Positions 1-64,000 of a stretch of 64,000 nt of DNA are shown here, piece after piece. Numbering within the stretch: position 1 is the stretch's first letter; the number at the start of each line of letters is the position of its first letter. The notes under the pieces were generated by a model. The model was not told where the DNA came from and did not search any database. It saw only the letters and a list, made by a program, of their open reading frames with translations. Location: contig NC_043007.1 of NCBI RefSeq assembly GCF_006345805.1, positions 53,320,001 to 53,384,000 of the forward strand, read 5' to 3'. Position numbers and translations under genes: made by a program. Source of the stretch: Octopus sinensis (taxonomy: Eukaryota).

Positions 1-149
1 TGGATTTACCTCTACCACAGGTTCCCTCCACACTTAGAAATCAGCTCTTCTTTACCCAGCTGTCCTCATCCATAGACATCACATGGCCATACCAGCACAG
101 TCATCTCTCTTGCACACCATATCAGATGTTTCTTGTGCCCAACTTTTCA

Positions 150-965
150 GACCATCATGGAGAAAGCCTTTGACAGAGTACCCGCTCCCTTATCTGATGG
201 TCAATGTGGAAGCTAGGTGTCAATGAGTTGTTGGTGAGAGCTGTACAAGCCATGTACAGGGGTGCTGTTAGGAAGGTGAAGGTTTTCAAGGAGTTTAGCA
301 AGAAATTCAGGGTACAAGTAGGTGTTCACCAAGGATCAGTCCTCAACCCCTCTTGTTCATCATAGTCCTCCAGGTAATAACAGAGGAATTCAAGTCAGGC
401 TGCCCTTGAGAGCTCCTCTATGCTGATGACCTTGTTCTTATAGCCAAATCACTATGAGAACTAGAGAAGAAATTTCTGATATGGAAGCAAGATCTAGAAT
501 TAAAGGGCCTTAGAGTTGATGTAGCAAAAACCAAAGTTTTGGTAAGTAGGAAAGCAGACAAATCACAAATCCCTACAGGCAGATAGCCCTGCTTAATCTG
601 TAGGAAAGGCATTGGTAGGAATTCCATAAGATGTACCTTGTGCAAGCTATGGACAGATAAGAGGTGCAACAATATCCAAGGAAGGTTAACTGGGAAAACA
701 GTTTTTGTGTGTGGAAGGTGCACAGGTACAATAAACACAAAAAAAATGTACAGAAAACAGACTCCATCAACTGCCAGTGGGGTAAGCTAGAGGTAGTTTA
801 TCTGCAAAAATAAGAATAGGCTGGGCAAAGATCGGAGAGTTCCTACTTCTGCTGGCAACAAAGAGCCTCTCCCTCAGATTGAAGGGCAGACTGTATGATG
901 CCTGTGTGCAAACAGCTATGCTGCATGACAGTAAAACATGGGCTGTGGCTGAGTTGCCACTTTGT
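150..965 (+). mobile_element. Degenerate RTE-type LINE, reverse-transcriptase fragment
   Basis: Frameshifted translation gives EKAFDRVP (~162-185), GVHQGSVL-like (~322-345), LLYADDLVL (~413-439) and later VQTAMLHDSKTW; these are non-LTR RT motifs of RTE style. Confidence 0.8.
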
Positions 966-2049
966 CCCACTTTCTAGCACTACTCATTACATATTTTGTG
1001 ATAAGTAAATATTGCACCCAGCCATTGCAACCATCCATACATTTTCTACAAATTTACAAAACTTTTTTTTAAATCTTATTTTTCAGTCTTTTTCACGCTT
1101 GCATACTCCATTTATTCTTTCTTCATTTTTTAGCAATCTTATTCGTCTTCTTTTTTGTATTTTCTTGGGTTTTTTTTTGCTATTTCTGTAATTTTCTCCT
1201 TTCTCTGCTATCTTATTTCTCTATCTTTATTACTTTCTTGTTGTCTTATCTTCCTCTCATATTCTTTCATTTTTAGCTGTCTTTTTTTTCTATCATTTTC
1301 ACCTGATAATTTTTACTATTATACAATGTTATTTTATGAATTTTTACTCTTTTCCTTTCATTTTTTACTGTATTGTGATGTTTCTTTTCTCTTGCCATTT
1401 CTCTTCTACTCATAGTTGTTTATAAGAAAGAAAGTATCATTGAGGCCATTGTTAATTTTACAGCTATGTTCCTTTCTGTAATTGTTTCACCATTTATGGT
1501 AAACAGAGGAAGAATAAAGTTGTTGCTATTTTTGCAATGAACCTAAATTCCTGCATTCTCAATTGAATAATAAGAACATTATTGCCATGTTTTCCATCCC
1601 TATTCATATATATGATATTCCTGCTTTATGTTATTAGAAATGAAAGAATGAAATTGCCTCCAATTGTTGCATATGTGCTGAGGTTTTTTTATGTATTTTT
1701 GGGAAGTTCAGTAATTATTATCAAGTAATAGAGAATTATGTTATATGCTACATTAAATTAGTGGAGCCAAAAGACAACTGAAATTGAGAGAATATATTCT
1801 AATTATAAACAGAATCTTAATAAATCAGTACTAGAAAGTTCCAGATAAATCCCTGCAAGTCAGCATATAATCTGGTTCCAAGAAGAAATTAATACTTCAA
1901 ATGTAAGATTTCTTCCAATCATTATTTTGGACCACTAGGCCCCCAGAAACAGCTGTTGGATTTGTAATACTTTTCTTCAAGCCCTTTAATTCTTGTTATT
2001 TCTATTCTGTGTAAGTCAGACCTGAATAATAATAATAATAATAATAATA

Positions 2050-3950
2050 ACATCAAAAAATACCTTAGGAATGAGAACCCAGGTTTGAAATTTCCCCAGG
2101 ACACCTGAAGAAGGCTGGAGAGTATATCAGCCGAAACATTGTGTTAACAACAAACAAGGTGACAACGAATATCCATCAAATATAAATAATGTACATAATA
2201 CCTCATCTCTCAAATATAGAACTGTATTATCTAATCGGTGTGGAGCTAACATTAGACTTCAATGGAGACATACAGAGAAACTCCATCAGGAACTAGCTCA
2301 TCTTTCAAACCATCTAACTTTCCTGTGTAGATGTAGAGACTCAAAGCTAATACCACCCGGCTTGAATGTAATGATACCAGTGGATTCATATAAAGTTTGA
2401 AGAGTAGCGGAAATGGCAAGACATGCCCTCGTCCGTGAGAAGATCCATTATAACCATTGGAAAAAACATCAACTAAATAATGAAATCAGAGAGAGGTTAT
2501 CTTCATTACTTAGGAGAATAACCAGAGATGATGATTGAAAGAGAATCCAACAAGATCTAGAAAAGTTGTGCAATAAAGAATTTGAAAAGGTGAAGACATG
2601 CCAGGTTAAGAAGTTTATGAAGGTCAGAGAATGAAGACTGAAGTCTGTCACCCACCTGTGAAAGCAGTAATTAACGTAAGTAGCCAACATCTAGAAAGCT
2701 CTGAAGAAGTGGTACTAAACAAAGGTCTCAACTTTGCAACAACCATCAAGTTCATTCCATACTTGGACATAATAGCCCCTATTGAAGAGATAGCCATAAA
2801 AATACCAAAAGCTCAGGGAGATGAACTAAGGTGGAAAATGAGACAAGTACAAGAAAAAACGAAACTTCTCAAACCAAACATCACTAAGGAAGAAAAGTTC
2901 GCTTTCAAAATACAACAGAATGACAATTCCATCATAATACTTCCAACAGACTAGTGGTGATGAACAAGTCTGACTACTCTGAAAAATTGGCAAGTCTCAT
3001 AAGTGATGGTAGCTACAGCAAAGTAAAGAAAGACCCAGCTCTGAAAACAGAGAGGAAGTTGTCACAGATCTTGACCAAGAACAAGGGTCACTTTATACCA
3101 ATGAAGTACAAGCAATACTTGTTGGAAATGTTGACCTTCTGTGTAGAAACTACCTACATCAGTATGGGAACGGATATATATCAACAAGAAGAGGGTTTAG
3201 CTATGGGTTTGCCATTATCACCAATAATAGCCAATATATTCATGGAATACTTTGAGAATTTGGCTTTAGGATCAACACCACTAAAACCAACCCTATGGCT
3301 GCGATATGTTGATGACACCTTTATACTCTGGCCCCACCAGGAAGATGTCCAAGTACTGTTATATCATGTGAACTCAATAAAGCCATCCATTCAGTTCACA
3401 ATGGAAAAGGAAAAAGACAATCAGCTAGCATTCCTGGGTGTATTAATAACACACACCAAGTATGGATCCAGTACGTCTATATACCGCAAGCCAGCCTTCA
3501 CCAGACAATACCTCAACTTCAATTCCCACCATCCATACAGTGTAAAGAGGGGGATTGCTCAGTGCCTAAAACATCAAGCAAAGAATATAAGTAGCGATCC
3601 TGATAAACACCATGAAGAAATGATCAAGCTAAGTAGCAATCTATTAAGCAACAACTACCCCAAAAGCACACAATTATGAAGAGAAGAGAGGATGGAACCC
3701 ATAAACTGACCACAGTCTGTATACCCTATGTGAAAGGCTTCTCCGAAAAGATACAAAAGATATGCAACCCATATGACATTACCTCCTTCAAGTAAAACCA
3801 CCAATAGAAGAGAATATGACCAAAGACTATGTGTACTCCATCCCATGCAGCTGTGGTAGGTTATACAAAGATGAAACATGCTGCCCCTCAAAATAAGGAT
3901 AGAGGGATATCGCAAAGCTGGAGAGTATATCAGCTAAAACAAGATGAGGC
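2050..3950 (+). mobile_element. Degenerate Penelope-like element (Penelope/Poseidon type) with RT and start of GIY-YIG endonuclease
   Basis: ORFs 2631-2954 and 2954-3679 (LNKGLNFA, YQQEEGLAMGLPLSPIIANIFMEYFE, WLRYVDDTF, SIYRKP, FNSHHP); VYSIPCSCGRLY at ~3830-3865; the pLTR motif GCTGGAGAGTATATCAGC occurs at ~2114 and again at ~3917. Confidence 0.85.
2099..2145 (+). ncRNA. Minimal type I hammerhead ribozyme in PLE pseudo-LTR (probably decayed)
   Basis: ACAC | CTGAAGA (2105-2111) A | GGCTG..CAGCC stem II | GAA | ACAT (ACGT expected for a palindromic stem III) T | GTGT, which pairs with ACAC as stem I. Confidence 0.7.
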
Positions 3951-3959
3951 CAAATATAA

Positions 3960-5990
3960 TTGTGCAACAAATTTCAGGTTCAAAAAGAGTACAAGTTAAG
4001 TAAGCCTTGTTTCTGGGTCAAAAAGTTGTCCTGATTCTGACTGTTATTTCTCCAGATTAGGCACCGTTTTCCTGTACCATGAACCATGTTTTATAAACAT
4101 TGCAAATACTTAAAGTTACAAAAATCAAAACAAAAATTTAGTTGGTATGACAAAACATATATTGGTTATGTATTAAAAACACACCTGTCAGTTTAAACAA
4201 CATTTGTCTTTTTAAGCTTCTTGTGCGGAGTGATCTTTTTTTATACCCCAGCAGTAGTCTGCCAACATGGCAGGGTACCAGTTTCCTTTGAATCGTCACT
4301 CCATCACTGAAATATCCTGATGTAATCTTTCGCCATGTTCATCACTCATATCACCAAGATTTTCCGCAAAAAAGTCCAAATGAGAGTGAAGCACATGAAC
4401 TTTTAGAGACATGTTATATCCCATATCATGATAATGACTCAGCAGATCATTCACAACTTGCACATAGTCTTCTGAACGATGGTTGCCCAGGAAACTTTCT
4501 TGAATGACTTAAAGGCAAGCTTCTCTTTTCTCTTAAGATGTGTGATGAAGGTTTCATCTAGTACAATTTTTCGAATTTGGGAACCTATGAAGAAACCTTC
4601 TTTAATTTTAGCTTGACTCAGGGAAGGGAACTTTTCTGCAAGATATGCAAATGCGGAGGGTTCCTTGTCCAAGGCTTTCACAAATTGCTTAAACAAACCA
4701 AGTTTAATATGCAAAGGTGGTAAAAAAATTCTATCACTTTTCACAAGTGATTTGTGCATGGTGCAGTGTTTTCCTTGCTCAACTTCATCTCGGATCAGCC
4801 AATCTTTGTGTACATAATGTTCAGCTCTTGCTCCGGAATTCCATAAGCACAGGAAGCATCAAAATTTAGTATAGCCAAGCTAAAGGCCAGTAAGCATGGT
4901 CACAACCTTAAAATCTGCACAAATGTGCCAGGTATGGTCATCATACTGTATGCTTGTTAGAATTGCTTTCAGATTTTCATATGATTCTTTCATGGTTGTA
5001 CTGTAAGCTATGGGAATTAAGAAGGCAGAGTATTACCATTGTGTAGCAGAACAGCTTTGATGCTGTCCTTGGATGCATCTATGAAAAGTCGCTAGTTGGT
5101 TTTATCATATGGTATTTCCAGTTGCTTAAAAAGTTCAGTGATGTCATTACAAAAGCATAAGTCATTCTTCATGGTGAATAATGCAAACAGATCCTCTGTA
5201 CGTTATCTGTACAGTGTTATCTTCACTCCTTTCTCAAGACGATTACATTCCTGAAGTCTTGATGCCAGAAACACAGTTTTCTCTTTGGTTAAATAGAGAT
5301 CCCTGCACAAGTCATTTAGTGCCTCTTGAGAAAATGTTATTGGTTTATTCTCGCTTTCTGGGTCATTGGGCTTCACACATTCACCACTGGAATGTTCATC
5401 AGCAATGCTGGAACTCTAGATTTTTTGATCTGGAGGTTTGGGCACAGGTAAATTTTCTGAGTGCTCTACTGGGCGCATTACTGATTGCAAATTTGGGTAA
5501 ACAATGTGTTTCTTTTTCTTTGCTGTTGTACAGCCTGTAACGTCATGGTGACAGAAATAGCAATCATTAGAGTGATCTTTCTGTTCACACCAAATCATTG
5601 GCACACCAAATTTCATGTGAACATTTTTTCCTGCATACCAGGCACTCAATGTCTTCACACATGTAAGGCAACACACATGAAGAGCCCATGACTGGTCTCC
5701 TAAGTAACAATCGAAGTACACCTTGTATATTTTCTTGATATGGCGTGTAAATAGCAAAAGTCAATTCCCCACAGATATAACAGAATCTGTTTGGATCATT
5801 TTTGCACTGTCTTGCACTCATTGTTGAAAACAAATAAGATCTGAAAGATAAAAAATCTCTTATGATAAAAGGCAGACTATGTTCATTTGCTATACGATTG
5901 TACAATATAGAATTTCTTCAATTGGAATTTAGCTATGATTTTTCGAAGTAGATTCGATTGGGTCATGGCATATAAACTTTTTTAAATTTG
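3960..5990 (-). mobile_element. DNA transposon fossil, Chapaev3/CMC-like transposase
   Basis: Minus-strand ORF pieces MSARQCKNDPNRFCYICGELT, HVCCLTC...FGVPMIWCEQKDHSNDCYFC, LPPLHIKLGLFKQFVKALD and a degraded catalytic C-terminus. The superfamily assignment is from memory of this Cys-rich transposase family; TIRs not clearly resolved. Confidence 0.6.
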
Positions 5991-6265
5991 CCCCCCCCCC
6001 CCCATTAAGTAAAAATTCGATAAAACTCAATATTTTACGATTTGCCTCTCTCATTTCAACTGCTTTACTCTTTCTATTACCACACTTTCTGCTACTTTCT
6101 CTTTGCAAGTGTATACCACTCTTAAAAATACATTCAACATCACACATTCTCCTACTTTCTCTTATTAATGCTTAAACCACTCCTCAAAAAAAAGACAGAG
6201 AAAAAATAAATACATAATGATTTACTCCTCACACACACACACACATAGACACGCAAACATATACA

Positions 6266-6897
6266 TCTACTTTCTCTTTGCAAACCACTCCTCAAAAAAA
6301 AGACAGAGAGAAAACAGAAAAAAATAAATACATAACGATTTACTCTTCACACACACACATAGACACACAAACATATACATATATAACAGTGACAAACAAA
6401 CGTTTCAAACAACTACATACAAACACTCAAACACACACACACAATTCACTTCATCTATTCAGCACCACTACAGTCTTGCCGGTCTGACATATGGTGAGTA
6501 GATGCTATTGTTCTATATTTTATAAATTACCCATATTTACTTACCCATGCTTCATTCCCCTCTTGCCTACATAGGGCATCCATTCTCTTTTAACACAGCA
6601 TGAAGTTTTGTAACAGTACATCCGCTGCCATTCGTACACCGCCTTCCATGACTATCAAATTCTTACAATTATGAGAACAATAACATGGCTCTTTTCAAGG
6701 CCACCTCACATTCAATTCTTACACCATTCTACGAGGGGGTAGGAACCCCTTTACACGGCTTTCTATACACTTACAAATACATTCATTCGCCGTAAACTTA
6801 TATCAATATTTGCCTGAATAATCATCATAATTCAGTGCAATCATTAACAGTACTTTCAAGCAATTCAGCTCCGAGCAACGCCGGGCAATTCTGCTAG
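6266..6897 (+). mobile_element. Non-autonomous Helitron-like element
   Basis: 3' end has hairpin CTCCGAGCAACGCCGGG then CTAG (6894-6897) followed by T, the same terminus as the copies at 36912 and 39493; candidate A|TC 5' end at 6266 (less certain). Confidence 0.6.
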
Positions 6898-7289
6898 TAA
6901 CATTAAACACAAGCTTTGAATCACATTGTAGGTGTTACTAAGATTGGTCTCTAGCCCTAAACCCATTTTACAATGTGGTAGAGAATTTTATTTAATAATA
7001 ATGACAAAAAGGGTATACAGTGAAAATTCTGTAGAAACCATGCCTAATTCAACAAAAAGAAGGCCAGAAATGGATTTCCCATGTCATTTGACATATAAAA
7101 ATGACCACAAATCTCTTGTACGTTTTTTAGTGTCGCACAGTGTATCCAACAAATGTAAATAATGTACATAATTCCTCATCTCTCAAATATAGAACTGTTT
7201 TAATATTCTTTGTATATCAACCTGCCTAACTTGCTTATCCTTACATTTACTCCTCCATCCACTCAAGTTTAAACTTCTTGAGCACTACT

Positions 7290-8300
7290 AAGTATATTCT
7301 ATACAGAGAATATCTAATTCTCATCTTCAGATGTGAAGACCTTATCTGTTGAAGTCAGTAGGTTGCATCTGGAAATAAGTTCATCATCATCTGAAAAGTG
7401 CTTCCCCTTCCAAAAAAGATTTCATGATTGGACAGAGGTAGAAGTTAGATGGTGCAAGGTTGGGAGAGTAAGGAGGTTGAAGAAGGATTTCATAGCTGCA
7501 AGGAGTGTGCTTTCATCTGGGCAACATGTGCATTGTGAACTGGAGCAGTGTCTTGGAGGATGCAGACTCCTTTGGTCAACATGCCATGCCTCTCTCGGCT
7601 TTGATGGCATCCTGCAATTTCTGCAGCAGAGAAGCATAATATACTCTGTTAATTGTGGTGCCCTTTGCCAGAAAATTCATCATCACTACTCCATGCTGGT
7701 CCCAAAAGACTGAGCACCTTACCTGCTGAGGATTGGTGAGGTATGATGCTTGCATTGCTTCAACTGGACTTCAGTCTCAGGATCATAGTGATAGACCCAT
7801 GTTTCATCCTGTGTGGTAAGTCTGCTGAAAAAGTCTCCCTCATTTTCTTGGCACACTGCCAAAAGAACCTGGGAACAATTGACTTGTTCCTGCTTCTGAA
7901 AAAATGTGAGCATCCAGGGAATCCATCATGCAGACAACTTCTGCATGTGCAAATGGTTGTGAATGATTTTTTCCCACATACCCTACACTTATCTTCACTT
8001 CTTGGCCTAGTTGCCAAATAGTTATGCAACATTCCTTCAAAATGGCAGCTTCCACTTTATGGATGGTGTCGTCATCAATGGCGGAATGTGGTCAGCCAGG
8101 AATAGGAGCAGTTTCCCCCCCAATGTCCAACCACATTTGAACTGGTGATGCTAGTTCTTGACAATGCCATATGATGGTGCATCATCACCATAAACCTTTT
8201 TTCATCTCATCAAAAGTTTTTTTGGTGTACAACCTTTCAAGTATAAGAACCTGATCACTGATCTGCTTTCAGCTGCCTCCATTGTAACACCTTAGTCCAT
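7290..8300 (-). mobile_element. Degenerate mariner (DD34D) transposon
   Basis: Minus-strand fragments TIWQLGQEVKISVG, FFSRLTTQDETWVYHYDPET, FWQKGTTIN..YYASLLQKL and a degraded YSPDLAPSD region. Confidence 0.8.
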
Positions 8301-8989
8301 TTCAGCAGCCATAGAAGACAAATGAATACTAGTGGAAAGTTGAAATTTACAAGGTGACACGTAGAGACATGTTTGATGATACTTGTACAAGTTCCGTTTC
8401 CGGAAGTGGGTCAGGGGAAATCTTTAATGAACACCCCTCATATATAGTTCTAAAAAATAAATCATGGCAAATGAGTTTCAAAAGAATCTTTCTCACAGAA
8501 TCTCCCAGATCAAATGCTCATATTTTTTTTACATTTACATTCAGATAAAGCAGGCAATGTATATGCTATTTTAATCAAAAATATAGTTACTAAGGAAGTA
8601 AATATGAATTATGAAAAAAAAAAAACTAGAAAAAATTATCTAAAAAATACAAATTATAAGGGTTATAAATTAGACACTGAATTCACTTTAGCTGATAGGA
8701 CCGAGCCCTTTAAGCCTAAGATCCCTCATTTAAATGTTAAAGACCATATAAGCACAGTTTAGAGGAAAATTCATTATTCATACTAGTGAGAGGATTCTAG
8801 ATAATATAGTACCAAAATGAAAAATTCTATAAAACTATTTCTTTTGGATAGCTCTGGTGAAGTGATATAGTGTTTTGTTAGGTTGCTATACAAGCAAAAA
8901 GTTTCATTCTTGTAGTTTGATATCAGTAGTTACTATTCATCCATATCGCCTTTACTTTTGAATAAGAAACTTGAATTTTGCAATGTTAT

Positions 8990-10209
8990 TTTATTCACTT
9001 ACTTTTACATGTTTACACTTTTATTGCCTTCAAAGTACTCTCCATTTGAAGCAACCCATCAATCCAGACATGTTTTCCACTGTTTGAAGCAATCCTGGAA
9101 CTCTTGTGAAGTGATGCCTTTTAATGCCTCCATCACTTTTTCTTCACCTCTTCCACATCTGCAAAACATTTTCCTTTAAGGACTTTTTTCATTTGGGGAA
9201 ACAAAAAAAAAAGTTGCTGGGAGCAAGATCAGGTGAACAAGGAGAGTGGGTAAGCAGGGTCATGCCACTTTTGGTCAAAAACTGTCTCACACTCAAGGTG
9301 GTATCATTGTCATGATGAAACCACCACTTTCCACTTTTCCACAGGTTAGGGTGATTTCATCTTAACACATTTCACAAATACTTCAGAACTGCCAAGTAAA
9401 ACATTTGGTTAACAGTTTGACCAAGAGGAACAAATGCTGTGTGGACAATTCCTTTCACATCGATGAAACAAATCAGCATCATCTTGACATTAGACTTCAT
9501 TTGACATGCTTTTTGAGGTGAGGTGACATTGAATGCTTCCATTGACTTAATTGCTGTTTCATTTCTGGGTCGTAGCCATAGCACCAGTTTTCATCACCAG
9601 AAAAAGGTCCAAATCAACTTCCAACTGTTCTTTCAGTACACAACACGCATTCAGTCATGACTACTTTTGATCTTTTTCATTTGCAATTCCTCACTCAAAA
9701 CTTGTTGGTAGGAGTTCCAGGACACACCAGTCATATCAACAAGTTCATCAAATGTTTGGCAATGGTCCTCCAAGATCAATTCATGAATTTTCGTGATGTT
9801 TTCATCCATTCAGGAAGTTGATGGTCACCCTGAACAAGGTTGGTCTTCAAGTTCATAGGGGCCATTCCTAAGGCATGAAAACCACTTGTAAACTTGTGTT
9901 TTGCTCAAGGCAACATCCTTGTAAGCTGTCTAAAGCATAACAACTGTTTTGGTTGCCGTTTTCCCCAGCAGAAAATAGAATTTCACAAAAGCAGACTGTT
10001 CTTTTGTTTTAGCCATTGCAAAAATCAACAAGGAAGAATCACTGCAAAACAATAACACACGACATGACAAAATGACCTCACTCGCCACTGCCAGTCAGCA
10101 GATTGATCCCTGAGGGTTTCAATGAGTGGCTTCTAGCAGTGGAAGTCTGAACTACAACTGGCTTTCCCCACAGAGAACGTTTCCAGTTGCTTTTGGATAC
10201 CTCCTTGTA
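8990..10209 (-). mobile_element. Second degenerate mariner transposon
   Basis: ORF 9372-9584 (KSNVKMMLICFIDVKGIVHTAFVPLGQTVNQMFYLAVL); terminal TACAAGGAGGTATCCAAAAGCAACTGGAA on the minus strand ending at TA 10208-10209 resembles a mariner TIR. Confidence 0.8.
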
Positions 10210-11921
10210 TTTTCACTAGCTTAACAGATAAAGATATGGTCATAATTTTAGCATCTTATAATTTTAGCACTGATCTTATTCCAAGACAATTATTGTACTA
10301 GAAAATCCAGAACTAATAATTTTGATACTGACTCCTACAATTCAGCTCAGATAGCTGATTTACATAAATTTTTTAAAATTTCTCTTTCCACAACTATTAA
10401 TTTCTCCACTTCTGACTTAGAGCAACTTTAAAAAATCCTTTCATTAATTCTTTAGGAATTAAAATCTTTTGATAAGAATATAAAAATTGTTGATATCCTT
10501 GATGGCCTTCTGGCCTTTTTTATCCTTTTCCAATGAACCTCTATAGTACACAAATAAGAAATCTAATCATCCTAAATCAGTAATAGTTCCATTAGAAATA
10601 ATAGCTCAATGAAAAGAATTTTAATGACAATGCATCCTATTATAATGAAGTGTAGGTGAGATGTGATTATCATGAGAAAGCATTAAACTAAGGCTCCAGC
10701 TTAATCAAACTCTCCCTACCAATACAGTTTCTAAGGTAAAACTTAGAAATATAATTCAAAATTTCCAACTATAAAGAGCTACACATTTAATAGAAGTTTC
10801 ATTAACATACCTAAACAAGTGAGTGAACAACCATTAGCAAAGTTTGGAGATGGGGAATATGAATAAGTTAAGAAAAATTGACATTCTAGTGAAATTAAAA
10901 GAAAGAAATATTTTCTTACTTCAAACTAATTCCTGTAACAATTAGTTAATTAATAATTAATGAAGGAATATGTTATCCCTGGTATGGTATCATTGTAACA
11001 AGGGCAGATGGTGCTCTACTGGTTGGTAATTACAGAGGCCTTAAAGTAGTTTAGAGAATACTAACATAATTAGTACAACATAGAGTTAAAGGATTTGTGT
11101 CAGGATATGAGATCATGGGTGCTGTACTTCTAGTGAAACAATTCAGTAATAGAAGTTTTTAATGAAGAACAAGCTGCTTGATTTACTTTGTATTTGTTGA
11201 AATGGAGATGGCAGCTTCTCATATATATTATTTCTGAGAATATTAGGTGCTGATAAATGGTCTGCGTGAGTTTCAAGATATGTCTTTATCAGCAGTGTTA
11301 AAATTGTTAGAAAGTTGAGTAAAGGTGGCTACCCCCCATCTCCAAACTACTCATTATAATTCTTAAGGTAATAATGTCTCAGTTCATAACTTGATGTCCT
11401 TGAGAATATTTATATGCTGCTATTTCTTATTGCAAATCTAGCCAAGAGCTGCAGAAAAAGTTTCAAAACAGTTTAAAATTTCAATATGCTGCTAATTAGT
11501 AACAGAAGGCACAAAATAAATGGACACTCAAAGGAAGTGGGATTTCTAGCAAGATTACCCAAGAACCCAAACTTTACATGTATCATGATGCATAGGAGTA
11601 TTTAACCATAAGTCTATCTGTAAAATGAAGTCCACAAACTGTTCTCAACTATGAATACCACTAATTCTTTCCAAAGGTTAGCTGTCAAAACATATACAAC
11701 ATAATCTGACTACCATATTGCATATTTGCCTGTCATGCTCCCAGACTTGAGTTTCCATGCCCACCTGCATAATATAACTACATATAATATATGACAGGAG
11801 CAACTAGTACTTTGGAGGTTGTCCAGTTTGGATCAAAATTGACATTTGCTAAATGTATTTAAATTTTGTAAATTTTGTATGTTGATGAAATTCCACATTA
11901 ATTCTTTTTTTTTTTTTACAG

Positions 11922-11983
11922 GGGTGGAAATGTGTATATGTCACCAAATACTGTCGTATTAACAAAAATTACAGAGAATATTG
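11922..11983 (+). CDS. Candidate internal (penultimate) coding exon of a host gene: GGNVYMSPNTVVLTKITENI
   Basis: Long poly-T acceptor ending TTTACAG at 11921; donor GTAAGT at 11984; open frame whose end phase matches the exon at 15180. Confidence 0.7.
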
Positions 11984-12194
11984 GTAAGTGTTTGTAAAAT
12001 AAAAGAAAACTTAAAATTTCTAGGCTTTTACTATCATGCACCTGTTTATCAGTTTTCTAACTAAACCATAAGTTATAGGCTTTAAAGTATGTTGGTCATT
12101 ATTTTAATGATGCTATGATTGTGAAATTTGGTTCCTACACTGAGCAGGCTGAGTTGGTTTATAGAATATGTTCTGTATGGTGCTAATTACTATA

Positions 12195-12990
12195 AAGTGC
12201 AGGTGAACTTGAAGGAAGCACTTATGTTCTCAAGGCATACAGCAATGACAAAATAATTCTCTCTCTTTATGGCATGGTCTGACATGATTTAAAAAGTCCT
12301 GATTGTTATATGCCTGTGTAGACAATATTAAGTAGGTATTCAAAAAGAAGAGATTAAACTATGATGCACCTAGAAAATTGTGTAAGCAACAAGAATGGTA
12401 ATGTACTTTGATTTCAGTAAGGGGAATTGCTGTGAAATGGAAGCTAGTTCTGCTATGTGCTTCCTAGCTGATATTGAATTTGGGAAGGACAGTAGGGCTG
12501 TGATTCATGAACTAAAAAAGGAAGTAGAAAATGCTTCATTGTAGATATGGCAGGTTATATGTAGGAGAAAAAAAAATCAAAGCTGTTAGCAAAGAACAAA
12601 TCTTCAGCAAACAGTAAAACAAAATAGTTGTTGCATGTTTGGAGTCTTTATACTGATTCATGAACTAAAAAAGGAAGTAGAAAATGCTTCATTGTAGATA
12701 TGGCAGGTTATATGTAGGAGAAAAAAAAATCAAAGCTGTTAGCAAAGAACAAATCTTCAGCAAACAGTAAAACAAAATAGTTGTTGCATGTTTGGAGTCT
12801 TTATAGTTGCACCTAGTCATGTGCGGTAGCTGCATGGATAATGGAGGGGAAAAGCATGCTACAGTTTAGACCAAAGGAACTTGGATATTCTCTGATAGCA
12901 TCAGTCCTGTTCAGCACTGCTGGATTGAGCAACACTGTTGGAAGGTACTGAAATCATTATGGTTGACAACTAAGGAAAGATGTGTCCCAC
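12195..12990 (+). mobile_element. Highly degenerate RTE-like LINE remnant in the intron
   Basis: Composition and residual similarity to the RTE C-terminal region at 700-960 (e.g. CATGTGCGGTAGCTGCATGGA); weak by-eye evidence. Confidence 0.4.
12501..12805. repeat. Perfect 152-bp tandem duplication with a 1-nt spacer
   Basis: 12501-12652 is identical by eye to 12654-12805 (TGATTCATGAAC...GGAGTCTTTATA). Confidence 0.95.
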
Positions 12991-13469
12991 AGTGCAAGTT
13001 GTAGGTAAAATATTGTTTTGATAAATTTGCATAATTTCTTTCTAGTTTATTTCCTCTGTATTAATGCCTCCATTTTTTGTAGCTATAATTTCACAAATGC
13101 TACAAATATGCTTTTTTGAATAATTTATCAAATTCACAGAATCATCACCCTACTTGCTAATCTATCCTTCTTGACTCACTTCTATCTTTCTTACCTTACC
13201 CCTCCCCACACACTATATTTACCATCAACTGCATGTCTTACCCTTGTTCATCACTCACTGCATTCACCTCTATCTCTAACCATCCATTACACTTCTCCTT
13301 CCCTCCTTGATCCACAATCCATATTCTCTCATATTCTTGTACTTTGAGAGTTGATTCTGGCACCTTTATCTTCTTTCCAGCTATTCCCATCTGTCAATAT
13401 ATAATGCAGGGTAGCCATTTTTTCTTTTTATCTTTAATCCTGTCTTGCAATTTACTTGGTAACCCCAAT

Positions 13470-13650
13470 AGTGCTTTTTTCATGCCACCATTAGGACAGA
13501 ATGAAAAAGGTTGGCATCAGGAAGGCCATCCAGCCATAGAAACCATACCAAAGCTAACATTGGAACTTGTAGCTCACCAGATCCTGTCTAACCATCCAAC
13601 ACATACCAATATTGAAAATGGATGTTAAATGAGGATGGTGATGACAACAT
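13470..13650 (+). repeat. RTE-type LINE 3' tail
   Basis: GGTTGGCATCAGGAAGGCCATCCAGCC...GGATGTTAAATGAGGATGGTGATG matches the tail at 52068-52200, which ends in (GAT)n. Confidence 0.65.
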
Positions 13651-14719
13651 CTAGCATACATATAAATATATGTATTTCTTTTGCATGAAGATGCCTTTTT
13701 TATATGCTTCCTATTTTCTGTCACCTTGTAACTGGAGATTTTCACCAGTAGAAGGTCATTATTTTTGTAATGTATATATGTCCTTATCTTTTTATTCTTG
13801 CAGTAGCTTAATATTTGAATGGATAAGTTTTTATAATGGTGGAGCATGAAATGGTGATGTTTGCTAAGTTTGTAATATCTAACCTTACTTGCAGCATGAT
13901 ACATGTATTATACATGATATATACCAAATCTTGCATTTTACATTGCCTGTAATCACTTGCTGGTCATCTTAACTTCCATAACTCTTTCTATCACAAAGAA
14001 GTTTGGAATTGGACTTGCTTGGAAGCTTCTACAGCTAATAACTTTCTTTTTCAAGAGCTGCCACATATGTTTGAAAATGAAAAGGCAGGTTCAAAGATCT
14101 CAGAATGAATATAATCAAACTAATTCAGCAGGAGGAATCATCAAAGCTCATTTTTATTACGCAAGGTGATATTAAGTATTCTAATAGTGTGCTCATAATG
14201 TACTATAGTAGCCAGCAGTACCAGAGCTATGAACTGTTATGAATTTCTCAGACAGGGGATGAGGCTAAAGATAGTATATTGACAAGATTTTGAAATAGAT
14301 TGGTAAAAAAACTTCCATATTTATTTAAAATTTAAGGGTTTTCTTCTCTCTCTCCCCACCTTAAATTTGATGATGTATGATGATTGTGAAATTTGGACAA
14401 AGAATGTCAAAAGCAATTTAATTGGCAGGTTAGATACAGGTTAGCATCAGCTAGTTATATAGTAAAGATGAATTCATGAGTATGAATATGAAATGCTAAT
14501 TGCTAATGCAAGCTAGTGAAAAAGGATATGAAGATATAGTAAAAAAGGAAACTTGAAATGGAGTAGTTACTAATACTCAGAGGATTAGACCCTATAAATA
14601 AGGATTCAAGAATAAATTTTATTGGTGGTATTCTATACATGTTTTTTGTCAACATAGTCAATGAATGTTAAAACATTGATTATGAATGTGGTATAAACTT
14701 ATATTTTCCTTCTCTGTCC

Positions 14720-14985
14720 AGAGTTCTCACAGTGCTGTTAAAGATCAACTTCACTCACCAGTGCATAAGGATAAGGATAAACCATCCTTCTTGAGCTCAA
14801 TGGGCTTATAATGGCCAGTTTCCTGGTTTATACCTTTGGGGACACCAGTCCATTGCTGGATTACTCAGTTTTGCCAGCTGAGTAGGCTGGAGGAATGTGA
14901 TGTGAAGTCTTTTGCTCAAGAACAGAACACATTGCTTGTTAAAACCACAATCTTATGATCATGCAGCCAACATCCTAACCTGTGC
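14720..14985 (-). repeat. Old SINE remnant
   Basis: Degenerate TTTTGCCAGCTGAGTAGGCTGGAG...TTGCTCAAGAACA block resembling the reverse complement of a tRNA-SINE head and body. Confidence 0.45.
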
Positions 14986-15179
14986 ATACTGAATTTAATT
15001 GATTTAAATCCCAGGTTGTCTCCTTTGCATTTCTTAACCAGAAAATACTAAGTGTAATTTTAATTAACAACCTCTTTACTATTTTCAATGATATATGCAT
15101 GAAATTGTTTTGTAAATTCAATGTTTTAAAGCTTCATTTACGACTATTTATTTATAACTATTTTTTTTATCTATTTCAG

Positions 15180-15262
15180 CTCAACAGATTGAAGTTCCAA
15201 CTGTACCAGTGGCTAGTATCAACCTTGATACTAAGACAGTTGTTGTTAATGCTAAATTATAG
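15180..15262 (+). CDS. Candidate terminal coding exon of the host gene, ending in a PTS1 tripeptide: (A)QQIEVPTVPVASINLDTKTVVVNAKL*
   Basis: Acceptor TTTTTTTTATCTATTTCAG at 15179; joins the 11922-11983 exon in frame; TAG at 15260-15262; AT-rich 3' UTR follows. Confidence 0.7.
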
Positions 15263-15566
15263 ATCCTGTTACTGTTTTGTTTTCTTCTCAGTGGTAATAG
15301 AAACACTGATAACTATATAATATCAAAAAGATTTCTTTTTATGTTTCAAATAATTTTCCCTTTTTATGACTTCCTTTGTTATATACATGAATTACTTCTA
15401 GATGATGGATATTTAAATAATATTTAAAACAGTTTCTCATTGTATTTGTTATTTTTTACATATTTCAACATTTATATAAAACAAATCTTTTTAATATATC
15501 TTTTCTTTTCTGTAACTTCAAGAAAGTATTTTACATGTCAAAAAAGTTTTCTAATTTTATAGAATG

Positions 15567-15572
15567 AATAAA
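15567..15572 (+). terminator. Candidate polyadenylation signal of the host gene
   Basis: AATAAA ~300 nt after the stop codon within a U-rich UTR. Confidence 0.4.
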
Positions 15573-15721
15573 TATATTCATTATTTTATAAATTTATTGA
15601 ATATTAGAGTAGTTTCTAAAGTAAATATTCCATCATAAATACTGAGAACGCAAAAATTGAGTGTCCTTGACCCAGTTTTCTAAGCTATGAATATGAACCA
15701 TAGAAATGAAGTGGCAGTCCT

Positions 15722-16917
15722 ATGCTCAAACGAAGCTTGTTCTACATGGTAGCTGGTGTGTGTGTGTACAAAGTGCAACACAGCAGAATATTAATAACTC
15801 AGAACATACATTTTCAAGGCAATTCCATAATGATTACATAAAACTAATTTTGGCTTGTGCAAGAGAAATATATAAATTAATTTTACAAAATGTAATTGTC
15901 ACAGAAAAACATGTAAAGGTGTTATGTACATTTGTATGTGTATATATATATATATATTATGTGGTAATGCTTCAACAGCTAAGAGAGTAAAAGTAATCTT
16001 AAATTAAAAACTATAAATCTTGCAAATAGCTGCACAGGGTTTCCTCGTCAAAATAATAATCAATGGCAGCATAAATTATTATTTCAATTACGAAACCCTG
16101 GGTAGTTATTTACAAGATTTGTGGTTTTTAATTTGAGATTATATATATATATTACATGTTCCCCGTCCAGGGTCTCAACGTCGGCACAGTGAAAGGTAGG
16201 TCTGGTGAGATTGTTGAGAAAATGAAGAAGAAAATGCTCAAACGAAGCTTGTTCTACATGGTAGCTGGTGTGTGTGTACAAAGTGCAACACAGCAGAATA
16301 TTAATAACTCGGAACATACATTACAAAATGTAATTGTCACAGAAAAACATGTAAAGGTGTTATGAGGAAATTATTTCACACTATATTCTCTTCTGATATT
16401 TTTCTGTACTCTTTGATCTTTCTTCCCAACAAACCTGTTACATGGAATTATCTGTGTAATGATTCAAATTACTTTCCAATTATCTGTTTTAGAGGGTAAT
16501 GGAATATATGGAGATCTAACTCAAGGTTATATGATATGCACACTATGATACACACATGATTATAAACATAATGTATATGTCTCTCCCTTCCTCACTTTTA
16601 TCCATATGTACATTTGTATGTGTATTATGTGGTAATGCTTCAACAGGTAGAAAAGCACTCCATCAGCTAAGAGAATAAAAGTAATCTTAAATTAAAAACT
16701 ATAAATCTTGCAAATAGCTGCACATGGTTTCCTCGTCAAAATAATAATCAATGGCAGCATAAATTATTATTTCAACTAAGAAACCCTGGGTAGTTATTTT
16801 CAAGATTTGTGGTTTTTAATTTGAGATTATATATATATATTACATGTCTCACGGTCTCTAGGTTGTCACTCTCAACGTCGGCACACTGAAAGGTAGGTCT
16901 GGTGAGATTGTTGAGAT
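15722..16917. repeat. Imperfect tandem duplication with reciprocal deletions
   Basis: 15722-16220 and 16233-16917 share ordered blocks (ATGCTCAAACGAAGC..., TTACAAAATGTAATTG..., CAGCTAAGAG...TTACATGT, TCTCAACGTCGGCAC...GTTGAGA); each copy lacks a different internal block. Confidence 0.9.
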
Positions 16918-17636
16918 GCTTGAACCGAGATGTATCGATATGTGCTGCATTCTAGAAGTGAGATGGAGAGATTCCTCACAGGCAAAGAACACAGGTACAA
17001 GATTTTCTGGGCAGGGAACACTCACGGGGTTGGGGATGTGGGTATACTTCTTGCGGAGAAATGGGTAGATAAAGTAATTGAGGTAGTCAGAGTATGCGAC
17101 AGAATACTTAAGATTAGATTAGTTCTTCATCATGGGTTAGCAACCATTATCTCAGCCTATGCCCCTCAGCCAGGGCTACCCAATGGACAGAAAGACCGAT
17201 TCTATGACACCCTCTTGTAGACTATCGCGTTGACGAATGACAGGGACCTTCTCTTTGTGGCTGGCGACTTCACTGGACATGTTGGGGGCTTCCATGGCAT
17301 ACATGGAGGCTTTGGTTTTGGCTCTCGCAATGAGGAGGGAACCAGGCTGCTGGAGTTCTGTGATGCAAGTGATCTTATGGTTTGCAACACTAACTTCAGA
17401 AAACCTGCCAGCCACCTAGTCACCTGTCAGATCGACTACATTCTCACCAGAAAAAGAGAAAGATGGCTGCTTATAAATGCCAAAACCTTCCCAGGCAAAG
17501 AATGTATCTCACAACATAGACTAGTAGTTAGTGACTTCAGGATCAGAGCTAAATGGATGCCCAGAAGACGATCATCAAGGAGAGGAAGGGTCTGGAGACT
17601 TAAAGATCCTGCAAATGGACAGATATTTAGAGACAT
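16850..17636 (+). mobile_element. RTE-type LINE, endonuclease (APE) region, 3'-truncated
   Basis: TLNVGTLKGRS, YKIFWAG...GVGILLAEKW, IISAYAPQ, VAGDFTGHVG, GFGSRNEEG, QIDYILTR, QHRLVVSD. Confidence 0.9.
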
Positions 17637-17637
17637 A

Positions 17638-17903
17638 CTAGCAGTATCGCCTGGCGAATTAGAATTTTTGAAAAGTAAAAATTTGGCAGTATGTAGCTTG
17701 TTATTCTCTTTAAGTGAAATACACCGAAAAATGGCGACACAGCAGTCAAAGCATCATAAAAAATTGTGATTTTCATAGAGAAAAGGCATCTTTTTTTGGT
17801 GTTAACATGGTCCGATTTGAATTTTTTCTTCTACTGAAGGAAGAGTTAGCCTTCTTCTATCAAACTCTCATATGTATATATTTATACATACATATATATA
17901 TGA

Positions 17904-17905
<2 letters not shown>
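17638..17905 (-). mobile_element. Non-autonomous Helitron-like element (3' end) truncating the RTE
   Basis: A|CTAGCAGTATCGCC at 17637-17651, the same terminus as at 36912 and 39493; 5' end unclear. Confidence 0.55.
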
Positions 17906-17934
<29 letters not shown>

Positions 17935-18221
17935 CGAAAAAACCCTCCAGGCTACATCCCGAAAATTCATTTCTTTGCCGAATTTCAAATTCTTTATTAC
18001 CCACTAGGGGCGACATAGAAAAGAACATGACAATCACGAATGATGATACAATAAGATGCTTTGTGGGATCAATTAAAAATTTGACTGAACAATAAAATCG
18101 AATGAAATTACAATTACAATTACAAAGACACTTTTACAAATTGACAGAATGCAGTGGGGCGGGTCCGCGGACCCCACGCTCCCCGCCACGACACTTAACC
18201 TTGTGATCTTCTTTTACAGGT

Positions 18222-19148
18222 CTATCTCGTATTTGTGAGGGACCTTTTATTCGCCACATTCTTCCACCTTTCATCGAACACTTTCTTACTCAGGCTCCTC
18301 CTCTCCAGTTCTATTTGTCTTTTCAGGTGGAATTTGAAGTATTCCACAAGACTAGAACCGGAGATGAAGTCGCCTGTTAGCATCCCTTTCACCCGCGTCT
18401 TCCATACTGCCTGTTTCGCAATTGAAACCACAGAGAGAAAACAATTCTTACCTTCTTTCGTTAAGAAATCAGGTGGGCTGATTTTCACAATGGATTCGGC
18501 TGATAGCTGTACTCTTCCTCCACTTGACATCAGTTGTTCGGCATGAACCCACATGTCTGTCACCCCCGGGCACTGCACGATCGCGTGCGAGATGGTTTCC
18601 CTATCTCGCCCACATCTCGCGCAGGTCGGGCTGACTGGGGCACCATGCCTTGCGTGTTTATCTCGAACAGGTAAGGCTCCTTGGTAACACTGCCAAGCCA
18701 AAGACTTCTGGAAATTATCCAGTGCCTTCGGCCCGAATGTACGTTGGAACAGACTGGCCAGCTGATTATCGTCGAAACCTAGGGTTTCCCCTAGCGTATC
18801 ATCGTTACCGGCCTCTACAAAACCTCTATAAAACACAGCGGTAGAACCACTGCCGCAGGCATTGCCCGAGCGACGGAATAGTCGGAGTGCCTTACGGCAC
18901 TCCGTGTACCATGTACCCAACTTCGATCTACGATTATACCAGTCTTCCCGTCCACCGAAACTGGTGAACCTGGGGAACGTCTGCTTCGCCAGCGGAGACC
19001 ACACCCGTTCACCATCCAGATGGAGCCACAGGTGCCTTAGCCTCAGCGCATTTCTGCGCATCATTAGCCACGGCATCCCTAGTCCACCCTGTAACGGTTT
19101 TTGACAGCAAATAGAGCGTTTCACAAGTGGTTTCGAGCCCTTCCACAA
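18222..19148 (-). CDS. LINE ORF2 C-terminal part with zf-RVT (CxxC...HxxxxC)
   Basis: WKGSKPLVKR, GGLGMP, CARCGRDRETISHAIVQC; continues ORF2 after a single-base shift. Confidence 0.88.
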   Translation of the reverse strand: MWKGSKPLVKRSICCQKPLQGGLGMPWLMMRRNALRLRHLWLHLDGERVWSPLAKQTFPRFTSFGGREDWYNRRSKLGTWYTECRKALRLFRRSGNACGSGSTAVFYRGFVEAGNDDTLGETLGFDDNQLASLFQRTFGPKALDNFQKSLAWQCYQGALPVRDKHARHGAPVSPTCARCGRDRETISHAIVQCPGVTDMWVHAEQLMSSGGRVQLSAESIVKISPPDFLTKEGKNCFLSVVSIAKQAVWKTRVKGMLTGDFISGSSLVEYFKFHLKRQIELERRSLSKKVFDERWKNVANKRSLTNTR

Positions 19149-21399
19149 AAAGCTGTCTCTCCAACTTGTTCAACCACGAATCCGGGCGAGGCACGACGGC
19201 AAGGCGGTAGGTGATCACCGATGCGATGAACACATTGGCTACCTCCGCCCTACCTTTCAGGGATAACCACCGCCAAGACCAGGTCTTGACTACTGCGGTC
19301 AACCTGCTCGATACCTCGCTCCAGTTCTTCTCTATTTGGAGGCCTGGTCCGAACCAAACCCCGAGCAACTTAATCGGGCCCTCCGTCCAACGTCCCACGA
19401 CGCTGTCTGGAGGCATCGACTTGCCTCTCCAGGTGCCGAGTTGCAAGCCGACTGACTTTTCACGATTAACCTTTGCTCCTGTCACCGTCTCGTAAACCTC
19501 TATGGCCTTGCCTACTTTACGTAGGAGGTCCATTTCGGTCACGATGATAGTGATGTCATCCGCGTACGCCGAAACCGACATTCCACGACCTGGCTGCCTC
19601 GGGATGCCACTCAGTTTTCGCAGCAGCGGCTCAAGAGCCACTACATACAAAAGCGGGGAGAGCGGACATCCCTGACGGACCGAGCGTTTGACTTTGAACG
19701 GCTTAGAAATAAAGCCGTTCACCCGAACTACCGAGTCGACGTTGTCATACAATTGTATGATCCACCTGAGGAAGCCAAGACCCAGGCCGAACTGAGCCAG
19801 GACGGACACCAGGAAACGATGGTCGACCCTATCGAAAGCTTTTGACTGGTCTAAATGGACCACTGCCCCTCCCTTGCCGGGATCATTATCCATTCCCTCT
19901 ATCGTGTATCTAATTAGATGGAGATTATCCTGAATGGTTCTGCCCGGTACGGCGCACGTTTGCGCTTTCCCGATCAGTCCATTCGCGACATGCGCCAATC
20001 TGTTCAATAACACTTTGGCCAAAATCTTCAACTCTGCGTTAAGCAGAGTGATGGGCCTGAAATTATCAATGACGTCCCCCTTGCTCTGGTCCTTCCTGAC
20101 TAGTGTCACCACTCCCCGGCGCACAGATCTGGGTATGAACCCATTCTGCTGCCAGTTCGCGTAGACGTCCGCCAGTAAGTCCCCGAACAAGTCCGGCATA
20201 CTTTTATAAAGCTCGTAGGGCAGACCATCCAGTCCCGGCGCCTTACCCGCACCGCAGTCTGCCATGGCCTCCATTACCTCCTCAGGCGTGATCGGCTTCT
20301 CACTACACTCCGCATCCTGCCCCGAGAGGCGCGGCAGTCCGTCAAGAAGGTCCGTTAGGTCCCTCCTCTCATCCGGCCCGCCGCCACCCCCAAAGAGCTG
20401 GGCGAAGTGGTCCTGAAAAGCTTGACACATCTCCTCGGGCTCGTCTGTCAACTTACTTTGTTGGTTCGTCAGAGATCGAATTGTGGCATCGTTGCCACGC
20501 TGGGCTTCCACCACTCGGGCCCATCTCGCGGCATTAATTCCTTCGCTCCCCATTGTACGTTGTCTAGCTCTGACAATGCAACCCATGTGTTTGGCTTCGA
20601 GGTGCTGGTTTAAAACCAGTCTCTTGGCCTTCACCTGAGCCGCGTTGCCAGTTCGCATTGCTTCCTCTAGGTCCTTAACTAGAGTAGTTTCTTTTCTAGC
20701 CTCTCTAGCTACGAGATCTATACTATATCTAATAGACTCATATCTTATGGATCGCTTGAGGGCATACCACCATTTGTTATTGATAATGGAGCCGGTCATG
20801 GCCCTCTGGATCATTAACATAATCCTGTCACTGTACTCCTTAATCGCCAAAAGGGACGTATTAAGTTTCCAGTAACCAGGACCTCTATTTATCTTATCTA
20901 CGTCTAGCTTACAGGTGACCATCTTGTGGTCACTGTAGCTGACTATGTGGAGCTGTGGACTCTTAACTAGGTTTCTATCTACCTTCCTAATTAAAATCCT
21001 GTCTATGTATGACCTTGACGATCCGTCGCTGTTTGTCCATGTCCACAATGGAGCGTCCGGATGTTCCAGTCTATATGGATCTACCAGCTCAAAACATCTT
21101 AGTAGATCCAGGAAGCAAGCATTTCCTTTCCTGTTTGTTTGCAAGCCTACACAGTCTACCCGCACATTGCAGATTGTGTTGTAGTCTCCTAACATTACTA
21201 AAGGGCACGATGTACTGAGAAACCTCTCCAGATTCCGAAAATACTCACTATTCCCCTTATTATTGGGGGCGTAAACCGCAACCAGTCTGATTGTCTGACG
21301 ACTGCTGAACGTCAAATCAACGACGACCAGCCTACCTTCTGGATCTGCAAAAATCAACTTTTTCTCAGAAACCCGGTTCTTTTTCACCAGGACCAACAC
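19009..21399 (-). CDS. LINE ORF2: APE endonuclease plus reverse transcriptase (N-truncated, frameshifted near its end)
   Basis: VAVYAPN, LGDYN, SYIDRILI, SDHKMV, GYWKLN, KAPGLDG, NFRPITLLN, LDQSKAFDRV, VRQGCPLSP, YADD. Confidence 0.93.
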   Translation of the reverse strand: MLVLVKKNRVSEKKLIFADPEGRLVVVDLTFSSRQTIRLVAVYAPNNKGNSEYFRNLERFLSTSCPLVMLGDYNTICNVRVDCVGLQTNRKGNACFLDLLRCFELVDPYRLEHPDAPLWTWTNSDGSSRSYIDRILIRKVDRNLVKSPQLHIVSYSDHKMVTCKLDVDKINRGPGYWKLNTSLLAIKEYSDRIMLMIQRAMTGSIINNKWWYALKRSIRYESIRYSIDLVAREARKETTLVKDLEEAMRTGNAAQVKAKRLVLNQHLEAKHMGCIVRARQRTMGSEGINAARWARVVEAQRGNDATIRSLTNQQSKLTDEPEEMCQAFQDHFAQLFGGGGGPDERRDLTDLLDGLPRLSGQDAECSEKPITPEEVMEAMADCGAGKAPGLDGLPYELYKSMPDLFGDLLADVYANWQQNGFIPRSVRRGVVTLVRKDQSKGDVIDNFRPITLLNAELKILAKVLLNRLAHVANGLIGKAQTCAVPGRTIQDNLHLIRYTIEGMDNDPGKGGAVVHLDQSKAFDRVDHRFLVSVLAQFGLGLGFLRWIIQLYDNVDSVVRVNGFISKPFKVKRSVRQGCPLSPLLYVVALEPLLRKLSGIPRQPGRGMSVSAYADDITIIVTEMDLLRKVGKAIEVYETVTGAKVNREKSVGLQLGTWRGKSMPPDSVVGRWTEGPIKLLGVWFGPGLQIEKNWSEVSSRLTAVVKTWSWRWLSLKGRAEVANVFIASVITYRLAVVPRPDSWLNKLERQLFVEGLETTCETLYLLSKTVTGWTRDAVANDAQKCAEAKAPVAPSGW

Positions 21400-22933
21400 C
21401 CCACTTCCGGCGACAATGATGTGGTTAAAGTCATCTGCTTAAAAAAGCCAGGCCGCGTCCTCCACCTCAGCGCCTTCGATCGCCAACACAACCTCTATCG
21501 CTATACTGCTAGCATCACTCCAGACGGTCCCGCATTCCGTCTTGGGCACGTACCAGTTCACCCTGACTGGGTCTTCCGCTCTCGTCCTCTCTAGGATTTC
21601 CTGCATCATCGCCACCGTCCCTTCTCCCACCTTGTCGCCCCAACTCTCCCCCTCTGCTCGTCTCTTGGTGTAACTACACGCCGTGCGCAGCCATCCAGCG
21701 ATCAGGTAGGGACCGACCAACTTCCCACACACCGAGAATAGCTCTCTCCTGCTGACGCTGGAACTCAGATCTGGGTTTTCATTCCCTCTCCGGAACACCA
21801 ATTCACCCGATCTATCTCTTCGCAGCTTCAGCTCCAGCGCGGCTCCCCCTTCCATTGACTCCGGTGGCTTCGCAATCAGTCCGAACTTCTCCAGATGTCT
21901 AACTACCTCGTTGGCTGGCACTACAGTTTCATCCACCAAAATGTCGTCAATGTAGGAGCTGGTGGCCTTTCTAATCTTGCCGTCTTTCCCTCGGACGGAC
22001 TTAAGCACTGCCGCCATGATCTTCGGAGTGGAATTCAGCCCGAAACCCAGCCTGGTTAAACAGTACGTCCGCCTTTGTACCGGACCAGCTGATATCGCCA
22101 CAGTTTGTCGCTCACATGGAGCTGCAAGTATGCCGATTTCAAGTCGACAATCGTTGCTGCCTTGGTCGACTGTCTCCACGCACGTAACGTCTCGCCACAA
22201 ACGTCCGTCGCCTCACTTCCCGTGTGACACGATATATGCTGGTTTAACTCCCTGAAGTCCAGCACCGGTCTGACTTTTCCCTTCGTAGGCTGCACCACCG
22301 CCATCAGGGGTAGCACTCCGCCCGCTACCTCTTTCTTCCAAGGGACAAGGACCCCTTCCTCGATCCACCTCTCCACCTCGTCTTCAAACTCAACCCTGGT
22401 GTGGCCTTTCAGGGTATGCTGGTAGCAGCTCACCCTGTTTTCCAGCGTCGGGGGCTCGTCCTTCCATCGCTACTCTATCGTCCACCGTTGACCATCAAAC
22501 ACCGCCTGAAAGTCTTTGTCCTCGATGGTGTAAGCGGCGCAGTCCCTCGCGGGGCTCTGCTCTCTCTGGCGATCCTGACTCGCAGTGCACGACGCCCCCA
22601 CGCTTCCGAACGTGACCTCATTTCCCACAACACCAACGCCACCGAGACTGTTGATGGCGTCCATCCCCATCACCACATCAACCCCATCTATCACGCGTTC
22701 AGCCACAATTATCTGCAGTCTTAGCGTCGCGCCGCGCACCACTATCTCTACCTTGCTGCTGCCTCTGCAACAGATTTCGCTGCCGTCGACCGCCCGGACG
22801 CTACTTGCCCCGTTTCATTCCTTCGTCACCCTTGAAGTCACAAGGGTGGTCGTACAGCCCGTATCCACGAGGGCCTTGAACGTCTTCCCCTCGGCCTCCA
22901 CGTCAATTAATGGCAGCGTCTCCAATAGCGCAT

Positions 22934-23659
22934 CTACTCGTTTGCGGGGAAAGTTCGAGAGGCAGCAACTTCCCCGCGGTCGTTTCCCTGGTCGCAATCA
23001 CGGGCGATGTGCCCTGTCTGCCTGCATCGATAGCAAACGGGCTCCGGTTGCGTACACTCCCTCGCCATGTGCGACCCCTGACATCTAAAACACCGACCTG
23101 AGAACGGCCGGTTCTGTACGTCTTTCTCCGGTCGTCGTCCGTCTTTACGCACCTCCGTCACCGCCATCGCTATCGCCTTCCGCCCAAAGTGTCGCATCAA
23201 CACGCGGGCTTGAGTCACAAATTCGCTCAGCGCCATCTTTTTAATCCCGGGCAAGCGTTGTAGGTGAATCCCTACATCGTCGGGGAACCCATTTACAAAC
23301 GCCAGCCGCGCTGCTCTCTCCAGCCCTTCTCCCGTAAACCCAGCCAGCGTCGCTAACCTTCTAACTTCTGACGCGTACTCGTCCACCTGTCCATCTGATC
23401 GTACCCAGCTTAGAAAAGCTGCGTATTCACATTCTGTGTAGGCATCCCGCAATTGTTGCTCTATCTTTTCCTCGCTCAGGCGTTCCTCCTCGTCCATCTC
23501 AAGGTATAGCGTTAACGCGCTCCCTTCTAAATACAGCGCCATAAGACTTGCCACTTGCAGTCTTGCCACCAGCCTGATTTTACGAATCCAGGCCACTACA
23601 TCGCCTTCACCATTGAAGGGTCTGGTGGTGTCGCTGGCGATCCTGATTTTCGCAGACAT
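22934..23659 (-). CDS. Gag with two CCHC zinc knuckles
   Basis: CFRCQGSHMAREC and CYRCRQTGHIARDC; starts 15 nt after the LTR. Confidence 0.85.
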   Translation of the reverse strand: MSAKIRIASDTTRPFNGEGDVVAWIRKIRLVARLQVASLMALYLEGSALTLYLEMDEEERLSEEKIEQQLRDAYTECEYAAFLSWVRSDGQVDEYASEVRRLATLAGFTGEGLERAARLAFVNGFPDDVGIHLQRLPGIKKMALSEFVTQARVLMRHFGRKAIAMAVTEVRKDGRRPEKDVQNRPFSGRCFRCQGSHMARECTQPEPVCYRCRQTGHIARDCDQGNDRGEVAASRTFPANE

Positions 23660-23674
23660 CGCGGTGACGACTTA

Positions 23675-23957
23675 TGTGGAGTGCCGAAATAGCTTGTGGT
23701 GTGTGCTAGAGATTCGAATATAAAGGCACCTACCTTCTCTTCTCTCTGATGGAGACCCTTTAGTGGTAACGGATTCTTCGACACAGCCCGCTCCGAACGC
23801 TTGAGATAGCAGCTGCTTCACCCAACCTTAGCAACGTCTTCACCCGTCTTAACACGACGACGACCCTGGTTCGAAAGGCCGAAATCCCCGCTCGTTGCGC
23901 GCGCGTCCCGGCTGCCCCCTTCCGGTCAGCTCGCCCAGCTGCTGACGTCATCCCACA
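23675..23957 (-). repeat. 283-bp LTR of the divergent Gypsy-like element
   Basis: Minus strand begins TGTGG and ends CCACA (5-bp inverted termini), directly upstream of gag. Confidence 0.7.
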
Positions 23958-24394
23958 CACTGAACTAGACAGAATAATGAAAAAGTAATGAAAGAATAAT
24001 ATGTGCAAAGATAGTAGGTAGAAGAAGCGAGGTTGAAAGAAAGATTCTTATCTTTTATCCGTTCATGAGCAGTCGTTATTCTTCGGTAGGGGTTAGGAAG
24101 CGAGTGGGAGTCCCGTTATGCTTTCGCTAGTTTATAAAAGGGCGATGGTGGTGGGAGGAGGTCTAGGCGAAGCAAGTGGTTATCGAAAGAGGGAGACATA
24201 GAGAAATATAGGGACATAGACAGGGTTAGTTAGTGAGGGGGAGAAGTGGACAAGAAAACACGCAGGAGGAAACATTTTGAGGGGATCTGACTGGCATAGT
24301 TAAAAGGAGACGGCAGTATCGATAATATTTAAGATAGACTTGAAAAAGTAAAATCTGAGATCGTCAGGCAATCTAAGACAAAGTTTTAGAGAAT

Positions 24395-24478
24395 ACATAT
24401 TCATTGATTCATCCTTTAAAGTGTTATCACACAGCCACCTGTGTGATAACACTTTAAAGGATGAATCAATGAATATGT
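24395..24478. repeat. Perfect inverted repeat, 40-bp arms, 4-nt loop
   Basis: 24395-24434 is the exact reverse complement of 24439-24478; loop CCAC. Confidence 0.97.
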
Positions 24479-24859
24479 TGGGTTGAGGAAATACGTGGAC
24501 ATCTAACTAGGAAGAGGGTCTGCTAATCGTGGCTAATCATGAGACCAAAAGGGAAGGTTTGAAAAATCTGAGAAAGACAAATTTTAGGCAATAGAGGAGC
24601 GGCTGTGTCATAAGACATTAATAGTTAAGTGAATCAATGAATATAAGGTTATCTTCGAGAGGAAGACAAGACTAAACGAAAAGTATATTTACATGAATGA
24701 CATGTTACTGAACTAGACAGAATAATGAAAAGAATAATGAAAGAATAATAATAATAATAATAATGATCTGTGCAATTAGTAGGTAGATGAAACGAGGCTG
24801 AAAGAAGAATATTCTTATCTTTTACGTACATATATGTGTATATATATATGTACACACAC

Positions 24860-24908
<49 letters not shown>

Positions 24909-25006
24909 ATATATATATGTATAAGGGTGGAAAGGAACACACGAGTTGATATATATGAAAAAACAAGTCAAAAATAGAAAATGCTAAGATAATTTTATAG
25001 TGAATC

Positions 25007-25049
25007 TTTCAGTACCGGTTTCGGTCATTTTGAGACCTTTTCAACTGTA
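25007..25049 (-). ncRNA. Hammerhead ribozyme, U3:A8 variant (inverted pLTR copy)
   Basis: Exact reverse complement of 34742-34784. Confidence 0.75.
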
Positions 25050-25350
25050 ACGATTAAATAATTAAATTTAGAAAAATTAGAAGAAAAGGAACAAATGGAA
25101 CAAATCACTCAGAGATAGAAAGTTCGCCTTTTGGAAGATGATCCAAAACAACAACAAAGCGGATATATACGAAAAATGGCTCAACCGGACCCCGTTAATC
25201 CTCCCTCGTAAATTCCAGTTCAAAGCTATTACAGAGGAACCTGAAACACAAAGACACCTCAGGGAGAGAATGGCACTGGAAAAAATGAAAATGGAAATAG
25301 AACTTCTGAAATTGAGGGCTCAAACGAATGAGGATAAAATAAAATCCACC

Positions 25351-25925
25351 TGTAAGAATTAGCACTTCCTTCTCAAAGCTTGGATTCGAAATCAGACCCA
25401 AGAATCATTGGTCGTAAAATACCAATGCACAAAAAGGCGCGAAATCAGAATCTCTTTGTTCTGACAAAAAATGATGGATCGTCTCCCTTCGACCTCTGAC
25501 CCGAGCAGGTCAGGCGAAGTTTAACAGGACGACCAGCGACCTACTGTACGCAATAACACTCTTGCGGTATATCTATTTTTCTGGCTATTTGAGATGTTAT
25601 AAATAGAACGGAGAAATAGGTATCTGGAGAGAAGCCGAACCAACGTTTAAGAGAACGTCACGCATTTATGAGGACGACGAAAGAATATTCAGAAAGGTGA
25701 CTCTGTCATGCATGATTTACACACACGCACCATCAAACATATTCTGCTTTAATGTGTATCCTGTATTATGCATTCCTTTAATATGTATTATTTGCAACCA
25801 CTATTTAATATGCATTTTGTACAAGCGATGTGTAACATTGCTTACAAATTGATGTAGTGATAATAAATCTTTAATTTATTACAAAGCACTTATGTATTTA
25901 TTAATACATCCACGCATCCACTACA
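25351..25925 (+). repeat. 5' LTR (575 bp)
   Basis: TGTAAGAATT...CCACTACA, followed by the PBS. Confidence 0.97.
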
Positions 25926-25927
25926 TT

Positions 25928-25938
25928 TGGTGACCCCG
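25928..25938 (+). promoter_or_regulatory. Primer-binding site complementary to tRNA-Trp 3' end
   Basis: TGGTGACCCCG, 2 nt after the LTR. Confidence 0.85.
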
Positions 25939-26042
25939 TAAAACGAATCGCGCTTCCCTGGAACCAGCTTCATCAACCGCGTCGAAGAATTACAGTTTGC
26001 ACATCACCAGCAACGAAGCAACTGAAAATTCCGACAAAAACA

Positions 26043-26918
26043 ATGAATCTCCCGGAACAAAACCCAGCGGCCAACATCGACATGGCATTCCAAGCGGCGA
26101 TCTCGTTAAAAATTCCACCATTCTGGACCCACGACCCGACATTGTGGTTTCACCATATAGAGGCACAGTTTGCCTCTCACAGAATATCGAGCGATGCGGC
26201 TCGACTTTCTCACGTTATCAGTTCTCTGTCACCAGAAATAACGAACGTGATACGCGACCTTATCATGGCACCACCCGGTTCTGTTTCATATGAAGTTTTT
26301 AAAACCACGTTAATAAACAGAACCTCAGAATCCCAACAAAAAAGACTTCACCAGCTTCTGATATCGGAAGAATTGGGTGACAAAACGCCGTCCCAGCTTC
26401 TTCGGAGAATGAAACAGCTTCTCGGAGATGAGACGCTCCCAGAAAAAATCTTCAAGCAACTTTTTCTCCAGCGTCTGCCCTCCAATACCCAGGTTGTTCT
26501 CGCGTCCACCAGAGAAAACACATCCCTTGAAGAACTTGCGGAGCTAGCTGACAAAATAGCCGAAGTACCGCACAGATATCCAACGGTATCGACGGTGACG
26601 CCAGCCGCTCCCAGTACCAATCCTTTCCGTGCACAAACCAGTTCTTCAGAGATTTCGGATTTGCGTGCATTAATGACGCAGCAAGCTGCGCAAATACAAA
26701 TTCTCACAGCCCAAATACAAGCCCTAAAGTTTAGTCCCCAGCGTCGAAGCACCAGCCGATCTCGACGAGATGGCAGACGGTCTCGAAGCCCCAGTGCTAC
26801 CCGAAACTCACATGACACGTGTTGGTACCACCGAACATTCGGAACACGGGCACAAAAATGTACGGTACCGTGCTCGTTTTCCTCACCCAGTTCGGGAAAC
26901 GGCACAGCCAGGAATTGA
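26043..26918 (+). CDS. Gag (CsRn1-type, CHCC motif)
   Basis: [52 protein letters not shown]. Confidence 0.93.
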
Positions 26919-26956
26919 ACGCGACGGAAATTCCTGGTTCGCACCCACACAGTCGC
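26894..26956 (+). promoter_or_regulatory. Programmed -1 ribosomal frameshift signal (slippery heptamer plus candidate pseudoknot)
   Basis: G GGA AAC (26894-26900) lies in the gag frame and pol is in the -1 frame; stem CCAGGAATT/AATTCCTGG (26908-26916, 26929-26937); loop GCGAC can pair with GTCGC at 26952-26956. Confidence 0.85.
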
Positions 26957-29900
26957 CTGTTTTTCGTTTGCGATCGTGTAACAGGCACGCGTTTCCTGGT
27001 TGACACAGGTGCGGAAGTCAGCATCATCCCAGTCTCCAACACTTCTGGAAAAAGAAAAGAGACATCAGTCTGTCTTCAGGCAGTCAACCATTCACCCATT
27101 CCAACCTACGGTGAACAGTCCCTAACATTAAACATAGGACTACGCCGCACATTTCAGTGGGTATTCGTCGTCGCTAAACTGCCGACCCCTATCTTAGGAG
27201 CCGATTTCCTGCATCATTTCGGTCTCCTGGTAGACATAAAGAACAGACGACTTGTCGACACCACCACCAAGCTTACTGTGCGCGGTATAGCCGCTCGAAT
27301 GGACACAGTCAGCCCAACTGTAATGCTTACGACAACGACTCGGCACAGTTCCATCCTGAATGATTATCCAGATGTCGCCCGGCCAGTTTTTCATAACCAG
27401 CCGATAAAGCACGACGTTACCCACCACATCAAAACCAGCGGTCCACCTGTTGCTGCAAGGCCCAGAAGGTTACCACCTGATCGTCTCCAGGCCGTCAAGC
27501 GGGAATTCCAGCACATGCTCGACCTCGGAATCATCCGCGTTTCCAGCAGCAACTGGTCCTCGCCGATACACTGCGTCCCAAAAAAATCATCGACCGATTG
27601 GCGGGTTTGCGGCGATTATCGATCACTGAATAAAAGCACTATCAGTGATGCCTATCCGGTGCCTTTTCTTCAGGACTTTTCGAGCTCGCTGCATGGAGCT
27701 CGCATCTTTTCAAAAATCGACCTGGTGCGAGCATACAACCAAATCCCAGTCGAACCTGCAGACATCTCAAAGACAGCAGTGACTACACCTTTCGGAATGT
27801 TTGAATTCCTGCGTATGCCTTTCGGTTTACGAAACGCGGCACAGACATTCCAAAGGTTTATCGACATGGTGACTAGAGGTTTGCCTTTCGTCTATGCCTA
27901 CATAGACGACATACTCGTGGCCAGTAACTCGGACGAAGAGCATAATCAACACCTTCACCTGCTATTCGAACGTTTACGTAAATTCGGAATTGTTATCAAC
28001 CCTACTAAATGTTTGTTCGGAGTTGCTTCCCTTCATTTTCTCGGCCATATAGTCGATAAAAATGGAATTCGTCCCCTTCCCGAGAAAGTCAAGGCCATCG
28101 TGGATTTTCCACCACCCACATCTCTCCGCAAATTAAGGGAATATCTCGGTCTAGCGAATTTCTATCGACGGTTCGTGCCCCACCTCGCTGAAATAGCGCA
28201 ACCGCTCACGGATTTGCTACGTCAGCGAACCTGCAAAAACGCAGATATAGCTCTGACCGAAATCAACTCGTTTCTTTCGCTGCCCTGAAAAAAACGTTAT
28301 CTAGCGCTACCATGTTGGTTTATCCAAAACCAGACGCCCCACGATGTTTACTCGTTGATGCATCCGATTCCGGAATCGGAGGTGTGCTACAACAGCTTGT
28401 TGACGGTATATGGCAACCGTTGTCTTTCTTTTCTAAGCGGTTAAAACCCGCGGAAACCAAATACAGCACATTCAGTCGGGAATTATTGGCGGCATACCTG
28501 GCCGTTAAGCATTTCCGTCATATGCTAGAAGGTACCAATTTTGCCATATATACCGACCACAAGCCATTAGTATACGCATTTAACACCAAACCGGATCGCC
28601 ATTCGCCGAGAGAAATTCGTCACCTCGACTTCATATCGCAGTACACGACGGATATACGCCACATCAAAGGGGCGACCAACGTGGCAGCCGATGCACTTTC
28701 ACGTGCGCAGATCAATGCTATCCACACCACGTCTACAATTGATCTGGCACGTATAGCAGCTGACCAGGAGAATGACGAAGAACTTCTAAAGCTCCGGAAT
28801 TCGTCATCTCTGAAATTTCAGCATGTTCCACTACCATCATCCACAGCCCATATTGGTGTGATATTTCCACTGGTTACCAACGCCCTTATGTACCACAGAA
28901 ATATCGTCGAGAAGTTTTCTCCGCTCTACATTCTCTGTCACATCCTGGTATTCGCTCCACTCAAAAGCTAATATCGACCCGTTTTGTGTGGACCAGTATC
29001 AACAAGGATATCAGAGAATGGACCAAGTGCTGTGTTGCGTGCCAAAAAGCGAAAATCCACCGGCACATAAAATCACCAATCGGTTCATTTTCGCAGCCCG
29101 ATGCACGATTTCAGCACGTTCACATTGATATCGTTGGACCCCTGCCACCTTCGCAGAACTATTCATATTTGCTAACTTGCGTAGATAGGTTCTCGCGATG
29201 GCCCGAAGCCTGGCCCCTATCTGATATATCAGCAGAAACGGTCGCTAAAACGCTGATATCACAATGGGTTTCGCGTTTTGGCACACCCGCAACAATTACC
29301 ACCGACAGAGGACGTCAGTTCGATTCCCACCTTTTCACCGAGCTGACTCGTCTCCTCGGGTGTAAACACACCCGCACTACAGCTTACCACCCTGCAGCAA
29401 ATGGCATGGTGGAACGCTTTCACCGCCAACTCAAGGCATCTATAAAAGCAGCTCCAGACAGTTCTCACTGGTTGGAACATCTCCCTCTCATCCTCCTTGG
29501 AATTCGATCCACGATTAAGGAAGAACTGGGATATACTCCGGCCGAACTCGTTTATGGCACAACACTCACCTTACCTGGGCAGATGATCGAACCTGTTTCA
29601 CAAAACTTCCCTGACCCACAACAATATGTGCACCGATTACGAACATCCATGTCGCAAGTATCACCCTCAGGCCCCAGACAACAGAACGTCGTTTCACGTG
29701 TCCCAAAAGATATCAACACATGGACTCATGTCTTCGTGAGGAATGATGGGATACCCTCTCAACTTCAACCACCATATTCCGGGCCCTACAAGGTCATCAA
29801 AAGAGAACCCAAGTATTTCGTCCTCGATATTGGAGGTAAACGAAATACGGTCTCGATTGATCGTTTAAAAAAAGCTTTCATCGAGGAGGACTTACATTCA

Positions 29901-30059
29901 GTCCCCTCTTTTCCTCAAACAGACTCGGCAACTCCAGCGAACACCACAGATGCTGCACAACCCCGACACACCAAATCAGGAAGAACAGTTCGATGGCCAG
30001 CAAGGTTTGTGCAAGTTTTTCGGGTAAGTTCTGAACTCCTAACGTATCCATCTTCCTAA
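26894..30059 (+). CDS. Pol polyprotein (protease, RT, RNase H, integrase) with two single-base frameshifts
   Basis: [72 protein letters not shown]; frame shifts near 28260 and 28850. Confidence 0.93.
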
Positions 30060-30616
30060 TGAACACATAACTGCATCACCCACCCAGAGAAATCAAAGAG
30101 CATTTGTGTACGTAAAGAAAAAAAAAAATGAAAACAAAAACTGTCTGTATGAACTTTTACGGAACATTTCAAAATCGAACTTTGCCGATGAACATTTCTT
30201 TCATTTTTGCATGTACATATTTTTTGTTTTCTTTTCAAAATGTTTGCTTTCTCATAAATATATTTTTTTGCTAACTGTATATCCACACACATTTACAAAT
30301 CTTGTTCTCATGCGTGCTATCACTCGATTTTTTTTTCTCCACTGAAAGATACCATGTCTCTATTAGACCTCTAGTAGGTCGAGTAATCAATAGACGCACA
30401 TCTCTTTCAACGCGCCAACATAATTCTGCCTGGGCACATATACATATTGCCCACCATATAGCACATACAAATTGTAAACCTTTCATCCATATTTTTATCG
30501 TTCAATGTGTAAAAAAAATTTTTTTCTACATGCACACAATCAAAAAAAAAAAAAATAATAAAAATAATAATAATAATACATTTCCAATATCGTTCGATCT
30601 CTGTGGCTTTCTCACT

Positions 30617-30629
30617 AGAAGGGGGGTAG
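30617..30629 (+). promoter_or_regulatory. Polypurine tract
   Basis: AGAAGGGGGGTAG immediately before the 3' LTR. Confidence 0.85.
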
Positions 30630-31201
30630 TGTAAGAATTAGCACTTCCTTCTCAAAGCTTGGATTCGAAATCAGACCCAAGAATCATTGGTCGTAAAATA
30701 CCAATGCACAAAAAGGCGCGAAATCAGAATCTCTTTGTTCTGACAAAAAATGATGGATCGTCTCCCTTCGACCTCTGACCCGAGCAGGTCAGGCGAAGTT
30801 TAACAGGACGACCAGCGACCTACTGTACGCAATAAACTCTTGCGGTATATCTATTTTTCTGGCTATTTGAGATGTTATAAATAGAACGGAGAAATAGGTA
30901 TCTGGAGAGCCCGAACCAACGTTTAAGAGAACGTCACGCATTTATGAGGACGACGAAAGAATATTCAGAAAGGTGACTCTGTCATGCATGATTTACACAC
31001 ACGCACCATCAAACATATTCTGCTTTAATGTGTATCCTGTATTATGCATTCCTTTAATATGTATTATTTGCAACCACTATTTAATATGCATTTTGTACAA
31101 GCGATGTGTAACATTGCTTACAAATTGATGTAGTGATAATAAATCTTTAATTTATTACAAAGCACTTATGTATTTATTAATACATCCACGCATCCACTAC
31201 A
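30630..31201 (+). repeat. 3' LTR (572 bp)
   Basis: Matches the 5' LTR except for two small indel-type differences seen by eye. Confidence 0.97.
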
Positions 31202-31862
31202 CACCGATGAAGATATCAACGAAGAAATTCGCAAAATGACCCAAGGCCCAGATCAAGAGAAGTTCTCCAAACTATGGAAAGAGGACTGTGAAAAAGAAGA
31301 ACTAAAATCTCTCCAACGCTGGGAGAAAAGCGCCAGTTGGTTCTCAGACTATGAAGCCGTCTTTCAAACAGAGCACGCCTCCAACAACCCTTTCCAGAAA
31401 ATAAGAAAACCAAAACAACACCCAAACACCGATACACACCTGTCTAAAAGAATACAGGACCTAACCCTAACTCTGTAAGCAGCCAGCGTTACAATATCAG
31501 GAATACCCCCACTTCAAGCAGAGAAAGGATAAATCAACACCCACAGCATAGACACTGCAACCTTATCCCCACCCAAAAGAGTTACCAACGAAATCTCCGT
31601 CCCATCAACCGGTTAAACAACCATGCACAACAAACCCACACCACTTACAATGATTACCAACGAAGGCCTCCTAGAACACCACACCCGAATATGGGATATC
31701 GGATGCTCTCCTCAATACTGCTCCAAGACACACACACCATAAATCAAACAGGAGACCCCACATCAACAAAGAACAACTATATAATAGCTACCGTCCCAAC
31801 CACCGCATTCATTTTTTAGACCCAATACGCAAACACAGAGACACAAGATAGCACCAAACAAG

Positions 31863-34142
31863 CAGGAGGAACCAAAAGTAATAAAAATTATCAATCTAAC
31901 TCACAAGGAACTAACAGCAAACCAAATAAACATACTTTCCAAAGGACTCAAGTTTACACCCACCCCATAACACCCCAACTACAACGAAATGAAAGAAGAC
32001 ATCGCAGAATTCTGCAGAAAATTAAGACTTACTGAAGAGCTATACGATAAATACAACGAGGACGAATCGTTAGCCAGAAATAGGAGTAACTACACCCCCT
32101 CGAAAGGTAAGAACAAAACACTTGATGATTTCTGTGACCACATATCTAATTACCCATATCAACATATGCACAAACAAAAACACAAACCAAACTTCAGCAA
32201 AAAAGAATGGGCTGAGTTGAACAAATTAAAACAAGATAAAACAATAACAATCAAAGAGGCCGATAAAGGGAGTGCTGTTGTCTTAATGGATACGACATTT
32301 TACATAACTTTGGTACTTTCTATGCTGGAAGACACAACATACTATGAAAAGGCACAAAACTACAGTCAACAAAAAATAATGAGGGAACTAAAATTCATAT
32401 TAAACACATACAAAGCAGGGCTCACCGACAAAGAATATGATTATATGACCAATTTCACAAGTAAAACTAGCCAATTCTACGGTATACCTAAGATCCACAA
32501 AAGTGAAAAAATAAGCAACGCATGCAAGATAGCTACAGACAAAATAATTAAAGTCCCTAATCCTAATGACATCAAATTGAGACCCATAATAGCAGGTCCC
32601 GCATGAGAAACCCACCGCCTCAGTAACTTTTTAGACACCCTGTTAAAACCACTCCTCAAACATGTCAAAAGCTATATAAGGGACGACTTAGATATGCTCA
32701 ATCACCTACCGAATACTATAAACAAAAACACCATACTGGTATCCTTCGATGTAGTCAACCTCTACTCCAATATCCCCCACAACCTAGGACTAGAGGCAAT
32801 CCAATTCTGGCTAGAGAATCACGCCAACGAACTACCACACCGCATCAAAAAAGAATTCGTGATAGAAGGGGTTAAATTCATCCTGGAAAATAACTTCTTC
32901 GCCTTCAATGACAACTTCTACCGACAAAAATCGGGGACTGCAATGGGTACACGAATGGCCCCCTCCTTTGCCAACCTAGTCATAGGATACCTAGAGATCA
33001 GTCTGTATCGTAAGGTTCTAGAAAGATATGGCAGCCCTTTCTCCATCTACATAGAAAACAACTGGAAGAGATATCTAGATGACTGTTTCATTCTTTGGCA
33101 TAAAAATATAGAAAAACTCATAGAATTCCAGGAAATTTTAAACGGACTGGACGTAAACATCCAATTCACGATGGAATATAGCCAGCAACAACTCCCCTTC
33201 CTCGATATCCTCATTAAGAAAGCTAATAATATAATAGAAACAGACATATACTATAAGCCTACAGACTCTAAGCAATATCTTCCATTCAATTCATGCCACC
33301 CCAGACACACCAGGATGAATATCCCCTTCAATCTAGCAAAAAGGATATGCACTATAGTCTCTAACGCAAACACCAGAGACACACGACTACAAGAACTAAA
33401 AGATACCCTTATCACCAGGAACTATCCACCTTCACTTATTGACAAGTGCATTCAACGTGCCCTTCAACTTAACATCAAGGAACTGAGACATCCCAAATCA
33501 AAGAAAAACTTACAACCAAAAGCCTTACCATACATCTCCACACACAACCCTCTCAATAACGAAGCCTTCGGCAACATCCTCCACAACATACCCCTCCTAA
33601 AAAAAGACCACAGAATGAACACAATCCTCCAAACACACACGATCATAAAAAGCAAAAGACAGCCTAGATCCATGAAAAGTCTCCTAACACAAGCCCGAAT
33701 TCACTCTTCAACACAGAAGCCGACAGTAAAAAAATGTGGAAGACCCAATTGCGGGATATGCGACTATCTAATTGAGGGATCAGAGTTCTCCTTCAAACAT
33801 GGACAACGGTTTACAGTGAAAAGCAACTTCACATGTGCTTCGGAGAACCTAATATACTCATTAACCTGCTCCGGGTGTCAAGAGCAGTACATAGGCCAAA
33901 CAAAAAATGGTTTGCGTAAACGAATGGCCCTGCACAGATCCCAGATAAAAATTCCCCAAAACAGAAAAATAGCTTTTAGCCAACACATAGATACTTGCGC
34001 CAACAAAAAAACACCAAACTTCAGGATTTTCCCCCTCTACCAATTTAGGGACGATACAACCTCGAGACAACGAATAAGTAAAGAAAATCTCTTTATTACA
34101 AAATACAGGCCACTTCTTAACGGGTCTACGACAAACAATTAA
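31863..34142 (+). pseudogene. PLE RT plus GIY-YIG endonuclease reading frame with two in-frame stops
   Basis: LSKGLKFTPTP*(TAA 31968), IKEADKGSAVV, FYGIPKIHK, RPIIAGPA*(TGA 32604)ETHRLS, SFDVVNLYSNI, GTAMGT, RYLDDCF, CGRPNCGIC, LIYSLTCSGC..YIGQT; one frame throughout. Confidence 0.92.
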
Positions 34143-34249
34143 TATACCTCAACTTTAGAATAAAAGAAATATATACACACACAAATATTACATTCCATAG
34201 AATCCATTACTAATCAGCCCCATCACAGCTATACTTTCACCCATTCATA

Positions 34250-34415
34250 TTCTCCCTTCTCTGTTTTTTTCTTCTTCTTCCTCTTCTTCTTCATCATCAT
34301 CATTATCATCATCATCGTCGTCATCATCATCACCATCATCTTCTCCTTCTCCTTCTTCTTCATCATCATCATCATCAATATCGTCATCTTCTTCTTCTTC
34401 TACTTCTCCACCTTC
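34250..34415. repeat. (CTT)n/(CAT)n trinucleotide tract in the PLE 3' UTR
   Basis: Directly visible. Confidence 0.9.
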
Positions 34416-34741
34416 TACTCCTTAACCTTGTCACTAATGCCTTTCAGTATAACGCCTACGCAAATTCCATAAACAATTCCTGAATTGAACTGCGACTGCT
34501 GTCCGCCACTGACCATTCAAAATACGACCATCAAGGCATTCCCAGATTTCCCCACCCCCTCTCCACATCAGCCTTCTGCTTCTCCTACCCTACCAAGAAC
34601 TCACAACGACCTCGAACACACAAGTGCAAACAAGGGAGTCAGAGAAAGGCAGAATGCCACTTATATCTGAACACTACTATAGAAATATTCCTTTTAAAAA
34701 AACTTTTCTTCTAATTTTTCTAAATTTAATTATTTAATCGT

Positions 34742-34784
34742 TACAGTTGAAAAGGTCTCAAAATGACCGAAACCGGTACTGAAA
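34742..34784 (+). ncRNA. Minimal type I hammerhead ribozyme, U3:A8 variant
   Basis: CAG | TTGAAAA (34747-34753) | GGTC-tcaaaat-GACC | GAA | ACCGGT palindromic stem III | A (GUA triplet, cut after 34778) | CTG pairs with CAG. Confidence 0.75.
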
Positions 34785-34830
34785 GATTCACTATAAAATT
34801 ATCTTAGCATTTTCTATTTTTGACTTGTTT

Positions 34831-34871
<41 letters not shown>

Positions 34872-35143
34872 TGTCTATATATATGTCTATATATATGTAC
34901 ATATATGTATATATATATGTACATATATGTATATATATATGTATATATATGTATATATATGTGTATATATATATATATACATATACCTGTAAAATATTAT
35001 GAGACAATTATTCAATAGCCAAAATAAAACTTTGAGTGTTATCTTGAGTGTTATTTTACAGTTAAATTTCCACTATTTACATAATATTGAGGTCTCTTTC
35101 TTTTCTTAACGCACCAATATGTATATATATATATATTATATAT

Positions 35144-35197
<54 letters not shown>

Positions 35198-35198
<1 letters not shown>

Positions 35199-35467
35199 TT
35201 CCACTTATATACTTCGCTGGTCACAATGCTTTCGCATCGTTTTAGCCTTCGAATGACGCCACCCCGCTGGCTAAGCGAGCAGGCCAACAGAAGAAAGAGT
35301 GAGAGAAAGTTGTAGCGAAAGAGTACAGAAGGTACCGCCACCACCCCAGCCTCGTGGAGCTTTTAGGTGTTTTCGCTCAATAAACACTCACAACACCCGG
35401 TCTGGGAATCGAAACCACGATCCTACGACTGCGAGTCCGCTGCCCTAACCACTGGGCTATTGCGCCT

Positions 35468-35470
<3 letters not shown>
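35198..35470 (-). repeat. tRNA-derived SINE
   Basis: Minus-strand head TGGAGGCGCAATAGCCCAGTGG (A box) ... GTTTCGATTCC (B box), followed by a non-tRNA body between (TA)n and (CA)n tracts. Confidence 0.85.
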
Positions 35471-35502
<32 letters not shown>

Positions 35503-35508
35503 ATATAT

Positions 35509-35728
35509 ATTGTAGTGGCGGTTTATTTAATTTATATTAAAATTTTATGTATTGATTAAGTCTTTCCTTGTTTGTTTTGCAAAATAGTGGTTTTGTCTCG
35601 AATTAATATTATATATATATATATATAATATTAATTCGAGACAAAACCACTATTTTGCAAAACAAACAAGGAAAGACTTAATCAATACATAAAATTTTAA
35701 TATAAATTAAATAGACCGCCACTACAAT
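35509..35728. repeat. ~100-bp-arm palindrome of two tail-to-tail PLE termini around a (TA)n core
   Basis: Arms are reverse complements with one mismatch seen (GGTTTATT vs GGTCTATT). Confidence 0.92.
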
Positions 35729-35762
35729 CGTTTCATGTCTTCAAATGACATTCGTCAGGTGG
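35719..35762 (-). ncRNA. Canonical type I hammerhead ribozyme
   Basis: CCAC | CTGACGA | ATGTC-atttgaa-GACAT | GAA | AC-gatt-GT | A | GTGG. Confidence 0.85.
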
Positions 35763-35919
35763 TTTTCCGATTTTCAAATCAGTTTCAATTTATGAAGTAA
35801 ATATATATATATATATATATATAAATTCGGGGTGAGTACTTGATAATTGTAAGCACCTGTATATACCGTTTGGTGTAGAAGCTCCTTCTATAAAATAAAA
35901 TAATATATATATATATATT

Positions 35920-35959
<40 letters not shown>

Positions 35960-35971
35960 TTTATAGAAGGA

Positions 35972-36020
35972 GCTTCTACAGGACTAGAACTGTTTCATTC
36001 AAAAGAAATCATCAGGAAGC
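35972..36020 (-). ncRNA. Type I hammerhead ribozyme (weak stem II)
   Basis: GCTTC | CTGATGA | tTTC-tttt-GAAt | GAA | ACAG-ttctagtc-CTGT | A | GAAGC; second copy at 51849-51897. Confidence 0.75.
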
Positions 36021-36280
36021 TAGGTGACAAGAATGGTTTTGGCATTTATACATTTAGGCAGGTTTAAAGGGGTGGTGGGGGGGAGCGTTTTGGGGGTAGA
36101 CATCGCGCAAACTATCATTCTTAGGGGAAAGGAATCGGTGATAAAGTAGATAAAAGAATAAATAGAATAACAGAGTTTTAGGTAAATAAGGAGACTCTGA
36201 CTTATATATATATATAATATATATATATATATATACACATACACACACATGTATATATATACACATACACACACACATAC

Positions 36281-36332
<52 letters not shown>

Positions 36333-36911
36333 TATATATATATACATATACATATACGTACACATACACACATACATCCATATACACATGTACATATGCA
36401 CCCATTTACATACATCTACGTACCCGCCCATATCCATACTCATACATACACTCATATCTCTACACACATATATAAGAAAATATAAATGTAAATATAAACA
36501 CAAAAACAAATATAAAGGAGGATATACACCCCCATACTCACACGCTCACATATCTATATATATATATATATATATACACACACATATATATATATATATA
36601 CACACACATATATATATATATATACACACATATATACATACACATACATATGCATATACATGCACACACATACACACACGTTTCTTCCCTAATTTTAATT
36701 TTATCTTTATCTTTATTTTTATTTTGACCTCGACTCACCAGGCCAGCTCTCCCAAGGGAGCAAGCCTGGTCGGCCTAAAGACACCATTTATTGCCCTTCT
36801 CCCTTCCTTTCTATCTTTTTTCCACTGATACGAACACAAACACTCACACACGCACATCCACACACATGCACACTCATACACATACACAAACGCACGTGTT
36901 ATATTCATACA

Positions 36912-37304
36912 CTAGCAGTATCGCCCGGCGTTGCTCGGGTTGTAAGGGAAATAACTATATAAGCATTTTTAGAGAGTTATAGCCAAAAAATAGCAAAAAA
37001 AATGCATTAAAAATTGAAAAAAAATTAAGGTAAATTTTTTTTAAATCGTTGACACATCGTAGATATTTTTAGAGAGTTACTTCCCTTATATAAAAGCGAA
37101 AAAATGCATTAAAATGGAAAAATATGATGGTAAATTTTTTTTAAATCGTAGACTCATCGTAGACGCGCGCTAATACCCAGAAGGGCTCGATATAAATCAC
37201 GACTATAAGATACCCGCTTTTGGTTAAACTGCACCGCAAAATGTGGGAGTAATTACGAATGTAAATCGAAGGGACAGACACACAACTTCACTCTTATATA
37301 AAGA
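36912..37304 (-). mobile_element. Non-autonomous Helitron (393 bp)
   Basis: Minus strand A|TC...hairpin CCCGAGCAACGCCGGG...CTAG|T, inserted at an AT dinucleotide without TSD. Confidence 0.85.
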
Positions 37305-37599
37305 TGCTTTTTTTTTCAGTCATAGAGTTAGATTTATGAAGGTCTTCAGTAGAAAATCCTCGAATTCTGACTTGCTGCTTGATATAATGAAATTCGTATC
37401 AATTTTTTGTCAGAATTACAAATTTTGAAAACACAACAGAACAAATTTCGGAAAAAAATCTCCCATAATTCACGGAATTAAAATTACACTTCGTTTTTGT
37501 ACAAAACTGTATTTGAAGTGTTTACGAAGTATAATACGTGTTTTCACGAATGTACTAAAGAGATTTACTCTGATATTCTCATTTAAATATGAATAGGTA

Positions 37600-37628
37600 A
37601 ATTCGGGCGGTTTGGTAACGAAAGGGTT
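37600..37628. mobile_element. Possible piggyBac-type MITE terminus
   Basis: GGGCGGTTTGGTAACGAAAGGGTTTTA resembles a reverse CCC-start TIR next to a degraded TTAA; partner end not found. Confidence 0.3.
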
Positions 37629-37797
37629 TATATAAGTGTCGTCTGTCTATACATAAACACTGTTTCATAGTTTCAGTTTAGTCTTCCTCAAATCACTGTC
37701 GCTAATTTACTCTCTTCCAAGAACATTTTCACTCACTGTTATCTGTTAGCTTCCCATACATTTTACTCAGCGTGATAGACAGAAACAAATATTACAT

Positions 37798-38069
37798 TTA
37801 CTTTCATTTTATTCGTTGCCCACTGTGTGTGTGCGTTTGCGTGTAGTGTAAACCAGACTAAGAAAAGCATTTGACACACACACCAGAATGTGAGTTTTCT
37901 GTAAATTTTGCTTAATTGGAGTTTAAATTTTAAAAACTGGACCTGGCATGACGCGATGCATTGTACTCTTAAAACTGCTAGGTAAATTGTAATTGAAGAA
38001 ATCCTATATTGTAGATTTCTATACTCCCAAAGGGAGGCAGCTAAAATCTGCCTTTTATAATAAGAGATA
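37798..38069. repeat. 272-bp direct repeat, second copy at 41276-41547
   Basis: TTACTTTCATTTTATTCG...ATAAGAGATA, nearly identical at both sites. Confidence 0.92.
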
Positions 38070-38138
38070 TATATATACATATATATATATATATACATAA
38101 TATACATATATATACATATATATACATATATATATATC

Positions 38139-38169
<31 letters not shown>

Positions 38170-38170
38170 C

Positions 38171-38202
<32 letters not shown>

Positions 38203-38274
38203 CATATGTAGATATATTATACATATATATATATACGTATATATATACATATATATATATACATATATTACATA

Positions 38275-38306
<32 letters not shown>

Positions 38307-38372
38307 CATATATACATATATATACATATTATATATATATAATATAATATATATTACATTATATATATATAC

Positions 38373-38403
<31 letters not shown>

Positions 38404-38466
38404 CATATATATATATACATATATTATATAATACATATAATATATACATATATATATATATATAAC

Positions 38467-38499
<33 letters not shown>

Positions 38500-38842
38500 C
38501 ATATATATTATATACATATATATATCATATATATATATACATATATATATGTATATATATATATATACATATATATATACATATATATAATATATGTATA
38601 TATGTATATATATATATATACATACATATATATATACATATATAGTATATATATACATATACTAACAATATATATAATACATATTATATATACATAATAT
38701 AATATACATATATATATACATATATATATATACATATATATATATACATATATATACATATATATTATACATACTATCTATAATATTTACTTATATATAT
38801 AAATATATATATATACATACATATATATACATATATATATAC

Positions 38843-38875
<33 letters not shown>

Positions 38876-38881
38876 CATATA

Positions 38882-38928
<47 letters not shown>

Positions 38929-39032
38929 CATATATATTATATACATATATATATACATATATATATATACATATATATATATATACATATATATAATATA
39001 TACATATAAATATATACATATAAATATATATC

Positions 39033-39065
<33 letters not shown>

Positions 39066-39120
39066 CATAGATATATAATACATATATATATAACATACAT
39101 ATATATATACATACATATAT

Positions 39121-39163
<43 letters not shown>

Positions 39164-39358
39164 TACATATATACACATACACATATATACATATATATAC
39201 ATATATATATATATAATACATACATATATATATACACATACACATATATACATATATATACATACATTATATATATACATACATATATATATATACATAC
39301 ATATATATATACATATATATATATATACATATATATACATACATATATATATACATAC

Positions 39359-39390
<32 letters not shown>

Positions 39391-39413
39391 ACATATATAT
39401 ATATATATATACC

Positions 39414-39460
<47 letters not shown>

Positions 39461-39490
39461 CATATATATATATATACATATATATATATA
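38066..39490. repeat. ~1.4-kb degenerate (TA)n/(TACATA)n microsatellite
   Basis: Directly visible; source of the Y/I-rich spurious ORFs. Confidence 0.97.
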
Positions 39491-39492
39491 CA

Positions 39493-39882
39493 CTAGCAGT
39501 ATCGCCCCGCGTTGCTCGGTTTGTAAGGGAAATAATTATATAAGCATTTTTAGAGATGTAAAGTATAATAGCCATCTCAATATGGCTAACCACAAAGGGG
39601 GAGGGTGTTACTGTAGCTTTTTACGTTCTGAGATTTAATAATAATTTTAGAGAGTTGCTTCCCTTATATATGTCAAAAATGGATTAAAAATGGGAAAAAT
39701 TGATGGTAAATTTTTTAAAAATCGTATACTCATCGTAGACGCGCGCTAATACCCAGACGGTCTCGATATGAATCACGACTATATGATACCCGGTTTTGGT
39801 TAAACTGCACCGCAAAATGTGGGAGTAGTTAGGATCTAAATCGTAGGAGACGGACACACAACCTCACTTTTATATATAAAGA
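39493..39882 (-). mobile_element. Non-autonomous Helitron (390 bp), relative of 36912-37304
   Basis: Same CTAG/hairpin 3' end and TCTTTATATA 5' end; shared internal ATCGTAGACGCGCGCTAATACCCAG block. Confidence 0.85.
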
Positions 39883-40051
39883 TTTCCTCTATTTACATAA
39901 TATGAGGTCTCTTTCTTTCTTTTGTTATCTTACTGTTTTTAACCATATACATAATATATATATATATATATATATAAATTATATATAGTTACAGAGATGT
40001 ACTTGCATAGCAAGTGACTTGATCTGAGATCGTGTGCTGGAACGAAAACAG

Positions 40052-40305
40052 TTGCAGCGTTGAAGGTGTTTATAAGCCATTTAAGAAACACAAAAACCGT
40101 TAGATTCACTTCAACATTTAATTTATTTGTCAAAATATTTTCATCGCTTTGAGACCGCGACCTGTTAGCACGATATTTTTGTCAGTGAACAGGTCGCGGT
40201 CTCAAAGCGACGAAAATATTTTGGCAAATTAAATTTAAATGTTGAAGTGAATGTAACGGTTTTTGTGTGTTTCTTAATGGCTTACAAACACCTTCCACGC
40301 TGCAA
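40052..40305. repeat. ~115-bp-arm imperfect palindrome of PLE pseudo-LTR sequence, 21-nt spacer
   Basis: 40052-40166 versus 40188-40305, reverse-complementary with a few mismatches. Confidence 0.9.
40178..40228 (+). ncRNA. Minimal type I hammerhead ribozyme, G3:C8 variant
   Basis: TTTGTCA | GTGAACA (40185-40191) G | GTCGC-ggtctcaaa-GCGAC | GAA | AATATT palindromic stem III | T | TGGCAAA pairs with TTTGTCA. Confidence 0.65.
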
Positions 40306-40404
40306 TATATATATACACACATATATATATATGTATGTATGTATGTATGTGTGTATATGTGTATGCATGTATGTGTGTGTGTGTGCGTGTCTGTGCTTGT
40401 GATT

Positions 40405-40612
40405 GTCCTCACCCACGCTTGACAACGAATGTTGGTTTGTTTACATCCCTGTCACCTAGTGGTTTGACAAAGGAAACAGATAGAATAAGTACAATGCTTA
40501 CAAAAATAAAAGTGGAGTTGATTCATTAAACTACAATTCTTCAAGGCATTGCCCCAGCATGGCCACAGACCAATGGCTGGAAAAAGCAGAAGAATAAAAG
40601 AATACATTCTCT
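40405..40612 (+). repeat. Degenerate SINE 3' half
   Basis: Similar to 54530-54712 (..GATAGAATAAGTAC..CCAGCATGGCC..AATAAAAGAATA). Confidence 0.7.
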
Positions 40613-40659
40613 GCTTTGGTCAAGGCATGAGAAAGCTTGAGTTTACATGAGAAGGCCTA

Positions 40660-41035
40660 ACAGACCTGGTAGAAACAGCAGCCAAATCTCCCTCAAATTA
40701 CACCTTACTGTCTTATCTATGTATATATATATATGAGCCAATGAGGGGGACCTCTACATGGTAGCTAGACCTGGTAGAAATAGCAGCCAAATTTCCCCCA
40801 AATCACACCTTACTGTCTTATCTATGTATATATGTATGTATGAGCCTATGAGGGAGACCCCTACATGGCAGCTAGACCGGGTAGAAATAGCAGCCAAATT
40901 TCCCCCAAATCACACCTACTGTCTTATCTATGTATATATGTATGTATGAGCCTATGAGGGAGACCCCTACATGGCAGCTAGACATGGTAGAAATAGCAGC
41001 CCAATCTCCCTCAAATCACACCTTACTGTCTTATC
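40660..41035. repeat. Minisatellite, ~107-bp unit, ~3.6 copies
   Basis: Units start at ACATGG 40756, 40863 and 40969, with a partial unit from 40660. Confidence 0.93.
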
Positions 41036-41683
41036 TTTCTGCTACTTGGATATAGGTGTATATTCGTCGTAAAAAACTTTCCTATCACACACTCACGCAC
41101 ACGCACACACACACACACACACCACCCTCACACACACACACACGCGCGCACAACCCACACACACCCACTCACACACACGCACGTTAGCTTACAATTTTAT
41201 TATATATTTGCGTGTGTATGTGTGAAAGAGGAAGTGGGAAGCAGAGTGAAAGAATCACTCACTACAGTAAGTCAATTACTTTCATTTTATTCGTTGCCCA
41301 CTGTTGTGTGCGTTTGCGTGTGGTGTAAACCAGACTAAGAAAAGCATTTGACACACACACCAGAATGTGAGTTTTCTGTAAATTTTGCTTAATTGGAGTT
41401 TAAATTTTAAAAACTGGACCTGGCATGACGCGATGCATTGTACTCTTAAAACTGCTAGGTAAATTGTAATTGAAGAAATCCTATATTGTAGATTTGTATA
41501 ACTCCCAAAGGGAGGCAGATAAAATTTGCCTTTTATAATAAGAGATACATAAGTGTACCGACTTTCACATAAACGTACACATAACTATGTACACACAAAA
41601 CCACATACACATATATATACATATACATATATATACACATATATATACATACACATATATATATATACACATACACGCACACA

Positions 41684-44600
41684 CATTCTTTTTGCTTTCC
41701 TCCAACAGTGAAGATAGTAATGAGAGACGATATTGCTACATATAGCCTCTTGCCAGACGTTTTGTCATAGACAAAACGACGATAAAAATTTTTTTTTTTT
41801 TCTTTTTTTTTCTTTTTCTTTAAAAAGTTCCTTCCTCAGCGTTCTTGTGTCAATCAATCCGTAACTTATGTTGGCCGCATAGTATATCAGAATGGCTGCG
41901 TATTTGAGGGGTCACCAGTAAAACGGGATCACATGTGGTCGCATCATATAGATAATACAATCGCACGCGATCCCATTCTTGTTGAGTTAGACAAACCATT
42001 TATACATGCGGCACAATAGAACATAAGGGATTGACAACAAGTCACTGTTTGAGAGGCAAGATAAGATTTTATTTACAATGAAGTTAAGGTTGGAAGTGTA
42101 TGGGAGCATGCAACACGTGTTTGTGTCTGTGTGTTAGTGTGCGACAGAACAATGAATGTGGTTGACATAGAAAAGTACCTGATGGTGGAAGATAGCAGTC
42201 TTTGGTTGTTGAGCGTACATTGGCATAGTGGTTAAGGAACCCTTGTATCATTTTGTTGTTTAGCGCTGTCTCTGAAGCTAGTTCTTACAAGAACTAAAGA
42301 CAGGTAATTGATTTACTGTTTATGAGGTACACGACGTGTAATAGTTTGTAGTGATCCTACAACGGCGCGCGTTCGCGCACCGTCCATTTGTATTTCGCGC
42401 GTGTTGGTGCCTTCACCAAGGCACAGAAAGGAAGGGCCCTCTCGCGCATGCACGAACCACCGGAAGCACGACCCTGGCCAAGGCAGGGGGATCGTAGAAC
42501 GTTTGACACTAGCAGCAGCAAGCGGCGACTTGGGACCCAGCGATTGAAGCGGCGGTCACGCATATATATTCTCTCCGTTGATAGCAGCAGTCGGCCGAAT
42601 GCCTTTAACCAAATTGTTGCCGACCACATTCAACTTCCCTGTTCGACGCCATCTTGACCCCTTTCTGGTTTAGCGGCTGGACATTGTAAATATTACAATC
42701 TATTAACTTCAGCCTTGCGCGCCCAGAATCAAGGACATCAGATAACACACTTATTGTTATGTTACCAAGAAAGAGAATAAGTAGTTATATATTTCAACGT
42801 CTGCGTCTTGTTGTTTCTGACTAGTAGAATTCTGGACAGTAAAGCAACGGCTAGTGAGTGATTGCTTTCTTGTACCCCGAAAGTACAAGATCAGATATTC
42901 ACATCACTCACTAAGTTCGTTTCACTGGTGACCCCGACGTGATTCTGGTCTAAAACCAGAGATCACTTATCAACAAAAAAAAAAATCCAGTTTTTCTGCG
43001 AAGTCGGAACACGATTAACTCTACGCATTCATCTTTCGACGATTTGTTTCCGGCCACCACAAACAGTTGTAGAAGGAGCCTCTTTCTTATTCTACAGCCA
43101 TGATGACGGACGCCATCATCTATTCGATGCCTCTTCTCCACCTTCGTCATCATCATCGTCGTCTGTCTACTTCACGTCGTCGCTATCTTCGTCGCCATCA
43201 TCACTAAGAACGATGTTGTCCCAAGTCCACTACAGTCGCCTTCCTCCACCACCGTCGCCTTTCAACACCGTCGACCTCCACAAGATGTACATAGCAACTC
43301 GCGGAACTTTAGCGTGCACGCTGTTTTGTGCATATGCACACCAAGAATTCACAGCCCAGCACTATCTATGAGATTTCTTCTGTTCCAGTTAACCTGTCAC
43401 AGCATTGAAGCCACAACCGCTACACGATATGTGTTCAATCGGCATCTGCATTTGTGATCTCAACATTCTGTTACAGAACGAACTGCTATTTGTACATCAG
43501 GCTATTACAGACTGGTAAATTAACTCTTGTCTGAAATAGCACATGAGAGACATTTTTCTATGCGCTGTATTTTTTGTATTTTGCTCGCATTCACCTTGTA
43601 TGTATTTCTGTCGCACACACGTACACACACATAAATGCTCTCTCTCACATACATACGTCACACATGCTTTTCTCGCTTGTTTTTTTCCATGCTGAATTTG
43701 CTTTTGTGGACACCCTCTTTCTATAGACCTAGCGGTCACGTATACATAGAGAGGGTTGTTTGTCCATTATAACGCGCCAGCATGTCATACTTTTGTTCCT
43801 ATACGAACGAAGCATATAATCGCTTAACCACTGGCATATTCATTTGCTGTTTTTCGGTCTGGCAAGCTCTATTGCATTTCATGCGCCTCTTGCTCCGCAC
43901 GTGTACTTGCCTTGTTTTTTGCAACACGTTTGCAGTCGCTTAGTTCTTCCCGACTCATAGGACGTCGGATGTTCACATGCGCTGCGCCATGTTTAGGCGT
44001 AATTATTTTTCCCTGTTAGACCACTGTTGGTCACGTAATTAACAGAAAATTATCTGTGTCGCGCATCACACCAGCATGTTTGCACTTTTGCCTTTTGTGT
44101 TACTAGCGAGCTTCTGTCAATTCCATTTCCTCTCCTGCAGCAATTGATTTAACTGCTATTTCGCAGGATCAACTACCTTTAGAGAAGTTGGATTTTTAAT
44201 TTCGCCTAGGTTCAATAACTGTGAGTTCTGCCTTTTCTTCCGCTCCCTTCAGCGGAAGGTTCTATACTTTGTGACGTATACACTTTCATGCATGCACTCT
44301 TGATTTTGCTCATTGAGTATTTTTTCTCTTTTTCCTTTAGTAAATTTCTTGTGTATGTTATAAATTTTGCCATTATATTATTGTGTGCTATTTGGTTATC
44401 TGGTGTCCACCTTGAGTTTTGCAGTCACTACAATAAGTTTCCTTTCGTGCGTACGCACTGGAGGGGAGCCTGTAGTGATCCTACAACGGCGCGCGCTCGC
44501 GCACCGTCCATTTGTATTTCGCGCGTGTTGGTGCCTTCACCAAGGCACAGAAAGGAAGGGCCCTCTCGCGCATGCGCGAACCACCGGAAGCACGACCCTG

Positions 44601-45661
44601 GCCAAGGCAGGGGGATCGTAGAACGTTTGACCACTAGCAGCAGCAAGCGGCGACTTGGGACCCAGCGATTGAAGGCGGCGGTCACGCATATATTCTCTCC
44701 GGTTGATAGCAGCAGTCGGCCGAATGCCTTTAACCAAATTGTTGCCGACCACATTCAACTTCCCTGTTCGACGCCATCTTGACCCCTTTCTGGTTTAGCG
44801 GCTGGACATTGTAAATATTACAATCTATTAACTTTCAGCCTTGCGCGCCCAGAATCAAGGACATCAGATAACACACTTATTGTTATTGTTACCAAGAAAG
44901 AGAATAAAGTAGTTATATATATTTCACGTCTGCGTCTTGTTGTTTCTGACTAGTAGAATTCTGGACAGTAAAGCAACGGCTAGTGAGTGATTGCTTTCTT
45001 GTACCCCGAAAGTACAAGATCAGATATTCACATCACTCACTAAGTTCGTTTCAAGTTCAATATCAAGATGTTGTGTCTCGGAGCTGACATCTGTTGAATC
45101 GCTTGTTGCGTTTATCTTTCTCTTGATATGAATATACTCCAGATATGTTAACTGTAGCCGTTTTTTCCGTGGTGAGATTTCACGCAAACAATATGAGTTG
45201 GTTTTGTAGCCATCTTATGTACGAGCTAAAGCTTCGTAGGTAGCGACGGAGTTGGTGATGCCGTTATGTCTGGTTATATGGTTTCCGACCAAGACCTTAG
45301 AAGGTCTTAAGCCGACAGACGAGCTCTGTGGTCAGAGACTTAGCTCTGAAAAGAACTAAAAGCCTAAGACGAATATTTGTCTGAAAAACCTTCTTTATAT
45401 AAGGTTTATACGGCTCCAAATGAACTTCAGAAATGGGAAGCTGTGATTGGCTGCTTGGAACTATGGCGCGAAAATAAGCGGAGGAAATCGCGTCAAGTGA
45501 TAACCAGCGGTGCGAACGTAGTAGAGACCAACGTGCCAGCCAATCGAATTAGTGTTTACAACAATGTTGAACTAGCCGAAGATGTTTGTTATCTCAAACG
45601 AGATCATTCTTTTTGCTTTCCTCCAACAGTGAAGATAGTAATGAGAGACGATATTGCTACA
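41684..45661 (-). mobile_element. Non-autonomous LTR element B (~1-kb 5' LTR, ~177-bp internal region, 3' LTR truncated to 57 bp), carrying element A inside its 5' LTR
   Basis: TGTAGCAATATC start at 45661 and again at 41740 (57-bp shared block 45605-45661 / 41684-41740); minus-strand PBS TGGTGACCCC at 41917-41908; purine-rich GGCAAGAGG before the second LTR. Confidence 0.7.
42347..45053 (+). mobile_element. Non-autonomous LTR element A (complete, non-coding interior)
   Basis: LTRs 42347-42924 and 44471-45053 (TG...CA, highly similar); TSD AGTT (42343-42346, 45054-45057); 19-nt tRNA-Trp PBS 42926-42944; PPT GGAGGGGAG at 44460; no coding ORF. Confidence 0.93.
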
Positions 45662-46013
45662 ATGTGTATGTGTATGTATGTATGCATATATACATATGTG
45701 TAAATAGGTATATATGTGTATGTTTATATGTATGTATCCATCCGTATGTATGATAGGTAATTGCACGTGTATATATTTATTATTTATTATTTATTATTTA
45801 TTATTTATTATTTATTATTATTTATTATTTATTATTTGAGTATGCATGTATGTATATATGTATATGTTTGTATGCATGTATGTATTTATGTATATATAGA
45901 TACGCGTGTGTGTGTGTACTTTTATGTATGCGTATGTGTATTGGTGAATATATGTGTATATATATGAGTATTTGTGTGTGTTCGTATGTATATATATGTA
46001 TATATATGTATGT

Positions 46014-46058
<45 letters not shown>

Positions 46059-46199
46059 ATATATATATATATACATGTATATGTGTGTGTATGTGTGTAT
46101 ATGCCTGTATACCTCTGTGTGGATGTATGTGTGTATAAGGGTGTGCGTACGGATGTATATGTATGTGTATGTAGATGTGTGTGTATGTATATGTATGTG

Positions 46200-46230
<31 letters not shown>

Positions 46231-46247
46231 GTACATGTGTGTATATA

Positions 46248-46299
<52 letters not shown>

Positions 46300-46420
46300 T
46301 GTGTGTATATATGTGTGTGTATATATATATGTGTGTATATATGTATGTGTGCGTGTATTTACATACATGTATATGTATGTATATATGTGTGTGTATGTGT
46401 GTGTGTGTGTATGTATGTGG

Positions 46421-46466
<46 letters not shown>

Positions 46467-46849
46467 GTACGCCTGTGTGTTTATGTATATGTAGGTATGT
46501 AGTTTTATGTGTATGTGTATGTATGTATGTATATATACATATGTGTAAATAGGTATATAGGTGTATGTTTATATGTTTATATGTATGCATCCGTCTGTAT
46601 GATAGGTAATCGCATGTATATATATTTATATTTATTATTTGAGTATGCATGTATGTATACATGTATATGTTTGTATGCATGTATGTATTTATGTAAATAT
46701 AGATGCGCGTGTGTGTGTGTATGTGTATGCATATGTATATACATATGTATACATTTATGTATGCGTATGTGTATTAGTGTATATACGTGTATATATGTGT
46801 ATTTGTGTGCGTTCGTGTGTATATGTGTATATATATGTGTATATGTGTA

Positions 46850-46880
<31 letters not shown>
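45662..46880. repeat. Complex (TG/TA) microsatellite block with an internal ~850-bp-period direct duplication
   Basis: 45662-46050 resembles 46510-46880; 46060-46500 resembles 50580-50870. Confidence 0.8.
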
Positions 46881-47143
46881 TATGTGAAATAGAAAGATGA
46901 ATAATCTTGTAGCAGATTAATCAAAAGTTTAACCGATACCTTGGTAGCAAAAATCACAGCAGAAGACAGCACGGTTGGAGGTACAACCATATGGTGTTGC
47001 AACCGTGTATATGTGTTGGTGCGGATAATTGAAATTAAAATATTATTGGTGAATTGAAGAAATGGAGCTGAACGAAGATTGAACAGAAATCGTTTTATTT
47101 CATTTCATTCTACATACCACCGAAGGACGCCTTCCTTAAGGAG

Positions 47144-48802
47144 TTGGTTTGTAAAACCAACGCATTCATAAACCGGATAAGATGGCTCGTTTTCTTCCAC
47201 GAGAACGAAGATCTAAAATCGAACCGGACAACAGCATCGTCCGAATACGGCCGGCTTTTTAAAACATTGGATACGCCGCCACCTAACCCAAGACTGAAGA
47301 AGTTTGAGGACGACTTGTGGGACATAGTTAGAAAGATTAAGTTCAGGAAGTCACCCAGGAGAAATGCCCACCTCAGTTACCTAGATAAAATTACCAAGGA
47401 CATTAATAGAACGGACGGAGTCCTGGTCCAGTCCGACAAGACCAGGAACACATACAAGCTACCCATTAAGCAGTACCTAGATTTACTCGGTAAAGAGATC
47501 AAGAAAAATTATAGAAAAACCAATTGGAGTACCCAGAGGAAGGTAAACTTGGAAATTAAGGAAATAATATTTAAACACCGATTTCAAATGAGAACTCAGC
47601 CGCTTAGCCCTAAGCAACCCAGATTTATAGTGAAGGACCATAAACCGAACTTCCACACCAACCCAGCGCTAAGACTCATATGCCCTGCTAGCTCTGATAT
47701 CGGGATAATCAGTAAGTACATTTTAGATAAATATATCCCTAGTTTAGTAAACAAGCTGAAGCTCAGCCTCTGGGCCAACTCCTCGCAGGTAGTGAAGTGG
47801 TTCTCTTCCATCCCCAATAAGAACCGTACTAGGTTCATTCAGTTTGATATCGCCAGCTTCTACCCCTCGATTAACCCTAGTGTGCTAAATAAGGCCCTTT
47901 GGCATGCTCACAACAAGGCTGGCCTCACCAGAGAAGAGATAGATATCATTTTAGTTGCCAGGAAATCGTTTATTAAGTTTGATAGTGAGTTGTGGATCCG
48001 TAAAGATACTCCCAATGAATTTGATGTGCCTATGGGTAGTTCGGATAGTGCGCAGATAGCCGATTTGGTCGGAATATATATTCTCTACGAATTGTCCGAC
48101 CAATTCCCGGAGATCGCGGGCGGCCTGTATCGTGACGATTGTCTGTTTTACCTGCAAAACACCACGAACAGAATAGTGCAGAAAAAAGAAAGCAGGTTAG
48201 CTAGGTTTTTTAATAGAATGGGCATGAGTATAGTTTTTGATAATGAACTCACCAAGGCTAATTTCCTAGACGTTACACTTAACCTTAATAGCGACTCATA
48301 CTGCCCTTACCATAAGCCTTCCACTAATTTGAAGTATGTCAGTGTCTTCTCAAATCATGCCAAAACCGTAACAGACAATTTGGTTAAAAACATCTCTCTA
48401 AGATTGTCCGCCAGTGCCGATATTTTTATGCAGAAAGCGGAATTTTATAACGCCCCACTATCCAAGGCCGGTTATAGGCAGAAGGTAATTTATATTGATC
48501 CGGCCCTTCCGATGCCATCATTCGGTCATCAGGATAGGGCCGTCTATAATAACATAAACAATTTAAGTAGGGACGGGAGCGCGGCGGGTGCTGGGGCAGT
48601 CGCTCCCGCATTTAATTTAGCGAACAAGGATAATTATCGGTCCGGGAGATCTCACACTAACCCAAAACCCGTTATTCATCCGAGAATCACCCACCCGAAT
48701 GCGAGAGCTGGCGTCCCGACCCATCACACAGATAGGAATAAGCATATATGGTTTGTAATTCCCTTGGTAAGCAGATTAGAACTAACCTCCCCTCATGTTT
48801 AG
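47144..48802 (+). CDS. PLE reverse transcriptase (N-terminus slightly truncated)
   Basis: Motifs as above; frame is open upstream to IPPKDAFLKEL at the inversion junction. Confidence 0.88.
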   Translation: MVCKTNAFINRIRWLVFFHENEDLKSNRTTASSEYGRLFKTLDTPPPNPRLKKFEDDLWDIVRKIKFRKSPRRNAHLSYLDKITKDINRTDGVLVQSDKTRNTYKLPIKQYLDLLGKEIKKNYRKTNWSTQRKVNLEIKEIIFKHRFQMRTQPLSPKQPRFIVKDHKPNFHTNPALRLICPASSDIGIISKYILDKYIPSLVNKLKLSLWANSSQVVKWFSSIPNKNRTRFIQFDIASFYPSINPSVLNKALWHAHNKAGLTREEIDIILVARKSFIKFDSELWIRKDTPNEFDVPMGSSDSAQIADLVGIYILYELSDQFPEIAGGLYRDDCLFYLQNTTNRIVQKKESRLARFFNRMGMSIVFDNELTKANFLDVTLNLNSDSYCPYHKPSTNLKYVSVFSNHAKTVTDNLVKNISLRLSASADIFMQKAEFYNAPLSKAGYRQKVIYIDPALPMPSFGHQDRAVYNNINNLSRDGSAAGAGAVAPAFNLANKDNYRSGRSHTNPKPVIHPRITHPNARAGVPTHHTDRNKHIWFVIPLVSRLELTSPHV

Positions 48803-49179
48803 ACAAGCCATCGCCAATAACTTCCCCAGAAATTCCAAATATTACTCCACGGTTAACTCGCATAAAGTTAGGATAGCTTTCTCCAACACTAAAAACCTCG
48901 CCCAGATAATCGCCTCCCATAATAATAGGCTACTTACTAAGACCCTATCACCTTTTTCCGGAGGCACAGCCTCTTCCGCTCCCGGTTTAATGCTCAGTAG
49001 GAATAATTATAGTAGTAATATGATATGAGAGCCAGTACAGTGACACATAATCTCTCAGCTCCAGCCAGGGAGTACACACTAGGGGTATAGTTATAAATAG
49101 GGGTGCTGTGGTTGACGGTAACAATGGGAGTAGGGTGTAGAGCCCCAATAGCAACCCCAGCATCATTTCGCACAGCACC

Positions 49180-49743
49180 ATGGGCACTAGCAATGACAGC
49201 ACTCTGATAGATAGTGGAGAATCAGGGGTTATTCCGTTAGTTAATAGTGACGTAGTGGAAAATAAAGTAGTAAGCGGCTGCAGTTCTCGTAACAAATATA
49301 GTGACAGGAACGCAGTTCTAATTTCAGAAACTAATCCTAGCAGAATAAGATTCACGTCGACGAACTCCAAGATCAGAAACGCCGTCTACCAATGCAAGGT
49401 TTACACGGACTCAGATGTCTACACTTATGTAGGGGCCTCATCGTCAAGATTGGCTTTGCGAATCTCCAATCATTACGCAACTTTTCGGGACATGAACAAG
49501 CGCCAGACCACGGGACTCAGCAAGCTAATATGGCGATTGAAGGATACGAACTCAAGCTACAGGCTGGAATGGTCAATTTTGTCGGTGGCCCTCCCATTTG
49601 ATAGGGGCAGAAGGAAGTGCAACCTTTGTGTCTCCGAACTCTTCCATATTTTGTTCGCCAGAGGCCGGATGGTAAACGGACTTTTACAGTCGGCTTTTCG
49701 ATGCCCCCACTGGCGGCGTTACACTTATCTGGCTTTTAAATAG
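49180..49743 (+). CDS. PLE GIY-YIG endonuclease (frameshifted from RT)
   Basis: NAVYQCKV, YTYVGAS, RISNHY, CNLC, RCPH. Confidence 0.82.
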   Translation: MGTSNDSTLIDSGESGVIPLVNSDVVENKVVSGCSSRNKYSDRNAVLISETNPSRIRFTSTNSKIRNAVYQCKVYTDSDVYTYVGASSSRLALRISNHYATFRDMNKRQTTGLSKLIWRLKDTNSSYRLEWSILSVALPFDRGRRKCNLCVSELFHILFARGRMVNGLLQSAFRCPHWRRYTYLAFK

Positions 49744-50361
49744 CGTTTATAAATAATACCTGCACCCATAGCCCTTGGTAACAAATTCTGAAATAGCCTT
49801 TAAGATAATTACGATTAACCACTGCAAGGGGAATTACTCCTGTAAGATAAACGAGGCTTTGTTTTTTGACGACGGGGGGTTTCCTTGACAAGGCAGGTTC
49901 AGACGAACACACGCACACATAAAACATAATATATTTTTTTCTCGCCACCCAACGGTTCTACTGCAGTAGCCATTGTGTAGAGCGGCTTAACCACTGACAG
50001 CCGAGCGATCAAACGCACACACGTACACAAAAAATGTTTTCTACCCCTTGACGGAGGTCTTGCCAACCTGCGCCAGCACACATATATAGAACAGTAAACA
50101 CACACATGTCTCTAAGTAGATTTTTTCTCGCCCCTTATAAAACATCCAATATTCCTTAAATAGTCAGAACTTTATTCTCGGTCACAAAGAACATCTACAC
50201 ACCCTCACCCACAGGAATGACCGCTGCCTGACCCGTTAAAATCTTCAACCACCGGTTCTCAACATACACTGATAAACAGTTTTGCCATGGGCTCTTAGGA
50301 GCCTAGTTCGATTGTTTTGCTCCGCCTCTGTTCTTTTTTGTTTTTTCCAACGGATTTCCTA

Positions 50362-50450
50362 TTTCTTCCTGAAGAGAAAGACACAATATGGTCTCATTAT
50401 TCAATCGGATTTTGGTAAATTGTGCCTTTCGAAACACGTGTAGAATGAAA
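50362..50450 (+). ncRNA. Type I hammerhead ribozyme with extended stem II
   Basis: TTTCTTC | CTGAAGA (50369-50375) | GAAAGaCACAAT...ATTGTGcCTTTC | GAA | ACACGTGT palindromic stem III | A (cut after 50442) | GAATGAAA. Confidence 0.85.
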
Positions 50451-50516
50451 TAAAACGATTTCTGTTCAATCTTCGTTCAGCTCCATTTCTTCAATTCACC
50501 AATAATATTTTATATA

Positions 50517-50592
<76 letters not shown>

Positions 50593-50730
50593 GTGTGTGT
50601 GTATATGCATGTGTGTAGATGCCTGTATACCTCCGTGTGGATGTATGCATGTAATAGGGTGTGCGTACGGATGTATATGTATGTGTATGTAGATGTGTGT
50701 GTACGTATATGTATGGGTATATGTGTATAC

Positions 50731-50769
<39 letters not shown>

Positions 50770-50774
<5 letters not shown>

Positions 50775-51245
50775 GTGTGTATATAGGTGTATGTGTATAT
50801 ATATATATATGTGTATGTATATGTATGTGTATATATATGTATATGTATATATATATGTGTATGTGGTTTTGTGTGTACATAGTTATGTGTACGTTTATGT
50901 GAAAGTCGGTACACTTATGTATGTATGAATATAACACGTGCGTTTGTGTATGTGTATGAGTGTGCATGTGTGTGTGTGTGTGTGCGTGTGTGAGTGTTTG
51001 TGTTCGTATCAGTGGAAAAAAGATAGAAAGGAAGGGAGAAGGGCAATAAATGGTGTCTTTAGGCCGACCAGGCTTGCTCCCTTGGGAGAGCTGGCCTGGT
51101 GAGTCGAAGTCAAAATAAAAATAAAGATAAAGATAAAATTAAAATTAGGGAAGAAACGTGTGTGTATGTGTGTGCATGTATATGCATACGTATGTGTATG
51201 TATATATGTATGTATGTGTATATATATATATATGTGTGTGTATAT

Positions 51246-51276
<31 letters not shown>

Positions 51277-51339
51277 AGTGTGGGTATGTATGTGTGTATG
51301 TATGTGTATGTATATATATGTGTATGCATATATGTATGC

Positions 51340-51390
<51 letters not shown>

Positions 51391-51907
51391 TATGTGAGCG
51401 TGTGAGTATGGGGGTGTATATCCTCCTTTATATTTGTTTTTGTGTTTATATTTACATTTATATTTTCTTATATATGTGTGTAGAGATATGAGTGTACGTA
51501 GATGTATGTAAATGGGTGCATATGTACATGTGTATATGGATGTATGTGTGCGTATATATGTATATGTATATATATATATGTATATATATATATATGTATA
51601 TATATATATGTATATATATATATATGTATGTGTGTGTGTATGTGTATATATATACATGTGTGTGTGTATGTGTATATATATATATATATATATAAGTGAG
51701 AGTCTCCTTATTTACCTAAAACTCTATTATTCTATTTATTCTTTTATCTACTTTATCACTGATTCCTTTGACCACTCCCCTAAGAATGATAGTTTGCGCC
51801 ATGTCTACCCCCAAAAAGTCCCCCACCACCACTCCTTTAAACCAATTGGCTTCCTGATGATTTCATTTGAATGAAACAGTTCTAGTCCTGTAGAAGCTCC
51901 TTCTATA

Positions 51908-51908
<1 letters not shown>
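50770..51908 (+). repeat. Composite PLE-tail/microsatellite unit; inverted relative of 35956-36910 plus 41545-41683
   Basis: Ordered reverse-complement match of unique blocks (GACCAGGCTTGCTCCCTTGGGAGAGC, GAGTCTCCTTATTTACCTAAAAC, GAAAGTCGGTACACTTATG) with scattered differences and one ~37-bp indel. Confidence 0.85.
51849..51897 (+). ncRNA. Type I hammerhead ribozyme (weak stem II)
   Basis: GCTTC | CTGATGA | tTTC-attt-GAAt | GAA | ACAG..CTGT | A (cut after 51892) | GAAGC. Confidence 0.75.
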
Positions 51909-51941
<33 letters not shown>

Positions 51942-52067
51942 TTACATATATATATTAAATTAGAGATAAAACCACTTTTAGGCAAATCAAACAGTGAAAA
52001 TCATAAACCAATACATTGAAATAAAACTAATCAATAAAAAACTAATTAATAAAAAATGGCGCTAGGA

Positions 52068-52200
52068 AGGGCATCCAGCCGTAGAAACACTGCCAGATCT
52101 GACTGGGCCTGATGAAGCCTTCCAGCTTCACAGACCCCAGTTGAACCGTCCAACCCATGCTAGCAGGGAGAATGGACGCTAAATGATGATGATGATGATA
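52068..52200 (+). repeat. RTE-type LINE 3' tail ending in (GAT)n
   Basis: AGGAAGGGCATCCAGCCGTAGAAAC...GGACGCTAAATGATGATGATGAT. Confidence 0.75.
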
Positions 52201-52250
52201 TAAAATGTATCTTATAATAGAGTTAAGTTTATATTTTATAATATATAATA

Positions 52251-52405
52251 TAGCGGTTCGGCAAAAGAGACCGATAGAATAAGTACTGGGCTTACAAAAG
52301 AATAAGTCCCGGGGTCGAGTTGCTCGATTAAAGGCGGTGCTCCAGCATGGCCGCAGTCAAATGACTGAAACAAGTAAAAGAGTAAAAGAGTAAGAGTAAA
52401 GAGAG
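52251..52405 (+). repeat. SINE 3' fragment
   Basis: Near-identical to 54570-54712. Confidence 0.85.
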
Positions 52406-52763
52406 AGTATATATATCTTATATATATCTTATATTTTATGATATATAATATATATATATCTATGTTATAATAGAGTTGTTTATTTTTTATGATATATAAT
52501 ATATATACATTTATCTTGTAATAGAGTTAAGTTTATATTTTATGATATATAATATATATACATTTAACTTGTAATAGAGTTAAGTTTATACTTTATGATA
52601 TATAATATATATATATTTATCTTATAATAGGGTTAAGTTTTTATTTTATGATATATCATACATATATATTTATCTTATAATAGAGTTAAGTTTATATTTT
52701 ATGATATATAATATATATATATATTTATCTTATTATAGAGTTAAGTTTATATTTTATGATATA

Positions 52764-53069
52764 CTAGCATTAAAGACCCGTCGTTGCCAGGTCATAGTGC
52801 TAGTGCATATATATATGTGTACGTATTACATGTACATCTATATATATACATCTACACATAAAATACAAAATACAAAGTTATATCTTGATATCGCTAGTGA
52901 TAACAATATTCAAAATATATAACAGACAGGAATTGTTAGCCCGTCTCTTGTAATTTCGATCAATTGTATCTTGTCCTCCCTCTTGTATAGAAGTGTGGCT
53001 ACAATCCAGCCTACCTCTACTTCTGGGGCGGAAGGGGGGCATTTTTAATTTTTATCCAGGACGATGAGA
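52764..53069 (-). mobile_element. Non-autonomous Helitron (second family, 306 bp)
   Basis: Minus strand A|TC...GACC-TGGCAACGACG-GGTC hairpin...CTAG|T; body matches 60150-60350 in opposite orientation. Confidence 0.8.
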
Positions 53070-53287
53070 TAAATATATATATATTATATATCATAAAACA
53101 TAAACAACTCTATTATGAGATAAATATTTAAATATATTATATATCATATTCTAATTTGAAATAAGTATTTACATATATATTATATTATAAATATATATAT
53201 ATTATATATCATCAAATATAAACTTTACACTATTATGGGACAAATATGTATATATTATATTTCATACACAACTCTATTCTGAGATAA

Positions 53288-53339
<52 letters not shown>

Positions 53340-54268
53340 TTATCATATATCATAAAATATTGACTTAACTATATTATAAGATAAATATATATATTATATA
53401 TGATAACATATAAACTAAACTCTATGATGAGAAAAATATATATTATAAAATATAAACCTAACTCTATTATGAGATAAATATCTATATATTATATAACAAA
53501 AAATATAAACTCTTTTAAAAGATAAATATAATATATTATAGATCAAAAATATAAACAACTCTATTATAAGATAAAGATATATTATATATCATAAAATATT
53601 AACTTAACTCTATTATAAGATAAACATATATATATATATTTATCTAATATATTTTATGATATATAATATATATATATATTTATCTCATCATAGAGTTAAA
53701 TTTGTATTTTATTATATATAATATTTTTATATTAATCTCATAATAGAGTTAAGTTTATATTTTTTGATATATGATATATATATATTTATGTCAGAATAGT
53801 GTTAAGTTTATATTTTATGATATACAATATATATATAGAGTTGTGTATGATATATAATATATATATATTTATCATAAAAGAGTTAAGTTTATATTTTATC
53901 ATATATAGTATATATCGATTTATCTTATAATAGAGTTAAGTTTATATTATATGATATATAATATATATATATTTATTCCATAATAGTGTATGATATATAA
54001 TATATACATATTTATCTCCTAAAATTTTATGTATATATATTTATCTTATAGTAGATTTGCTTATATTTTATACCATAAAATATAGACAACTCTATTATGA
54101 GATAAATACATATATATTATATATGATTAAATATAAACTTAACTCTATTATGTGATAAATATATATATATTATATATCAAAAAATATAAACTCAAATCTA
54201 ATATAGAATAATTATATATCATAAAATATAAACTTAACTCTATTGTCAGATAAATATGTATATATTTA

Positions 54269-54439
54269 GGCGCAGGAGTGGCTGTGTGGTAAGTAGCTTG
54301 TTTACCAACCACATGGTTCCGGGTTCAGTCCCACTGCGTGGCACCATGGGCAAGTGTCTTCTACTATAGCCTCGGGCCGACCAAGCCTTGTGAGTGGATT
54401 TGGTAGACGGAAACTGAAAGAAGCCTGTCGTATATATGT

Positions 54440-54491
<52 letters not shown>

Positions 54492-54712
54492 TGTGTGTGT
54501 TTGTGTGTCTGTGTTTTCCCCCTAGCATTGCTTGACAAACGATGCTGGTGTGCTTATGTCCCCGTTACTTAGCAGTCGGCAAAAGAGACCGATAGAATAA
54601 GTACTGGGCTTACAAAAGAATAAGTCCCGGGGACGAGTTGTTCGATTAAAGGCGGTGCTCCAGCATGGCCGCAGTCAAATGACTGAAACAAGTAAAAGAG
54701 TAAAAGAGTAAA
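54269..54712 (+). repeat. Full-length tRNA-derived SINE with internal microsatellite
   Basis: GGCGCAGGAGTGGCTGTGTGGTAAG (A box), GGTTCAGTCCC (B box), internal (TA)n(TG)n, tail (GTAAAAGA)n. Confidence 0.9.
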
Positions 54713-55324
54713 GATATTATATATCATACACAACTCTATTATGGGATAAGTATATATATATATATATATTATATTATAAATATATATATAATATATCATA
54801 AAATAGAAACTTAACACTATTATGAGATAAATATGTATATATTATATATCATACACAACTCTATTCTGAGATATATATATATATATATTATTTATCAAAA
54901 AATATAAACAACTATATTATAAGATAAATATATATATATATTATATATAATAACATATAAACTTAACTCTATTATAAGATAAACATATATATTTATCTCA
55001 TCATAGAGTTAAATTTGTATTTTATTATATATAATATATATATATTAATCTCAGAGTTAAGTTTATATTTTATGATATATACTATATATATATATCTTAT
55101 AATAGAGTTTATATTTTTTTGATATATAATATATATATATTTATCTCATAATAGAGTTGTGTATGATATATAATATATACATAATTATCTTATAATAGTG
55201 TTAAGTTTATATTTTATGATATATAATATATATATATTTATCTTATAATAGAGTTAAGTTTATATTTTATCATATATAATTTCTAAATATCTCATAGAGA
55301 TATGTACGATGGTGGGGCGATAGA

Positions 55325-55448
55325 ACGCTTCCTGATGGCTTCGACACATTTTTTCCCCTGTGTTCTTATATATTTACGATGGGAAGACAAACACCGCCTG
55401 CAGCAAGGACACAGATAAAAAAAATGTGTCAAAGCCATCCGGAAGCGT
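55325..55448. other. Imperfect ~43-bp-arm fold-back in a GC-richer island
   Basis: ACGCTTCCtGATGGCTTcGACACATTTTTT..TGTGTTCTT pairs with AAGGACACA..AAAAAATGTGTCaAAGCCATCcGGAAGCGT. Confidence 0.8.
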
Positions 55449-57809
55449 CGATGCTAAACAGCGGTGGTGTAATCCCCTACTGTCACGTTCACGTTTGATT
55501 GACAGTATACAACCATTCTATATATGTATTATATATCATAAAATATAAACTTAACACTATTATAAGATAAATATATATATATTATATTTGATATATAAAC
55601 TTAACGCTATTATAAGATTAATATATATATATTATATATCATAAAATATAAACTTAACTATATTATAAGATAAATATATATATAATATATATGGTAAAAT
55701 ATAAACCTAAATCTATATTTATACATTATATTACAAAAGATATAAACTTAACTATATTATAAGATAAATATATATATATATTATTTATCATAAAATATAA
55801 ACTTAACTCTATGCTGAGATAAATATATATATATTATATATAAAAAAATATAAACTTCACACCATTATGAGATAAATATGTGTATAATATATATCATACA
55901 CAACTCTATTATGAGATAAATATATATATATTATATATGATAAAATATGAACATAACTCTATTATGAGATAAATATATTTATATTATATCTCAAAATATA
56001 TAAACTTATCTCTATTATGAGATAAATATATATATATAGAGAGGCAAATTTATATTTTATGAGATATAAGATAAATATATTTATCTCATAATAGAGTTAT
56101 GTTCATATTTTATCATATGATGAGATAAATATATATATATTATATATCAAAAAATATAAACTTCACACTATTATGAGATAAATATGTTTATATTATATAT
56201 CATACACAACTCTAATATGAGATAAATATATATATATTATATAAGATAAAATATGAACATAACTCTATTATGAGATAAATATATTTATATTATATCTCAT
56301 AAAATATAAACTTACCTCTATTATTTGATATATGTATATTATATATATATAGTTCCGGTTCTCGCAGAGAAAGACGTGTTTTGCCTTTGCTCTGTGAAAA
56401 AAACAGAAAAGTTTTGCATAATCGGCGAATAATCTACTGAAAGTAACAAAACGTAAACTTTTAACTCATAAAGTCTACTACAACACATTGGTTAAAAATT
56501 ATTAATCAAAAACGTAATATATTTTGCCTGAAGCCAAATGTAATACAGTAATTTCATTTCGCCGAAAACGCACATGGTTGGCAACTCATTAAATTTAATT
56601 ATCTCCTGTAAGAAAGAAAAAGAACATCTTTCCTGTGAAGGAAAATAATTCCGTAAAGCACGAAGATTCAGACTGCATCGTTGTGATAAGTATCACTTTC
56701 ATCTTCTATTTCATATTTTATTTATTATTTTATCTCCCTTAACTTAAGCTAGCATCTCCGTTAAAATTTACGAAGCCATCCTTGTTTACATTCGGAGAAT
56801 AACTCCCTTTCAATCTCTGTCTTCGTTTTCATACCTCTATCTTCTTGTAATTAGCTTTAGGATTAAATAACCCCTTCTTTTCCACACTTTAATATATTTT
56901 AATATATTTTCCTCACTTTCTTTTCTTCCACCTTCTCTCTCTCTCCGTTTGTGTATATATGTGTGTGTGTGTGTGCACGTGTATGTATATATGTATACGT
57001 ATATATGTATACGTATATATGCATAGACGCGAACTTTAATAATCTTTCCGTCTTTATTTTAGAATCTATTATTTCCTATTTCTCTCTCTCCGCTTGTGTA
57101 TATATGTGTATGTATGTGCACGTGTATATGTATATATGTATGTGCACGTGTATATGTGTATATATATATGCGTATATTTTCAGCTTTCCTGTTAATAATC
57201 TCTCATTTTTCTTAATCTTTCATTTTTATCTCAGTTTCGTAACCCCCTCTCTTTCCTCTCTTTAATAATCTTTCATTTTCTTAATCCTTCATTTTTATTG
57301 CAGCTTCGTAACCCCCTCTCTTTCTTCTCTTTCTCCCTCTGTCTCTTTACTTCTCTCTATCACACCATCTCTCTTCTTTCAGCCGTTCAATCTTTACTTG
57401 TCTCTTCACTTCTTCACTTCTCTCTGTCACAATCTTTCCTCTCTCACCTTCTCAACTTCTCTAAATATATAGCCGCACAGCTCTCAATCTCTCTAAATAC
57501 ACAGTCACTTTCCTTCTCACTTTCTTTCTCTATTTCTTCTCCACCCTCCATCACACTATTAAATTTTAAGTATAATTAGGTAGATAAATAAATATAATTA
57601 GATAGATAAATTAGATATAATAGGTAGATATAATTAGATAGATAAATAAATATAATTAGACAGATATAAATAGGTAGATAAATAAATAAAATATCTTCTT
57701 ATCTTTTCTCAGCTCTCAATCTCTCTAAATACACAGTCACTTTCTTTCTCTACTTCTTCTCTGCCCTCTGTCACACTATTGAATTTTGAACATAATTAGA
57801 TAGATAAAT

Positions 57810-59825
57810 AGATAGAGTATCCAACATGTCCAGAGCCTGGAGACGTGACGAATTGGCGTTGTTCGTACGAGCCTGGAAATGCGCCGACGGAGATAACCCT
57901 AACAATGTAATTACGGCTGCGCTGAAGAGCGGCAGTTATAAAAGGACAATAGCTCAGATAGAGCGAAAGAAGCAGGAGTTCATACGCTCCTATGCGCTTG
58001 TACGATCGCACATTGGCACGCTTGATGTCATCTTTGCGAACGAGCAGGGCAAAGATGGCAAGGATGGAGACGCGGGTGGTGATGAAAGAAGTCACCCCCA
58101 CCTGGTGGACACCCGGGTAGAGGTTTTGAGTGAGAAACCTGCCCGGGAAGTGAACCCAAGTGCAAGTGCTCCTACCAGCAACAAAGGCCATGGAGATGAA
58201 GAACCCAAGGAAGAAATAGAGGGAGGAAGAACTAAAAGAAGGACTAAAAGAACTAAAAGAAAAGCTCAAGCAGGACCAAAGGGTGAAACAGCCAGGAATA
58301 AAAGTGGAACCACAAAGGATGGAAACAAACAGCGCACACGGGTGTGTAGGTTCTACCTGAGAGGTACCTGCTGGCATGGAGAGGAAGGTGCAGGCTGCCG
58401 CTTCGAACATCGGGGACCCTGCCGCAGAGACACGAAACAGATAAGAAACAAAACATCAACAAAAGGAAAAGGATGGACCGGCACCACCTGCCCCAAAACG
58501 GAGGTACGCAGATGTGGTGCGTGCCACAAAACCGCCAACATGATGTTGTTGAAAGGGCAGCTGCTGAGCAAGAATCTTTTTTGTGCATGGCACAAAGATT
58601 GTACGCAGCTAACCTGGCTTCTTCAAACCAAGCTCGCAGATGGGACTACCCACAATCTACAACCACCCACCACAGCAAACAGACCCCAGGTGGACACAAC
58701 AACGGCAACAACATACACCTCACCTCGATGCTCCTACTGAACATCAGAGGACTGCATACACTCATTAACAGGACACAAAACCCCGTTCTTGAGAGACTTT
58801 GTTGCATGCAATCAAGCCTTATGCATAGCACTTACGGAAACGCACCTGAAAACCGGACATAGCAGATGCGGAATTACACATACCACAGTATGTTGTACTA
58901 CGGACCGACAGAAAAGAAAGGAGTCATGGAGGAGTTGCTATGTACATCCGTGAGGACCTCACACCCCAGGTCCTTTTGTCATACTCAAACTCGGTGTGTG
59001 ACACACTAATTGTACATATAAGGCAACTTGATGTAGTTGTGTGTGCTACATATCGCCCTCCAGATGCCCCAAGCCATTTAGGCAAGTTTGAAGACTGCCT
59101 TATAGAAATAGAAGAAGTTCTAATCACATTAGAACAACACATAAGTGTACTTCTTATGGAAGACTTCAATCTACCCAATGTCAGATGGCCCGAGGGCCTT
59201 TCTCTCCCAGGAATGACAAGATGTGAACGAGGACAGGCGAGGTCCCTCCTGAACCTCATCAACACCCTGTACATGGAGCAAGTAATACTCCAACCAACCA
59301 GAGCAGGTAACACACTGGATCTCTGCTTCACAAATAATATGGATCTCATCCATAATGTGAAAGTGACACCGACACTACTCTCGGATCACAACATGGTAGA
59401 GCTGACCATGTACGGGCCAAAGAAAGCATGGACATGCAGCCTACAAGAAACCCTCAGAATCTTTCCAGCTTGAACTTCCATAAGGCAAACTGGAAACAAA
59501 TTGAGAAAGAGATCCTCAAACAAAACTGGCCTGAATGTCTCTCCTCGCCAGACATCGACGTGAAACTTCAACAATTCATGTCTGTAATGCAAGCCATATG
59601 CTACAAATGTGTCCCAGAGAGAAAGGCCACTGTACACAAGAACAAAATCCCCAGAGAGAGGAAAATTTTAATGAGACGGCGTACAAAAATTTCAAATCGC
59701 CTAAACAAACAAATTGAAAGCAGTGAAAAGTCCCGCCTGAAAATAAAACTGTTGGAAATTGAAAAATGTCTGCAACTCTCCCATGAAAAGGAAAGAGCAG
59801 ACAAAGAAGCAGACAAATTCGTATA
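57810..59825 (+). mobile_element. CR1-group LINE, 5' half (ORF1 plus endonuclease), 3'-truncated
   Basis: ORF1 57826-58740; ORF2 from ATG 58728 (LLNIRGL, LTETHL, GGVAMYIREDL, TYRPP, EDFNLP, PTRAGNTLDLCFTNN, SDHN, NFHKANW) with frameshifts; RT absent. Confidence 0.85.
57826..58740 (+). CDS. LINE ORF1 with CCCH-type zinc finger(s)
   Basis: CRFYLRGTCWHGEEGAGCRFEH followed by further Cys/His clusters; N-terminal helical W-x4-E-x3-F-x2-AW segment. Confidence 0.75.
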   Translation: MSRAWRRDELALFVRAWKCADGDNPNNVITAALKSGSYKRTIAQIERKKQEFIRSYALVRSHIGTLDVIFANEQGKDGKDGDAGGDERSHPHLVDTRVEVLSEKPAREVNPSASAPTSNKGHGDEEPKEEIEGGRTKRRTKRTKRKAQAGPKGETARNKSGTTKDGNKQRTRVCRFYLRGTCWHGEEGAGCRFEHRGPCRRDTKQIRNKTSTKGKGWTGTTCPKTEVRRCGACHKTANMMLLKGQLLSKNLFCAWHKDCTQLTWLLQTKLADGTTHNLQPPTTANRPQVDTTTATTYTSPRCSY

Positions 59826-60399
59826 AAATTGCATCAATGACTTGAACTTGAATAAGTGGTTTCACATAAATGGGGATACATTAAAAAGGTTTGTTGTTAT
59901 TATTATTACAGTTTGACTATTGTAATCACGTTTGTTGGTTCCTCGTCAGGGAAACGTTGTTGTGTTGCATTTGTTAAATAATTGTAAATCGTAACCCTCC
60001 CCCTTTCGGAGAAGGGGCTTTGGTTATTGCTTAAAAATTGAATTGTGTCCCTGTTTGGGAAAATTGACAATATTTTCACCGTCGTTACGAAAGCATTTTT
60101 GTTAAAATGCCTTCGATAGAAGAAAGTCCAAAATTGAATTTCGCTGCAGTCGTACACTTCTATACAAGAGGGAGGACAAGATCCAATTGATCGAAATTGC
60201 AAGAGACGGGCCTACAATTCCAGTCTGTTATATATTTTGAGTATTGTTATCACTAGCGATATGAAGATATAACTTTGTATTTTGTATTTTATGTGTAGAT
60301 GTATATATATAGATGTACATATAATATGTACACACATATATATACACATATATACATGCATAATATATCTACCCATACTTCACCGATGCTAATGCTTCT

Positions 60400-62900
60400 C
60401 TGTTGGCAGATGAACCAAGGGATAGCACACTCACTGCATTCTTCAAGCTTTGTCAAGTGGATCCATTCGCTCAAACCTTGCTGTATCCACAGATACCATC
60501 GTGTAACACTTGGAATGGAAAAAATTGGCCCCACGGAAAGCAGGTCAAAATGTTCATGGATACCCTGGCATTAAGTTTCACACTTGCCTTGGGTGAGTAT
60601 ACACAGTGCATCCCACTCAACAAGAGTGATTCTACCTTCGTCTACTACTGCATGAAGTCAGCCGGCCAACGTCTTTCCAGGCCCTAAAAACCGTTCATGG
60701 ACATTTGTGCACAACATACAGAGAAGCCTGCTATCGACAAGGTCTGTTAGAAGATGGTGCACAATGAGATGCAACTGTAGTGATCCTATACAACTGTGCG
60801 CGCGCGTGCGGGGTTGGTGCCTTCACCAAGGCAGAGGGGAAGAGCCCTCTCACGCATGCGCGAAGACCGGAAGAAGGGATTTGCTGTCGTGGCATTAGTT
60901 GAATGGCAGGGGAAAGCGAACCATAACAAAGAGGCAAGGGAGCGTAAAAACGTTGACCAACTAAGCGTCCAGAGACACGGCAGACAGCAGACAGCAGAAA
61001 GCCTTTCATTGAAGCAGACGCGTATTATCTTCGCTCTCTCCTGACGCCATTTTGACCAGTTCTGTTTGTAGTTGAACATTGTAAAATCTTACAGCGTTAA
61101 AGTTCAGCCTTGCACGCCCAGAACCAAGGGATACCCGATACACCACTTATTTCGTGTTGGATAAGACAATAAAGAGTATATATATTTTTTACGTTTGCGT
61201 CTTGTTGTTTCTGACTGGTAGAGTCTGGAAAGTAAAGCAACGGAAATCGTGATTGCACCAATTGCACCCAAAAAGTGCAATCAGCGACTCATTACCGTTA
61301 CACAACTTTAGGAGAGGCTGCTTTATCACAATCACTTAAAAGTCTCAGGGCACTATTTGCATTATTACTACAGGCATGCGAACTGTGTGATCCGGCCACT
61401 TTATGGCTCAAATATAGAGACAACCTGTCTGAAGACTTTCAGCGCCAACCTCAACTGCTCTATCCGGACATGGAGGGTATCAGCAATGAAATCTATAACA
61501 AAACACTCATTGACATTGAAGACAGAATTACTAAACTGGGTGGAAATGAATTGTCGACGTATGGCCTGCCACAAGCATTCAGGTCAGGGTCAAATAGCAT
61601 TTCCACTGCTGTCATTCGTGAAACAACCTACGACACTCAAGCGCTTTCAAAGTACATTGTTGAAAATGAGCCTAAATTACTTCCGGACCAGCTGCAGGCC
61701 TACAGAACTATTCTTAACAATGTACGCCAACACAAGGGACGAATCTTCTTCCTCGATGTTCCTGGAAGGACAGGAAAAACATTTATTACAAAGCTTCTCT
61801 TTGCTGAAATTAGGCAGCATCAGGACATTGCAGTAGCTGTAGCCTCCTCTGGCATTGCAGCTACTTTGTTACCCGGTGGCAGGACAGCACACTCAACTTT
61901 TAAGCTCCCTCTCAATTTAGCAGCATCCGAAATGCCTTCATGCAACATCATCAAAAGCTCAGATCAGGGACAAGTACTTAAAATGTGTCATCTAATTGTC
62001 TGGGACGAGTGCACTATGGCTCACATGGGAGCTTTGGAAGCATTAGATAGAACCATGAAAGACACCCGAGACTGTGGCATCATGTTACAATCCTCAGTCT
62101 CACCACTAACATGAGAGCTCAGCTACACGGTGACAAAATGTCCACAAAGTTTGCACAGGACATTTTGACACTTGGTAAAGGCAAGATGCGTCTCGGTACT
62201 GCTGGACAAATGGAAGTGTGGTCATTTTCCTTTGTTGTTAATTCTGTAGATGACCTCAACTTCACACAAAACTACCAAAATCACAATTGGCTGTGTGAAA
62301 GAGCAATATTAGCTCCAAATAACGTCGCTGTTAACAAAATTAATCAACAGCTAATGCATTCTCTTCCCGGCACTATACACACTTACAAGTCTGTTGATAC
62401 AATTCCAGATATAAATGATGTTGTGAACTATCCTCCTGAATTTCTCAATTCACTGGAGCCTCCTGGACTACCTGCTCACATATTAGCACTTAAAGTTGGA
62501 ACTCCTGTAATGCTACTCCGCAATCTGGAACCACCAAGACTTTGCAATGGAACACGACTGTTGATAAAGAAAATGATGTCACACGTTATCGAGGCGATCA
62601 TTCTTTCTGGGTGTGGAAAAGGTGATGACGTCTTTATTCCAAGAATTCCTCTTACTCCATCAGGAGCAGAAATTCCATTTACATTCAGAAGACTGCAGCT
62701 TTGCCATGTCCATTAACAAATCTGAGGGTCAAACCCTCTCTGTAGCTGGTCTTCTCTTGGAAGAGCCCTACTTCTCGCATGGGCAACTGTATGTTGGCTG
62801 CTCAAGAGTAGGAACCAAAAGAAACCTTTTTGTATATGCTCCACCAGGAAAAACAAGGAACATATACATGATCCGCTTTTTTTAACAAACTTCATGTACT
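60400..62900 (+). mobile_element. Helitron RepHel pseudogene (PIF1-type helicase half), interrupted by a solo LTR
   Basis: STLTAFFKLC..DPFA.TLLY (60403-60687); LRALFALLL..C..P..LW; FFLDVPGRTGKT, AVASSGIAATLL.GGRTAHS, IVWDEC, WLCERAILAP, PPGLPAH.L.LKVG.PVMLLRNL..P.LCNGTRL, FIPRIP, MSINKSEGQT, FSHGQLYVGCSRV. Confidence 0.93.
60776..61302 (+). mobile_element. Solo LTR (527 bp) related to element A LTRs
   Basis: TGTAGTGATCCTA...CCGTTACA; TSD CAAC (60772-60775, 61303-61306); excision restores the Helitron frame D-A-T-L-G-E-A; shares several blocks with 42347-42924. Confidence 0.92.
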
Positions 62901-63077
62901 TTCATGTATTTATATTAATATACATAAAATATTAGAAAAAAAACACCTTTTATCTATTCAAAATGAACAATTAAATTACACCATCTAGAAAATTACATAT
63001 CATAAAAAAGTTAAAATTAAAATGACAATTAAAAAGTAAAGATTAAATTACAAAAATAATATAATGTATATAATAGG

Positions 63078-63134
<57 letters not shown>

Positions 63135-63239
63135 ATTAAAGTTAATCCAAAGAAGAAAACACAAAAAAAAAACAACAGCGCGAGGACGTGGAACAAATAT
63201 AGTATTATTGGACGGTCAGGAAAGAAGGAAAGAGGAAAG

Positions 63240-63347
<108 letters not shown>

Positions 63348-63430
63348 CACACATATACTAAATGCTCCACTATATTAAATTGTAAATTGAAAGATTTGTC
63401 CTTCAATGTATGATGAGTAAATTTTCATAA

Positions 63431-63940
63431 AGTCCATACTTGAAAAAGAGACTCTCTTGTGTTGAAGTTACAAATGACAGAACACAAACTGACAATTGCT
63501 GAGTCTGTTGTCTGATCTTCAATTGATTTAGTCTAATATAGATATTAAGTTTTATCATACAGGAGCAAATGTTTCCACAAATTAAAGTAAAATGGTTTCA
63601 TTCAAATATTAGAATATCCTTTGTTCAATGTTGTATTTTTCAAAAATCAAAGCATATGTGTAGAACTGTGTGTGTGTGTGTGTGTGTGTTTAATACAGTC
63701 CATACTTGAAAAAGAGACTTTCTTGTGTTGAATTTACAAATGATAGAATACAAATTGACAACTACTGAGTCTGTTGTCTGATCTTCAATTGATTTAGTCT
63801 AATATCTCACAGATTGACAGTGAAATGGTTTCATTAAAATATTAGGATAGCCTTTGTTCAATGTTGTATTTTCAAAAAACAAAACATGTGTAGAACTCTG
63901 GGTGTGTGTGTGTGTGCGTGTGTGTGTGTGTGTGTGTATG
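63431..63940. repeat. Diverged ~266-bp tandem duplication, each unit ending in (TG)n
   Basis: AGTCCATACTTGAAAAAGAGAC starts at 63431 and 63697. Confidence 0.88.
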
Positions 63941-63966
63941 TATAAATAAATATATATATATATATA

Positions 63967-64000
63967 CTAGCATTATGACCCGTCGTTGCCAGGTCATAGT
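63967..64000 (-). mobile_element. 3' end of a non-autonomous Helitron (same family as 52764), continues beyond the window
   Basis: A|CTAGCATTATGACCCGTCGTTGCCAGGTCATAGT, containing the ATGACC/GGTCAT hairpin. Confidence 0.8.

What the first reader, a model, noticed from the sequence alone, without database searches (positions are those of the whole stretch)
30359..44049. Conserved structured RNA motif in the 3' UTRs of two different LTR elements
Seen three times: outer stem - A - GACC - 4 to 7 nt - GGTC - 8-nt RMGTAWWY - outer stem, at 30359-30394 (autonomous Gypsy) and at 43713-43755 and 44013-44049 (non-autonomous element A). The outer stems differ in sequence but keep pairing (TCTATT/AATAGA, CTCTTTCTAT/ATAGAGAG, CTGTT/AACAG). 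A second motif follows each copy 15-20 nt later (AACGCGCCAACAT 30409, AACGCGCCAGCAT 43771, ATCACACCAGCAT ~44065). The surrounding sequences are otherwise unalignable by eye. Inference: a cis-acting RNA element (packaging, dimerisation, export or translation signal, or an unknown ribozyme) retained and duplicated by a parasite that lost all coding capacity. I know no family name for it.
Basis: partly seen in the sequence, partly recalled or inferred. Interest (0 to 1): 0.8.

Follow-up and report, generated by a model that had tools for sequence, protein, structure and literature searches.

The report
Shared RNA hairpin in octopus retrotransposons
A roughly 65-base hairpin with a conserved core sits in the 3' non-coding part of an octopus Gypsy retrotransposon and occurs twice in an unrelated-looking, protein-less LTR element; it is probably an RNA signal the parasite must keep in order to be copied, but only three independent versions could be found.

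Summary
The window is Octopus DNA. The autonomous element is a CsRn1-clade Gypsy (tRNA-Trp primer site, CHCC Gag). Element A is a bona fide non-coding LTR element with the same primer site. Apart from that site, the motif region is the only part of the two elements that aligns above noise. Six more Gypsy-family copies from O. sinensis and O. vulgaris carry the motif at the same place. Three things favour a plus-strand RNA hairpin: the outer stems pair with different sequences, the apical loop varies in length, and all four within-family changes at paired sites are wobble-compatible on the plus strand. The evidence is thin, though. There are only three independent lineages, and part of the apparent covariation can be read as a one-base register shift. 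Folding z-scores are modest. The motif is absent from the nearest relatives (63-67% integrase identity) and from Argonauta. It matches no Rfam family, and nothing suggests a ribozyme. My best reading is a cis-acting RNA handle, for Gag recognition/packaging or else export, retained by a parasite. That makes it a new motif of a known kind, of moderate interest.

The parts
30359..30394 (+). Motif copy 1 (core): TCTATT / A / GACC / TCTAGTA / GGTC / GAGTAATC / AATAGA. It lies in the Gypsy 3' non-coding region, 300 nt after the pol stop and 236 nt before the 3' LTR.
   Evidence: (53.2 bits)
30343..30409 (+). Extended hairpin around copy 1. The outer helix is TGAAAGA/TCTTTCA, with a 3-bp helix TGT/GCA between it and the core.
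30409..30421 (+). Second box m2, AACGCGCCAACAT.
43713..43755 (+). Motif copy 2 (core) in element A: CCCTCT-TT-CTAT / A / GACC / TAGC / GGTC / ACGTATAC / ATAG-AGAGGG.
   Evidence: z = -3.2; 39 bits
43707..43766 (+). Extended hairpin around copy 2; additional outer helix TGGACA/TGTCCA.
   Evidence: (flank-shuffle p = 0.002)
43771..43783 (+). Second box m2, AACGCGCCAGCAT.
44013..44045 (+). Motif copy 3 (core) in element A: CTGTT / A / GACC / ACTGTT / GGTC / ACGTAATT / AACAG.
   Evidence: z = -2.3; 48.9 bits
44065..44077 (+). Second box m2, decayed form ATCACACCAGCAT (both CpG read CpA).
25351..31201 (+). Autonomous CsRn1-clade Gypsy element. LTRs are 25351-25925 and 30630-31201 (99.3% identical), ending TG...CA, with a 4-bp target duplication CACC. 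The tRNA-Trp primer site is at 25928-25939 and the polypurine tract at 30617-30626. gag/pol is broken into four ORFs (26043-30059).
42347..45053 (+). Non-autonomous LTR element A. LTRs are 42347-42924 and 44471-45053 (97.8% identical), ending TG...CA, with target duplication AGTT. The 18-nt tRNA-Trp primer site is at 42926-42943 and the polypurine tract at 44460-44468. The 1546-bp interior has no ORF matching a protein family.

Best explanation
The motif is a cis-acting structure of the plus-strand (genomic) RNA of a group of Octopus CsRn1-clade Gypsy retrotransposons. It has four parts. (1) An apical 4-5-bp helix GACC/GGUC is closed by a loop of free sequence and length. (2) Below it is a 1 x 8 asymmetric internal loop with an invariant A on the 5' side and an invariant GUA on the 3' side. 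(3) Below that are one to three closing helices whose sequence is free but whose pairing is kept. (4) A CGCGCC-containing box follows 14-19 nt downstream. The conserved unpaired bases are the likely contact surface for a factor supplied in trans. Element A makes no protein and must borrow Gag, reverse transcriptase and integrase from an autonomous relative. It has therefore kept, and doubled, this signal together with the tRNA-Trp primer site and the polypurine tract, while everything else drifted beyond recognition. I commit to recognition of the genomic RNA by the CHCC-type Gag (selection for encapsidation, possibly with dimerisation) as the most likely role. The next most likely is a host-factor element for export, stability or localisation of the unspliced RNA. 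What is shown: the three copies, their common architecture, their position and orientation, the shared primer site, the lack of other homology, and the plus-strand-compatible substitutions. What is inferred: that the region is transcribed as part of genomic RNA, that it folds this way in vivo, that selection keeps it, and what binds it.
For: Three copies of one architecture occur on the sense strand of two LTR elements. The motif region is the only internal homology between them: whole-region SW is 63 against 36 +/- 4.7, 0/200. LTRs, leader and PPT regions are at noise level, and only the 11-nt primer site is otherwise shared. On the structural alignment 98% of cells pair. Four of the six outer-stem pairs show changes on both sides, only 2-4 of 500 shuffles do as well, and slid controls give 28-44% paired. 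The apical loop varies (7, 4 and 6 nt) while GACC/GGTC is fixed. Shuffling only the flanks around a fixed core gives p = 0.058, 0.002 and 0.36, and Fisher's method (my arithmetic) combines these to about 0.003. Six further Gypsy-family copies from O. sinensis and O. vulgaris have the motif at the same place. Among the seven family copies the four variable paired sites (30357, 30376, 30380, 30397) all stay paired through G.U on the plus strand, whereas they would be A.C mismatches on the minus strand. About half of the changes at unpaired and flanking sites are transversions. The host element carries the CHCC Gag knuckle and tRNA-Trp primer site of the CsRn1 clade (PMC2582038).
Against: There are only three independent lineages. 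The Gypsy/copy-2 'covariation' can be explained by loss of one T and one A, because both share TCTAT...ATAGA. That leaves one clean compensatory pair (A-T to G-C in copy 3). The structure was derived from these same sequences. Folding z-scores are modest, and copy 3's outer helix is no better than shuffles. The 3-bp helix that carries two of the four wobble changes comes from the minimum-energy fold of one copy only. One of the four changes is C to T at a CpG (30380), so it may be plain decay. The motif is absent from the closest other Gypsy lineages (63-67% integrase identity, L003-L005) and from the Argonauta relative. No further element-A-like copy turned up in about 90 kb of additional cephalopod and related sequence. 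No expression, binding or mobility data exist.
Confidence: 0.5

Rival explanations
1. The motif is a host-factor RNA element for nuclear export, stability or localisation of the unspliced RNA, in the manner of the constitutive transport element of simian type-D retroviruses or the MusD transport element. It would not be a Gag-binding packaging signal. This is a sub-case of the structured-RNA reading and differs from the best explanation only in what binds.
For: The position is right: the 3' non-coding interior upstream of the 3' LTR, where the MusD element also lies (PMC4588558). The conserved bases sit in an asymmetric internal loop between helices of free sequence, and the parasite has two copies. 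Conservation between two lineages whose LTRs no longer align fits a slowly evolving host partner at least as well as a fast-evolving Gag.
Against: There is no sequence or Rfam match to any known transport element. The motif is confined to one genus as far as sampled, which is odd for a host-factor site. The resemblance to the transport element is recalled from memory, not tested.
Confidence: 0.18
2. The island has no present function. It is residual homology from a common ancestor or from an old recombination between co-packaged RNAs. Palindromic character is retained by chance and by the A/T-rich, repeat-prone sequence.
For: The sample is small. A register shift explains part of the covariation, z-scores are modest and copy 3's flanks are at chance. 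Box m2 of copy 3 has lost both CpGs. The Gypsy-family 3' region is fairly well conserved throughout, not only at the motif. The motif is absent in nearest relatives.
Against: It is the single alignable island besides the primer site in elements that are otherwise diverged to noise. The stem is fixed while the loop is free in both length and sequence. All three lineages keep the 1 x 8 loop geometry. Four of four paired-site changes are wobble-compatible. Two diverged copies are kept within one small parasite.
Confidence: 0.22
3. The motif is a DNA-level element, such as a transcription-factor site, enhancer or insulator inside the transcribed non-coding region, as with the repeated Su(Hw) sites in Drosophila gypsy.
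For: There are invariant short words (TAGACC, GGTC, GTA, CGCGCC), an inverted-repeat core, and repetition in element A.
Against: Half-site spacing varies (4-7 nt). The outer arms keep complementarity, not sequence. Wobble-type changes are tolerated only if read as plus-strand RNA. All nine copies are in one orientation relative to the element.
Confidence: 0.08
4. The motif is a small self-cleaving ribozyme, or a primer-related tRNA-Trp mimic.
For: Retroelements in this very window carry ribozyme relics (a hammerhead-like match beside the Penelope-like element). The inner helix GACC/GGUC, plus AC in the two element-A copies, equals base pairs 1-4 and nucleotides 73-74 of tRNA-Trp, the primer of this clade.
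Against: No Rfam ribozyme family matches at E <= 10. No catalytic-core-like conserved junction is present. Overall similarity or complementarity to tRNA-Trp is not significant (p = 0.03-0.6, six tests). The Gypsy copy reads GGUCGA, not GGUCAC.
Confidence: 0.04

Closest known systems
MusD transport element (MTE) of the mouse MusD retrotransposon, and the ETn elements that MusD mobilises
   Same: It is a structured cis-acting RNA in the non-coding interior next to the 3' LTR of an LTR retroelement (PMC4588558). From general knowledge, protein-less ETn elements share the terminal internal regions with MusD and depend on its proteins.
   Different: The MTE is about 400 nt with many stem-loops, a kissing interaction and a pseudoknot, and it belongs to a betaretrovirus-like element. 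The motif here is a single hairpin of about 65 nt plus a box, in a Metaviridae-type element of a mollusc. There is no sequence similarity and its function is untested.
Constitutive transport element of simian type-D retroviruses, and related elements of intracisternal A particles
   Same: It lies in the 3' non-coding region. Its conserved bases sit in asymmetric internal loops flanked by helices, and the recognition unit is duplicated (recalled from the literature, not tested here).
   Different: No Rfam or sequence match. In that element the two loops lie within one long hairpin, whereas here the two copies are 300 nt apart and occur only in the parasite. Binding to an export factor is unknown.
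Retroviral and retrotransposon packaging (Psi) signals
   Same: They are hairpins with exposed purines recognised by the Gag zinc knuckle, and they must be present in any RNA that is mobilised in trans.
   Different: Known packaging signals lie mostly in the 5' leader; this motif is 3'. The CHCC Gag of the CsRn1 clade has no characterised RNA target.
LINE/SINE partners that share a 3' stem-loop (for example eel UnaL2/UnaSINE1), and non-autonomous pararetroviruses that share non-coding regulatory sequences with a partner (PMC5491270)
   Same: A non-coding parasite keeps just the cis-acting RNA or region that the partner's machinery recognises. The rest of the sequence is unrelated.
   Different: These are different element classes with different machinery: target-primed reverse transcription, or pararetroviral replication. 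Here the true autonomous partner of element A is not identified, because its LTRs do not match the Gypsy in the window.
Retrozymes (non-autonomous LTR elements that carry hammerhead ribozymes)
   Same: They are protein-less LTR elements with a small conserved structured RNA, mobilised by Gypsy elements.
   Different: No hammerhead or other ribozyme signature is found, and the motif is in the interior, not in the LTRs.

Membership tests
Any described RNA family (Rfam 15, 4227 models, including hammerhead, HDV-like, twister, pistol and hatchet ribozymes and retroviral cis-elements) | Covariance-model match at or above the gathering score, or at least E <= 10, at the motif | tested here: not met
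   No match in the window at gathering thresholds. Of the 139 matches at E <= 10 in 29500-45500, none overlaps 30340-30430, 43700-43790 or 44000-44090.
CsRn1 clade of Ty3/Gypsy elements (the host of copy 1) | Primer-binding site complementary to tRNA-Trp | tested here: met
   TGGTGACCCCGT at 25928-25939. Element A carries 18 nt, TGGTGACCCCGACGTGAT, identical to the reverse complement of the 3' end of a tRNA-Trp(CCA) that ARAGORN accepts. The feature is named in PMC2582038.
CsRn1 clade of Ty3/Gypsy elements (the host of copy 1) | Gag with a CHCC signature, CX2HX9CX3C, in place of CCHC | tested here: met
   The gag ORF ends ...[18 protein letters not shown].... Pfam finds DUF7041 and no zf-CCHC. 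The signature is as given in PMC2582038.
Non-autonomous LTR retrotransposon (LARD/TRIM-type), for element A | Two LTRs with TG...CA ends, a target-site duplication, a primer site after the 5' LTR, a polypurine tract before the 3' LTR, and no gag/pol | tested here: met
   The LTRs are 97.8% identical, with TGTAGT...GTTTCA ends and an AGTT duplication. The primer site is at 42926-42943 and GGAGGGGAG at 44460-44468. The interior has only short ORFs of at most 80 aa. One 164-aa ORF runs from the interior into the 3' LTR. These ORFs were not scanned against Pfam one by one.
Autonomous/non-autonomous partnership between this Gypsy and element A | Similar LTRs (integrase and promoter recognition) and shared internal ends | tested here: not met
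   LTRs, leader and PPT-proximal regions align no better than shuffles. Only the primer site and the motif region are shared. Element A's partner is therefore most likely another, unsampled Gypsy lineage that carries the same motif.
Structured RNA under selection (generic test) | Significant covariation over many independent sequences | tested here: inconclusive
   Five distinct rows but three independent lineages. 98% of cells pair, four pairs have double changes, and 2-4 of 500 shuffles do as well. The structure was derived from the same sequences and a register shift is an alternative. Four of four within-family paired-site changes are wobble-compatible.
Constitutive-transport-element-like export element | Binding of an NXF1-type export factor and rescue of an export-dependent reporter | not testable with these tools
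   Only position and loop architecture resemble it, and that resemblance is recalled from memory.
Self-cleaving ribozyme | Site-specific self-cleavage and a conserved catalytic core | not testable with these tools
   No known core was recognised. Cleavage can only be tested at the bench.

The most novel reading that the evidence does not exclude
The apical helix is a deliberate mimic of the acceptor end of tRNA-Trp, the replication primer of the whole CsRn1 clade. GACC/GGUC equals base pairs 1-4, and in the element-A copies it is followed by the discriminator A and C74. Together with the CGCGCC box it would recruit or position the primer tRNA or its synthetase from the 3' end of the genomic RNA. 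This would be a 3'-sited counterpart of the tRNA-like element near the HIV-1 primer site and of the bipartite primer site of yeast Ty3. If so, it would be a previously unseen way for a non-coding parasite to compete for the primer.
Probability: 0.04. Interest if true: 0.7.

Novelty: new member of a known kind. Interest (0 to 1): 0.4.

Why it matters
Cis-acting RNA signals of invertebrate LTR retrotransposons are almost uncharted, and the RNA target of the unusual CHCC Gag of the CsRn1 clade is unknown. A short hairpin that an autonomous element and a protein-less element share, when nothing else but the primer site is shared, gives a concrete and testable candidate for that target. It could also serve as a sequence tag for working out which non-autonomous elements parasitise which Gypsy lineages in cephalopod genomes, about half of which are repeats. 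If it is instead a host-factor export element, it would be the first of its kind described for a mollusc retroelement. It does not bear on any long-standing open question, and its known range is one genus.

Tried and rejected
1. Rfam at gathering thresholds and at E <= 10 found nothing at the motif. The many miRNA 'hits' are A/T-rich palindromes and microsatellites.

About a third are one conserved bacterial coding region (62-nt span) and the rest are scattered. None scores with the covariance model at E <= 1.

3. The same pattern in IMG/VR gave 22 chance hits, the best 22.6 bits against 39-53 bits for the real copies.

   - Six gave near-identical Gypsy-family copies.
   - Of the two O. bimaculoides loci, L002 has an assembly gap over the 3' region, while L009 is truncated with unrelated downstream sequence and also holds N gaps.
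   - Three relatives at 63-67% identity and one Argonauta relative lack the motif.

5. Extra copies in about 90 kb of additional cephalopod and related sequence: none beyond the expected ones.

6. Derivation from, or complementarity to, tRNA-Trp is not significant overall.

7. Long-range complementarity of the loop, bulge or box to the rest of each element gave only 7-9-nt matches at chance frequency, and these are not conserved between elements.

8. Homology of the hairpin with the 82-nt repeats of the L003-L005 lineage: the 62 nt upstream of their CGCGCC boxes do not align with the Gypsy or element-A units (p = 0.2-0.9).

9. Reading box m2 as a start codon or splice site is inconsistent between copies (sequence inspection).

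10. I did not search spurious ORFs of element A in the protein database. No Octopus hit in the first search came from a read-assembly source, so a return was unlikely.

Full report
**What the window is.** The integrase ORF at 28986-30059 is 98-100% identical to uncharacterised proteins of Octopus sinensis, and its close relatives come from O. vulgaris and O. bimaculoides. So the window is octopus genomic DNA, and it is dense with mobile elements: a LINE, a Penelope-like element, Helitron-like helicase ORFs and several LTR elements.

**The two host elements.** A self-comparison of the window gives two LTR pairs, 25351-25925 / 30630-31201 (99.3%) and 42347-42924 / 44471-45053 (97.8%).

- **The Gypsy element.** The first pair brackets gag, protease, reverse transcriptase, RNase H and integrase, broken into four ORFs. 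It has TG...CA ends, a 4-bp duplication CACC, a primer site TGGTGACCCCGT two bases after the 5' LTR, and a polypurine tract AGAAGGGGGG before the 3' LTR. Its Gag ends in CX2HX9CX3C, and its primer site is complementary to tRNA-Trp.
- **Element A.** The second pair brackets 1546 bp without any convincing ORF. It has TG...CA ends, a duplication AGTT, an 18-nt tRNA-Trp primer site and a polypurine tract. Element A is therefore a genuine non-autonomous LTR element of the same broad clade.

**The observation.** All three copies read as described. A pattern made from the copies proves little, so I ran two independent tests.

- Smith-Waterman alignment of the full Gypsy 3' non-coding region (570 nt) against the full interior of element A (1546 nt) scores 63. 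Dinucleotide shuffles give 36 +/- 4.7 (maximum 53 in 200), and the reverse complement gives 41. The best path runs through copy 1 and copy 2.
- LTR against LTR, leader against leader and PPT region against PPT region all score at noise level. A short-word BLAST finds only the 11-nt primer site and A-runs.

The motif region is therefore the one island, beside the primer site, that these two elements share. A corollary follows. With unalignable LTRs, the Gypsy in the window is probably not the element that mobilises A. The motif would then be common to at least two Gypsy lineages.

**More copies.** I used all twelve contig look-ups on integrase relatives, with short flanks so that no full element was fetched. 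Six further members of the same Gypsy family carry the motif at the same distance from the pol stop. Four are from O. sinensis (L001, L006, L007, L131) and two from O. vulgaris (L130, L132). The covariance model scores them at 50-53 bits. Of the two O. bimaculoides loci, one has an assembly gap exactly there and the other is truncated.

Three relatives at 63-67% integrase identity, from an ENA metagenome assembly of unknown host, and one Argonauta hians relative lack the motif by pattern, by alignment and by the model with filters off. No further copy appears in the rest of the window, nor in about 90 kb of other cephalopod and related sequence. Pattern scans of JGI metagenome contigs and of IMG/VR returned only chance matches, one group being a conserved bacterial gene. 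As far as I could sample, the motif is confined to the genus Octopus.

**Is it a structure?**

- **Covariation.** On a five-row alignment (three Gypsy variants, copy 2, copy 3), the two-helix structure pairs in 98% of cells, against 28-44% when the 3' partners are slid. Four of the six outer-stem pairs change on both sides, and only 2-4 of 500 column shuffles do as well.
- **Caveats.** There are three independent lineages, and the structure was read off these sequences. The Gypsy and copy 2 share TCTAT...ATAGA, so their 'covariation' may be the loss of one T on the 5' strand and one A on the 3' strand. That is itself a paired event that keeps the 1 x 8 loop. Still, it leaves only one classical compensatory substitution, A-T to G-C in copy 3.
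- **Loop and outer helices.** The apical loop differs in sequence and length (7, 4 and 6 nt) while GACC/GGTC is invariant. Each copy also lies at the tip of a longer hairpin whose outer helices are unrelated in sequence: TGAAAGA/TCTTTCA; CCCTCT/AGAGGG plus TGGACA/TGTCCA; and an A/U helix.
- **Flank shuffles.** Shuffling only the flanks around a fixed core gives p = 0.058, 0.002 and 0.36, which Fisher's method combines to about 0.003.
- **Energies.** The minimum free energies of the cores are modestly better than shuffles (z = -1.0, -3.2, -2.3). The reverse strands fold about as well, as expected for hairpins.

**Which strand?** Seven Gypsy-family copies show eight variable sites in or at the edge of the 67-nt hairpin. 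Four are at paired positions, and all four keep the pair through G.U on the plus strand:

| Site | Change |
|---|---|
| 30357 | U.G / C-G |
| 30376 | A-U / G.U |
| 30380 | C-G / U.G |
| 30397 | C-G / U.G |

On the minus strand these would be A.C mismatches. About half of the changes at unpaired and flanking sites are transversions. With that spectrum a random change at a paired site would be compatible about one time in four. Four of four therefore corresponds to p of roughly 0.004, or 0.06 if only transitions are allowed. The sample is small. Two of the sites sit in a 3-bp helix taken from one copy's minimum-energy fold, and one is a CpG. Even so, this is evidence independent of the three-lineage comparison, and it points to plus-strand RNA.

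**What it is not.**

- No Rfam family matches, at gathering score or at E <= 10. That includes the ribozyme classes.
- It is not derived from, or extensively complementary to, tRNA-Trp. The apical helix does equal the first four base pairs of that tRNA's acceptor stem, and in the element-A copies it is followed by A and C as in the tRNA. I keep this as a low-probability lead.
- The loop, bulge and box show no conserved long-range complement elsewhere in the elements.
- A DNA-level binding site does not fit the variable spacing, the sequence-free but complementary arms, or the wobble changes.

**How it most likely works.** Any RNA mobilised in trans by an LTR element's proteins must carry a promoter, a primer site, a polypurine tract, integrase-recognised ends, and whatever lets the RNA leave the nucleus and be chosen by Gag. 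Element A has kept exactly the recognisable primer site, a polypurine tract and this hairpin, in two copies. I therefore read the hairpin as a cis-acting signal on the genomic RNA. Its invariant unpaired bases (the 5' A, the GUA of the 8-nt strand, perhaps the CGCGCC box) would be presented by helices whose sequence is free, and read by a trans-acting factor.

My estimates are as follows.

| Reading | Probability |
|---|---|
| Selected plus-strand RNA structure acting in cis (all roles together) | about 0.5-0.6 |
| - Gag (CHCC) recognition, i.e. packaging or dimerisation | about 0.3 |
| - host-factor element for export, stability or localisation | about 0.2 |
| - primer-related mimic or ribozyme | a few per cent |
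| No function (residual homology) | about 0.2 |
| DNA-level element | about 0.1 |

**Comparison with what is known.** The kind is familiar. The MusD transport element lies next to the 3' LTR (PMC4588558). Type-D retroviruses carry a transport element in the same region. LINE/SINE pairs share a 3' stem-loop. Non-autonomous pararetroviruses share non-coding regulatory sequences with a partner (PMC5491270). The motif itself belongs to none of these by sequence or model. It is much smaller than the MusD element and sits 3' rather than in the leader where most packaging signals lie. It belongs to a clade whose Gag has no known RNA target. I therefore rate it a new member of a known kind.

**Verdict.** The structured-RNA reading is the best available, but it rests on three lineages and a handful of substitutions. 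The claimed breadth (molluscs and other invertebrates) has no support, and the ribozyme option has none. Interest is moderate (0.4): it is a neat, testable handle on parasite-host relations among octopus retrotransposons, not a surprise for the field.

Noticed in passing
window 31989-34142 (+), 34733-34797 (+), and 24949-25088 / 34703-34842: There is a Penelope-like element (reverse transcriptase plus GIY-YIG ORFs). Downstream of it lies a degenerate hammerhead-like match (HH9, 22.9 bits against a gathering score of 52; the core reads UUGAAAA instead of CUGAUGA). The match lies inside a 140-nt stretch that recurs, inverted and 100% identical, just upstream of the Gypsy. The Gypsy and the Penelope-like element are thus bracketed by an inverted duplicate.
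   Followed up: partly
L003:2683 and 2764; L004:2677 and 2760; L005:2682: The Gypsy lineage at 63-67% integrase identity lacks the hairpin. It does carry one or two AAAATT-CGCGCC-CA(CA)T boxes in its 3' non-coding region, within repeats of about 82 nt. The box resembles the second motif (AACGCGCCARCAT), but the 62 nt upstream do not align with the octopus units. The box may be the more widely shared part, or this may be coincidence.
   Followed up: partly
window 30366-30382, 43726-43739, 44019-44034: The apical helix GACC/GGUC equals base pairs 1-4 of the acceptor stem of tRNA-Trp, the primer of both elements. In the two element-A copies the next bases are A and C, as in the tRNA (GGUCAC). That stretch is also complementary to GUGACC inside the primer-binding site. 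Overall similarity to the tRNA is not significant.
   Followed up: partly
window 30381-30388: In the Gypsy copy the 8-nt strand GAGUAAUC can form a 2-bp mini-hairpin closed by a GNRA-type GUAA loop. Copy 3 also reads GUAA; copy 2 reads GUAU.
   Followed up: no
window 35509-35728: A 220-nt near-perfect (99%) palindrome, A/T-rich, produces strong but spurious plant and animal microRNA matches on both strands. It looks like a foldback or MITE-like element.
   Followed up: no
window 61043-61243 and 61275-62716: A fragment 78% identical to part of element A's LTR (a solo LTR or a relative of A) lies next to PIF1-like helicase ORFs of a Helitron-like element.
   Followed up: no
L002:2204-3233 and L009:2810-3117: Both O. 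bimaculoides loci fetched for this Gypsy family contain runs of N. In L002 the run covers the 3' non-coding region. The current assembly of that species therefore cannot be used to test conservation of the motif at those loci.
   Followed up: yes
window 52251-56371: There are extensive arrays of a 53-nt tandem repeat with higher-order structure (several blocks at 52375-52832, 53597-54082 and 54857-56371).
   Followed up: no
L007:1501-6335, L130:1501-41764, L132:1501-5497: NCBI gene models in O. sinensis and O. vulgaris splice fragments of this Gypsy integrase into multi-exon 'uncharacterised protein' genes, one spanning 40 kb. These are likely annotation artefacts of transposon-derived exons.
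   Followed up: no
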